Assembly (NCBI GenBank): GCA_046050965.1
Contig: JBJOPC010000339.1
Span: 1-26,485 of the forward strand
Length of the DNA stretch: 26,485 nt
Direction: 5' to 3'
Source of the DNA: Verrucomicrobiota bacterium
Lineage (GTDB): Bacteria > Verrucomicrobiota > Verrucomicrobiia > Limisphaerales > JAFMIX01
Shown here: positions 1 through 26,485 of the stretch, piece after piece
How positions within the stretch are numbered: the first letter of the stretch is position 1
Layout: each line of letters starts with the position of its first letter
The notes under the pieces: generated by a model
Databases searched by the model: none
What the model was told of the DNA's origin: nothing
The model's input: only the letters and a program-made list of their open reading frames with translations
Position numbers and translations under genes: made by a program

Positions 1-624
1 CCGTTCCGCGACAAGGCCGAGTGGCCCAAGGAAAAATTCTCCGAGATCACCGTCGAACGCGCGCTCAAACATCCCTCGTGGGTCATGGGCCGCAAGATCA
101 CCATTGATTCCGCCACGCTCTTCAACAAAGGCCTGGAGATGATCGAAGCCCGCTGGCTGTTCGACATCGAGATGGCACGCGTCGGCGTGGTCGTGCACCG
201 GCAGAGCATCGTGCATTCGATGGTCGAGTTCGTGGACGGCTCGCTCATCGCGCAGCTATCCACGCCGGACATGTGCCTGCCCATCCAATACGCCCTCACC
301 TACCCCGCGCGCGCCGCCAGCGACCGCGTGCAGACCGACTTCCCCAAGATCGGCACGCTCACCTTTGAAGAGCCAGACACCGACCGCTTCCCCGCCATCG
401 AACTCGCGCGCCGCGCCGGCGACACCTGCGGCACGATGCCCGCCGTGTTCAACGCCGCCAACGAAGTGGCCGTGGACGCCTTCGTGAACCGCCGCCTCAA
501 CTTCCCGCAAATCACCGCCACCGTCCGCCGCGTGATGGACGCGCACAAAGTCGTGGAACACCCGACGCTGGAAAAGATTCTGGAAGCGGATGCGTGGGCG
601 AGGAAAGAGGCGGCGAAGATTTAA
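1..624 (+). CDS. dxr: 1-deoxy-D-xylulose 5-phosphate reductoisomerase, C-terminal part (gene begins upstream of window)
   Basis: Frame 1 is open from base 1. Translation (...ALKHPSWVMGRKITIDSATLFNKGLE...SIVHSMVEFVDGS...) matches the conserved C-terminal half of Dxr/IspC. Stop TAA 622-624. Confidence 0.85.
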   Translation, partial: PFRDKAEWPKEKFSEITVERALKHPSWVMGRKITIDSATLFNKGLEMIEARWLFDIEMARVGVVVHRQSIVHSMVEFVDGSLIAQLSTPDMCLPIQYALTYPARAASDRVQTDFPKIGTLTFEEPDTDRFPAIELARRAGDTCGTMPAVFNAANEVAVDAFVNRRLNFPQITATVRRVMDAHKVVEHPTLEKILEADAWARKEAAKI

Positions 625-632
625 CGCAAAGG

Positions 633-1439
633 ATGAAAACCCATTTACTGACTTGGAATCCTCGGCGGTGGCATTGGGACGACCTTGCTGAAACCAGCGC
701 AAAAACTTTGGCTGGCAAAGGAGTTATTGGAAGCTGGAGCTGCGGCAACACGAAGAACATTGCTCCCGGAGACAGAATCTTTTTGATGAGAGTCACCGAA
801 GAACCGAAAGGAATCATTGGTTCTGGCTGGGTTACAAACGCGCCTCACTTGCGGCTGCACTGGGATGCAGAGAAAGCCGCAGCGGGAGTGAAATGCCTTG
901 GCATTGACGGTGAGTGGGAGCGGCTAATCAATCCAGCGGTTGATGCTCCACTCGGCATGCAAGAGCTTCAAAAGGGAAAGTTGGCCGATTTTAATTGGAC
1001 GCCGCAATCATCCGGCACACGAATTCCCGACGACATCGCAGATGAGTTGGAAGAGAAGTGGGCAGCTCATGTTGGGAAAACTTCTACGGCAATCGTGACC
1101 ACAGACACGGAGCTTGCTGCGATGGAAGGTGCAGAAAGAATGGCTCTCGTCCGACACCGCAAGCGCGAGCAATCTCTTCGAGTTGCCAAAGTTGCTGCGG
1201 CTAAACAGTCCGGAAACGGCAGACTCAAATGCGAAGTGCCGGGCTGCGGATTTGATTTCGAGGCGGTGTATGGTGAACTCGGACGCGATTACGCCCAAGT
1301 GCATCACCTCAACCCGCTCGGTGACCGGACGACTCCAAGCCAAACAAAACTCGCCGACCTCGCCGTGGTCTGTGCGAATTGCCACGCGATGATTCATCGT
1401 GGCGGAAAATGTCGCCCTCTCGACAAGTTGATTCCATGA
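633..1439 (+). CDS. EVE/PUA-like domain fused to C-terminal HNH nuclease; putative modification-dependent (type IV-like) restriction endonuclease
   Basis: Supplied ORF is 594..1439. The probable start is ATG 633, preceded by AAAGG and 8 nt after the dxr stop. The N-terminal ~150 aa show a PUA/EVE-like pattern (LLTWNPRRWHWDDL ... PGDRIFLMRV ... GIIGSGWV). The C-terminus has a canonical HNH motif (CEVPGCGFDF ... HHLNPLGDRT ... VCANCHAMIHRG). Confidence 0.6.
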   Translation: MKTHLLTWNPRRWHWDDLAETSAKTLAGKGVIGSWSCGNTKNIAPGDRIFLMRVTEEPKGIIGSGWVTNAPHLRLHWDAEKAAAGVKCLGIDGEWERLINPAVDAPLGMQELQKGKLADFNWTPQSSGTRIPDDIADELEEKWAAHVGKTSTAIVTTDTELAAMEGAERMALVRHRKREQSLRVAKVAAAKQSGNGRLKCEVPGCGFDFEAVYGELGRDYAQVHHLNPLGDRTTPSQTKLADLAVVCANCHAMIHRGGKCRPLDKLIP

Positions 1440-1557
1440 AAACTTTACGGCGGCGCGCACTTTTAATTTTGTAGGCGTCGAGGTGACGAGACTTATTTCA
1501 AATCCCCGGTTTTAGCTTTTCAGTCAGAGACTCCTCACGTCGTCTCCTACATCTTGT

Positions 1558-1745
1558 CCTCTCTCACCCCGGCCCTCTCCCATCCGCCTTCGCTGCGCTA
1601 CGGCGCGACCAGCGGGAGAGGGAGAAGTGGTTCCTGCGTCAGGCGATTTGTGCGCGCCGGGATTCGCCATGCGGTTCGCCAAATTCACCGCGCCGCGCCG
1701 ACGCGGTTTCCCTCTCCCCGGGGGAGAGGGATCAAGGGTGAGGGC
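1558..1745. repeat. Cluster of CCCTCTCCC / GGGAGAGGG inverted motifs, including a perfect 23-bp palindrome at 1709-1731 (tccctctcccc ggg ggagaggga)
   Basis: Read directly. ctctcaccc is at 1561-1569, ccctctccc at 1573-1581, gggagagggag at 1614-1624, the palindrome at 1709-1731 and gggtgaggg at 1734-1742. The region lies between convergent genes. Confidence 0.5.
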
Positions 1746-1864
1746 GAGCGTCAAAACAAACTTACCGCTACAATCCCAAATCCTGTCGTTTTTTGCCCAT
1801 CCAACCCGCCGGAAGGGGTGAAAACCACGTTTTTTGCTGTTTTTTAGGGTTTTTGAGGGAAAAT

Positions 1865-2034
1865 GGGTTCCCGTGAGCACCTGACGGGAGTTCGGCTGGG
1901 GTTCACGGGGAGTCGGGAGAGGTTGACGGGAGTCCGTCTGGGGTTCACGGGAGTTCGGCTGGGCTTGACGGGGAGTCGGGAGCAGCTCAAGGGGAGCGGG
2001 GAGCAGTTGGCGGGAGTTCGGGTGGGGCGGACGG
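1865..2034. repeat. Degenerate 21-bp tandem repeat array (about 8 units, consensus approx GGAGTYCGGSTGGGSTTSACGG)
   Basis: Contiguous units gagttcggctggggttcacgg / ggagtcgggagaggttgacgg / gagtccgtctggggttcacgg / gagttcggctgggcttgacgg / ggagtcgggagcagctcaagg / ggagcggggagcagttggcgg / gagttcgggtggggcggacgg. No spacers, so not CRISPR. It sits immediately downstream of the waaA stop. Confidence 0.7.
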
Positions 2035-2043
2035 GCAATCGCC

Positions 2044-3426
2044 CTAGCCGCGCGGCTGGGTGTAGAGTTCGCCGCCTTCGAGGTGTTGCATAATCATCTC
2101 GAGGGTGCGACCGAGTGAACCTTCGTTGTTTTGCACTACGGCGAGCGCGTTTTTGCCCAACTCGGCGCGGCGCGGGGCGTCGGCGAGGAGTTCGGCGAAA
2201 ACTTTTTCCAACTCGGCGGCGTCGCGCACTTGCACCGCGCCGCGCGCCTCGACAAAGCTGCGGGCGATGTCCACGAAGTTCTGCATGTTGGGACCAAAGA
2301 CCATCGCCTTGCCCAGCGCGCCCGGTTCGATGGGATTTTGCCCGCCTTCCGCCGTGAGGCTTTTGCCGACGAACACGACGGTGGCGGGTTCGTAAAAAAA
2401 CCGCAGTTCGCCGGTGGTGTTCACCAGCAGGCATTCGACTTCGCCGGGTTGGAACTGCGAACTGACGGTCAGCTCGCTGCGGAAAACAAACTTCACGCCG
2501 CGCGACTTGAGTTCGTTGCCGACGCTCTTGGCGCGCTCGAAATGGCGCGGCACGAGCACGAGGAACAGTTCGGGAAATTTTGCTTTGAGCCGCTGGAATT
2601 GCTCGGCGAGCAAGGCTTCTTCGCCATCGTGGGTGCTACCGGCGACGAGGATTTTTGCCCCAGCGGGCAAGGCGAGTTGACGCAGCAGCGCAGGCACATC
2701 GAGCGAACGTTGGCCGTCAATCTTCGCGGCGTCGAACTTGAGATTGCCGACAATCTGCACGGCGTCCGCGCGGCAACCGAGCGCGCGCACCCGCGCGGCG
2801 TCGGCCTCGTGCTGCACGCCCACGCCAGCGAAGGAGGCGAAGAGCGGCTGGAATAATTTCGGGAAGCGCGTGTAGCCGCGAAACGATTTGTCGGAGAGCC
2901 GGGCGTTGACGAGGAAGGTGGGAATGCCGAGTGCCTGCGCGCGCCACAGGAAGTTCGGCCAGATTTCCGCTTCGATGAGCACGATGGCTTCGGGTCGCAG
3001 CAAGCTGAACGCACGGTTGACGTAGGCGCGGCGGTCAATGGGGTAATAAATTTTGCCGATGTGCGCCGGAAGTTTTTTCTGCAACTCGCCCATGCCGGTG
3101 GTCGTGGTGGTGGAGACGATGATTTTGGCGTTGGGCAGACGCGGCTCAAGCGCGCGGATGAGTTGGGTGCACAGATTCACCTCGCCGACGCTGACGGCGT
3201 GGAGCCAGATGACGTGGCGGTTGGTGATGGACTGCTTGAACTTGCTGTCGTATTTGCCGAAGCGCTGGGCGAAGCCAGCGGTCCAGTTGCCGCGCCGCCG
3301 CATCCGCCAGAAATAATACGGCGCGGATAGCACGAAAAAAATCGTGAACAGGATGTTGTAAAAAAGTCGCACGGATGAAACCCAATTGACGCGTGTGAGT
3401 TTCCGCCAAGATGAGAGCCGCTTCAA
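2044..3426 (-). CDS. waaA: 3-deoxy-D-manno-octulosonic acid (Kdo) transferase
   Basis: 460-aa ORF with an N-terminal hydrophobic anchor. It has the HAVSVGE motif and KdtA/WaaA-like glycosyltransferase architecture throughout. Confidence 0.85.
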   Translation of the reverse strand: MKRLSSWRKLTRVNWVSSVRLFYNILFTIFFVLSAPYYFWRMRRRGNWTAGFAQRFGKYDSKFKQSITNRHVIWLHAVSVGEVNLCTQLIRALEPRLPNAKIIVSTTTTTGMGELQKKLPAHIGKIYYPIDRRAYVNRAFSLLRPEAIVLIEAEIWPNFLWRAQALGIPTFLVNARLSDKSFRGYTRFPKLFQPLFASFAGVGVQHEADAARVRALGCRADAVQIVGNLKFDAAKIDGQRSLDVPALLRQLALPAGAKILVAGSTHDGEEALLAEQFQRLKAKFPELFLVLVPRHFERAKSVGNELKSRGVKFVFRSELTVSSQFQPGEVECLLVNTTGELRFFYEPATVVFVGKSLTAEGGQNPIEPGALGKAMVFGPNMQNFVDIARSFVEARGAVQVRDAAELEKVFAELLADAPRRAELGKNALAVVQNNEGSLGRTLEMIMQHLEGGELYTQPRG

Positions 3427-3504
3427 TTCAGAAAGAACAAAACGCAGGTGCGCCGGTTTTCACCGGCGAACCCGCGTCCTGTGGGATCCCCATCCCAAAA
3501 TCAC

Positions 3505-3867
3505 TTACTCGGCTAGCACGGTGAAGCGCGGCGCCTTCGCCCGGATGCGTCCTTGCCGCTGCCCGGTCACCCGCGCGGCGAGCGCGAGCTCTTCAAACAA
3601 GCCCGGCAACACCAGCGTCGGATACGGCGTGAGCCACGCGAGTGCGGCCGCTTCGTTGGCCGCGCGCCGGAGCAGGACATTGGCGTCCACGCTCACGGTG
3701 CGCCCGAGTTCCAGCCGCAACAGCCGGTTCTTCAGCGCATCCAGTTCGCGCTCGGCGTGGCCGCGAAACGGCGCAGTGGGTGCGAACACTGTGGCAAACC
3801 GCCCGTCATCCGCCAAATCATTTCCTAAAATTGTTTCGTTCAAGTTCATCGTCATTCTCGCTTTCAT
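3505..3867 (-). CDS. hypothetical protein (about 120 aa); start uncertain, alternatives at 3855, 3849 or 3915
   Basis: Supplied ORF is 3505..3915. I place the start at ATG 3867 (MKARMTMNLNE...) because the upstream 48 nt form a GC-rich hairpin plus T-run that looks like a terminator rather than coding sequence. No family recognised. Confidence 0.4.
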   Translation of the reverse strand: MKARMTMNLNETILGNDLADDGRFATVFAPTAPFRGHAERELDALKNRLLRLELGRTVSVDANVLLRRAANEAAALAWLTPYPTLVLPGLFEELALAARVTGQRQGRIRAKAPRFTVLAE

Positions 3868-3883
3868 AAAAATTGTTTTCGGT

Positions 3884-3921
3884 AAAAACACAAAACCCGC
3901 GACGGCCTCGGCCATCGCGGG
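3884..3921 (-). terminator. Intrinsic terminator-like hairpin plus U-run on minus strand (cccgcgatggccgaggccgtcgcggg followed by ttttgtgttttt)
   Basis: Plus-strand 3896-3921 cccgcgacggcctcggccatcgcggg is an inverted repeat with one mismatch. On the minus strand it is followed by ttttgtgttttta (3895-3884). Confidence 0.5.
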
Positions 3922-4123
3922 TCAAATGTTGTAAAAATCGTTTAGAACATCATTCCCGCGCTGCCGCAAAAAACGGAGCCGCGTTGCCAAATGCAAGCGG
4001 AGCCGTGCATCGCCACGGGGCAGACAGCGGATTTGATTGTCGTGTTCAGTTTCATCAGACGCGCAGAGGGAACTATAAACGCGGACGAATGTCAATGTTT
4101 GGCTCTGGCTGGGCTCGCTTATT

Positions 4124-4193
4124 CCTAATCCTACTCGTAATCGTAATCCTCAAAACAAAAACGACTATGATTACGAGTAGGATTAAGATTAGG
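4124..4193. repeat. AT-rich long imperfect inverted repeat (cctaatcctactcgtaatc ... gattacgagtaggattaagattagg) followed by acttttc
   Basis: The 13-bp perfect core cctactcgtaatc / gattacgagtagg extends to about 19 bp with a bulge, around a 28-nt A-rich loop. It lies 60 bp upstream of the 4255 gene in an otherwise GC-rich genome. Confidence 0.55.
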
Positions 4194-4254
4194 ACTTTTC
4201 ACCCCTGCCAAGCCGAAGCTTGAACTCCCGTCCGCCGCAAAACATCATGCGGCC

Positions 4255-6276
4255 ATGCCACGTTTTTTTCTCCTGCTCGCCGCACTGCTGCTCGCGTTGC
4301 CCGTCAGTGCTGCTGACTCCACGCCTGCCGACGCCGCGCTTGCCGATTACTTCCACCACGAAACCGCCGCGCTCGCCGAACGCAGCCCCACGCCGATAAA
4401 AAATCCCGCCGACTGGCCGACGCAGCGTGCCGAGTTGCGCGCGCAATTGCAGGAGATGCTCGGCCTCACGCCGCTGCCCGCGCGCACGGACTTGCATGCG
4501 ACCGTCACCGGCGTGTTCACGAACGACGCGTTCACGATGGAAAAAATTTATTTTGAGGCGTCGCCCAAACTTTATTGCACGGCGAATCTTTTTATCCCGC
4601 GCGGCCTCACTAATCCCGCGCCGACGGTGCTTTACGAGTGCGGCCATTTTCGGCTGTTCACCAACGGCATCAGCTACGGCAACAAAGCCGCGTATCAACT
4701 CGACGGTGCGTGGTTCGCGCGTCACGGCTACGTCTGCCTCGTCACCGACACCTTGCTTGCGGGCGAAGTGCAAGGCACACACACCGGCACGCGCGACAAA
4801 GGTCAATGGTGGTGGAACTCACGCGGCTACACGCCAGCGGGCGTGGAAGCGTGGATTGGCATTCGCTCGCTCGACTATCTCTGCACACGACCGGAAGTGG
4901 ACACGAATCGCTTCGGCGTAACCGGCCATTCCGGCGGCGGCGCATATTCGTGGACCGTCACCGCACTCGACGACCGCATCAAAGTCGCCGCCCCGCTCGC
5001 AGGCATGGCCGACCTCACGAGTCACATTGACGACGGCGTGATTGACAGCCATTGCGACTGCAATTTTTTCCAAAACATCTACCGCTGGGATTTTCCGCAA
5101 CTCGCCGCACTCGCCGCGCCGCGTCCGCTGCTGCTCGGCGGCACGGACAACGACCGTTTGTTCAACCTGTCTAACACCGTTCGCCTCCACGAAAAAATCC
5201 GCCGCGTGTATGCGCAACTCGGCGCGACCAACAATTTTGCGCTCGCCCTCGCGCCCGGCCCGCACGATGAAGTGCCGGAACTGCGCCTCGCTGTGCTGCG
5301 CTGGTTCGATCGCCATCTCAAAGGCGTAACCAAGGCGAACGAGCAGCCCATCACCGTGGACGCCGTGAAATATTTTACGCCCGAGCAAGTCCGCGTGTTC
5401 GTCACGTTGCCGACAGACGCCATCAACACGAACATCGCCGAGACGTTTGAGCCAGATTTTCGTAGCCGCCGACGTGAGGAGGCGCAAACCAATTCTTCGA
5501 CGTCCGATAAAACAGGTCAGAGCCTTCTCACGTCGGCGGCTATGCCGGAGGAATTGCGCGCCACGCTACGCGCGAAAGTTTTCGGCGGTTGGCCGGACGA
5601 TACACTGCCGCTGGAACCGAAGCGCGTCTTTGCCACCGAACGCGACGGCGTGAAATTCAGCGCGTGGGATTTCGCCAGCCAGCACGACGTGCCGCTGCGA
5701 CTTTACCTGTTTGAAAATGCCAAAACTCCGGCGGCCAATGTTTCGCTCACAGTTTTGGACGCTGCCGGTTGGACGAACTGGTTCAGTTCTGTCAGCGCCA
5801 AATTCAGCAACGAGTTGGCAGATGAAATAAAGACTGTTGGTGGCCGCGCGTTGCCGCGCGCGGAGGCTGACCAGCAGGTCAGCCCTACCAGCGCAAAGAC
5901 CCTCGCCTTCCTCGCGCCGCGCGGCGTGGGTTTGATCGCGTGGTCGGGCGACGACAAGGCACTCACCAAAATCCGCCGCCGCTTCATGGCCGTGGGCGAG
6001 ACGCTTGACTCTATGCGCGTGTGGGACATCCGCCGCGCGATTCAAACCCTGCACTTCGTCCGCGACAGCGAAACTGCGACTGTTGAATTAAAAGCCGACG
6101 GCGCGATGGCCGTGAACGCGCTCTACGCCGCACTGTTCGAGCCGGGCGTAAAAAAACTTTCGCTCACCAACCTGCCCGCGTCGCAAATCACCGGGCCAGA
6201 TTATCTCGGCGTGTTGAAATACACCGACGTGCCGCAAGTGCTGGAAGCGGTGAAGCAAACCGCGCGCGTGGAGTAG
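4255..6276 (+). CDS. Secreted alpha/beta-hydrolase (acetyl-xylan-esterase / dienelactone-hydrolase-like, GHSGGG nucleophile elbow) with a large extra C-terminal domain
   Basis: Signal peptide MPRFFLLLAALLLALPVSAA. G-x-S-x-G motif TGHSGGGAYSW. Length 673 aa. The C-terminal ~300 aa resemble an esterase-family N-lobe (weak). Confidence 0.55.
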   Translation: MPRFFLLLAALLLALPVSAADSTPADAALADYFHHETAALAERSPTPIKNPADWPTQRAELRAQLQEMLGLTPLPARTDLHATVTGVFTNDAFTMEKIYFEASPKLYCTANLFIPRGLTNPAPTVLYECGHFRLFTNGISYGNKAAYQLDGAWFARHGYVCLVTDTLLAGEVQGTHTGTRDKGQWWWNSRGYTPAGVEAWIGIRSLDYLCTRPEVDTNRFGVTGHSGGGAYSWTVTALDDRIKVAAPLAGMADLTSHIDDGVIDSHCDCNFFQNIYRWDFPQLAALAAPRPLLLGGTDNDRLFNLSNTVRLHEKIRRVYAQLGATNNFALALAPGPHDEVPELRLAVLRWFDRHLKGVTKANEQPITVDAVKYFTPEQVRVFVTLPTDAINTNIAETFEPDFRSRRREEAQTNSSTSDKTGQSLLTSAAMPEELRATLRAKVFGGWPDDTLPLEPKRVFATERDGVKFSAWDFASQHDVPLRLYLFENAKTPAANVSLTVLDAAGWTNWFSSVSAKFSNELADEIKTVGGRALPRAEADQQVSPTSAKTLAFLAPRGVGLIAWSGDDKALTKIRRRFMAVGETLDSMRVWDIRRAIQTLHFVRDSETATVELKADGAMAVNALYAALFEPGVKKLSLTNLPASQITGPDYLGVLKYTDVPQVLEAVKQTARVE

Positions 6277-6295
6277 TTGCACAACGTTTTGGGGT

Positions 6296-6316
6296 GCGGC
6301 GACACGTCGCCGCTTT
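6296..6316 (+). terminator. GC hairpin gcggcgacacgtcgccgc plus TTT between convergent genes; a second palindrome gagagacatgtctc lies at 6323-6336
   Basis: Read directly. The U-run is short, so strength is uncertain. It could serve both the hydrolase gene (+) and xylB (-). Confidence 0.35.
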
Positions 6317-6403
6317 CCGACCGAGAGACATGTCTCCCAGTTCCAAAGCGCGGTCATGCCCGCGCACTCCAAAGCAGGACGCGCTTTCGCCAATCTACGC
6401 TCA

Positions 6404-7930
<1,527 letters not shown>

Positions 7931-8006
7931 AGAAAATGTTTAACCACGAAGCAGACGAAACACACGCAAAGTTTTTTAGACAACCCGTCCGGCGCGAATT
8001 CGCCAA

Positions 8007-8034
8007 TTGACAGTTGGCGTTTCAAAAATAGACT
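8007..8034 (+). promoter_or_regulatory. Putative sigma70-type promoter for rpsU (TTGACA, 16 nt spacer, TAGACT); the 10-bp palindrome gcgaattcgc lies just upstream
   Basis: TTGACA at 8007-8012 and TAGACT at 8029-8034, about 69 nt upstream of the rpsU ATG. The palindrome ggcgcgaattcgcc at 7991-8004 may be an operator. Confidence 0.35.
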
Positions 8035-8102
8035 TCGCGCCCGGCTCAAAAAGGAAACCGTGCCCGCACGCGATTCCGAGCCCAGGAAGGATGTGACATA
8101 AT

Positions 8103-8300
8103 ATGAGCGAAATTAAACTCAAGAAAGGCGAGCCAGTGGATAAAGCCCTGCGCCGCCTCAAAAAGAAAGTGGACCGCGAAGGCACGTTGAAAGACGTCCG
8201 CGCGCGCCGCACTTTTGAGAAACCCAGCGCGCGTAAACGTCGCAAGATGAAAGTCTCGAAGTTCTCCGCCATGCTGGCCCGCCGCTACGCTGACTTGTAA
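8103..8300 (+). CDS. rpsU: 30S ribosomal protein S21
   Basis: 65 aa, basic. The pattern ...ALRRLKKKVDREGTL...VRARRTFEKPSARKRRK... is typical of S21. Confidence 0.85.
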   Translation: MSEIKLKKGEPVDKALRRLKKKVDREGTLKDVRARRTFEKPSARKRRKMKVSKFSAMLARRYADL

Positions 8301-8320
8301 TTCCTTCCAGGAATTTTCCG

Positions 8321-8364
8321 CCGGGCGCAGTTCAATTGATTTGAACCGCGCCCGGTTTTTTGTT
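8321..8364 (+). terminator. Rho-independent terminator downstream of rpsU
   Basis: 15-bp stem ccgggcgcagttcaa / ttgaaccgcgcccgg with one mismatch, followed by tttttgttt. An additional small palindrome aattccttccaggaatt lies at 8299-8315. Confidence 0.65.
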
Positions 8365-8401
8365 TCCCTCCCTTTGCCTCAAGCCCAACGCCTAATCAAA
8401 A

Positions 8402-9316
8402 ATGTATTCGCTCTCTACCTGCTGGAACTCGCACCGTCACACGGACGGCCGCGCCATGCTGCGCGAGGTGCGGGACATGGGCTTTGAATTCGCGGAGCTT
8501 TCACACGGCACACGCATCAGTCTTTTGCCGGGCATCGTGGACGCGGTGGACGCGGGCGAGATGCAGATTTCCAGCGTGCATAATTTCTGTCCGCTGCCGA
8601 TGGGCGTGAACCATTCCGCGCCGAACCTCTACAAATTTTCTGCCGACCGCGAGCGCGAGCGGGAACTGGCGTTGCGCCACACGTTCAAGACGCTGGAATT
8701 CGCTTCGCGTGTCAAAGCCAAAGTCGTGGTGCTGCATCTCGGCGCGGTGGAAATGCGCGATTACACCGACACGTTGCTGGAAATGGTCGGCAAGAACCAA
8801 CGCGAGACCGCCAAATACGACGACCTCTGCGCCGAAGTCATCGAGAAACGCGAGTCGCGCAAAGAAGCCGCCGTCGAACGCGTCTACGATTGCCTGCGGA
8901 AAATAATTCCCGAAGCCGAGAAGCGCGGGCTGAAACTCGGCTGCGAAAACCGCGAGGCTGTAGAAGAAATTCCCTTCGAGAGCGATTTTAATTTTCTGTT
9001 CCGCGAACTGAAAAGCCCCGCGCTCGTCTACTGGCACGACACCGGCCACGCGCAAATCAAAGAGAATCTCGGCTTCATCCATCACGCGCTGCACTTGGAA
9101 TCCATGCGCGACCGGTTGTTTGGTTTTCACATTCACGACGTGCAATTTCCCGGACAAGACCACTGCCAACCCGGCACGGGCTGCATTGATTTCGCTGCGT
9201 TGAAACCGTTCGTGAAGCCGGAGCATCTGAAGATTTGCGAGTTTAGTCCCAAGCTCAAACCGGAAGAAGTCAAAGCCGGTGCAGCGCACATTAAAGGTAT
9301 CTGGGGCGAGGATTAA
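8402..9316 (+). CDS. Sugar phosphate isomerase/epimerase (xylose-isomerase-like TIM barrel family)
   Basis: 304 aa with a pattern typical of the AP-endonuclease-2 / xylose-isomerase-like TIM barrel fold (…VVLHLG…, …KLGCENRE…, …HDTGHAQI…). Confidence 0.65.
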   Translation: MYSLSTCWNSHRHTDGRAMLREVRDMGFEFAELSHGTRISLLPGIVDAVDAGEMQISSVHNFCPLPMGVNHSAPNLYKFSADRERERELALRHTFKTLEFASRVKAKVVVLHLGAVEMRDYTDTLLEMVGKNQRETAKYDDLCAEVIEKRESRKEAAVERVYDCLRKIIPEAEKRGLKLGCENREAVEEIPFESDFNFLFRELKSPALVYWHDTGHAQIKENLGFIHHALHLESMRDRLFGFHIHDVQFPGQDHCQPGTGCIDFAALKPFVKPEHLKICEFSPKLKPEEVKAGAAHIKGIWGED

Positions 9317-9322
9317 AATTTC

Positions 9323-9997
9323 ATGTCCGCCAACATCGTCACCATCCGCGAACTCTCGAAGATTTATTTGCAGGGCGAGATCAATGTTACCGCGCTCAAC
9401 CGCGTGTCGCTGGATATCGCTGCGGGCGAGTTTCTCGCGCTCATGGGGCCGAGCGGTTCCGGCAAGTCCACGCTACTGCACATCCTCGCGGGCATTGACC
9501 GCCCCACGAGCGGCGAGTGCCGCGTGCAAGACGTGGACGTGACGCAGCTCAACGAATCCAAACTCGCCGACTGGCGCAATCGCAACGTGGGTTTTGTGTT
9601 CCAAACTTTCAATCTCATCCCGGTGCTGACCGCGCAGGAAAACGTGGAGTTGCCGCTGCTGCTCATGAAACTCTCGCGGCGCGAACGGCGCGACCGCGTG
9701 GCCGCCGCGCTCGGCCTCGTCGGCTTGGGCGACCGCGCGAAACATCTGCCGCGTCAACTTTCCGGCGGGCAAGAGCAGCGCGTGGCCATCGCCCGCGCGC
9801 TGGTGACGGATCCGACGCTCATCGTCGCGGACGAGCCGACGGGCAACTTGGATTCGCAGTCGGCAAACGACGTGTTGCGCGTGTTGCAGACCTTAAGCCG
9901 CGAATCGGGCAAGACGGTCATTATGGTCACGCATGACCCGAAGGCGGCGGCGTTCGCGAGCCGGCAGATTCACCTCGAAAAAGGAGAGCTGTGTTAG
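9323..9997 (+). CDS. ABC transporter ATP-binding protein (LolD/MacB/FtsE-like)
   Basis: Walker [13 protein letters not shown] signature [15 protein letters not shown], Walker [12 protein letters not shown]. Stop TAG 9995-9997. Confidence 0.85.
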
Positions 9998-10158
9998 CCA
10001 CAGATGGACACAGATGAAACACTGATAAGACCTCCGCAGATTGCACAGATTAACGCAGATTTTCTTTGAGATTTAATCTGCGTGAATCCGCGAAATCTGT
10101 GGACAAAATCTTCCCTCATCTGTGTTTCATCTGTGTTTCATCTGTGTCCATCTGTGGC
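9997..10158. mobile_element. MITE-like palindromic element, copy A (162 bp) with TIR GCCACAGATGGACACAGATGAAACA and TA flanks; inserted between the ABC ATPase stop and the permease start
   Basis: The left arm gccacagatggacacagatgaaaca ... cgcagat pairs with the right arm ...atctgcg... tgtttcatctgtgtttcatctgtgtccatctgtggc. CATCTGTG words recur with a 10-11 bp period. The element is flanked by TA on both sides; the left TA plus the first G of the element forms the TAG stop codon. Confidence 0.55.
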
Positions 10159-10170
10159 TAAATTTGTTTT

Positions 10171-11316
10171 GTGAACGTCCCGACTTTCATTTTGAAAAAC
10201 GCGCTGCGCAACAAGCGGCGGCTGCTGCTCTCGGTGTTGAGCGTGGCGGCGAGCATGTTTCTGCTCGTGGCGCTGATGGTGGCGTTGCGCGAGATGACGA
10301 TGCCGCCGGAAGCACTCGGCGCGGCGTTGCGCGTGGCGGTGCGAAATAAAATTTCCATCACCATGCCGCTGCCTGCGCGGCAGAAAGCCATCATCGAACG
10401 CATCCCCGGCGTGGAAGCCATCACGCCGTTCTCATGGTTCGGCGGCAAATATAAAAACGAGGGCGCGATGTCCTTCGCGCAGTTCGCGGTGGAGCCGGAG
10501 GGGATGCGGAAACTTTTCGTTGAATCCAAAATGCCGTCCACGCAACAAAGCGCGTTCGCCAAGGAAAAAACGGGCTGCATCCTCGGCAAAGTCACGGCGG
10601 AAAAATATGGGTTGAAAGTCGGCGATAAATTCCAACTCGAAAGCACGGTGTATCCGGTAACGATGGCGTTCAAAGTCGTCGGGATTTATTACGGCACGCC
10701 GGACGATCGTAATATGTATTTCCGGCAGGATTACCTCGACGACAGCATCGGTAAACCCGGCGTGGTCGGGATGTGGTGGATTAAAGTCAAATCGCCGGAG
10801 GATATGCAACCAGTCGTCGCGGCCATCAACGCGAAGTTCGCCAACACGTCGGCGGAAGTGCGGGCGGAAAGTGAGCGGGCGTTCCAACTCGGTTTCATTT
10901 CGATGTGGGGCAACATCAAAATTCTCGTCACTTCGATTTGCAGCGTGGTGGTGTTCACACTGGTGCTGGTGAGCGCGAGCACGATGAGCATGGCTATCCG
11001 CGAACGGTTCCGCGAACTGGCGATTCTCAAGGCGATCGGTTTTCAGCGGCGCGAATTGTTCGTGTTCATCCTCGCGGAAAGTTTTGCGCTGGCGGTGGCG
11101 GGCGGCGCGCTGGGCATCGGCGCAGCATATCTGGCGTTCACCTACTCGGACGTGCCGCGCTGGACGCACCAGATTTTTCTCTCGCTGGAAGTGACGCCCA
11201 AAATCATCGGGGTGGCGTCGCTGGTGGCGGTGGCACTGGGCATCATCGCGAGCATTGCGCCGGGGCTGGCGGTCGCGCGCATGAGCGTGGTGAGTGGGTT
11301 GAAGACGTTGGACTAG
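10171..11316 (+). CDS. ABC transporter permease, FtsX-like (LolC/E / MacB family)
   Basis: GTG start is the only start after the in-frame TAA at 10159. The N-terminus ILKNALRNKRRLLLSVLSVA is a typical FtsX-permease start. Multiple TM segments. Confidence 0.75.
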   Translation: MNVPTFILKNALRNKRRLLLSVLSVAASMFLLVALMVALREMTMPPEALGAALRVAVRNKISITMPLPARQKAIIERIPGVEAITPFSWFGGKYKNEGAMSFAQFAVEPEGMRKLFVESKMPSTQQSAFAKEKTGCILGKVTAEKYGLKVGDKFQLESTVYPVTMAFKVVGIYYGTPDDRNMYFRQDYLDDSIGKPGVVGMWWIKVKSPEDMQPVVAAINAKFANTSAEVRAESERAFQLGFISMWGNIKILVTSICSVVVFTLVLVSASTMSMAIRERFRELAILKAIGFQRRELFVFILAESFALAVAGGALGIGAAYLAFTYSDVPRWTHQIFLSLEVTPKIIGVASLVAVALGIIASIAPGLAVARMSVVSGLKTLD

Positions 11317-11327
11317 GTAGGCCTTGC

Positions 11328-12776
11328 TCACCACTCGTAATGCACGGTGTAGGTCACGGTCGTTTCGCCGTCGGCGGACACCGGCACGTTGAACTCGATG
11401 GTCTGCGCGTCTTTCTTCGTGAACTCCGCAGACTTGGCCGTGATTTTCCAGCCGCTCCAGCGATACAGATGCTCGACGACGCGCATCGTCACGGGTTCTT
11501 TTTTGCGATTGCGCAGTTTGATTTCAAACGTCTCGTTCATCACTTTCGCGTCCGTGTCCACGCGGAAGTTGGTTTGCTTGCGTTCGCCCACGAGGTCGAA
11601 GGCGTGGCCGGTGCTCACGCGCACGGTCTCGTTGCGCGGCGTGTGGTCAATGCGATCTTCGCCGGTGAACTCCAGTTGGCCGCCGTCGTTGCTGCGATAG
11701 AAACGCAGCTTGCCGGCGGGCAACGCGATGCCGAGATGGTTCGTCTCTGCGTTCACAAACTCGCGCATGACGGTGACTTTTTTGTTGCCCGTTTCTGCAC
11801 CGTAACCACGGTCGTTATTCACGCCGCCGTAAAAACCCATACCCGCCGCGCCATCGTAAATGTAAATGGCCGGAGCTTTCACGCGCTCGGCGCGGACGAA
11901 CTCGACTTGCTTCGTCTCGCGGTCGCGTAGCGTCGTGGGTCGCGCCACTGAGTAGAGATGAAATTCGTCGAAGGATTTTTCAGTGACGGCGGGTTCGGCG
12001 GCGGCGTCCCTGTCCATGCTCAAGGTTGTGATTCTGCGCGCGCGCATTGCGCCCATCGGCATATGCGGCTGCATCTTCTGCACATCGCCCGCCATTAGTT
12101 TTATTTTCGCGTCGCGGAACGTCGTGCCGCTCTGATTATTCACCGTCACCCAGCCCAGCACGTCCACGAAATCACCCGTCTCCGGCGCGACGAGATTGTA
12201 GTCCGCTTCCCAACTGAATCCGCCCGTGACGTAGCCGACTTCCGCGTTCACCTTACCCGCGTCCGGCGATTTGAGGAGCCAGTTGAACGCTGGTTTCAAG
12301 ATCGTGTCATCGCCGAGACTGGGAAACAGTGGTTGTCCCGGCAGTGTGAACTGCAACTTGCCGCCGACCTCAATGATGGGCTGCTCATTGCCGCCGCCGG
12401 GAACGAAACCGCTGCGGATAATTTTGCCGGGAATAATTTCGCGCACGGTCGTGTTGTTGTTCAGCCGCTCGTTTTGAAAATCAATCGTCTTGCCCTCGTT
12501 CAACGACAGCAACAGCTCCTGCGACACCGGGTCGTTGCGGTAATTCTGCTCGAGGATTTGCAACGCGCGCTTGCCCGCCGCGTCGCGCAGGATGACGGAG
12601 TCTGGCTCGACATGCGCCGTCGCACCCGCGAACCGCACCTCGTTCACACCCGCCTTCAAGTCGAGCGCCACCGTGTCGCGCACCACGGCGAAGTTCTGAT
12701 TGTAAATCGTGAGCGACGGCTGCGCAGCCGCCGCGAGTGCGACACCGAACGTGAGGAGTGAGGCGAGAGTTTTCAT
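11328..12776 (-). CDS. DUF4140/DUF4139-domain protein (MuiA-like family), secreted
   Basis: Signal peptide MKTLASLLTFGVALAAAAQP. N-terminal SLTIYNQNFAVVRD pattern and C-terminal ...TVTYTVHYEW, typical of DUF4139-family proteins (recollection). Confidence 0.5.
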   Translation of the reverse strand: MKTLASLLTFGVALAAAAQPSLTIYNQNFAVVRDTVALDLKAGVNEVRFAGATAHVEPDSVILRDAAGKRALQILEQNYRNDPVSQELLLSLNEGKTIDFQNERLNNNTTVREIIPGKIIRSGFVPGGGNEQPIIEVGGKLQFTLPGQPLFPSLGDDTILKPAFNWLLKSPDAGKVNAEVGYVTGGFSWEADYNLVAPETGDFVDVLGWVTVNNQSGTTFRDAKIKLMAGDVQKMQPHMPMGAMRARRITTLSMDRDAAAEPAVTEKSFDEFHLYSVARPTTLRDRETKQVEFVRAERVKAPAIYIYDGAAGMGFYGGVNNDRGYGAETGNKKVTVMREFVNAETNHLGIALPAGKLRFYRSNDGGQLEFTGEDRIDHTPRNETVRVSTGHAFDLVGERKQTNFRVDTDAKVMNETFEIKLRNRKKEPVTMRVVEHLYRWSGWKITAKSAEFTKKDAQTIEFNVPVSADGETTVTYTVHYEW

Positions 12777-12850
12777 AATTTTTTTGCGGGACAGGGATTT
12801 TGTATCCGAACCATTCGACGGAAGCGCGGAAAAAATGCTCCCGGAATTTT

Positions 12851-12917
12851 ATCCGCAGATTTCGCAGATGGCCGCAGATTAAAAACTCATCTGCGAAAAT
12901 CTGCGAAATCTGCGGAT
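12851..12917. repeat. 67-bp perfect-armed palindrome built from CGCAGAT words (core-only relative of the MITE-like family), between the pdxA stop and the downstream minus-strand gene
   Basis: atccgcagatttcgcagat (left) is the exact reverse complement of atctgcgaaatctgcggat (right). Inner gcagatt / aatctgc words match the central part of copy A. Confidence 0.5.
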
Positions 12918-12922
12918 GCAGT

Positions 12923-13927
12923 TCAGGCTTGCGCTGCCAGTCGCCGCGCCAGATTCAGCGCAGCAATCATGCTCGACGGACTCGCCACGCCGCGCCCCGC
13001 GATGTCGTAAGCCGTGCCGTGATCCGGCGAGGTGCGGACGAACGGCAGGCCGAGCGTCCAGTTGATGCCTTGCTCGAAGCCAATCATCTTCAGCGGCGCG
13101 AGGCCTTGGTCGTGATACATCGCCACCACGGCGTCGAAGTCGCCGCGAAACGCTTGGTAAAACAAAGTGTCCGCCGCGAGCGGGCCGACGAGGTCCACGC
13201 CGGTTTTTTTCAGCGCGCGGCAAACGGGCGCGATGAGTTTGATTTCTTCCGTGCCGATTTTTCCATCCTCGCCCGCGTGCGGGTTGAGGCCGCAGACGCC
13301 GACGTGGGCGCGTGGCAGACCAAGGTCGCGGCAAGCTTGCGCGGCGAGCGTGATGGCGAGGCGGATGTTTTGCGCCGTCAAACTTTGCGCGACGCGGCGA
13401 ATGGGAACGTGCGTGGTGGCGAGGGCGACACGGAGCCAGCGACCACGGTCGTCGCAGCCGAGCAGCATCATGGCGGTGCGCCGGGTGCGCGCGAGCTGCG
13501 AGAGAAATTCCGTTTGGCCGACGAAATTTTTTTGACCGCTGCGGATGATGGCGGCTTTGTTGACGGGCGCGGTGACGAGGGCGGAAAGTTTTTTCTGGAG
13601 GCAAAGTTTCGCGCCGAGTTCGAGCGCGGCCATGGCGGCGCGGGCGGCAGCGGGTGAGCCTTGGGAAATTTTCTCCGGCAACGCGGCGGCCCACGGCTGG
13701 ATGACTTGCAATTTTTTACGGCTGGCCCAACCGGAGAATTTTTCCAGCGGAAGTTTCAGCCGCAGTTGTTCGTTGAGTTGCTGGAGTTGGCGGAAATCGC
13801 CGAGCAGAATGTAGCGCGTGGCGTCGGTGCGTTTGCGCGCGGCGAGGGCTTGGAGACTGATTTCCGGGCCGATGCCGGTGGGGTCGCCGGTGGCGAGGCC
13901 GAGGGGCGGGGAGATGTGAGAGTTCAT
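12923..13927 (-). CDS. pdxA: 4-hydroxythreonine-4-phosphate dehydrogenase
   Basis: 334 aa with PdxA family signatures (GDPTGIGPEI, ...HVPIRRV..., GLNPHAGE, ...MYHDQGL...). Classic position downstream of surA. Confidence 0.85.
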   Translation of the reverse strand: MNSHISPPLGLATGDPTGIGPEISLQALAARKRTDATRYILLGDFRQLQQLNEQLRLKLPLEKFSGWASRKKLQVIQPWAAALPEKISQGSPAAARAAMAALELGAKLCLQKKLSALVTAPVNKAAIIRSGQKNFVGQTEFLSQLARTRRTAMMLLGCDDRGRWLRVALATTHVPIRRVAQSLTAQNIRLAITLAAQACRDLGLPRAHVGVCGLNPHAGEDGKIGTEEIKLIAPVCRALKKTGVDLVGPLAADTLFYQAFRGDFDAVVAMYHDQGLAPLKMIGFEQGINWTLGLPFVRTSPDHGTAYDIAGRGVASPSSMIAALNLARRLAAQA

Positions 13928-13984
13928 GGTTGATAGCTCGATGAGACTCGCGCGGTGGCTGACAATCGCAGTCGGTTTTTCCGG

Positions 13985-14019
13985 CTATCAACTATCAACT
14001 CTGAACTATCAACTGGTCA
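13985..14019. repeat. Heptanucleotide tandem repeat (CTATCAA)x4 with one degenerate unit, in the surA-pdxA intergenic region; an inverted copy TTGATAG is at 13930-13936
   Basis: ctatcaa ctatcaa ctctgaa ctatcaa ctggtca is read directly. It begins at the surA stop and lies 50 bp upstream of the pdxA ATG. Confidence 0.6.
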
Positions 14020-14979
14020 GAAGTAGCGCACGAAGGTTTTCTTTTTCAGGCGGTCAATCCATTCTTTCTGCGCTTTGCTGCGGTCTTGGGCGAGGACGTT
14101 TTTCTCCACGACATCGCGGACTTCGCTCAAGGGCAGTTGGCGCGCGGCGTGCACGTCTTCGATGAGCAAGACGTAGCAGGCTTCGGGCGTTTCGATGGGT
14201 TGGCTGTGTTCGCCTTTGCCGAGTTTGAAGGCGGCGTCGGCGAGTTCGGCGCGGAGCACTTTGCGCTGCACCCAGCCCCAGTCGCCGCCGCGTTCGCGTT
14301 GGGAACCAGTGGAATAAATCGCGGCCATTTCGCTGAAGGTTGCGCCGTCTTTGAGTTTGGAAATGATTTCGTCAGCCAGTTTTTTGCGCGCTTCGGCGGT
14401 GCTGGCGGCGGTGGTGTCGAGGACGATCATGCGGAGTTTCACTTCTTCCTCGGCCTTGAATTCGCTGGCGTGGGCGTTGTAGAAGTCCTCGATTTTTTTC
14501 GGCGAAGCGATGGACGCGCCGTAAATAAATTTGGCGGTCATGCCGTCAATGATGAGTCCTTCGCGGATGCGTTCGCGGAATTCGTCGTAGGTCATGTGCT
14601 CGGCCTTGAGCGTTTTGGTGAGCGTGGCGCGGTCGCCGAAACGTTCGCGGGATTGCTTGCGAACTTCTTCTTCGATGACGTTCTCGGGCATCTGATAACC
14701 GGCGGACTTGAACTCGTGGATGATCAACTCGCGCGTGACGAGTGCTTCGAGGGAATCGCTAATCGTCTGCTGAACTTTTTCCTGAAAGACGGAGGGCTGG
14801 AGCGCATATTGGCGGCGCAGCAATTCCACGCTGCGCGCGGCGGTGGCTTCGACCTGCTGGTAGGTGATGATCTTGTCGCCGACAAGGGCTTTGACGCCGT
14901 TGGCGAGTTCGGCGCGCGCGGGCGCGATGAACGGGACGACGAGGGCGGCGGCGAGTGGGAGGCAGCGTGAAAATCTCAT
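14017..14979 (-). CDS. surA: SurA-like periplasmic peptidyl-prolyl cis-trans isomerase (parvulin domain)
   Basis: Signal peptide. Parvulin-type motif GGDWGWVQRKVL...F. The surA-pdxA gene order is conserved. Confidence 0.65.
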   Translation of the reverse strand: MRFSRCLPLAAALVVPFIAPARAELANGVKALVGDKIITYQQVEATAARSVELLRRQYALQPSVFQEKVQQTISDSLEALVTRELIIHEFKSAGYQMPENVIEEEVRKQSRERFGDRATLTKTLKAEHMTYDEFRERIREGLIIDGMTAKFIYGASIASPKKIEDFYNAHASEFKAEEEVKLRMIVLDTTAASTAEARKKLADEIISKLKDGATFSEMAAIYSTGSQRERGGDWGWVQRKVLRAELADAAFKLGKGEHSQPIETPEACYVLLIEDVHAARQLPLSEVRDVVEKNVLAQDRSKAQKEWIDRLKKKTFVRYF

Positions 14980-15102
14980 GCGATTGCCGCCAAGCGTAGG
15001 TGACGCGGGCGTTGGTGGTCAAGCGCGCCGCAGCCGCCGAGGAATGCGTGAGTGAAAACACACGCGTGCGCGAGTGCAAGCGGACGCGCTACAAATGCGA
15101 GC

Positions 15103-15130
15103 TTGCAATCTTTCCGACCTTGGCTACTTT
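15103..15130 (+). promoter_or_regulatory. Putative promoter for tRNA-Gly (TTGCAA, 16 nt spacer, TACTTT)
   Basis: Read directly, 18 nt upstream of the mature tRNA 5' end. Confidence 0.3.
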
Positions 15131-15147
15131 TTCCGCGCTTTACGGAG

Positions 15148-15223
15148 GCGAGCGTAGCTCAGTTGGTAGAGCATCTCGTTGCCAACGAGAATGTCGAGGG
15201 TTCGAATCCCTTCGCTCGCTCCA
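15148..15223 (+). tRNA. tRNA-Gly (anticodon GCC), CCA encoded
   Basis: Folded by hand. Acceptor GCGAGCG/CGCTCGC, D-arm GCTC-AGTTGGTA-GAGC, anticodon stem TCTCG/CGAGA with loop TTGCCAA, T-arm GAGGG-TTCGAAT-CCCTT, discriminator T and CCA. Confidence 0.85.
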
Positions 15224-15686
15224 TTTTCCCCGGCATTTTCAGATAGCTCTCACGCGAAGATTGCCACAGACGCAAAGGTTTTCCAGAAATCCGATTTTTC
15301 TTTGCGCCCTTCGCGCGCTTTGCGTGAGGGAAAACCATCTTCCGCTTCAACTCTTTTGGCCTGCTCCTGTGGACGTTACGCGGCAGCCCATTGACGGTTC
15401 GCCAGACCGTGAGAGTATCGCTCCGCAGCAGCCGAAGTCTGGCTTCCTTCCAGAAGTCAGACGCGGGAGACCCAAAATCCCCAGCAATGGGGACGGGGCG
15501 CACGAAGTCAGGCAACTGATTTCAAGGCCACTTTCAAGGCCAAGCCCGACAGCTAATCTCGCAGGCATTTGGAAGGGCGAGCCTCTGACCTGCGAAGTCC
15601 GCAGTCTTCAAGTTCACCCCAACAGTAACGCGTCGCGTTGGTAGCGACGGTCATAGACCGCCGCTACAGCGCGACCACAACGGAGA

Positions 15687-17486
15687 ATGGGTATGAAAAC
15701 AAACATGGTCATGTTGGCAGTCGGTGAACTCGGTCTGCACGTCGGTTGGTTCTGGTGGCTCACGGGCTTCGTCGCGCTCGTATTGCTCTCCAGTCTGGTG
15801 CTGATTCGCGAACGGCAGGTGGGCATCGTGGTGAAACGCTTCGGCTCGCGTTCGCTCGCGCCCGGACACCTCATCGCGCTTGGCGGCGAAGCAGGTTTGC
15901 AAGCGGACACCCTCGCGCCCGGTTTGCACTTCGGTTATTGGCCGTGGCAATTCCGCGTCATCAAAGTTCCCGTCACCGTCGTCGAGCAAGGGGAAATTGC
16001 GCTCGTCATGGCGGCGGACGGCGCGGCGATGCCATCCGAACACATCCTCGGCAAACGCGTAGAGTGCGACGACTTCCAAGACGCGCGCAAATTCCTCGCG
16101 GGCGGCGGCGAGAAAGGACGCCAACTCGGCATCCTCACCGCTGGCACATACCGCATCAACACCTCGCAATTCACCATCATCACGTCGGCGACGGCGCACG
16201 CGCACGGCATGATGCCGGAGCAATTGCTGTTGCATCGCGTGGAGTCCGACATGGTGGGCGTTGTCACCACGCTCGACGGCCAGCCGATTCCCGCCGGTGA
16301 AATCGCCGGGCCGACCGTCACCGCACACGACAGCTTCCAGAACGCGCAGGCGTTTCTCGACGGCGGTGGCAGCCGTGGCTTGCAGGAGCAAATCCTGTTG
16401 TCCGGCGCGTGGAATTTGAATCCGTGGTTCGTGCAGGTGGAGCAAGTCCCGATGGTGCAGATTCCCATCGGCTATGTCGGCGTCGTCATTTCGTTCGTCG
16501 GCAAGGCGCACGAAGACGTCAGTGGCGCGGACTTCAAACACGGCGACCTCGTCAACGCCGGTCACAAAGGCGTGTGGGTCACGCCGCTGTATCCCGGCAA
16601 ACATCCGCTCAACACGCGCGTGATGAAAGTTGAACTCGTGCCGACCACGAACATCGTGCTCAACTGGGCGAATCGCACCGAGGCGCATAATTATGACTCG
16701 AAATTGCAATCCATCACCGTGCGTTCGCGCGACGGATTTGCGTTCAACCTCGACGTGTCGCAGATCATCCACGTCGGCGCGCTCGATGCGCCGAAGGTAA
16801 TTTCCCGCGTCGGCTCGATGCAAAATCTCGTGGATCACGTTTTGCAACCGACCGTCGGAAATTATTTCCGCAACTCCGCGCAAGACTTCACCGTGCTCGA
16901 CTTCCTCGGCGCACGTAGCCAACGGCAAGTCGAAGCGGCGGCGCATATCCGCGAAGCCATCGGCGCGTATGACGTGCAAGCGATTGACACACTCATCGGC
17001 GACATCAATCCGCCCGCCGAACTGATGACCACGCAAACCGATCGCAAGATTGCCGAGGAACAGCGCAAGACGTTCGAGGTGCAGGAAGCCGCGCAGATTC
17101 AGCGGCAACAACTCGTGCGCCAGACCTCGCTCGCCGACATCCAACAACAAGTCGTCGGCGCAGAACAAGGCGTGAACATTGCCGAGTTGAAAGCCAACGC
17201 CAGTGTGAAACACGCGACCGGCGAAGCTGAAGCCACGCGCCTCCGCGCCCTCGGCGAGGCCGAAGCCATCCGCGCTACCGGTGATGCCAAAGCGCAGGCC
17301 TATCGCGCGGGCGTCGAGTCCATCGGCACGCAGGGCTACACCGTCATGCAGCTCATGCAAATCATCGGCGAGCGCAACGTCCGTATCGTCCCCGACGTTT
17401 CCGTGACCGGCCAAGCCGGCGGCAATGGAATCGTGGACGGCTTGCTCGGCGTGATGCTAAAAGAACAAACTAAAAAAGCTGCGTGA
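15687..17486 (+). CDS. Flotillin-like SPFH/band-7 membrane protein (FloT/YqiK-like)
   Basis: N-terminal TM helix, then an SPFH start ERQVGIVVKRFG. C-terminal alanine/glutamate-rich coiled-coil repeats (ATGEAEATRLRALGEAEAIRATGDAKAQAYRAG). About 600 aa, as for bacterial flotillins. Confidence 0.7.
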   Translation: MGMKTNMVMLAVGELGLHVGWFWWLTGFVALVLLSSLVLIRERQVGIVVKRFGSRSLAPGHLIALGGEAGLQADTLAPGLHFGYWPWQFRVIKVPVTVVEQGEIALVMAADGAAMPSEHILGKRVECDDFQDARKFLAGGGEKGRQLGILTAGTYRINTSQFTIITSATAHAHGMMPEQLLLHRVESDMVGVVTTLDGQPIPAGEIAGPTVTAHDSFQNAQAFLDGGGSRGLQEQILLSGAWNLNPWFVQVEQVPMVQIPIGYVGVVISFVGKAHEDVSGADFKHGDLVNAGHKGVWVTPLYPGKHPLNTRVMKVELVPTTNIVLNWANRTEAHNYDSKLQSITVRSRDGFAFNLDVSQIIHVGALDAPKVISRVGSMQNLVDHVLQPTVGNYFRNSAQDFTVLDFLGARSQRQVEAAAHIREAIGAYDVQAIDTLIGDINPPAELMTTQTDRKIAEEQRKTFEVQEAAQIQRQQLVRQTSLADIQQQVVGAEQGVNIAELKANASVKHATGEAEATRLRALGEAEAIRATGDAKAQAYRAGVESIGTQGYTVMQLMQIIGERNVRIVPDVSVTGQAGGNGIVDGLLGVMLKEQTKKAA

Positions 17487-17515
17487 CCTGCCAGCAACAA
17501 CCCTAATTAAAAATT

Positions 17516-17746
17516 ATGAACTCAAATTCCAAAACTTGTCCCGAGTGTGACTGCCCAAATCTTTATTCGACTATTACTGGTTCGGGCGTCAGCCGCGGAC
17601 TGGTGGCGCTGCCGGAACTGGGCGGTTTATTTCGAGCCGCCAGAATGCGAGTCATCGTTTGCGCCGATTGCGGACTGACTCGTTTTTACGCCGACCCGGA
17701 TGCGCGTGAAAAATTACCGACCTCCAACCGCTGGCAACGCCTATGA
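17516..17746 (+). CDS. Small zinc-ribbon protein (CPECDC ... CADCG)
   Basis: 76 aa with two C-x2-C pairs. Its stop overlaps the next start (ATGA). Confidence 0.4.
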   Translation: MNSNSKTCPECDCPNLYSTITGSGVSRGLVALPELGGLFRAARMRVIVCADCGLTRFYADPDAREKLPTSNRWQRL

Positions 17747-18174
17747 AAAATTACCAACACACCCAAAGCAGCCCGCTCATCGTTGGCATCACGGTCGGAA
17801 CGTTTTTCATTCTGTTTGCGCTCGGCGTGTTTGTGCTGAAGCCATTCCTCATTACTTCGCCGCTCCTATTGATCGCGGGCTGGCTATTTCACTCGCTGAC
17901 GATTGAGATTACCGACCGCGAACTCCGTTGGCATTTTGGCATCGGCCTCATCCGCAAACGCGTTGCCCTCGCCGACATCGCGAGCGTGAAAATTGTCCGC
18001 ACGAATTTCTGCGAAGGTTGGGGCATCCACTGGAGTCGCTTCGGCTGGCTTTACAACGTCTCCGGCTACGACGCCATCGCCGTCACGCTGCACAGCGGCA
18101 AGCGCTTCGCCCTCGGCACGGATGAACCTCAAGTTCTCGCCGCGCAACTCAATCAAACTCTTCAGCAAGGTTAA
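17743..18174 (+). CDS. Membrane protein with two N-terminal TM helices and a C-terminal bacterial PH-like (bPH/YdbS-like) domain
   Basis: The hydrophobic N-terminus and the domain assignment are by pattern only. The gene is translationally coupled to the upstream gene. Confidence 0.4.
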   Translation: MKNYQHTQSSPLIVGITVGTFFILFALGVFVLKPFLITSPLLLIAGWLFHSLTIEITDRELRWHFGIGLIRKRVALADIASVKIVRTNFCEGWGIHWSRFGWLYNVSGYDAIAVTLHSGKRFALGTDEPQVLAAQLNQTLQQG

Positions 18175-18177
18175 CCT

Positions 18178-20142
18178 ATGGAAAATAAAACTAACTGGTT
18201 CAAGCGTATCTTCATCGGGCAAGCGCGCAGCCTCACCGAGAAAAATTTGTTCCACAAAATCTCTCTTGTCGCCGTGCTCGCGTGGGTCGGGCTGGGCGCG
18301 GATGGATTGTCGTCGTCATGCTATGGCCCGGAGGAAACGTTCAAGGCGTTGGGCGCGCACATCGCGCTCGCACCATTCATCGCGCTCGCGTGCGTGGCGA
18401 CCATCGCCATCATCTGCGTAAGTTACGCGCAGATCATCGAATTGTTTCCGGGCGGCGGCGGCGGTTATCTCGTCGCGAGCAAGCTGCTCTCGCCGTCGGC
18501 AGGCGTGGTCTCGGGCTGCGCGCTGCTGGTGGATTACGTGCTGACCATCGCTATCTCCATTGCGAGCGGGGCAGACGCCTTGTTCTCGCTGCTACCGGTG
18601 GCGTGGCAACCGTGGAAACTTCCATTCGCGCTGGCGGGAACGGCGTTGCTCACGCTGCTCAACTTGCGCGGCGTGAAAGAATCCGTGCTGCTGTGGTCCC
18701 CGATATTTTTTCTGTTCATCGCCACGCACGGGTTCGGAATTCTTTACGCTATCAGCACGCACTTTGGCACGATGCCGGAAATCTTTTCGCAGACTACTGC
18801 CGGCGTGAGCGCGGCGCACTCGCAACTCGGCTGGCTTGGCGTGCTGCTTTTATTATTGCGCGCTTACAGTGTAGGTGCGGGCACTTACACGGGCATCGAG
18901 GCAGTGAGCAACGGCCTACCAATCTTGCGCGAGCCGCGCGCGACCACCGGCAAACGCACGATGCTCTACATGGGCGCATCACTCGCGCTGACGGTCGGCG
19001 GTTTGCTCGCGGCTTACTTGTTGTTCCACGTCGCGCCGCAGGACGGCAAGACTTTGAACGCCGTGTTGTTCGAGCAGATGACGAGTGCGTGGCCGAGTTG
19101 GTTGAGTAAAGGTTTTATTTCCGCCGCCATGATTTCCGCGTCGGCGTTGCTATTCATCGCGGCGCAAGCGGGCTTCCTCGACGGCCCACGCGTGTTGGCA
19201 AACATGGCGCTCGACCGCTGGTTTCCCACACGCTTCGCAACCTTGAGCGACCGCTTCGTGGCGCAGAACGGGATTTTGCTCATGGGCGGGGCGGCGTTGC
19301 TGGTGTTGCTCGGCACACGCGGTGCGGTGGGGTTGCTCGTGGTGCTTTACAGCATCAACGTCTTCATCACGTTCTCGCTTTCGCAGCTCGGCATGGTGCG
19401 GCACTGGTGGCAAGAACGCGCCGTGAACCCGCGCTGGTTGCGCAAGCTCGCCATCAACGTCGTTGGCCTCGCGCTAACCAGCTTCATCCTCGTGACGCTG
19501 ACAGTGGAAAAGTTTTTTGAAGGCGGCTGGGTGACGCTGCTTGTCACCGCCATTTTTGTCGGCGCGGCGTTTCTCATCCGGCGGCATTACGACCAAACCA
19601 AGCGCGACCTCGCGCGGTTGGATTCGCTCATGCCGGTGTTCGCCGATGAAAATTCTGTGGCAACAAATCCATCAGCCTGCGATGCGAACGCCAAGACTGC
19701 CGTCGTGTTCGTGAACGGTTTCAACGGACTCGGCGTTCACACCGTGCTCGCGATCGTGCGGATGTTTCCCGGCGTGTTCCGCAATTTCGTGTTTGTCCAT
19801 GTGGGCGTGGTGGACGCTGGAAATTTCAAAGGCGCAAGTGAATTGGAAAACCTCCGCGCCCACATCGCGACCGAATCAGGCCACTATGTGGCGTCCATGC
19901 AGCGGCGCGGTTTTTACGCAGAGGCCATCACCGAAGCCAGCACTGACGTGGTGGAAACGGCGAGCCGACAGGCGACGGCGTTGGCGCGGCGCTTTCCGCA
20001 GGCGATGTTCTTCAGCGGCCAGCTCGTCTTCGCAAAAGACTCACGGCTGACGCGGCTGCTGCATAACTTCGCGGTGTTCGCCTTGCAGCGGGAATTCTTC
20101 CGCCAAGGGCTGGCCTTTTTGATTCTGCCCATTCGAGTGTGA
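18178..20142 (+). CDS. kimA: KimA-family K+ transporter (APC superfamily) with C-terminal cytoplasmic domain
   Basis: Strong recollection-based similarity to B. subtilis KimA (YdaO). KRIFIGQARSL matches KRFLIGKPLKS. SYAQIIELFPGGGGGYLVASK...LLVDYVLTIAISIASGADAL matches SYRQIIYAYPQGGGAYIVSK...LLVDYILTVAVSISAGTDAI. LLNLRGVKES and TGIEAVSNGLP are also shared. Confidence 0.75.
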   Translation: MENKTNWFKRIFIGQARSLTEKNLFHKISLVAVLAWVGLGADGLSSSCYGPEETFKALGAHIALAPFIALACVATIAIICVSYAQIIELFPGGGGGYLVASKLLSPSAGVVSGCALLVDYVLTIAISIASGADALFSLLPVAWQPWKLPFALAGTALLTLLNLRGVKESVLLWSPIFFLFIATHGFGILYAISTHFGTMPEIFSQTTAGVSAAHSQLGWLGVLLLLLRAYSVGAGTYTGIEAVSNGLPILREPRATTGKRTMLYMGASLALTVGGLLAAYLLFHVAPQDGKTLNAVLFEQMTSAWPSWLSKGFISAAMISASALLFIAAQAGFLDGPRVLANMALDRWFPTRFATLSDRFVAQNGILLMGGAALLVLLGTRGAVGLLVVLYSINVFITFSLSQLGMVRHWWQERAVNPRWLRKLAINVVGLALTSFILVTLTVEKFFEGGWVTLLVTAIFVGAAFLIRRHYDQTKRDLARLDSLMPVFADENSVATNPSACDANAKTAVVFVNGFNGLGVHTVLAIVRMFPGVFRNFVFVHVGVVDAGNFKGASELENLRAHIATESGHYVASMQRRGFYAEAITEASTDVVETASRQATALARRFPQAMFFSGQLVFAKDSRLTRLLHNFAVFALQREFFRQGLAFLILPIRV

Positions 20143-20231
20143 GCCGCGAGCTTTCAACTCGACTTTGCGCGGGCAAAACCTGACAGTTTGCCCGGCTGTT
20201 GCGGAACACCAGCCACGAACGAAAACCGCAA

Positions 20232-21329
20232 ATGACCAAGGAACTTTCTATTTTCGCCACGCGTCTCCGCGACGCCATCGCCTCCGGCTTTCGCCCGGAA
20301 AATTTCCCCGCGCTCGCGCTCGAACTCTTCACGCTGCAATTCCAGCACAACCTCGCCTATCAAAAAATCTGCCGCGCCCGCAGCCTCACGCCTGCGAACG
20401 TGACCGACTGGACGCAGGTTCCCGCCGTGCCGACCTCCGCGTTCAAGGAACTCGAACTGACCGCGCTCGCGCTATCCGAGCGCACCGCCGTTTTCCACTC
20501 CAGCGGCACGACCGAACAAAAACCCAGCCGCCATTTCCACAACGCCGACTCGCTCGCCCTCTACGAAAAATCTTTGTGGGCGGCGTTTGACCAAATCTTT
20601 CAACTTTCAACTTTCAACTTTCAACTTTGCGTTCTGACGCCACCAGCGAATCAAGTCCCCCACTCCTCGCTCGTGCATATGTTTGAGGTCGTGCGAAAAA
20701 AACTCGCGCAGCCGCCAGAAGTTTTCCTCGGTCACCTCGCCGACGACGGAACGTGGCAACTTGATTTCCCCGCCGCGCTCGCCGCCTTGTCCTCCAACTC
20801 AAAACTCAAAACTCAAAACTCAAAACTAATTCTCGGCACCGCTTTTTCCTTCGTTCACCTCCTCGACTTCCTCGCAGAAAAAAATCTGCGCCTCGCGCTC
20901 CCGCCCGGCTCGCGCGTGCTGGAAACCGGCGGCTACAAAAACCGTTCGCGCTCGATGCCCAAGCCCGAGTTGCACGCGCTCATAGCCGACCGCCTTGGCG
21001 TTGCCCGCGAAAACATCGTCTGCGAATACGGCATGAGCGAGTTGAGTTCGCAAGCGTATGAAACGAGAATTCAGAATTCAGAATCCAGAATCCAGAATCG
21101 TGCGTTCCAATTTCCACCATGGGCAAGAGCGCAGATTGTTTCGCCCGAAACTGGCCGCGCTGTGGCCGATGGCGAAACGGGTTTGCTCCGCCTCTGCGAT
21201 TTGGCGAATGTGTTTTCCGTGCAAGCCATCCAAACCGAAGACCTCGCCATTCGACGTGGCGAAGGTTTTGAACTCCTTGGCCGCGCGCAACTCGCCGAGC
21301 CGCGCGGTTGCTCGCTCATGACCGCGTAA
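20232..21329 (+). CDS. luxE: LuxE-family acyl-protein synthetase homolog (adenylate-forming); alternative start 20199
   Basis: Motifs align with Vibrio LuxE. FHSSGTTEQK matches FTSSGTNGLK. LETGGYKN matches ITGGGWKS. PPWARAQIVSPETGRAVADGETGLL matches [25 protein letters not shown]. The C-terminal PRGCSLM matches QKGCALSL. Confidence 0.75.
   Translation: MTKELSIFATRLRDAIASGFRPENFPALALELFTLQFQHNLAYQKICRARSLTPANVTDWTQVPAVPTSAFKELELTALALSERTAVFHSSGTTEQKPSRHFHNADSLALYEKSLWAAFDQIFQLSTFNFQLCVLTPPANQVPHSSLVHMFEVVRKKLAQPPEVFLGHLADDGTWQLDFPAALAALSSNSKLKTQNSKLILGTAFSFVHLLDFLAEKNLRLALPPGSRVLETGGYKNRSRSMPKPELHALIADRLGVARENIVCEYGMSELSSQAYETRIQNSESRIQNRAFQFPPWARAQIVSPETGRAVADGETGLLRLCDLANVFSVQAIQTEDLAIRRGEGFELLGRAQLAEPRGCSLMTA
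20597..20628. repeat. Intragenic heptanucleotide tandem repeat (CTTTCAA)x4.6
   Basis: ctttcaa ctttcaa ctttcaa ctttcaa cttt, perfect, inside the luxE-like coding sequence (encodes IFQLSTFNFQL). Confidence 0.9.
20808..20838. repeat. Intragenic heptanucleotide tandem repeat (CTCAAAA)x4.4
   Basis: ctcaaaa x4 then cta, perfect, inside the luxE-like coding sequence (encodes NSKLKTQNSKL). Confidence 0.9.
21065..21099. repeat. Intragenic heptanucleotide tandem repeat (CAGAATY)x5
   Basis: gagaatt cagaatt cagaatc cagaatc cagaatc, inside the luxE-like coding sequence (encodes ETRIQNSESRIQNR). Confidence 0.9.
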
Positions 21330-21330
21330 A

Positions 21331-22035
21331 ATGAAACGTCGCGCCATCATTTACACCGCGCTAGTGCTGCTCCTCGCGGCAACGGGCTGGTTCGTGAAAC
21401 GCCAGCTTTACGCCGACGCTTGGACGATTGAAGAACGGCTCGCACAATTTGGACCGACGTCGCGCGCGCGGCTCCAAACTTGGTTCGCTCAAGCGGGGCT
21501 GACTTACCCGCCCGCGCAACTGATGTTCGTGGGACTCAAAGCCGAACGCCTTCTGCAAATCTACGCGCCCGCTTCCGATGGTCGCTGGCGGTTCGTCCAC
21601 GCCTGCGCAATTCTCGGCGCGAGCGGCGTCGCCGGCCCGAAGTTGCGCGAGGGTGATTTCCAAGTGCCAGAGGGCATCTACGCCATTGACCTGCTGAACC
21701 CGAATAGCCGCTACCAAATTTCCATGCAGGTCAGCTACCCAAACACCTTCGACCGGGAACACGCCGCCGCCGAAGGTCGGCGGGAACTCGGCGGCGAAAT
21801 CATGATTCACGGCGGCCACACCTCGGCGGGTTGCCTCGCCGTCGGCGATGAAGCTTCGGCGGATTTGTTCGTGCTCGCCGCAGACACAGGTTTGTCCAAC
21901 ATCACGGTCGTGCTCGCGCCCGTGGATTTCCGCGCTGGCAAATCCGTGACGAACGCCATGCCCGCGTGGACGCCCGCGCTCTACGACCAAATCAAAATGC
22001 GCCTAACCGAGCTGCCGCTGCCGCCAAATAATTAA
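21331..22035 (+). CDS. YafK/DpaA-family L,D-transpeptidase-like protein (YkuD catalytic domain), N-terminal signal/anchor
   Basis: Recollection-based alignment to E. coli YafK. GPKLREGDFQVPEGIYAI matches GPKQRQGDFKSPEGFYSV. NSRYQISMQVSYPNTFDREH matches DSRYYKAINIGFPNAYDRAH. The catalytic IMIHGGHTSAGCLAV matches LMIHGDCVSIGCYAM. The start is 1 nt after the luxE-like stop. Confidence 0.7.
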   Translation: MKRRAIIYTALVLLLAATGWFVKRQLYADAWTIEERLAQFGPTSRARLQTWFAQAGLTYPPAQLMFVGLKAERLLQIYAPASDGRWRFVHACAILGASGVAGPKLREGDFQVPEGIYAIDLLNPNSRYQISMQVSYPNTFDREHAAAEGRRELGGEIMIHGGHTSAGCLAVGDEASADLFVLAADTGLSNITVVLAPVDFRAGKSVTNAMPAWTPALYDQIKMRLTELPLPPNN

Positions 22036-22172
22036 CCACCGATGCACACAGATAAACACAGATGCCCAGGCCGCGGATTGCAACGATTTGCTCGGTTTCA
22101 ATCCGTGTTAATCCGTGAAATCCGGCTCAAAAAGTTTTTCCCCATCTGTGTTCATCTGTGTCCATCTGTGGC
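22036..22172. mobile_element. MITE-like palindromic element, copy C (137 bp, more degenerate arms: CCACCGATGCACACAGATAAACACAGATG ... CATCTGTGTTCATCTGTGTCCATCTGTGGC)
   Basis: It begins immediately after the TAA stop of the yafK-like gene and ends 9 nt before the MFS ATG. There are three CAGATG-type words per arm at 10-bp spacing. Confidence 0.5.
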
Positions 22173-22181
22173 AAAAAAAAT

Positions 22182-23471
22182 ATGAGCGCCACCGCTCAAC
22201 ACAAGACCCGCACGCTTTGGCTGCTCGGCGCGCTGCACACGTTCACGCATATTTACAACGTCGCGTTGCTGCCGCTTTACCTGCTCATCCAGCGCGACCT
22301 TCACCTCGCGGGCGTCGGCCAAGCCACGTCGCTCGTCACCGTGCTGATGCTTTCGTATTTCGTGCCGAGCTACTGGATGGGAATTCTCGCGGACAAATTC
22401 AGCCGCAAAAAGCTCCTCGCGTTTGGCCTCGCGCTCAACGGCGCGGCGTTCGTCGCGCTCGCGTTCGCGCCGAACTACGCGTGGGCCGTGGCCGCGTGTG
22501 CGGCGGCTGGATTGGGCGGAAGTTTTTATCATCCGCCCGCCACGGCGATGATCGCGCGGCTGTTCCCGGAAAATACCGGACGCGCGTTCGGCCTCGTGGG
22601 TATCGGCGCGGGACTGGGATTTTGCATCGGCCCACTCTTCAGCGGTTGGCGCGCGGGGATGCTCGAAGCGGCGCACGGCGCGGCAGCGTGGCGCGAACCG
22701 GTTTTGGAACTAGGAATTCTTGGCGTGGCGATGGCCGCGCTGTTCGCATGGCTGGCGGATGAAGAAAAAGTGCTGCCGACTTGCAGTCGGCAGGCGTCAG
22801 CCACGGTCGCACCCGAACTGCCGACTGCAAGTCGGCAGCGCGTTGAAAAACTTTTTCCGACGAAAACGCTCTACGCCTTTTTCTTCGCCGCCGCGTTTGC
22901 ATTTGGCTTGCGCGATTTCGCGGGTGCAGCGATGGGCAGCCTTGGCTCGTTGTTCCTGCAAAAGGCGCGCGGGTTCAGCACGGCGGACGCGGGCATTGCG
23001 CTCGCTTGTCTAAACCTCGTGAGCGCCATCGGCAATCCGCTGTTCGGTCGCTTCAGCGACGGCGGACGCAAACGCTGGCTCGCCGCGCTGCTCGTGTTGT
23101 CCGCGCTGCTCGTCGCCGTATTCCCGCACGCGCCGGTGCGCGCGACGATTCCGCTGCTCGCGGCATATGGCTTTTTCTTCATGCCCACGTTTCCCGTCGT
23201 CGAAGCGTTGCTCATGCAGTCCGTGCCGGACGCCGTGCGCGGACGCATCTACGGGATGTTCATCACCGTCGGCGGACTCGTCGGGCAACTCGCGCATTGG
23301 CTCGCCGGCGAAGCGGTGAAGCGCATGGGCGATGGCGCGCAGCATACCGAAAATTATTTCCCGCTCTACGCCACGCTCGCCGCGCTGCTGCTGCTCACCA
23401 CGCTCGGCCTGCCGTGCTTGAACGCCATCGCCAAACGTGAGCAATCGGCAATCGGCAATCCTAAATCGTAA
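22182..23471 (+). CDS. MFS transporter
   Basis: About 430 aa and 12 predicted TM segments, with a generic MFS pattern. The start is placed at ATG 22182 (MSATAQHK). The longer supplied ORF start at 22158 lies inside the palindromic element. Confidence 0.7.
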   Translation: MSATAQHKTRTLWLLGALHTFTHIYNVALLPLYLLIQRDLHLAGVGQATSLVTVLMLSYFVPSYWMGILADKFSRKKLLAFGLALNGAAFVALAFAPNYAWAVAACAAAGLGGSFYHPPATAMIARLFPENTGRAFGLVGIGAGLGFCIGPLFSGWRAGMLEAAHGAAAWREPVLELGILGVAMAALFAWLADEEKVLPTCSRQASATVAPELPTASRQRVEKLFPTKTLYAFFFAAAFAFGLRDFAGAAMGSLGSLFLQKARGFSTADAGIALACLNLVSAIGNPLFGRFSDGGRKRWLAALLVLSALLVAVFPHAPVRATIPLLAAYGFFFMPTFPVVEALLMQSVPDAVRGRIYGMFITVGGLVGQLAHWLAGEAVKRMGDGAQHTENYFPLYATLAALLLLTTLGLPCLNAIAKREQSAIGNPKS

Positions 23472-23476
23472 ATCTC
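23442..23476. repeat. Heptanucleotide periodic repeat (CAATCGG CAATCGG CAATCCT AAATCGT AAATCTC) spanning the MFS stop codon and abutting the luxC-like ATG
   Basis: Read directly. It encodes the MFS C-terminus ...SAIGNPKS and the 5-nt intergenic spacer. Confidence 0.7.
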
Positions 23477-24832
23477 ATGCATTTGCCCAACCATTTTCTC
23501 GCCGACGCGCCCGACGTTCCCGTGACGACGGAAATTCTCATCGAGACGTGCCGCAACCTGCGCCGCAACCGCGAGCGTTACCTTGTCGTGCAGAAAACGG
23601 AATCCCTCGTCGCCTTGCTATGCGAAGTGGCAAGCGAATGGCGTCATCCGGAAAATAAATTCCGCAAGCTCGCGCTCGCCGACGGTCCGGCGGCTACCGG
23701 CTTTTCCCGCGCCACGCTTGAGCGTGGATTGGACGGCTTGTTCGCGCAGTTCACCCCGGAGAATTTCCACGCGCTGCTCGTCCAAGAATTCGGCGACGCC
23801 GCGCGTCTAGACAAGTTCACGCGCGCCGACGGCGACGCGAAGTCCGCCATGGTCGTTACGCCGGAACTGCTCGTGCACGTCTGCGCGGGCAACCTGCCGA
23901 ACCCCGCCATCATGAGCCTCGCGTTCGGTTTGCTGCTACGCTCGGCGCAGTTCGTGAAGTGCGCGAGCGGCGCAAGCTGGCTGCCGCGCTTGTTCGCGCA
24001 CTCGCTGCATGAGGCCGACCCGCATCTCGGTCGCTGTTTTGAAATCGCCGAGTGGCGCGGCGGTGAAACGGCGTTGGAAGAATACATTTTTGCTGAAGCC
24101 GATTGCGTCACGGCCACGGGCGGCGACGAGGCGTTGGCGGCGATTCGCGCCCGCGTTCCCGTTGCGAAAAAGTTTGTGGGCTACGGGCATCGGTTGAGTT
24201 TTGGTTTCATCAGCGGCGAGCAATTGACCGAAGCCGACGCGCCGCAACTCGCCGCCCGCGCAGCGGACGACGTAACTGCGTGGAATCAGCAAGGTTGTTT
24301 GTCCCCGCACGTTTTTTACATCGAAGACAAGGGCGCGGTGTCGGCGGAAAAATTCGCCGCGTTGCTCGCCGCCGAGTTGGAACGGCGCGAAACCACCGAG
24401 CCGCGTGGCGAAATTTCCGTGACTGAAGCCGCGACCATCGCCACGCGCCGCGAGATTTACGAAATTCGCGCCGCGTCCGCGCCCGAAGCCACGCGCATCT
24501 GGCACAGCGCTGGTTCGACGGCTTGGACGGTGGTGTTCGAGAGCGAACCACGGTTTCAGGCGTCGTGCTTGAACCGGTTTGTTTATGTCAAAGCGGTGGG
24601 CGCGTTCGCGGAAGTTTTGCCGGCAGTGGATGAATTGCGCGGCAAGGTTTCGACCGTGGGCGTGGCGGCGAACGCGAGCAAGCTGCCCGCGCTCGCGCTG
24701 CAACTTGCGCGCTGGGGCGTCACGCGGATTTGCCCGCTCGGCCAGATGCAAAACCCGCCGCTCGCGTGGCGGCACGACGGGCGACCGGCGCTCAACGAAC
24801 TCGTCACTTGGACTGACTGGGAAACCATTTAG
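23477..24832 (+). CDS. luxC: LuxC-family acyl-CoA reductase homolog (aldehyde-dehydrogenase-like)
   Basis: 451 aa. VCAGNLPNPAIMSLAFGLLLRSAQFVKCASG resembles the LuxC ...LAGNVP...IIKTSS region. Candidate catalytic Cys in WNQQGCLSP. Stop TAG 24830-24832. Confidence 0.7.
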   Translation: MHLPNHFLADAPDVPVTTEILIETCRNLRRNRERYLVVQKTESLVALLCEVASEWRHPENKFRKLALADGPAATGFSRATLERGLDGLFAQFTPENFHALLVQEFGDAARLDKFTRADGDAKSAMVVTPELLVHVCAGNLPNPAIMSLAFGLLLRSAQFVKCASGASWLPRLFAHSLHEADPHLGRCFEIAEWRGGETALEEYIFAEADCVTATGGDEALAAIRARVPVAKKFVGYGHRLSFGFISGEQLTEADAPQLAARAADDVTAWNQQGCLSPHVFYIEDKGAVSAEKFAALLAAELERRETTEPRGEISVTEAATIATRREIYEIRAASAPEATRIWHSAGSTAWTVVFESEPRFQASCLNRFVYVKAVGAFAEVLPAVDELRGKVSTVGVAANASKLPALALQLARWGVTRICPLGQMQNPPLAWRHDGRPALNELVTWTDWETI

Positions 24833-24971
24833 CCACAGATGAAACACGGATTGAACACAGATGAAAACGACCTCCGCAGATGACACAGCTTCACGCAGAT
24901 TAAATTCAATCGGCGAAAATCTGTGTCATCTGCGGACAAAATCCGTGTTTCATCCGTGTTCAATCCGTGGC
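24832..24971. mobile_element. MITE-like palindromic element, copy D (140 bp; TIR GCCACAGATGAAACACGGATTGAACACAGATG / CATCCGTGTTCAATCCGTGGC) with TA/TTA flanks
   Basis: The first G completes the TAG stop of the luxC-like gene. The element ends 10 nt before the queD ATG. The central part cgcagatgacacag...ctgtgtcatctgcgg is itself a palindrome. Confidence 0.55.
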
Positions 24972-24981
24972 TTAAAAAATT

Positions 24982-25347
24982 ATGAAAATGGAACTACGAA
25001 AATCGTTTCAGTTTGAGGCGGCACATCTGTTGCCGAAATTACCGAAAGCGCACAAGTGCCGTCGGCTGCACGGCCACAGCTTCAAGGTGGAGATTGCCGT
25101 CACCGGCGAGTGCGACCCGGAGCTGGGTTGGGTGATGGACTATGCGGACATCAAAGCGGCGTTCAAACCGCTCTGGGAAAAACTCGATCACCGCTACCTC
25201 AACGAAGTCGCGGGCTTGGAAAATCCCACGAGCGAAGCCGTGGCGGTGTGGATTTGGCGCAAGCTTAAGCCGAAGCTGCCGTTGCTCACGGAAGTCGTCG
25301 TGGCCGAGACCTGCACCGCGCGCGCGGTGTATCGCGGGGAGCCTTGA
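24982..25347 (+). CDS. queD: 6-carboxy-5,6,7,8-tetrahydropterin synthase (6-pyruvoyl-tetrahydropterin synthase family)
   Basis: 121 aa. Zinc-binding C-x3-HGH motif (CRRLHGHSF). Conserved EAAHLLP near the N-terminus and LNEV... in the second half. Confidence 0.8.
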   Translation: MKMELRKSFQFEAAHLLPKLPKAHKCRRLHGHSFKVEIAVTGECDPELGWVMDYADIKAAFKPLWEKLDHRYLNEVAGLENPTSEAVAVWIWRKLKPKLPLLTEVVVAETCTARAVYRGEP

Positions 25348-25368
25348 GAGGAAAAAGGTAATTCACGC

Positions 25369-25812
25369 TTACCGCAACTTTGCCAGTGCTTCCGCAATTT
25401 TGCCTTGTTGATGCAGCTCCACGGCATCCCATTTTTGGAGCGGGCTGATAACCGCTCGTTCCTCCCGCGTCATCGCATCCATCACCCGCTCAATCGCCAC
25501 CTTGGATGCCGTCATCGGGTCGCTCAAACGATTGCCGCGCGCGTCAAACAGGGGCTTTGTCCTCGTGGCGCGCCTTTTACTGCGCGTATCTGATTTATAG
25601 AAACCATGCCCTGCCTGTCCATTGATTGGCGTATAGCCACCCATTATGGCTCGCATGGAGCCGTGCATTTTAGGAGGTCCGACCGGTGTATTTCGCTTCT
25701 TGCCCATGAGTTTCAAAAAAATCCCAAGCCCCGCGAACATTCTTTTACCATCGCTCCCTTGGGTGTTTTTATTTTCATAAAGTTGTCCCTCCACTAAAGC
25801 GGAGGCTGTCAA
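25369..25812 (-). CDS. hypothetical protein (basic, about 147 aa; family not recognised); start may be internal
   Basis: ORF only. It sits in a lower-GC stretch, 9 nt downstream of the HAD-like gene on the same strand. Confidence 0.35.
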   Translation of the reverse strand: MTASALVEGQLYENKNTQGSDGKRMFAGLGIFLKLMGKKRNTPVGPPKMHGSMRAIMGGYTPINGQAGHGFYKSDTRSKRRATRTKPLFDARGNRLSDPMTASKVAIERVMDAMTREERAVISPLQKWDAVELHQQGKIAEALAKLR

Positions 25813-25821
25813 GTGGAGGCA

Positions 25822-26283
25822 TCACTTTGCAGCAAAATGCCGAATCACCCGGTCGGCGATTTCCTTGGTGAGACCGAGCGCGGGGTCACAAGCAAAAACG
25901 GATTGCTTGGGGATTTTTTCCAAGATGGGTTTCACTTCGTCATCAATCGCGGCGTAGCGGCGAATTTTGTGTTGGGGCGCAAGGCGCGGGGCGTCGTCAA
26001 GCCATTGGCGGATTTCATCGCCGCGCCGGTCGAGCTTGATGTCCGGGGTGCGGCCAATGACGCGTTTCACCGGCAGGTCATGCTGATTCCAAAGCCAGCC
26101 AAGCACGAAGAAGGTAAAACCCGTGCGCCATGTTGTGGAAAAAACGACATGGATTTCTGGCCGAGCATCCAGAATTCGCCGAAGTTGCGCCACCGCCTCC
26201 GGGTCGAAAACGTGTGGATAGTTGGTGTCGTTTATGGGATTCAGCACCCCATCTATGTCGAGGAAGATAACGTCGAGTTGCAT
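25822..26283 (-). CDS. Small HAD-superfamily phosphatase-like protein
   Basis: Supplied ORF is 25822..26415. I start it at the internal Met (26283) directly preceding motif I VIFLDIDGVLNP. Motif II is VVFSTTW and the C-terminal acidic motif is AAIDDE. The region is lower-GC. Confidence 0.45.
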   Translation of the reverse strand: MQLDVIFLDIDGVLNPINDTNYPHVFDPEAVAQLRRILDARPEIHVVFSTTWRTGFTFFVLGWLWNQHDLPVKRVIGRTPDIKLDRRGDEIRQWLDDAPRLAPQHKIRRYAAIDDEVKPILEKIPKQSVFACDPALGLTKEIADRVIRHFAAK

Positions 26284-26485
26284 CTTTTTTAGAGTAGAGG
26301 TCGTGTCAAGGCGATTCACTTGCCTAGTAGTGAAGCAATAGGTTATCGGCGTGTCCGCAGCTTGAATTTCCCTATTTAACCTATTGATTCCCCTTGGCCG
26401 TGCGTTCCGGGACAAAGAGGCTTTTGTAGCCTGTCGCCCGTAACCTCAATCCCGTTGGTATCAGCATCCGCGAACCCCAACGGGG

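What the first reader, a model, noticed from the sequence alone, without database searches (positions are those of the whole stretch)
633..1439. EVE/PUA-like::HNH fusion inserted between dxr and waaA, a candidate modification-dependent restriction (defence) enzyme
Published comparative genomics of EVE/PUA-like domains predicts a role in recognising modified bases when these domains are fused to nucleases. The HNH motif here is intact (C-x2-C ... HH ... N ... C-x2-C-H). The gene sits directly after dxr with an 8-nt gap. In many bacteria dxr lies in the conserved uppS-cdsA-dxr-rseP cluster, and a solitary nuclease there is unusual; this looks like an insertion into a housekeeping cluster.
Basis: partly seen in the sequence, partly recalled or inferred. 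Interest (0 to 1): 0.55.

Follow-up and report, generated by a model that had tools for sequence, protein, structure and literature searches.

The report
Solitary EVE-HNH type IV restriction gene
A single, horizontally acquired gene after the housekeeping gene dxr encodes a modified-base reader domain fused to a DNA-cutting domain, most likely a defence enzyme against foreign DNA with modified bases; the enzyme class is already described, so this is a clean new member rather than a new kind of system.

Summary
The ORF is real: window 633-1439 (+), 268 aa, 8 nt after the dxr stop. It belongs to a large family under strong purifying selection (dN/dS about 0.05).

- **Nuclease domain.** Residues about 194-268 are a McrA-like Cys4-zinc HNH with every catalytic residue invariant.
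- **Acquisition.** GC3 is 0.53 against 0.73-0.87 in neighbouring genes. Only 1 of 67 related Verrucomicrobia carries the gene after dxr. That slot otherwise holds rseP, or rsmI alone or preceded by a probable Dam-type R-M pair or other cargo, or toxin-antitoxin or IS inserts.

Two details were wrong: the first cysteine pair is C-x4-C, not C-x2-C, and the moniker Asn is replaced by Asp242.

EVE-HNH modification-dependent endonucleases are already characterised (TspA15I, VcaM4I, CmeDI). This protein has no detectable sequence similarity to VcaM4I and uses a different HNH subtype. It is a new member of a known kind, and which modification it reads is unknown.

The parts
85..624 (+). 3' part of dxr (DXP reductoisomerase). 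It is the upstream housekeeping gene and the probable source of transcription.
   Evidence: PF13288 1.6e-42 and PF08436 4.6e-11. The full cdsA - 53-aa ORF - dxr arrangement is seen on the source contig L001.
625..632 (+). 8-nt gap between dxr and the EVE-HNH gene (CGCAAAGG). No room for a separate promoter was found.
   Evidence: Sequence read directly. No sigma-70-like promoter in 1-2200. Relatives diverge exactly at the dxr stop.
633..1439 (+). EVE-HNH gene, 268 aa plus stop: a candidate solitary type IV (modification-dependent) restriction endonuclease.
   Evidence: GC 0.539 and GC3 0.532. dN/dS about 0.05.
633..1082 (+). N-terminal EVE/PUA-like sensor domain (aa 1-150). Invariant residues are L5, W8, N9, P10, G28, W35, R48, F50, G60, G65, H76, S127 and G128.
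1083..1211 (+). Low-confidence linker (aa about 151-165) followed by a long conserved basic helix (aa 166-193; E165, G166, H175, R178, E179, R183, K186 invariant) leading into the HNH domain.
   Evidence: AF2 secondary structure and pLDDT. Conservation. VcaM4I has an analogous auto-inhibitory linker helix (PMC7897488).
1212..1436 (+). C-terminal McrA-like Cys4-zinc HNH nuclease domain (aa 194-268): C200/C205/C247/C250, H224-H225, D242, H251, H255.
1440..2043 (.). Non-coding spacer between the gene and convergent waaA. Homology to the L006 orthologous locus ends about 24 nt after the stop codon. The spacer contains a weak terminator-like hairpin (1476-1488), GGGAGAGGG-type repeats and a 21-nt tandem array (1884-2030).
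2044..3426 (-). waaA/kdtA (Kdo transferase), the convergent downstream neighbour. It is not adjacent to dxr in any of 80 relatives.
   Evidence: PF04413 4.9e-59. No waaA within 6 kb of dxr in L006-L085.

Best explanation
The gene encodes a solitary type IV (modification-dependent) restriction endonuclease, with no partner methyltransferase found nearby.

Inferred mechanism, by analogy with VcaM4I:
- The N-terminal EVE domain binds DNA, flips out a modified base and holds it in a conserved aromatic pocket. Candidate pocket residues are W35, H76/W77 and W66.
- This binding relieves inhibition or positions the enzyme. A probable dimer of the C-terminal Cys4-zinc HNH domains then cuts the DNA nearby. 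H225 would act as the general base, and H224, H251 and H255 as metal ligands.
- Host DNA is spared because it lacks the modification.

What is shown: the domain folds, intact catalytic residues, purifying selection, foreign base composition, and patchy presence in a variable slot that in relatives holds a probable R-M pair or toxin-antitoxin cassettes.

What is inferred: nuclease activity, base flipping, the modification read (5hmC/5mC is the default guess), and co-transcription with cdsA-dxr.
For: Fold:
- AF2 model with pLDDT 84.9.
- Foldseek aligns the full length to VcaM4I at E 2.3e-4.

Sequence:
- The N-domain is 42% identical (2e-30) to aa 237-376 of a Sinorhizobium plasmid AAA_5 ATPase. 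That segment passes the Pfam EVE cutoff (35.2 bits), and the next gene is McrC (3e-57). The same segment hits EVE structure 2gbs at E 0.003.
- The N-domain profile finds 3412 representative clusters. Sampled architectures are fusions to HNH, to SRA+HNH and to McrB-like AAA_5, plus one TPR fusion and two with no nuclease domain detected.
- HNH residues are invariant, and the family profile hits EcoKMcrA.

Functional constraint: dN/dS is 0.046-0.059.

Accessory and mobile status:
- GC3 is 0.53 against 0.73-0.87 in neighbours.
- The gene is present after dxr in 1 of 67 relatives.
- Copies 79-83% identical sit at a different locus, between a Gfo/Idh/MocA gene and lpxB.
- The same slot holds a Dam-type methyltransferase plus an unknown 394-aa ORF in L007, a ParE toxin-antitoxin pair in L006, and nothing in L008.

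No DNA methyltransferase was detected in the 26-kb window.

Precedent: EVE-HNH enzymes TspA15I, VcaM4I and CmeDI cut 5hmC/5mC DNA and restrict T4gt (PMC6765204; PMC7897488). EVE-HNH and EVE-McrB were catalogued as type IV architectures (bioRxiv 10.1101/2020.08.06.240630).
Against: - There is no experimental data for this clade.
- On the window protein alone, both Pfam hits are below the gathering cutoff. PADLOC and NCBIfam give nothing significant.
- No sequence-level link to VcaM4I was found. The HNH subtype also differs: VcaM4I uses H224/N241/D250 and no zinc site is mentioned for it.
- The pocket residue mapping is by sequence collinearity only, not by superposition.
- The tight 8-nt coupling to a housekeeping operon is not typical of defence islands. 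So are the very low dN/dS and the positional conservation next to lpxB in three other contigs. These features leave room for a domesticated role.
- No full-length copies were found in phage collections, and only one distant full-length match (27% identity, a Lactococcus plasmid) in the plasmid collection.
Confidence: 0.75

Rival explanations
1. The architecture is the same, but the sensor reads a modification other than 5mC/5hmC, for example N6-methyladenine, 4mC, 5hmU or a hypermodified base. The enzyme would still be a type IV restriction enzyme, with a specificity not yet described for EVE-HNH.
For: - The N-domain has no detectable sequence similarity to VcaM4I.
- PUA-like domains of other clades read 6mA, for example ScoA3V and TgaMcrB-YTH (PMC6765204).
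- In relative L007 the same slot carries a Dam-type m6A methyltransferase instead. That would fit mutually exclusive alleles.
Against: - The best structural matches are EVE proper, including THYN1 with 5mC DNA.
- All characterised EVE-HNH enzymes prefer 5hmC/5mC.
- No direct evidence bears on specificity either way.
Confidence: 0.3
2. The protein is a stand-alone selfish or homing HNH endonuclease, or a toxin or abortive-infection effector. Its N-domain would merely bind DNA or RNA and would not discriminate self from non-self by modification.
For: - The gene is a bare cassette in intergenic slots next to conserved genes (dxr, lpxB), as free-standing homing endonuclease genes are.
- Neighbouring slot cargo in relatives is mostly toxin-antitoxin modules.
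- EVE domains also occur in toxin-antitoxin contexts.
- The C-terminal half alone matches many plasmid and phage HNH endonucleases.
Against: - The N-domain is shared with McrB-like type IV systems and with SRA-HNH fusions.
- No antitoxin partner gene or flanking repeats were found.
- Strong purifying selection acts on both domains.
- No target-site duplication or intein/intron context is present.
Confidence: 0.1
3. The protein is a domesticated housekeeping nuclease or RNA-modification reader that is co-expressed with envelope or isoprenoid genes.
For: - The gap to dxr is 8 nt and no promoter was found.
- dN/dS is about 0.05.
- Both known positions are next to lipid A/Kdo genes: waaA here, and lpxB in L003-L005.
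- Stand-alone bacterial EVE proteins are thought to bind modified RNA.
Against: - The gene is absent from 66 of 67 close relatives at this locus, including genomes with 95-97% identical Dxr.
- GC3 is foreign.
- The nuclease fusion and its kinship to the McrB sensor point to DNA restriction.
Confidence: 0.05

Closest known systems
TspA15I / VcaM4I / CmeDI group of EVE-HNH modification-dependent restriction endonucleases (PDB 6yex; PMC6765204, PMC7897488)
   Different: No sequence similarity is detectable by phmmer or family profile at E<=10, and structural alignments show 12-15% identity. VcaM4I's HNH uses H224/N241/D250 with Ser before the first His, and no zinc site is mentioned for it. This protein has a compact McrA-like Cys4 HNH with an HH doublet, D242 in the Asn position, and H251/H255. 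Specificity is untested.
EcoKMcrA (PDB 6ghc), 5-methylcytosine-specific restriction enzyme A
   Different: No part of the N-terminal half aligns to McrA. Here the N-domain is EVE. From my own knowledge, not tested here, McrA's N-terminal 5mC reader has an unrelated fold.
EVE-McrB / McrC type IV systems (e.g. Sinorhizobium sp. K101 pK101b WP_275598542/WP_275598543; also YTH-McrB of T. gammatolerans, PDB 6p0g)
   Same: The sensor module is the closest sequence relative found outside the family: 42% identity over 142 aa, E 2e-30. It presumably has the same reader function.
   Different: The effector is entirely different: an AAA_5 GTPase motor plus a separate McrC nuclease, against a fused HNH here. 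No AAA+ or McrC gene is present in the window.
SRA-HNH enzymes (TagI 6ghs, ScoMcrA/ScoA3IV, MsiJI)

Membership tests
EVE domain (Pfam PF01878, PUA-like superfamily) | Sequence match to the family HMM above the gathering cutoff | tested here: inconclusive
   The window protein scores 13 bits against a cutoff of 23. 13 of 28 family members hit at E<=0.1, best 1.4e-5. P0131 scores 24.0 bits. The 42%-identical McrB-like segment scores 35.2 bits and hits EVE structure 2gbs at E 0.003. Membership therefore holds by transitive homology, not directly.
EVE domain (Pfam PF01878, PUA-like superfamily) | PUA-like beta-barrel fold with flanking helices | tested here: met
EVE domain (Pfam PF01878, PUA-like superfamily) | Conserved aromatic or hydrophobic pocket for a flipped modified base (2eve W26/Y82; VcaM4I P24/W82/Y130) | tested here: inconclusive
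   Invariant W8, W35, F50 and H76, and nearly invariant W66 and W122, exist. W35 lines up with the WDGVRN tryptophan of 2eve/2gbs through the bridging alignment. No 3D superposition of pocket residues was possible with these tools.
HNH endonuclease (Pfam PF01844, beta-beta-alpha-Me) | HMM match and catalytic His / structural Asn / metal-ligand His, with a Cys4 zinc site in this subtype | tested here: met
EVE-HNH modification-dependent REases (architecture class; Bell et al. 2020, Lutz et al. 2019) | N-terminal EVE sensor fused through a linker to a C-terminal HNH in one polypeptide | tested here: met
   class definition.
EVE-HNH modification-dependent REases (architecture class) | Cleavage stimulated by modified cytosine; restriction of phage with modified DNA | not testable with these tools
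   This needs in vitro digestion and phage plating, as done for TspA15I and VcaM4I.
EVE-HNH modification-dependent REases (architecture class) | Solitary gene, no cognate methyltransferase nearby | tested here: met
   No DNA methyltransferase was detected among genes of the 26-kb window or the 10 kb upstream on L001. Lutz et al. report the same tendency.
TspA15I/VcaM4I/CmeDI sequence group | Recognisable sequence homology to the characterised members (they share about 46-50% identity with each other) | tested here: not met
   The VcaM4I chain 6yex is not hit by phmmer or by full-length or N-domain family profiles at E<=10. Structural alignments show 12-15% identity. The HNH active-site variant differs.
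EcoKMcrA orthologue | McrA-type N-terminal 5mC-binding domain plus C-terminal HNH | tested here: not met
   Only aa about 182-266 align to 6ghc, and the N-domain is EVE. The 'McrA' labels in JGI annotations reflect the HNH part only.
McrBC system | AAA+ GTPase McrB plus McrC nuclease | tested here: not met
   Only the sensor domain is shared. No AAA_5 or PF10117 gene is present in the window.

The most novel reading that the evidence does not exclude
This Cys4-HNH/EVE clade, with thousands of uncharacterised members, reads a modification not yet assigned to EVE-HNH enzymes, such as 6mA or a hypermodified base. In addition, the 3' end of dxr in this Verrucomicrobia lineage would be a dedicated cassette-exchange hotspot. 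There a modification-dependent nuclease and a Dam-type R-M system would behave as mutually exclusive alleles, with new cargo arriving together with a replacement dxr 3' end, as the 118-nt duplication in L006 suggests.
Probability: 0.12. Interest if true: 0.5.

Novelty: new member of a known kind. Interest (0 to 1): 0.27.

Why it matters
The result gives a well-supported functional call for a large, mostly unannotated or mislabelled ('McrA', 'HNH endonuclease', hypothetical) protein family from environmental Verrucomicrobia and other phyla. The family's N-domain is found in 3412 representative clusters.

It also shows that the EVE sensor of McrB-type systems is shuffled onto a McrA-type HNH. 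This combination is distinct from the characterised VcaM4I group.

Practically, such enzymes are candidate reagents for mapping modified bases. Ecologically, the gene marks a small variable defence and toxin-antitoxin slot downstream of dxr.

None of this changes current concepts. It extends a known class.

Tried and rejected
- **Sequence link to VcaM4I.** I tried phmmer of the protein, a full-length family profile and an N-domain profile against all PDB chains. None reached 6yex at E<=10. A Lactococcus plasmid EVE-HNH also hit only McrA. I therefore could not obtain the VcaM4I sequence for residue-level pocket mapping, and the Lutz et al. supplement is not held.
- **NCBIfam.** No family matched.
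- **PADLOC.** Only insignificant hits appeared (mREase_IV, E 0.036).
- **Viral and plasmid collections.** IMG/VR gave no confirmed relative. Among GenBank phages only the HNH half matched, so there is no evidence that the gene is phage-borne. PLSDB plasmids gave one distant full-length match (Lactococcus plasmid, 27% identity over 96% of the query) and otherwise only partial matches.
- **Element boundaries.** I searched for att-like direct repeats or inverted repeats bracketing the gene in the window. None were convincing.
- **Promoter.** No sigma-70 promoter lies ahead of the gene. The scan does not cover non-canonical promoters.
- **Composite alignment.** It was rerun without that sequence.
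- **waaA as the ancestral neighbour.** Rejected: no relative has waaA within 6 kb of dxr. The closest clade has rsmI there, and most relatives have rseP.

Full report
**1. Observation**

The window carries an ATG-initiated ORF at 633-1439 (+) of 268 codons plus TGA. It starts 8 nt after the TAA stop (622-624) of a gene whose product is the C-terminus of DXP reductoisomerase (PF13288, 1.6e-42).

The next gene is convergent: waaA/kdtA at 2044-3426 (-) (PF04413, 4.9e-59). About 600 nt of non-coding DNA separates it from the ORF.

A longer GTG-594 reading exists. Homologues begin MKT(Y/H)LLTWNP, which supports ATG 633.

The ORF is not a chance one:
- 1375 database proteins match at E<=1e-3, and many are full length at 50-91% identity.
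- Pairwise dN/dS against four orthologues is 0.046-0.059.

**2. The C-terminal domain**

On this single sequence Pfam HNH scores 20.1 bits, just under the 21.4-bit cutoff. Across the family, 27 of 28 members hit it, with a best E-value of 1.9e-7.

Invariant residues are C200, C205, H224, H225, C247, N249, C250, H251 and H255.

The only PDB sequence relative is E. coli McrA (6ghc), which aligns over aa about 182-266 (E 0.37 single sequence, 0.01 with the profile). In that alignment the McrA Asn of H-N-H falls on the nearly invariant D242.

**3. The N-terminal domain**

Pfam EVE is only a hint on this sequence (13 bits, E 0.1). Three independent lines establish the domain.

(i) *Family-level hits.* Thirteen of 28 family members hit EVE, best 1.4e-5. 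The family representative P0131 passes the cutoff.

(ii) *Structure.*
- The AF2 model built from the family alignment is confident: mean pLDDT 84.9, and 81-94 over aa 1-150.
- YTH follows at about 9.5, ASCH at 9.2, the EVE-HNH restriction enzyme VcaM4I at 9.1, and McrB N-terminal sensor domains at 6.2-6.6.
- Foldseek agrees, and aligns the whole protein to VcaM4I (E 2.3e-4).

(iii) *A sequence bridge.*
- A tblastn of plasmids found that aa 2-143 are 42% identical (BLASTP 2e-30) to aa 237-376 of a 718-aa 'AAA family ATPase' on Sinorhizobium plasmids.
- That segment passes Pfam EVE (35.2 bits) and lies upstream of an AAA_5 module.
- The next gene, overlapping by 4 nt, is McrC (PF10117, 3e-57).
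- The same segment hits EVE structure 2gbs at E 0.003.

**4. The sensor as a shuffled module**

An N-domain-only profile finds 3412 representative clusters (50% identity level) at E<=1e-3, and 645 at E<=1e-30. Sampling ten proteins with unusual lengths gave these architectures:
- five end in an HNH domain, three of them with extra N-terminal extensions and one with an added SAD/SRA domain and HNH_2 (P0146);
- two are McrB-like AAA_5 proteins (P0212, P0238);
- one is a TPR fusion (P0248);
- two show no recognisable partner domain (P0250, P0223).

Most of these partners are type IV restriction contexts.

**5. Genomic context and mobility**

The gene is compositionally foreign. Its GC is 0.539 and GC3 0.532. 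Eight neighbouring genes have GC3 of 0.73-0.87.

On the source contig the order is cdsA, a 53-aa ORF, dxr, EVE-HNH, then convergent waaA.

I fetched 80 dxr loci from related Verrucomicrobia (subdivision 3, Limisphaerales, Pedosphaera) with Dxr 79-96% identical. Sixty-seven have at least 1.2 kb of sequence downstream of dxr. Among these:
- 5 have an insert before rseP, including HicAB (L040), a PIN/VapC pair (L046) and an IS transposase (L064).
- Only L006 has the EVE-HNH gene (95% aa identity).
- None has waaA near dxr.

In the closest clade the gene after the slot is rsmI, and the cargo varies:

| Locus | Dxr C-terminal region identity | Content between dxr and rsmI |
|---|---|---|
| L008 | 95.5% | nothing (8-nt gap) |
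| L007 | 97.2% | 394-aa ORF with no Pfam hit, plus a Dam-type N6A methyltransferase (PF05869, 3e-15) |
| L006 | 96.1% | ParE-type toxin-antitoxin pair, a second copy of the last ~118 nt of dxr, then EVE-HNH; the rsmI that follows is truncated |
| L014 | 95.2% | 2.8 kb including an Ig-domain protein |

Synonymous divergence of EVE-HNH between the window and L006 (dS 0.50) is similar to that of dxr among these genomes (dS 0.25-0.48). The gene was probably already in this slot in a recent common ancestor and was then lost or replaced in sister lineages.

Copies 79-83% identical occur at an unrelated site, between a Gfo/Idh/MocA gene and lpxB, on three other contigs.

No full-length copy is in phage or viral collections. 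No bracketing repeats or separate promoter were found. Expression by read-through from dxr is inferred, not shown.

No DNA methyltransferase was detected in the window or 10 kb upstream.

**6. Mechanism**

The best-supported reading is a solitary modification-dependent (type IV) restriction endonuclease. The steps below are inferred by analogy with VcaM4I (PMC7897488).
- In VcaM4I the EVE domain flips 5mC or 5hmC into a hydrophobic pocket formed by P24, W82 and Y130.
- The HNH domains dimerise.
- The inter-domain helix auto-inhibits the nuclease.

Here a long conserved basic helix (aa 166-193; H175, R178, E179, R183 and K186 invariant) precedes the HNH. It may play a comparable DNA-binding or gating role.

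Candidate pocket residues are the invariant W35 (aligned with the WDGVRN tryptophan of canonical EVE proteins), H76/W77 and W66. This mapping is inference only.

The modification read is unknown. 5hmC/5mC is the default by precedent (PMC6765204). The near-equal structural similarity to m6A-reading YTH domains and the lack of sequence similarity to VcaM4I leave other specificities open.

**7. Comparison with known systems**

The EVE-HNH architecture was catalogued by comparative genomics (bioRxiv 10.1101/2020.08.06.240630). It was validated biochemically and structurally for TspA15I, VcaM4I and CmeDI.

This protein works like those enzymes but is not a member of their sequence group:
- VcaM4I is not reached by any sequence or profile search.
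- Its HNH variant differs. It uses H224/N241/D250 with Ser before the first His, and no zinc site is mentioned for it.

The present nuclease is McrA-like, and the present sensor is closest to EVE-McrB sensors. It is therefore best described as a distinct clade within a known class: an EVE(McrB-type)::Cys4-HNH(McrA-type) fusion.

The frequent JGI label 'McrA' is correct only for the nuclease half.

**8. Verdict**

Novelty is modest: a new member of a known kind. I set interest at about 0.27.

The value lies in a clean annotation for a large environmental family. A secondary point is the small, recurrently reused cargo slot downstream of dxr.

Noticed in passing
L006:6668-6783 and L006:7299-7417: In the one relative that shares the gene, the last ~118 nt of dxr are present twice. 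They flank a 66-aa ORF plus a ParE-like toxin (PF24732). The second, orphan copy resembles the window's dxr end, and the first resembles L007's. This suggests the toxin-antitoxin cassette arrived together with a replacement dxr 3' end, with one-sided homology anchoring.
   Followed up: partly
L007:2386-4319: The same dxr-rsmI slot in a relative with 97% identical Dxr holds a 394-aa ORF with no Pfam hit plus a Dam-type N6-adenine methyltransferase (PF05869, 3e-15). This is probably an R-M pair, and a possible alternative 'allele' to the modification-dependent enzyme.
   Followed up: partly
L040:7190-7641; L046:3381-4219; L064:7429-8049: More distant relatives carry HicAB, a PIN/VapC pair or an IS DDE transposase between dxr and rseP. 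The region downstream of dxr is therefore a recurrent landing site for small selfish or defence cassettes.
   Followed up: partly
L001:3649-4584 (-), about 5.4 kb upstream of the gene, outside the window: A 310-aa protein has only a GmrSD_N/DUF262 domain (PF03235, 4.8e-23). It lies between glycine dehydrogenase and a pectin-degradation gene, and may be a second solitary type IV-like component in the same genome.
   Followed up: no
window:1884-2030: A G-rich 21-nt tandem array of about 7 copies (higher-order period 63) lies immediately 3' of the waaA stop. GGGAGAGGG-type short repeats occur at about 1570-1735 in the same spacer. Their function is unknown.
   Followed up: no
L003, L004, L005 (gene at about 8001-8813 in each): Copies 79-83% identical lie between a Gfo/Idh/MocA oxidoreductase gene and lpxB on three contigs. 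Both known placements are thus next to lipid A/Kdo genes (lpxB there, waaA here). This is probably coincidence, but it is unexplained.
   Followed up: no
window:15148-15220 and 15420-15582: A tRNA gene and a c-di-AMP (ydaO-type) riboswitch (54.6 bits against a gathering score of 38) lie upstream of an SPFH/Band-7 protein gene at 15687-17486.
   Followed up: no
P0146 (442 aa): One relative combines this EVE-like domain with a SAD/SRA domain (1.2e-51) and HNH_2. That puts two PUA-superfamily readers in one nuclease.
   Followed up: no
window:4120-4191: A 29-nt-arm inverted repeat, 86% complementary with a 14-nt loop and AT-rich, lies just upstream of the 673-aa hydrolase gene at 4255.
   Followed up: no
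window:20232-24832: LuxE-like acyl-protein synthetase and LuxC-like acyl-CoA reductase genes flank a YkuD-domain protein and an MFS transporter. A QueD/PTPS gene follows at 24982-25347.
   Followed up: no

Follow-up and report, generated by a model that had tools for sequence, protein, structure and literature searches.

Four palindromic sites in a 26,485-nt stretch of DNA from a Verrucomicrobiota bacterium (hereafter the window, meaning the whole stretch analysed) are probably gene-less derivatives, non-autonomous or decayed, of a small selfish cassette that resembles IVS, encodes a GxxExxY protein and occupies operon junctions. The elements are inverted tandem arrays of CRCRGAT words, with two to four words per arm at a period of 10-11 nt, and all four lie in stop-to-start gaps of co-directional genes (Table 1). 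An earlier note on this DNA had described palindromic elements at essentially these positions, and inverted repeats, word enrichment and folds confirm that description. The note's view that they form a dispersed, multi-copy, non-coding palindromic family is borne out by a total of six word-array elements on one contig of ~30 kb. ORFs are absent from the 87-168-bp units in the window, which contains no rRNA, and every copy lies between protein-coding genes.

Table 1. Word-array elements of the window, their parts and the gene boundaries that they contact.
Feature	Position	Strand	Description
Copy A, full palindromic element	9994-10161	.	Between ABC ATPase (9323-9997) and FtsX/MacB permease (10171-11316)
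Copy A, outer left arm	9994-10031		TTAGCC plus 2.5 CACAGATG words
Copy A, inner hairpin	about 10033-10103		CGCAGAT/CACAGAT words
Copy A, outer right arm	10117-10161		4 CATCTGTG words plus GGCTAA
TAG stop of ABC ATPase	9995-9997	+	Inside the terminal TTAGCC of copy A; ATPase ORF is PF00005
Spacer and permease start	10162-10173	+	9-nt A/T-rich spacer plus GTG, directly past the 3' base of the stem
Copy B, stand-alone hairpin	12841-12927	.	3+3 CGCAGAT words; in a minus-strand operon
Copy B, junction	12923-12925 (stop); 12776 (start)	-	pdxA stop TGA within the stem base; start of DUF4139 gene
Copy C	22033-22175	.	Between YkuD and MFS transporter (ATG 22182)
Copy C, outer arms	22036-22064 and 22143-22171		Inner hairpin degenerate, CGCGGAT/AATCCGTG
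Copy D	24829-24975	.	Between LuxC and PTPS (ATG 24982)
Copy D, outer arms	24831-24862 and 24941-24972		CACAGATG/CACGGATT words
Copy D, inner CGCAGAT hairpin	24873-24936		Palindrome halves 24873-24904/24905-24936 recovered by inverted-repeat search
Same-class hairpin, other word family	4118-4193	.	TAATCC/TAATCG words, 6-nt period; 33-nt arms, 10-nt loop

The word CACAGATG occurs 12 times in the window compared with 0.46 expected from shuffles, a count that was reached in 0 of 100 shuffles, and all 12 occurrences fall within the three full copies A, C and D. These copies can be aligned across their entire composite length (75% mean column identity), which comprises outer CACAGATG arrays and an inner hairpin of the CGCAGAT type, and they differ chiefly by whole-word indels and transitions. 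An inverted-repeat search recovered arms of 38 nt with 92% complementarity for copy A (9994-10031/10124-10161), 29 nt with 90% for copy C (22036-22064/22143-22171) and 39 nt with 82% for copy B (12841-12879/12889-12927). Copy A is identical in three further samples, such that all four near-identical contigs are filled, and one contig from another sample terminates within it.

The LuxC TAG stop (24830-24832) lies within the terminal TTAGCC of copy D, as the ATPase stop does in copy A, and the YkuD TAA stop (22033-22035) abuts copy C. The earlier note had these two TAG stops formed with a TA that flanks each element. The stops are where it placed them, but the TA belongs to TTAGCC: the palindrome takes in the flanking TTAG/CTAA, so what look like TA flanks are themselves inverted-repeat sequence. 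As the note observed, the next start follows shortly after each full copy, with GTG 10171, ATG 22182 and ATG 24982 positioned 10-11 nt past the terminal ...GTGGC. In 32 junction hairpins, the median offset of the stem start from the stop codon was -2 nt, and the median distance from the end of the stem to the ATG was 10 nt. The noted lack of a Shine-Dalgarno sequence after the elements is real but nothing special, as most genes in this genome have an A-rich leader (aaaaatt directly before ATG) that also lacks one.

All four elements fold as long hairpins, with z scores of -6.9 to -16.2 relative to dinucleotide shuffles. Copy A gave -87.8 kcal/mol on the + strand and -92.9 kcal/mol on the - strand (z of -12 and -16); the paired values were -51.4 and -49.0 kcal/mol for copy B (z of -8.7 and -7.6) and -71.9 and -84.4 kcal/mol for copy D (z of -11.3 and -13.5), and copy C gave z scores of -6.9 and -7.7. 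The antisense strand folded better in all three window copies. A strand-specific RNA function was considered and rejected, as 30 junction hairpins showed no strand bias (14 vs 16, Wilcoxon p = 0.79). A role as RNA hairpins within operons, as had been proposed, is plausible. No Rfam family was matched, with only sub-threshold chance matches to miRNA hairpins (at most 29 bits, compared with gathering scores of 82-100), and a promoter scan made no calls on the elements. Resemblances seen by eye to a DnaA box (TTATCCACA compared with TTATCCGCA), a parS half-site (TGTTTCAC), a CsrA site (ACGGAUG) and the Verrucomicrobia LexA box were unsupported and were dropped.

A pattern scan of MAGs revealed the arm architecture tAGC-CACAGATGaa x3 ... 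loop ... ttCATCTGTG x3-GCTAa in at least 120 stretches, from MAGs labelled Verrucomicrobiota, Planctomycetota, Acidobacteriota, Chloroflexota and others, labels that may include mis-binned contigs. Array orientation was '+-' in 73 cases and '-+' in 4. The termini TTAGCC...GGCTAA form an inverted repeat that is kept from Verrucomicrobiota to Planctomycetota and Chloroflexi. The arms covary at R positions, with 445 of 506 matched compared with 400.8 +/- 4.6 in shuffles. Solo arms and nested copies also occur among the loci, and sister families at the same junctions have word periods from 6-7 to 11 nt. The period is 10-11 nt in the window but 6-9 nt in sister families at these junctions and in IVS. 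A spacing of one helical turn, which the earlier note had likened to iteron or operator arrays, is not a conserved property because word periods vary among these sister families and the Coxiella heptamers (PMC4990558), and it does not support that reading. Searching the literature for the sequence strings returned primers only. Literature searches on GxxExxY, PDDEXK_3, S23p and MITEs in these phyla did not turn up the class outside 23S IVS, and a 2024 survey of MITEs (PMC11602168) makes no mention of Verrucomicrobia, Planctomycetes, nuclease or tandem.

In other genomes, the same arms surround a small gene. Among ~170 arrays fetched by pattern, loci with 290-480 nt between arms were the sole ORF-bearing size class, and six of the eight loci in this class (L099, L127, L133, L151, L155 and L200) contain a GxxExxY ORF that starts within the word array (TIGR04256, E 4e-41; PF13366, E 5e-40). 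The gene encodes a minimal Cas4-like PD-(D/E)XK nuclease of ~125 aa, and the 5' word array provides both its start codon and a disordered tail at the N-terminus (M-D/N-T-D-E-T-Q-I); in 69 of the 120 closest GxxExxY homologues, the N-terminus can be read as translated CRCAGAT words. The family, still listed as 'Unknown' (PMC3424549), numbers 34,917 clusters at 50% identity with E <= 1e-3, and a PDB sequence search found no solved relative, its one match being a spurious repeat match. Flanking word arrays were present at five of five viral-contig loci sampled by protein. Among loci on plasmids or secondary replicons of cultured bacteria, those of Bernardetia, B. finegoldii and Treponema have inverted arrays, and those of Fusobacteria, Prevotella and Sphingomonas have arrays that are direct or lie on one side only; clear inverted pairs occurred at three of eight plasmid loci, and flanking arrays are thus not universal. 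The GxxExxY gene lies between co-directional neighbours in all six annotated loci, for example between fabD and fabG, between radA and a gene for an FAD-dependent protein, and between ade and manC.

The contig carries a further element about 0.5 kb upstream of where the window starts (L283, 8634-8838). It lies between cdsA and dxr and consists of a 53-aa ORF enclosed by arms that are almost the same as in copy A. In a BLASTP comparison with a full GxxExxY protein, the ORF aligned over residues 3-39 (57% identity) and 118-136 (95%). Because it aligns with two separated parts of GxxExxY, the ORF is an internal-deletion intermediate of the cassette. Pfam returned no match for this remnant because it is too short or split. 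The inner CGCAGAT hairpin of copies A, C and D is missing from the remnant; therefore, descent of these copies from the cassette may involve the nesting of two elements.

The ATPase and permease genes, which copy A separates here, have no element between them in L274 (83% identity), where the gap is 2 nt, or in L275, where they overlap at GTGA; in L276, L277 and L278, hairpins of other words occupy this junction. Likewise, the junction between LuxC and PTPS is empty in L218, L232, L246 and L259, which show an ATGA-type overlap, and across more than 20 loci it contains hairpins of at least nine word families. Empty sites in relatives had been anticipated and are present in these loci, but the accompanying TA duplication is unsupported; none of the loci compared revealed a product of transposition or a duplicated target site, nor did any two of them form a filled/empty pair within one species. 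The distribution of the elements suggests that they are mobile, and we infer that the arms are mobilised by the GxxExxY nuclease or by a host factor. The differing words at one junction could alternatively reflect an old functional hairpin with a sequence that is homogenised in each genome, instead of repeated insertion. In L235 and L236, the element between LuxC and PTPS is a cassette that carries a gene of the four-helix-bundle type (TIGR02436, S23p), and S23p genes on cyanobacterial plasmids are accompanied by tandem heptamer arrays in four of four loci, with a bracketing inverted pair in three and only a downstream array in Nostoc PCC 7120. Either ORF could be cargo and not the mobility enzyme because the same kind of arms brackets this unrelated small gene.

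In the explanation that we favour, the elements are copies of a dispersed hairpin repeat. Its arms are inverted tandem arrays of a word of 10-11 nt with the core CRCRGAT, and the inverted repeat T(n)TAGCC...GGCTA(n) closes them. In a full cassette the same arms surround the ~125-aa GxxExxY gene, and the window copies would be gene-less forms. The elements occupy the exact gap between the stop and start of cistrons that would originally have overlapped or abutted. Self-folding puts the upstream stop at the 5' base of the stem, and the downstream start follows ~10 nt after the 3' base, with the A-run of the element in between. Because the element would fold on itself, the cistrons would be kept physically juxtaposed and the insertion tolerated, with translational coupling presumably preserved across the element. 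The element would be co-transcribed with the operon, and its near-perfect stem of 30-65 bp is predicted to be a probable RNase III substrate; a cut there would divide the polycistronic mRNA into its cistrons, much as IVS are cut in pre-23S rRNA.

In the right arm, three to four words stand in tandem 10 nt before the start codon that follows, and the same junction is filled in most relatives, both of which would fit host-selected cis-regulatory modules. Under that explanation, the words would bind an RNA or DNA factor (S1, a Csp- or CsrA-like protein, or an operator protein) and the inverted copy would mask them, such that the masking hairpin would set the relative expression of the neighbouring cistrons. 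However, close relatives without the element have overlapping stop and start codons, the words at one junction vary by lineage, and the genes that they would serve bear no relation to one another (ABC transporter, MFS, PTPS, dxr, trmB and others). The same arms also occur around selfish-looking small genes and a decayed remnant, and the occurrence of solo arms and nested copies and the variable word period likewise argue against selection by the host, which we consider unlikely.

The earlier note had likened the elements to Correia-like MITEs, which use a TA target and carry TIRs. As classical MITEs of the Correia or RUP type, they would be deletion derivatives of an IS, for instance of the IS630 family, moved in trans by a DDE transposase that binds the word-array TIRs and duplicates the TA at which it inserts. 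Elements of <200 bp that are non-coding, have terminal inverted repeats, occur in many copies and show filled and empty orthologous sites do fit the properties of MITEs as summarised in PMC2229807, and a TA stands on either side of copies A and D. Nevertheless, that TA is internal to the conserved TTAGCC/GGCTAA repeat, which is often 10 or more nt longer (GAATTTAGCC/GGCTAAATTC), and neither the TCAGCC/GGCTGA variants nor copy C shows a direct repeat. When arrays up to 10 kb apart were paired in the fetched loci, 0 of 93 '+...-' pairs spanned 0.5-2 kb, and the sole 2.5-kb pair (L130) joins unlike word types. The expected cognate transposase did not emerge either: the ~170 fetched arrays included no transposase-sized unit, and their ORF-bearing units all encode GxxExxY. 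Furthermore, the ends (5'-CA...TG-3' or TTAGCC) are unlike known IS ends, and exact words are common to several phyla. An origin as classical MITEs is accordingly improbable.

Local formation of the palindromes, in which slippage would amplify a word and snap-back or template-switch repair would invert it with no transposition or dedicated enzyme, would account for the differences in word number between arms, between copies and between Coxiella strains (PMC4990558). In L280, the whole left arm is present in 3.5 tandem copies, and L223 and L226 have the same small palindrome at mirror positions in both arms, which suggests arm-to-arm copying. However, slippage cannot yield near-identical arms of 30-40 nt at unrelated loci of one genome and in different phyla, and the recurring arms include a non-repetitive TTAGCC terminus and A/T runs, which makes a purely local origin quite improbable. 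Finally, the stable stem-loops between genes and the partly T-rich stretch after copy A could indicate intrinsic (Rho-independent) terminators or attenuators between cistrons, but this is extremely improbable given that a terminator scan of the window made no call on the main stems and gave a total at background (36 vs 29.2 +/- 5.1), that A-runs and not T-runs follow copies C and D, and that the stems are long, not G+C-rich and located in tight operons with downstream genes that have no promoter call.

Derivation from a GxxExxY cassette would place the elements close to the 23S IVS found in Coxiella, Leptospira, Salmonella and others (S23p ORF, TIGR02436/PF05635), with which they share a long terminal inverted-repeat stem, tandem short words by the ORF start, an AG-rich or A-rich leader and, in ORF-bearing forms, a small ORF in the loop. 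The Coxiella IVS has a 28-bp terminal stem that is cut by RNase III, an AGAAGA leader and, before the S23p ATG, two to three tandem GACAGAT heptamers that vary in copy number between strains (PMC4990558). The heptamer is one base off the CACAGAT core here, both kinds of element are suspected of being selfish or mobile, and the S23p-type cassette of L235 lies in the junction where copy D sits in the window. In contrast to IVS, which lie in helix 25 or 45 of 23S rRNA, the elements here are in mRNA between cistrons, have a period of 10-11 nt instead of 7 nt, occur in many copies per genome and have bipartite arms (outer CACAGATG and inner CGCAGAT). The window copies lack an ORF, and the ORF of this word family is the GxxExxY nuclease, with S23p only in sister cassettes. 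RNase III cleavage is known for the IVS stem, and the predicted 30-65-bp stems here are candidate substrates of this enzyme. Since IVS were described in 1990, their origin, their mobility mechanism and the role of their ORF have not been established (PMC4990558).

Like Correia/NEMIS, ERIC, RUP and RPE repeats (PMC2229807), the elements are small palindromes of about 100-200 bp that have no coding capacity and occur in many copies; they lie mostly between genes, are transcribed together with their neighbours and have orthologous sites that are filled or empty. NEMIS stem-loops are proposed targets of RNase III (PMC2229807). Unlike these repeats and MITEs, they have no demonstrable TA duplication or IS parent with the same ends, their arms are tandem word arrays and not unique TIRs, the exact arm sequence is found across phyla, and their ORF-bearing relatives carry the gene for a nuclease or for a four-helix-bundle protein and not for a transposase. 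The REP/REPIN-RAYT system also features dispersed hairpin repeats with inverted copies flanking a small gene for a nucleic-acid enzyme, and the gene-less doublets known as REPINs are analogous to the hairpins here. RAYT, however, is a Y1 (IS200/IS605-type) transposase that is usually single-copy. REPs are single imperfect palindromes of 20-40 nt with GTAG or CGTC tags (PMC3733652). The arms here are non-palindromic tandem words, and the gene-bearing units encode a PD-(D/E)XK protein, are multi-copy and have spread horizontally; the elements thus do not belong to the REP/RAYT type.

Cyanobacterial STRR heptamer arrays are comparable short-word arrays. TAACTGA heptamers occur in Beggiatoaceae, Cyanobacteria and Bacteroidetes (MacGregor 2015, PMC4679880), and these arrays resemble the elements here in having two to six tandem short words a few nt upstream of the starts of unrelated genes and a patchy cross-phylum distribution that suggests horizontal spread, 'but no mechanism is evident' (PMC4679880). 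The TAACTGA arrays are direct repeats, with one indirect repeat in 170 sets (PMC4679880), whereas every array here is paired with an inverted array into a hairpin, and the link to GxxExxY and S23p cassettes seen here is not reported there.

A broader and more tentative possibility, one that we consider less likely than not, is that IVS, the GxxExxY and S23p orphan families, heptamer and decamer word arrays upstream of start codons and MITE-like hairpins such as the window copies constitute one cross-phylum class of selfish 'junction cassette'. The cassette would consist of inverted tandem words folded into a hairpin, in some cases with a tiny gene and in others with none, and would colonise operon stop/start junctions and rRNA helices because fold-back keeps the flanks juxtaposed. 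It would spread through a minimal Cas4-like nuclease of its own or through hairpin-templated copying, with no transposase involved. If the link of these elements to GxxExxY cassettes and IVS is true, a large orphan nuclease family would gain a concrete candidate substrate in its cognate word arrays, in hairpin or cruciform form, and the IVS concept would reach beyond rRNA and take in the mRNA operon junctions of many phyla. The link would also account for assembly-breaking repeats in metagenomes of Verrucomicrobiota, Planctomycetota, Acidobacteriota and Bacteroidota and would suggest how an insertion of 150-450 bp can harmlessly separate translationally coupled genes.

For annotation, the hairpins provide stop codons, add a few codons to C-termini and give rise to spurious N-terminal extensions such as MNTDETQI, and pipelines should recognise them. 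The window also contains a hairpin of the same class built from a different word family (4118-4193), which lies 62 nt upstream of the start of an esterase-like gene (4255); its left part (4118-4150) scored a periodicity of 0.78 in a home-made word-array detector that gives very many false positives at the tolerance chosen.

A degenerate scan of the window for clusters of CRCRGAT words, short tandem units that form inverted arrays (arms), returned exactly four sites, elements A, B, C and D. The word CACAGATG occurs 12 times in the window against an expectation of 0.46, and all 12 occurrences lie inside A, C and D. The arms of the elements are inverted, span 29-39 nt and show 82-92% complementarity, and every element folds as a long hairpin (z = -6.9 to -16.2). 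Across 30 junction hairpins, folding shows no general strand bias. Full-length alignment of A, C and D yielded 75% column identity, with differences that consist of whole-word indels and transitions, which indicates at the level of sequence that the three are homologous copies of one composite, with CACAGATG arrays on the outside and a CGCAGAT-type hairpin within; with B, they are copies of one family. Gene calls bore out the gene context that the earlier note had given for the elements. Among homologues of the permease, those with a named source indicate Verrucomicrobiota. In the plus-strand operon at 17516-25347, the junction gaps measure 30, -4, 4, 57, 2, 147 (C), 6 and 150 (D) nt, such that the sole large gaps are those holding C and D. 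An Rfam search of the elements matched no family, and a terminator and promoter scan found no such signature on them.

Features of the window and of the adjoining part of its contig (window coordinates unless a record is named)
Feature	Position	Setting	Details
Element A, composite palindrome	9994-10161	between ABC ATPase (PF00005) and its FtsX/MacB permease	
Element B, simple hairpin	12841-12927	minus strand, between pdxA and DUF4139 gene	
Element C, composite palindrome	22033-22175	between YkuD-domain gene and MFS transporter	
Element D, composite palindrome	24829-24975	between LuxC-like and PTPS genes	
Decayed GxxExxY cassette	L283 8634-8838 (~530-734 nt upstream of window start)	between cdsA stop and dxr ATG	
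Second word-array hairpin family	4118-4193		TAATCC/TAATCG words, arms 33 nt, loop 10 nt
Palindrome with GGTGCGGCGACACGTCGCCGCTTTCC	6288-6373	convergent gap between esterase and FGGY kinase genes	
Near-perfect palindrome	5457-5548	inside esterase-like ORF	34-nt arms
Near-perfect palindrome	22767-22844	inside MFS transporter ORF	27-nt arms
Tandem array	1884-2030		~7 copies of 21-nt unit ACGGGAGTTCGGCTGGGGTTC
tRNA	15148-15220	upstream of SPFH/Band-7 gene 15693-17486	73.8 bits
c-di-AMP riboswitch RF00379	15420-15582	after tRNA, upstream of SPFH/Band-7 gene	54.6 bits, above gathering score

Searching a reference-genome collection with the pattern GCCACAGATG-N2-3-CACAGATG revealed many copies elsewhere, with more than 120 stretches among the matches listed, in records labelled Verrucomicrobiota, Planctomycetota (Gemmataceae, Tepidisphaeraceae, Phycisphaerae), Acidobacteriota, Chloroflexota, Pseudomonadota and others. 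The usual unit has tAGC-CACAGATGaa x3 on the left of a variable 10-150-nt loop and ttCATCTGTG x3-GCTAa on its right, and convergent word arrangements outnumber divergent ones by 73 to 4 among those matches. A CGCAGAT hairpin is present in Haliscomenobacter hydrossis, and a replicon of cultured Bacteroides finegoldii carries a CACAGATTA/CACGGATTA/CGCAGATTA hairpin immediately 3' of the stop codon of a branched-chain aminotransferase gene. A contig from another sample terminates within copy A, as expected of a multi-copy repeat. Past the words, the inverted repeat regularly includes T(T/C)AGCC and in many cases runs on into GAATTTAGCC/GGCTAAATTC or a T-run/A-run, so the TA flanks that had been proposed as a target duplication are part of the palindrome, with no demonstrable duplication; likewise, the A-run preceding the next ATG is the right end of the element itself. 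Elsewhere on the window's contig, in record L283 (3570-3600), three CGCAGAT words form a solo left arm without an inverted partner at a convergent junction. In three fetched loci (L241, L233 and L277), loops of word hairpins often contain other G+C-rich palindromic repeats, e.g., gtagggcgcgtcactccgtgcgcgcc, and such loops seem to favour or tolerate the insertion of further repeats.

The same arms also bound gene cassettes. When each '+' array was joined to the next '-' array, the signs denoting array orientation, most loops were shorter than 200 nt, and a separate class featured 290-480 nt between arms. At six loci of this class, the interval encodes an ORF of ~125-135 aa whose start falls within the word array (...CCACAGATGGACACAGATGAAACACAGAT, translated P-Q-M-D-T-D-E-T-Q-I). 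The product is a GxxExxY protein (TIGR04256, E 4e-41; PF13366 PDDEXK_3, E 5e-40), a Cas4-like nuclease family described as of 'Unknown' function with multiple transfers (PMC3424549) that comprises 34,917 50%-identity clusters at E <= 1e-3 and 13,223 at E <= 1e-10. In the protein collection, 69 of the 120 nearest homologues have an annotated N-terminus that is made up of translated CRCAGAT words (e.g., MNTDKTQK, MSADRTQI, TQTDTDR). No transposase-sized unit was found between paired arrays in the fetched loci. Many GxxExxY representatives in the protein library are ~260 aa long with two matched stretches; in these, the minimal nuclease domain may have been tandemly duplicated or fused.

Sampling by protein, with a GxxExxY query lacking its N-terminal tail, gave the same picture as sampling by word. 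Word arrays flank each of the five distinct GxxExxY genes found on viral contigs, and every locus uses a word of its own (CACGGAT, AACCAGATG, AACGGAAT or CGCAGAAA). Among eight loci on plasmids or secondary replicons of cultured bacteria, arrays are clearly inverted in Bernardetia (CACAGAGA) and B. finegoldii (CACAGAGGA), Treponema has one inverted word pair, Fusobacteria and Prevotella have direct repeats that contain words, Sphingomonas has an array on the left side only, and two loci lack a clear-cut arrangement. The gene lies between co-directional neighbours, in their orientation, in 6/6 annotated cases (e.g., fabD|fabG, radA|FAD-dependent protein, ade|manC). Two long contigs carry it within a hemB-...-hemL-dnaN operon, and in one such locus (L280, 9684-10012) a bipartite left arm of ~105 nt (CACAGATG x3, a G+C-rich spacer, CGCAGAT x2-3) is repeated 3.5 times in tandem ahead of the gene; its outer/inner organisation is identical to that of copies A and D.

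One decayed cassette lies 0.5 kb from the window on the same contig, with the layout TTAGCCACAGATGGACACAGATGAAACACAGAT - 53-aa ORF - CAATCTGTGTTTCATCTGTGTCCATCTGTGGCTAA - aaa - ATG and arms nearly identical, base by base, to those of copy A. Its ORF aligns to residues 3-39 (57% identity) and 118-136 (95%) of the full GxxExxY protein, which indicates an internally deleted gene; judged from these alignments, the locus links the full cassette with the gene-less hairpins as an intermediate.

Junctions that hold window elements are empty and overlapping in relatives. At ATPase|permease, the closest relative (83% identity) reads TAGaaATG with no element, a second has a GTGA overlap, and two more carry hairpins of other words, CAGGAAA in one versus CACGAAT/CACGGAT with a nested G+C-rich insert in the other. 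Across 55 metagenomic loci with conserved LuxC|PTPS synteny, four have an ATGA-type overlap, and hairpins are present in more than 20, drawn from nine or more word families (CACGAAT, TGGAGTGA, CAGTAGT, GAAACGTG, GGCAGAT, CGCAGAGA, CGCAAAGA, CGTTGAA, GGAACTCA, CACGGAT). In one pair of these loci, the arms of a 451-nt cassette surround a four-helix-bundle protein (TIGR02436, E 9e-38), which is the S23p family of 23S rRNA intervening sequences (IVS). Given this presence/absence at two orthologous sites and the many copies elsewhere, neither outcome that the earlier note had set against its reading was observed, namely a lack of further copies or the same sequence kept at orthologous loci as regulatory DNA. 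For 32 junction hairpins, the median stem start is -2 nt from the stop codon and the median distance from the stem to the next ATG is 10 nt. At two LuxC|PTPS loci (L229 and L233), the upstream ORF (LuxC 3' end) runs 4-11 codons into the word array and takes its stop from the element, and thus hairpins remodel protein C-termini in some relatives. At two others (L223 and L226), a CACGGAT hairpin carries one small palindrome, cccgcaNtgcggg, in each arm at mirrored positions, a hint that it was copied from arm to arm and not inserted twice independently.

The elements are real and more than a routine MITE. Helical phasing of the words, as in an iteron array, is not conserved. Correia/NEMIS MITEs share small size, hairpin transcripts and proposed RNase III processing with the window elements (PMC2229807) but, unlike them, have TA duplications and IS parents, and the elements do not belong to the Correia/IS630 MITE family. 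Their architecture is that of the Coxiella burnetii 23S IVS, which is 428 nt long and closed by a terminal inverted-repeat stem of 28 bp. This IVS carries an AGAAGA leader, and two or three tandem GACAGAT heptamers, one base from CACAGAT, come right before its S23p start codon; RNase III cuts its stem at the first repeat, and suggestions for its unexplained origin are 'remnants of transposition' or a 'mobile element whose ORF is needed for mobility' (PMC4990558). S23p genes on cyanobacterial plasmids have tandem heptamer arrays at 4/4 loci (GGCAGAA, GGAGA-type, GGGAAAA, CTCTGCC), with an inverted bracketing pair at three and the downstream array alone seen in Nostoc PCC 7120. TAACTGA heptamer direct repeats also occur close 5' of start codons in Beggiatoaceae, Cyanobacteria and Bacteroidetes, where horizontal spread is suspected 'but no mechanism is evident' (PMC4679880). 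Our literature search, incomplete in coverage, found no link between GxxExxY, word arrays and IVS, an association that database curators may know. The elements fit best as a variant of the IVS-type hairpin cassette that lies at mRNA junctions and is associated with GxxExxY.

Arm covariation at variable purine positions (445/506 matched, versus 400.8 +/- 4.6 in shuffles) could in part reflect copy relatedness. Gene-less hairpins may arise by internal deletion of cassettes or move in trans. Folding would hold the upstream stop and downstream start adjacent at the stem base, which would render insertion tolerable, and the element's A-run may serve as leader for the downstream gene; A-rich 'aaaaatt|ATG' leaders are the norm in this genome. 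By analogy with the IVS, RNase III would cut the 30-65-bp stem in the operon transcript and uncouple the stabilities of the flanking cistrons. The weakest point is the putative action of the Cas4-like nuclease on word arrays. Similar arms are present in S23p cassettes, which lack a nuclease, so cassette ORFs may be cargo.

The window holds further repeats. The hairpin at 4118-4193, 62 nt upstream of an esterase-like gene, has the architecture of the CRCRGAT hairpins with a different word. A near-identical motif to that of the palindrome at 6288-6373, GGAGTGCGGCGACATGTCGCCGCTTT, makes a hairpin in a relative (L275, 18718-18806), and the two appear to represent another conserved repeat family. 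Both intragenic palindromes may be in-frame repeat insertions. The tandem array of 21-nt units lies between an HNH-like ORF (633-1439) and kdtA (2044-3372, minus strand), which converge across a gap of 600 nt.

Follow-up and report, generated by a model that had tools for sequence, protein, structure and literature searches.

Gene content of the locus

Within the window, by which we mean the whole 26,485-nucleotide (26.5-kb) stretch of DNA analysed here, open reading frame calls placed a luxE-like, a YkuD-like, an MFS and a luxC-like gene in the same direction on the plus strand, with queD after them (Table 1). The original prediction had described the first four as one unit, and this linkage is indeed real and tight, with 1 nt (21330) between luxE and the YkuD-like gene, 5 nt (23472-23476) between the MFS gene and luxC, and a palindromic element in the 146-nt gap (22036-22181) between the YkuD-like and MFS genes; the unit was incomplete in that it left out queD, a conserved member. 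No luxA-, luxB- or luxD-like genes were found among the large open reading frames of the window, in line with the absence of luciferase genes noted before, and the luxE-YkuD-MFS-luxC cassette has no gene for an enzyme that would consume the aldehyde.

Table 1. Genes and repeat features of the luxE-luxC-queD region (window coordinates)
Feature	Coordinates	Strand	Family
luxE-like acyl-protein synthetase, 365 aa, ATG start	20232..21329	+	PF04443
Heptamer tract CTTTCAA x4.6, in-frame, encodes QLSTFNFQL, variable loop site S3 of LuxE	20597..20628	+	
Heptamer tract AACTCAA x4.6, in-frame, encodes NSKLKTQNSKL, variable loop site S5 of LuxE	20796..20827	+	
Heptamer tract AGAATYC x4.9, in-frame, encodes RIQNSESRIQN, variable loop site S6 of LuxE	21066..21099	+	
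YkuD-fold YafK/Pgp2/Csd6-like periplasmic L,D-peptidase, N-terminal membrane anchor (predicted), optional insert	21331..22035	+	
Palindromic repeat element copy C, intergenic, YkuD-like/MFS	22036..22171	.	
MFS transporter, 429 aa from ATG, optional insert	22182..23471	+	MFS_1
In-frame pair of small palindromes, central loop of MFS gene	22767..22844	+	
Heptamer tract GCAATCG x2.9, 3' end of MFS gene	23441..23460	+	
luxC-like acyl-thioester reductase, 451 aa	23477..24832	+	PF05893
Palindromic repeat element copy D, intergenic, luxC/queD	24834..24969	.	
queD, 6-carboxy-5,6,7,8-tetrahydropterin synthase, conserved third operon gene	24982..25347	+	TIGR03367

The four family assignments were upheld by Pfam, with scores above cut-off for LuxE (66.7 bits; cut-off 24.9), LuxC (245.5; 21), the MFS protein (138.7; 33.4) and, as a borderline case, the YkuD-like protein (PF03734, 23.5; 23.4), and catalytic residues are conserved in LuxE, LuxC and YkuD. 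LuxE, whose sequence matches that of the deposited protein P0415 at 100% identity, aligned across residues 28-362 to LuxE of the Photobacterium phosphoreum LuxC-LuxE complex (PDB 7xc6), its GGYK236, R351 and C-terminal RGC360SL corresponding to the K238, R355 and KGC364xL of the described enzyme (PMC9157457). In the alignment of LuxC to its counterpart in 7xc6, NQQGC274LS carries the catalytic cysteine and H433-D434 match His442/Asp443. Against the chains of 7xc6, phmmer gives E-values of only 1.7e-9 (LuxE) and 1.3e-11 (LuxC), but the two families are the same, and the shared LuxE Lys/Arg pair and C-terminal GCxL cysteine, together with the LuxC cysteine and His-Asp, imply the same ATP-dependent relay from acyl-AMP through acyl-S-LuxE and acyl-S-LuxC to aldehyde. 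On the strength of this homology, LuxE is predicted to adenylate a carboxylic acid using ATP and to hold the acyl group in thioester linkage to Cys360 at its flexible C terminus, from which it would be transferred to Cys274 of LuxC and reduced with NAD(P)H to the free aldehyde. Relatives of LuxC in GTDB species genomes number 357.

For the YkuD-like protein, the borderline Pfam call is supported by a match to PDB 8ikr (E 4.7e-15) in which the catalytic IHG...GC168 is aligned, and H160 and C168 are invariant in eight orthologues. It resembles E. coli YafK/DpaA (LdtF) and the L,D-carboxypeptidases Pgp2 of Campylobacter and Csd6 of Helicobacter in its YkuD fold, His/Cys motif and predicted periplasmic location, but its gene sits inside a luxE/luxC operon, an arrangement undescribed for those enzymes, and it is not a DpaA orthologue, since it scores 74 bits against the NCBIfam LdtF_DpaA_YafK cut-off of 365. 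The best NCBIfam similarities of the MFS protein are weak and fall among monocarboxylate and organic-anion carriers (SfMCT, 65 bits); the protein is not AmpG-like. QueD scores 108.3 bits (cut-off 89.25), is 61% identical to E. coli QueD over its full length and has the CxxxHGH motif.

A luxE-luxC-queD core in Limisphaerales

Across 80 Limisphaerales species, we found a constant core of luxE, luxC and queD (60 with luxE-luxC-queD, the remainder variants), queD lying directly 3' of luxC in 72. Among 77 loci, luxC and queD overlap by 4 nt (gap -4 nt) in 16 and lie no more than 150 nt apart in 66, and the trio is kept despite differing upstream flanks (MetRS, MiaE, epimerase, RuvC or APC permease). 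The YkuD-like gene is present in the operon of only 5 of the 80 species and the MFS gene in 10; the two inserts are independent and always lie between luxE and luxC, all four combinations (neither, either or both) being found. The linkage recurs in relatives, with luxE-YkuD-MFS-luxC in four loci (L005, L028, L083, L086) and YkuD-MFS-luxC in two (L006, L062). Most genes of this YkuD subfamily (42-57% identity) are unlinked to luxE/luxC and have no conserved neighbour; the peptidase is an optional passenger, not accounted for by LuxE/LuxC chemistry. The locus is an enlarged, lineage-specific version of the luxE-luxC-queD operon, which belongs to the core of Limisphaerales (Verrucomicrobiota).

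The adjacency of luxC and queD extends to a sister lineage (L173) at 43% LuxC identity, and a further lineage (L174) has QueE and a class III aminotransferase 2-4 kb from luxE-luxC. Counting Limisphaerales with L173, L174 and L175 (QueF, itself TPP-regulated), queuosine genes near luxC amount to two or three independent cases among about 13 lineages examined, so that cross-lineage support for a queuosine link is weak; no other que or fol genes were found in the 1.7 Mb of loci examined. MetRS, MscS, MutY and RNase HII flanks are retained in 30-57% of loci, and the queD linkage could be inherited synteny within a housekeeping region.

Cultured relatives under TPP riboswitches

Relatives of the pair in cultured organisms are 27-36% (LuxC) and 31-39% (LuxE) identical, and in their operons luxE-luxC is accompanied by genes for a transporter of pyrimidine type and an OarX-like reductase. 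TPP riboswitches, called at or above the Rfam gathering score, precede seven of nine such operons, directly 5' of luxE-luxC in lineage L175, Pantoea dispersa, L. plantarum, Azospirillum lipoferum, A. brasilense, Niallia taxi (in tandem) and Pseudomonas silvicola, which places these operons in the thiamin regulon. Gene content was readable in five operons (L175, Pantoea, L. plantarum, A. lipoferum and the riboswitch-less Priestia), where NMT1/THI5-like binding proteins or a xanthine/uracil-family permease are joined by an SDR or a fused Zn-ADH. In another locus (L088), ThiE lies 1.7 kb upstream of luxC. The available part of PMC11223231 describes OarX as an orphan TPP-riboswitch SDR, sometimes clustered with an 'acyl-CoA synthetase' and proposed for salvage of carboxyl derivatives of thiamin; it also reports that Corynebacterium glutamicum ATCC 14067, whose oarX-fmnO operon was tested, was unable to use PCA. 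Going by that part of the source, this strain appears to lack the luxE/luxC pair.

The TPP-riboswitch operons of Pantoea, Azospirillum, Niallia, Lactiplantibacillus and Pseudomonas, whose proteins are the nearest cultured homologues (LuxC 30-36% and LuxE 31-39% identical, every catalytic motif in common), share with the window's operon the order of luxE before luxC and a dedicated transporter. They carry a ThiY-like ABC or nucleobase permease and an OarX-like SDR, and their function is putative. In contrast, the window's clade has neither a TPP riboswitch nor an SDR/ADH for an aldehyde-to-alcohol step, an MFS protein replaces the ABC/NCS2 transporter, YkuD is optional and queD stands at the 3' end. 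Riboswitches of any kind, TPP and preQ1 included, were found neither in the window nor in 11 other Limisphaerales loci, so nothing directly links this clade to thiamin or preQ1, and at the low identities given above substrate specificity may differ.

Possible function of the operon

We tentatively favour a reading in which the luxE/luxC pair is an ATP- and NAD(P)H-dependent carboxylate-to-aldehyde reductase for a small cofactor-derived acid, and not a fatty-aldehyde or envelope module. Cofactor salvage is likelier than lipid or cell-wall remodelling because the closest cultured relatives lie under TPP riboswitches, and the nucleobase or NMT1/THI5-type transporters and SDR of those operons point to small polar heteroaromatic acids rather than fatty acids. 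By analogy, the substrate here would be a small, polar, probably heteroaromatic acid from cofactor metabolism rather than a long-chain fatty acid. Since this clade lacks both the riboswitch and the alcohol-forming step, and has queD in the operon, the acid may be thiamin-derived or belong to the QueD pathway, with 6-carboxytetrahydropterin and 7-carboxy-7-deazaguanine as candidates; the queD partner hints at such a pterin or 7-deazaguanine acid. The MFS protein, where present, would most plausibly import the acid, a role that parallels that of the ABC or nucleobase permeases of the TPP-regulated relatives. We found no pathway of this composition in the literature, as had been stated for the cassette. 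The carboxylic acid reductases (CARs) of Nocardia and Mycobacterium are single-chain adenylation-PCP-reductase enzymes that accept aromatic and heteroaromatic acids. Their net chemistry, from acid, ATP and NADPH to aldehyde through a covalent thioester, is alike, but they use a phosphopantetheine arm and an SDR-type reductase domain, whereas the window's system would use a LuxE-tail cysteine and a separate ALDH-fold reductase, an unrelated architecture.

A rival reading, along the lines of the original prediction, is a lux-type fatty-acid reductase, whose long- or medium-chain fatty aldehyde would yield an alcohol, wax, ether lipid or signal exported by the MFS protein while the YkuD protein remodels the wall. 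This reading draws on the fact that in both families the only members with established biochemistry act in the reduction of myristic acid (PMC9157457), with catalytic residues common to the window and lux enzymes, and on the translationally tight spacing of YkuD and MFS with luxE/luxC when they are present. We nevertheless consider it unlikely. Both genes that suggested an envelope or lipid-signal role are dispensable inserts, independently gained or lost and missing in about 85-90% of operon-keeping species, and the invariant partner is queD; no luxD-type acyltransferase, ACP, FabG or wax synthase was found in the window. Scores against the NCBIfam equivalogs are far below cut-off (LuxE 57 against 550, LuxC 68 against 750), the contexts of relatives, in thiamin regulons with nucleobase/pyrimidine-type transporters, argue against fatty acids, and LuxC appears to stop about 40 residues short of the C-terminal oligomerisation segment that in Photobacterium LuxC forms the long hydrophobic cleft for the acyl chain. 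The gene order, luxE before luxC, and the partner queD also differ from the lux system of luminous bacteria.

A biosynthetic link to QueD, in which LuxE/LuxC would reduce a carboxylated intermediate of its pathway, seems rather unlikely too. The pair could convert 7-carboxy-7-deazaguanine to 7-formyl-7-deazaguanine, with transamination to preQ1 bypassing QueC and QueF, or 6-carboxytetrahydropterin to 6-formyl- or 6-hydroxymethyl-pterin, which would supply the folate pterin independently of FolB. The near-invariant 3' position of queD with overlapping stop and start codons, its persistence in L173 and the QueE and aminotransferase genes of L174 speak for such a link, and both candidate acids would bear a carboxyl on an aminopyrimidine-type ring, as would the pyrimidine acid of thiamin to which the relatives point; the pair's place among the core genes of the order also suits biosynthesis better than opportunistic salvage. 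Against this, a literature search found no such reaction described, preQ1 riboswitches and further que/fol genes were not found in the loci examined for each, and the neighbourhood statistics are weak when all lineages are counted.

It is more doubtful still that there is no common pathway and that YkuD (peptidoglycan), MFS and queD (tRNA modification) are merely co-transcribed with unrelated luxE/luxC in a housekeeping operon. Such an operon would be compatible with a YkuD family that is usually alone in varied contexts, with the unrelated housekeeping genes flanking the region in most species and with the small repeat elements that part some genes; but on several deep branches the inserts always fall between luxE and luxC, with codons that overlap or nearly abut, luxE/luxC are repeatedly accompanied by a transporter in unrelated phyla, and luxC-queD conservation extends past the surrounding synteny.

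Repeat elements and heptamer tracts

Heptamer tracts are present in luxE and at the MFS/luxC junction, as predicted, and the three perfect tracts of the whole window (at least 3 copies, period 4-12) all lie inside luxE. Over 83 loci, such tracts are about 20-fold enriched in this gene (55 in its 97 kb, 25 in 898 kb of flanks) and recur at the same five to six loop sites throughout the order; LuxE site S6 exceeds its counterpart in cultured homologues by about 5 residues. A phase-variable locus, in which 7-nt slippage would toggle luxE and, by polarity, the operon, is very improbable: three perfect tracts in one 1.1-kb gene, their enrichment and a frame change exactly across the tract of one luxE gene (L066) would fit it, but the reading frame is intact in 82 of 83 luxE genes, the tracts have few copies (3-5 units), hairpin or REP-like inserts take the place of pure tracts at many sites, and among relatives at 71-84% identity tract lengths are identical, with point substitutions only. 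The S3 peptide is conserved in these relatives. The luxE tracts are tolerated in-frame loop sequence that behaves like ordinary coding sequence rather than a switch.

Copy C of the palindromic element has 29-nt arms (22036-22064 and 22143-22171) that are 90% complementary, and its RNA has a folding energy of -54.3 kcal/mol (z = -6.2 relative to shuffled sequences), with no Rfam family match and no terminator-type U-run. An in-frame GTG at 22158, upstream of the MFS ATG, falls inside this palindrome. Sister copies lie at 9994-10161, at 12841-12927 and between luxC and queD (copy D), the last having inverted repeats I5, I7 and I8 and sharing direct-repeat families D2-D4 with the first. The palindromes within the MFS gene have 27-nt arms, 93% complementary, and the reading frame stays open. 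The short tandemly repeated heptamers (STRR) and small dispersed repeats of heterocystous cyanobacteria are 7-nt tandem units and small palindromic elements that occur between genes and in frame inside genes. The window resembles them in having both kinds of element in both positions, but the phylum differs, the units are unrelated and the tracts here are concentrated in one gene.

Catalytic residues of LuxE and LuxC are conserved in a non-luminous cassette

The original prediction of four co-directional, tightly spaced genes was borne out by ORF calls, which leave gaps of 1 nt, 146 nt and 5 nt, in that order, and the palindromic element said to fill one of the gaps is also present: the 146-nt gap carries 29-nt arms that are 90% complementary, with an RNA fold of -54.3 kcal/mol (z = -6.2). 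Pfam accepts all four gene assignments, with 66.7 bits for LuxE against PF04443 (threshold 24.9, spanning residues 28-362), 245.5 bits for LuxC against PF05893 (threshold 21), 138.7 bits for the transporter against MFS_1 (residues 28-376, both six-helix halves) and, narrowly, 23.5 bits for the YkuD protein against PF03734 (threshold 23.4). As had been claimed, the luxA, luxB and luxD families are missing from the Pfam matches of the large ORFs of the window, and likewise from those of 83 related loci. The LuxE protein is 100% identical to one deposited protein, and the close LuxC homologues are all labelled Limisphaerales, Pedosphaera, Verrucomicrobia subdivision 3 or the like.

Positions of the features discussed, in window coordinates or in those of the homologue locus (L-number) named in the second column
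Feature	Sequence	Position	Strand	Remark
luxE-like gene	window	20232-21329	+	Pfam LuxE
YkuD-like gene	window	21331-22035	+	Pfam YkuD, narrow pass
MFS gene	window	22182-23471	+	Pfam MFS_1
luxC-like gene	window	23477-24832	+	Pfam LuxC
Long intergenic palindrome family	window	9994-10161; 12841-12927; 22036-22171; 24834-24969		
Small-palindrome copies in MFS gene	window	22767-22844		two copies
Tandem repeats	window	1884-2030		about seven 21-nt units
Kdo-transferase gene	window	2044-3426	-	
ORF	window	15000-15644		spurious
tRNA-Gly (GCC)	window	15148-15223	+	ARAGORN and Rfam both
c-di-AMP riboswitch RF00379	window	15420-15582	+	54.6 bits (gathering score 38)
Band 7/SPFH gene	window	15687-17486		3' of c-di-AMP riboswitch
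143-aa membrane protein	window	17743-18174		same operon as Band 7/SPFH gene
654-aa APC-family permease with C-terminal domain	window	18178-20142		same operon
luxE heptamer tracts	window	20597-21099		
luxE heptamer tract	L024	6747-6782		
luxE heptamer tract	L028	5761-5795		
luxE heptamer tract	L064	7716-7741		
luxE frame change	L066	7711-7747		
luxC paralogue	L172	6001-7380		
QueE, 80-aa ORF, class III aminotransferase	L174	586-3002		co-directional run
Peptide ABC transporter and peptidase genes	L178	1-6561		Pantoea dispersa
TPP riboswitch	L175	3536-3640		
TPP riboswitch	L178	6637-6766		
TPP riboswitch	L179	1390-1497		
TPP riboswitch	L180	6469-6601		
TPP riboswitches	L182	4534-4642; 4721-4830		
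TPP riboswitch	L183	5628-5755		
TPP riboswitch	L185	5605-5734		

LuxC and LuxE are textbook enzymes of bioluminescence. In the window LuxE, K236 (in GGYK), R351 and RGC360SL align with K238, R355 and KGC364xL of Photobacterium phosphoreum LuxE, and the Lys/Arg pair and the C-terminal xGCxL cysteine are invariant in 41 homologues, while in LuxC, C274 (in NQQGCLS) and the adjoining H433-D434 align with the LuxC active site of 7xc6, the cryo-EM LuxC-LuxE complex of that species. The catalytic residues of both proteins are invariant within the clade and kept in distant homologues as well, and in the P. phosphoreum structure the aligned residues form the relay of fatty acid reductase (PMC9157457). 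Since these residues are conserved, a relay chemistry in which acid and ATP would yield acyl-AMP, acyl-S-LuxE, acyl-S-LuxC and finally, with NAD(P)H, the aldehyde is well founded at the level of sequence. The cassette is a variant of the known LuxE/LuxC enzyme system, and its operon setting alongside queD and the optional YkuD and MFS genes has not previously been described.

The further proposal of an envelope-remodelling or lipid-signal function found no support. Both proteins fail the bioluminescence equivalogs, LuxE scoring 57.2 bits against NF052244 (550 needed) and LuxC 67.6 bits against NF052251 (750 needed). In P. phosphoreum LuxC, P460-P488 is the C-terminal oligomerisation segment that closes an L-shaped, 40-Å hydrophobic acyl cleft (PMC9157457); the window LuxC lacks this segment, stopping 5 residues past the last aligned position (chain residue 444 of the 477-residue 7xc6 chain), and the YkuD and MFS genes are optional, as described below. 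An AlphaFold model of LuxE (41 homologues) reached a mean pLDDT of 59.9 and a pTM of 0.38 and is therefore unfit for analysis of the pocket or loops.

Thousands of non-luminous LuxC/LuxE homologues exist, the LuxC family comprising 3318 clusters at 50% identity (E up to 0.001), and as far as the surveyed literature shows, LuxC is the sole experimentally characterised member of its group. Two LuxC paralogue lineages have lost the catalytic cysteine. The paralogues in locus L172 and proteins P0135 and P0131 have GP or GG where GC is expected and are probably non-catalytic derivatives. No luxE was identified within ±6 kb of the L172 luxC, where two adjacent ORFs gave no LuxE Pfam match.

The conserved core of the operon is luxE-luxC-queD

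Gene order was compared in 80 species-representative genomes by ORF and BLAST analysis, together with the neighbourhoods of LuxC homologues. The arrangement luxE-luxC-queD was by far the commonest (60 species), followed by luxE-luxC (6), luxE-MFS-luxC-queD (4), luxE-YkuD-MFS-luxC-queD (3), luxC-queD with luxE lost to the contig end (3), luxE-MFS-luxC (2), and luxE-YkuD-luxC-queD and YkuD-MFS-luxC-queD (1 each). Thus queD directly follows luxC in 72 of the 80 species, and part of the cases without queD are interrupted by a contig end. The luxC stop and the start of queD share 4 nt in 16 loci, and the two genes lie at most 150 nt apart in 66 of 77; in the window this gap is occupied by a further copy of the palindromic element. 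The window queD product scores 108.3 bits against TIGR03367 (cut-off 89.25) and shares 61% identity with E. coli QueD, to which its CxxxHGH zinc/catalytic motif (C26RRLHGH) and D69-H70 align, so that by sequence it is a canonical QueD, 6-carboxytetrahydropterin synthase.

The three genes stay together despite a differing upstream flank, which may be MetRS, MiaE, an epimerase, RuvC or an APC permease, and their commonest setting is a housekeeping stretch of FtsA-FtsZ, MetRS, luxE-luxC-queD, MscS, aminotransferase-MutY and RNase HII. A promoter and terminator scan gave the same counts as shuffled sequence, and an Rfam search of the cassette at E up to 1 gave only spurious miRNA-like matches, on the hairpins.

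The YkuD and MFS genes are optional inserts

The linkage of all four predicted genes does recur, as luxE-YkuD-MFS-luxC-queD in 3 of the 80 species, but the YkuD and MFS genes are not part of the core. On the LuxC tree, operons bearing them are scattered, being concentrated in deep branches and also nested in derived ones, and all four combinations with and without YkuD and MFS occur, with insertion always at one place; both genes are therefore optional and independent of each other. The arrangement luxE-YkuD-luxC-queD was also found on eight further metagenomic contigs.

The YkuD protein matches a solved YkuD protein (PDB 8ikr, E 4.7e-15) with IHG...GC aligned, its H160 and C168 are invariant among orthologues, and it has an N-terminal anchor, in whose stead some orthologues carry a lipobox. 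Its likeness to YafK, Pgp2 and Csd6 is confined to the catalytic core, as is its match to the YafK/DpaA (LdtF) equivalog NF040599 (74.2 bits, 365 needed). A metagenome scan for this subfamily gave 80 loci at 42-61% identity, only 8 of which adjoin luxE and/or luxC and 2 an MFS gene; the remainder adjoin neither, and among them about 20 with several-kb flanks on both sides showed no conserved neighbour. This widespread periplasmic enzyme usually stands alone, and some Limisphaerales have captured its gene into the operon.

The MFS protein reaches no subfamily cut-off, its best weak similarity being to monocarboxylate/organic-anion carriers, and where present it may import the acid on which LuxE and LuxC act. 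A role as a peptidoglycan-recycling permease was rejected, there being no specific similarity to E. coli AmpG. In Pantoea dispersa, an operon with a peptide ABC transporter, M20 and Xaa-Pro peptidases and the D-Ala-D-Ala dipeptidase DdpX sits just upstream of a TPP-riboswitch luxE-luxC-SDR unit, a further case of cell-wall-peptide genes beside a luxE/luxC pair that is probably coincidental.

Several distant relatives belong to the thiamin regulon

A profile search for distant LuxC relatives was dominated by Limisphaerales, and more distant contexts were reached through cluster members. The sister locus of the Limisphaerales (L173, LuxC 43% identical) carries ClpC and then luxC-queD-PrxQ; in L174 (42%) a run of QueE, an 80-aa ORF and a class III aminotransferase is followed by two opposite-strand genes and luxE-luxC; L088 (41%) has ThiE, a PfkB kinase, a small ORF, a thioesterase and luxC; and L175 (40%) has a fusion of a Zn-dependent alcohol dehydrogenase (Zn-ADH) to LuxE, luxC and an ABC transporter with an NMT1-type binding protein, with a TPP riboswitch immediately upstream (63.1 bits, gathering score 54.3) and QueF 2 kb off in divergent orientation. 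An archaeal contig carries luxE-luxC-DUF2284-enoyl-CoA hydratase. Cultured homologues, found by tblastn against PLSDB, have luxE-luxC-SDR in P. dispersa, a xanthine/uracil-family permease followed by luxE-luxC-SDR on a Lactiplantibacillus plantarum plasmid, and luxE-luxC-ABC-SDR, with an NMT1/THI5-like binding protein, in Azospirillum lipoferum and Priestia megaterium. A TPP riboswitch lies directly 5' of the luxE-luxC operon in 7 of 9 such operons (27-40% LuxC identity; L175 included), from seven unrelated bacteria, with transporter and reductase genes where the gene content could be read. Besides that of L175, the riboswitches clear the Rfam gathering threshold in P. dispersa (71.7 bits), L. 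plantarum (67.6), A. lipoferum (59.6), A. brasilense (70.8), Pseudomonas silvicola (63.8) and Niallia taxi, where two stand in tandem (85 and 72.9).

In these TPP-regulated operons LuxE would activate the acid, LuxC would reduce the thioester to the aldehyde, and the SDR or ADH would complete the reduction to the alcohol. The ThiY-like or nucleobase-type transporters of the relatives would point to a pyrimidine moiety. According to a study of OarX (PMC11223231), the product of an orphan TPP-riboswitch gene 'occasionally' clustered with an acyl-CoA synthetase, this SDR was proposed to act in salvage of the thiamin carboxyl derivatives pyrimidine acid (PCA), thiazole acetic acid and thiamin acetic acid; its authors date the question of oarX function back about 20 years, and tests in Corynebacterium glutamicum ATCC 14067, picked for its oarX-fmnO operon, were negative. 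The genomic context suggests that LuxE and LuxC provide the acid-activating and acid-reducing steps so far missing from thiamin-pyrimidine salvage, because TPP riboswitches, NMT1/THI5-type or xanthine/uracil transporters and an OarX-like SDR or Zn-ADH occur together with them; the OarX study names no neighbour of this kind beyond the occasional 'acyl-CoA synthetase'. The relatives' operons give a concrete candidate answer to the function of oarX and open a testable route into orphan thiamin-salvage chemistry. The failure of C. glutamicum on the pyrimidine acid, as far as the accessible account goes, is possibly explained by the absence of a luxE/luxC pair, an absence that we infer.

Candidate substrates in Limisphaerales

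The window's clade is, judging from sequence comparison, a distinct branch of the same LuxE/LuxC family as the TPP-regulated proteins, its LuxE being 31-39% identical to theirs with all motifs shared. Even with E relaxed to 1, no TPP riboswitch appeared in the window; none was found in 11 further Limisphaerales loci, nor a preQ1 riboswitch in any of these 12, and homologues of ThiE, NMT1-type binding proteins, SDR and ADH do not recur near the Limisphaerales cassettes. We hypothesise that LuxE and LuxC together reduce a carboxylate to the aldehyde here, their substrate being a small acid that derives from a cofactor and is probably heteroaromatic, since the family is shared with these relatives, no riboswitch of these two kinds, SDR, ADH or thiamin gene lies near the clade's cassettes, and queD is the invariant partner. 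In a rough split of the possibilities, a thiamin-derived acid is a somewhat unlikely substrate, an acid of the QueD pathway (6-carboxytetrahydropterin or 7-carboxy-7-deazaguanine) an unlikely one and an aliphatic or fatty acid just as unlikely, the remainder falling to something else. The LuxE/LuxC family thereby gains a testable non-lipid role, the ATP/NADPH-driven re-reduction of oxidised, carboxylated cofactor fragments.

The constant partnership with queD allows a more specific alternative, that luxE-luxC-queD encodes an undescribed step of pterin or 7-deazapurine metabolism. Reduction of 7-carboxy-7-deazaguanine to 7-formyl-7-deazaguanine could open a way to preQ1 through an aminotransferase, bypassing QueC and QueF, or reduction of 6-carboxytetrahydropterin to 6-formyl- or 6-hydroxymethyl-pterin could provide a FolB-independent entry to folate. 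In a wider form, the non-luminous LuxE/LuxC pairs as a family would reduce heteroaromatic cofactor acids, and those behind TPP riboswitches would provide the activation and reduction still missing from PCA to HMP salvage in thiamin-pyrimidine metabolism, upstream of orphan OarX. The alternative is chemically attractive, every candidate acid having its carboxyl on an aminopyrimidine-type ring, and L174 offers a QueE and an aminotransferase that could convert the aldehyde to preQ1; however, over all the lineages examined, the queuosine genes found close to luxC do not add up to a statistically compelling number, and the luxC-queD linkage within the order could be inherited synteny. Taken as a whole, wider form included, we consider it quite improbable. 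E. coli QueA, Tgt, QueC, QueE and QueF gave no matches in the Limisphaerales loci (tblastn, 1.7 Mb of loci), a phage search for LuxC gave one weak partial match and no evidence of a link to phage 7-deazaguanine, and the literature searched on LuxC/LuxE in connection with Verrucomicrobia, QueD or 7-formyl-7-deazaguanine held nothing pertinent.

The QueE of L174 scores 297.8 bits against TIGR04349; its run lies about 2 kb upstream of luxE-luxC, with the nuo operon directly after them, and an aminotransferase adjoining QueE is unusual and would suit an aldehyde-to-preQ1 step. The order Limisphaerales is abundant in soil and fresh water, though few of its members have been cultured, and its core operon tied to queD could hide a new queuosine- or folate-precursor branch.

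Heptamer tracts accumulate in luxE

The heptamer tracts predicted in the window luxE and at the MFS/luxC junction are present, and those of luxE are a property of the whole order. Counting perfect 7-nt tracts of at least three copies across 83 Limisphaerales loci gave 55 in luxE (97 kb scanned), 25 in flanking sequence (898 kb), 2 in luxC (117 kb) and 0 in queD (29 kb), and tracts together with heptamer-array hairpins are about 20-fold enriched in luxE. The units differ by species yet sit at the same five or six hypervariable loop sites of the LuxE alignment, many of which carry instead hairpins with heptamer-array arms or REP/MITE-like palindromes, always in frame. Set against cultured homologues, LuxE has tract-encoded peptides in place of loop residues, and its net length barely changes.

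The stochastic switching that the original prediction drew from these tracts, with luxE as a phase-variable (contingency) gene, found no support, because in relatives at 71-84% identity the tract lengths are identical, with point substitutions only (tract peptides QLSTFNFQL, and NSKLKTQNSKL versus NSKLNTQNSKL), and the frame changes in just one of 83 luxE loci. That change, in L066, falls exactly across a TCCATCC x3 tract and reflects either slippage in a rare allele or a fault of the assembly. Odd as they are, the tracts are real and non-random, behave unlike a phase-variation switch, and as in-frame heptamer and hairpin inserts in one enzyme make a curious case of repeat tolerance in coding sequence.

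Other repeats and features of the window

The long intergenic palindromes are built of sub-repeats of about 10 nt (CACAGATGAA / TTCATCTGTG, plus AATCCGTG variants), which when translated give the ICVHLW-type peptides of spurious ORFs; the family is REP/MITE-like and matches no Rfam family. The small-palindrome copies within the MFS gene (CTGCCGACTTGCAGTCGGCAG) are in frame and fall in the central cytoplasmic loop, and the 21-nt tandem repeats (ACGGGAGTTCGGCTGGGGTTC-like) lie just 3' of the Kdo-transferase gene. The ORF at 15000-15644 is considered spurious because it overlies the tRNA and the c-di-AMP riboswitch. The operon behind this riboswitch ends 90 nt before luxE, and its riboswitch-APC permease architecture resembles that of KimA/YdaO-type K+ importers.
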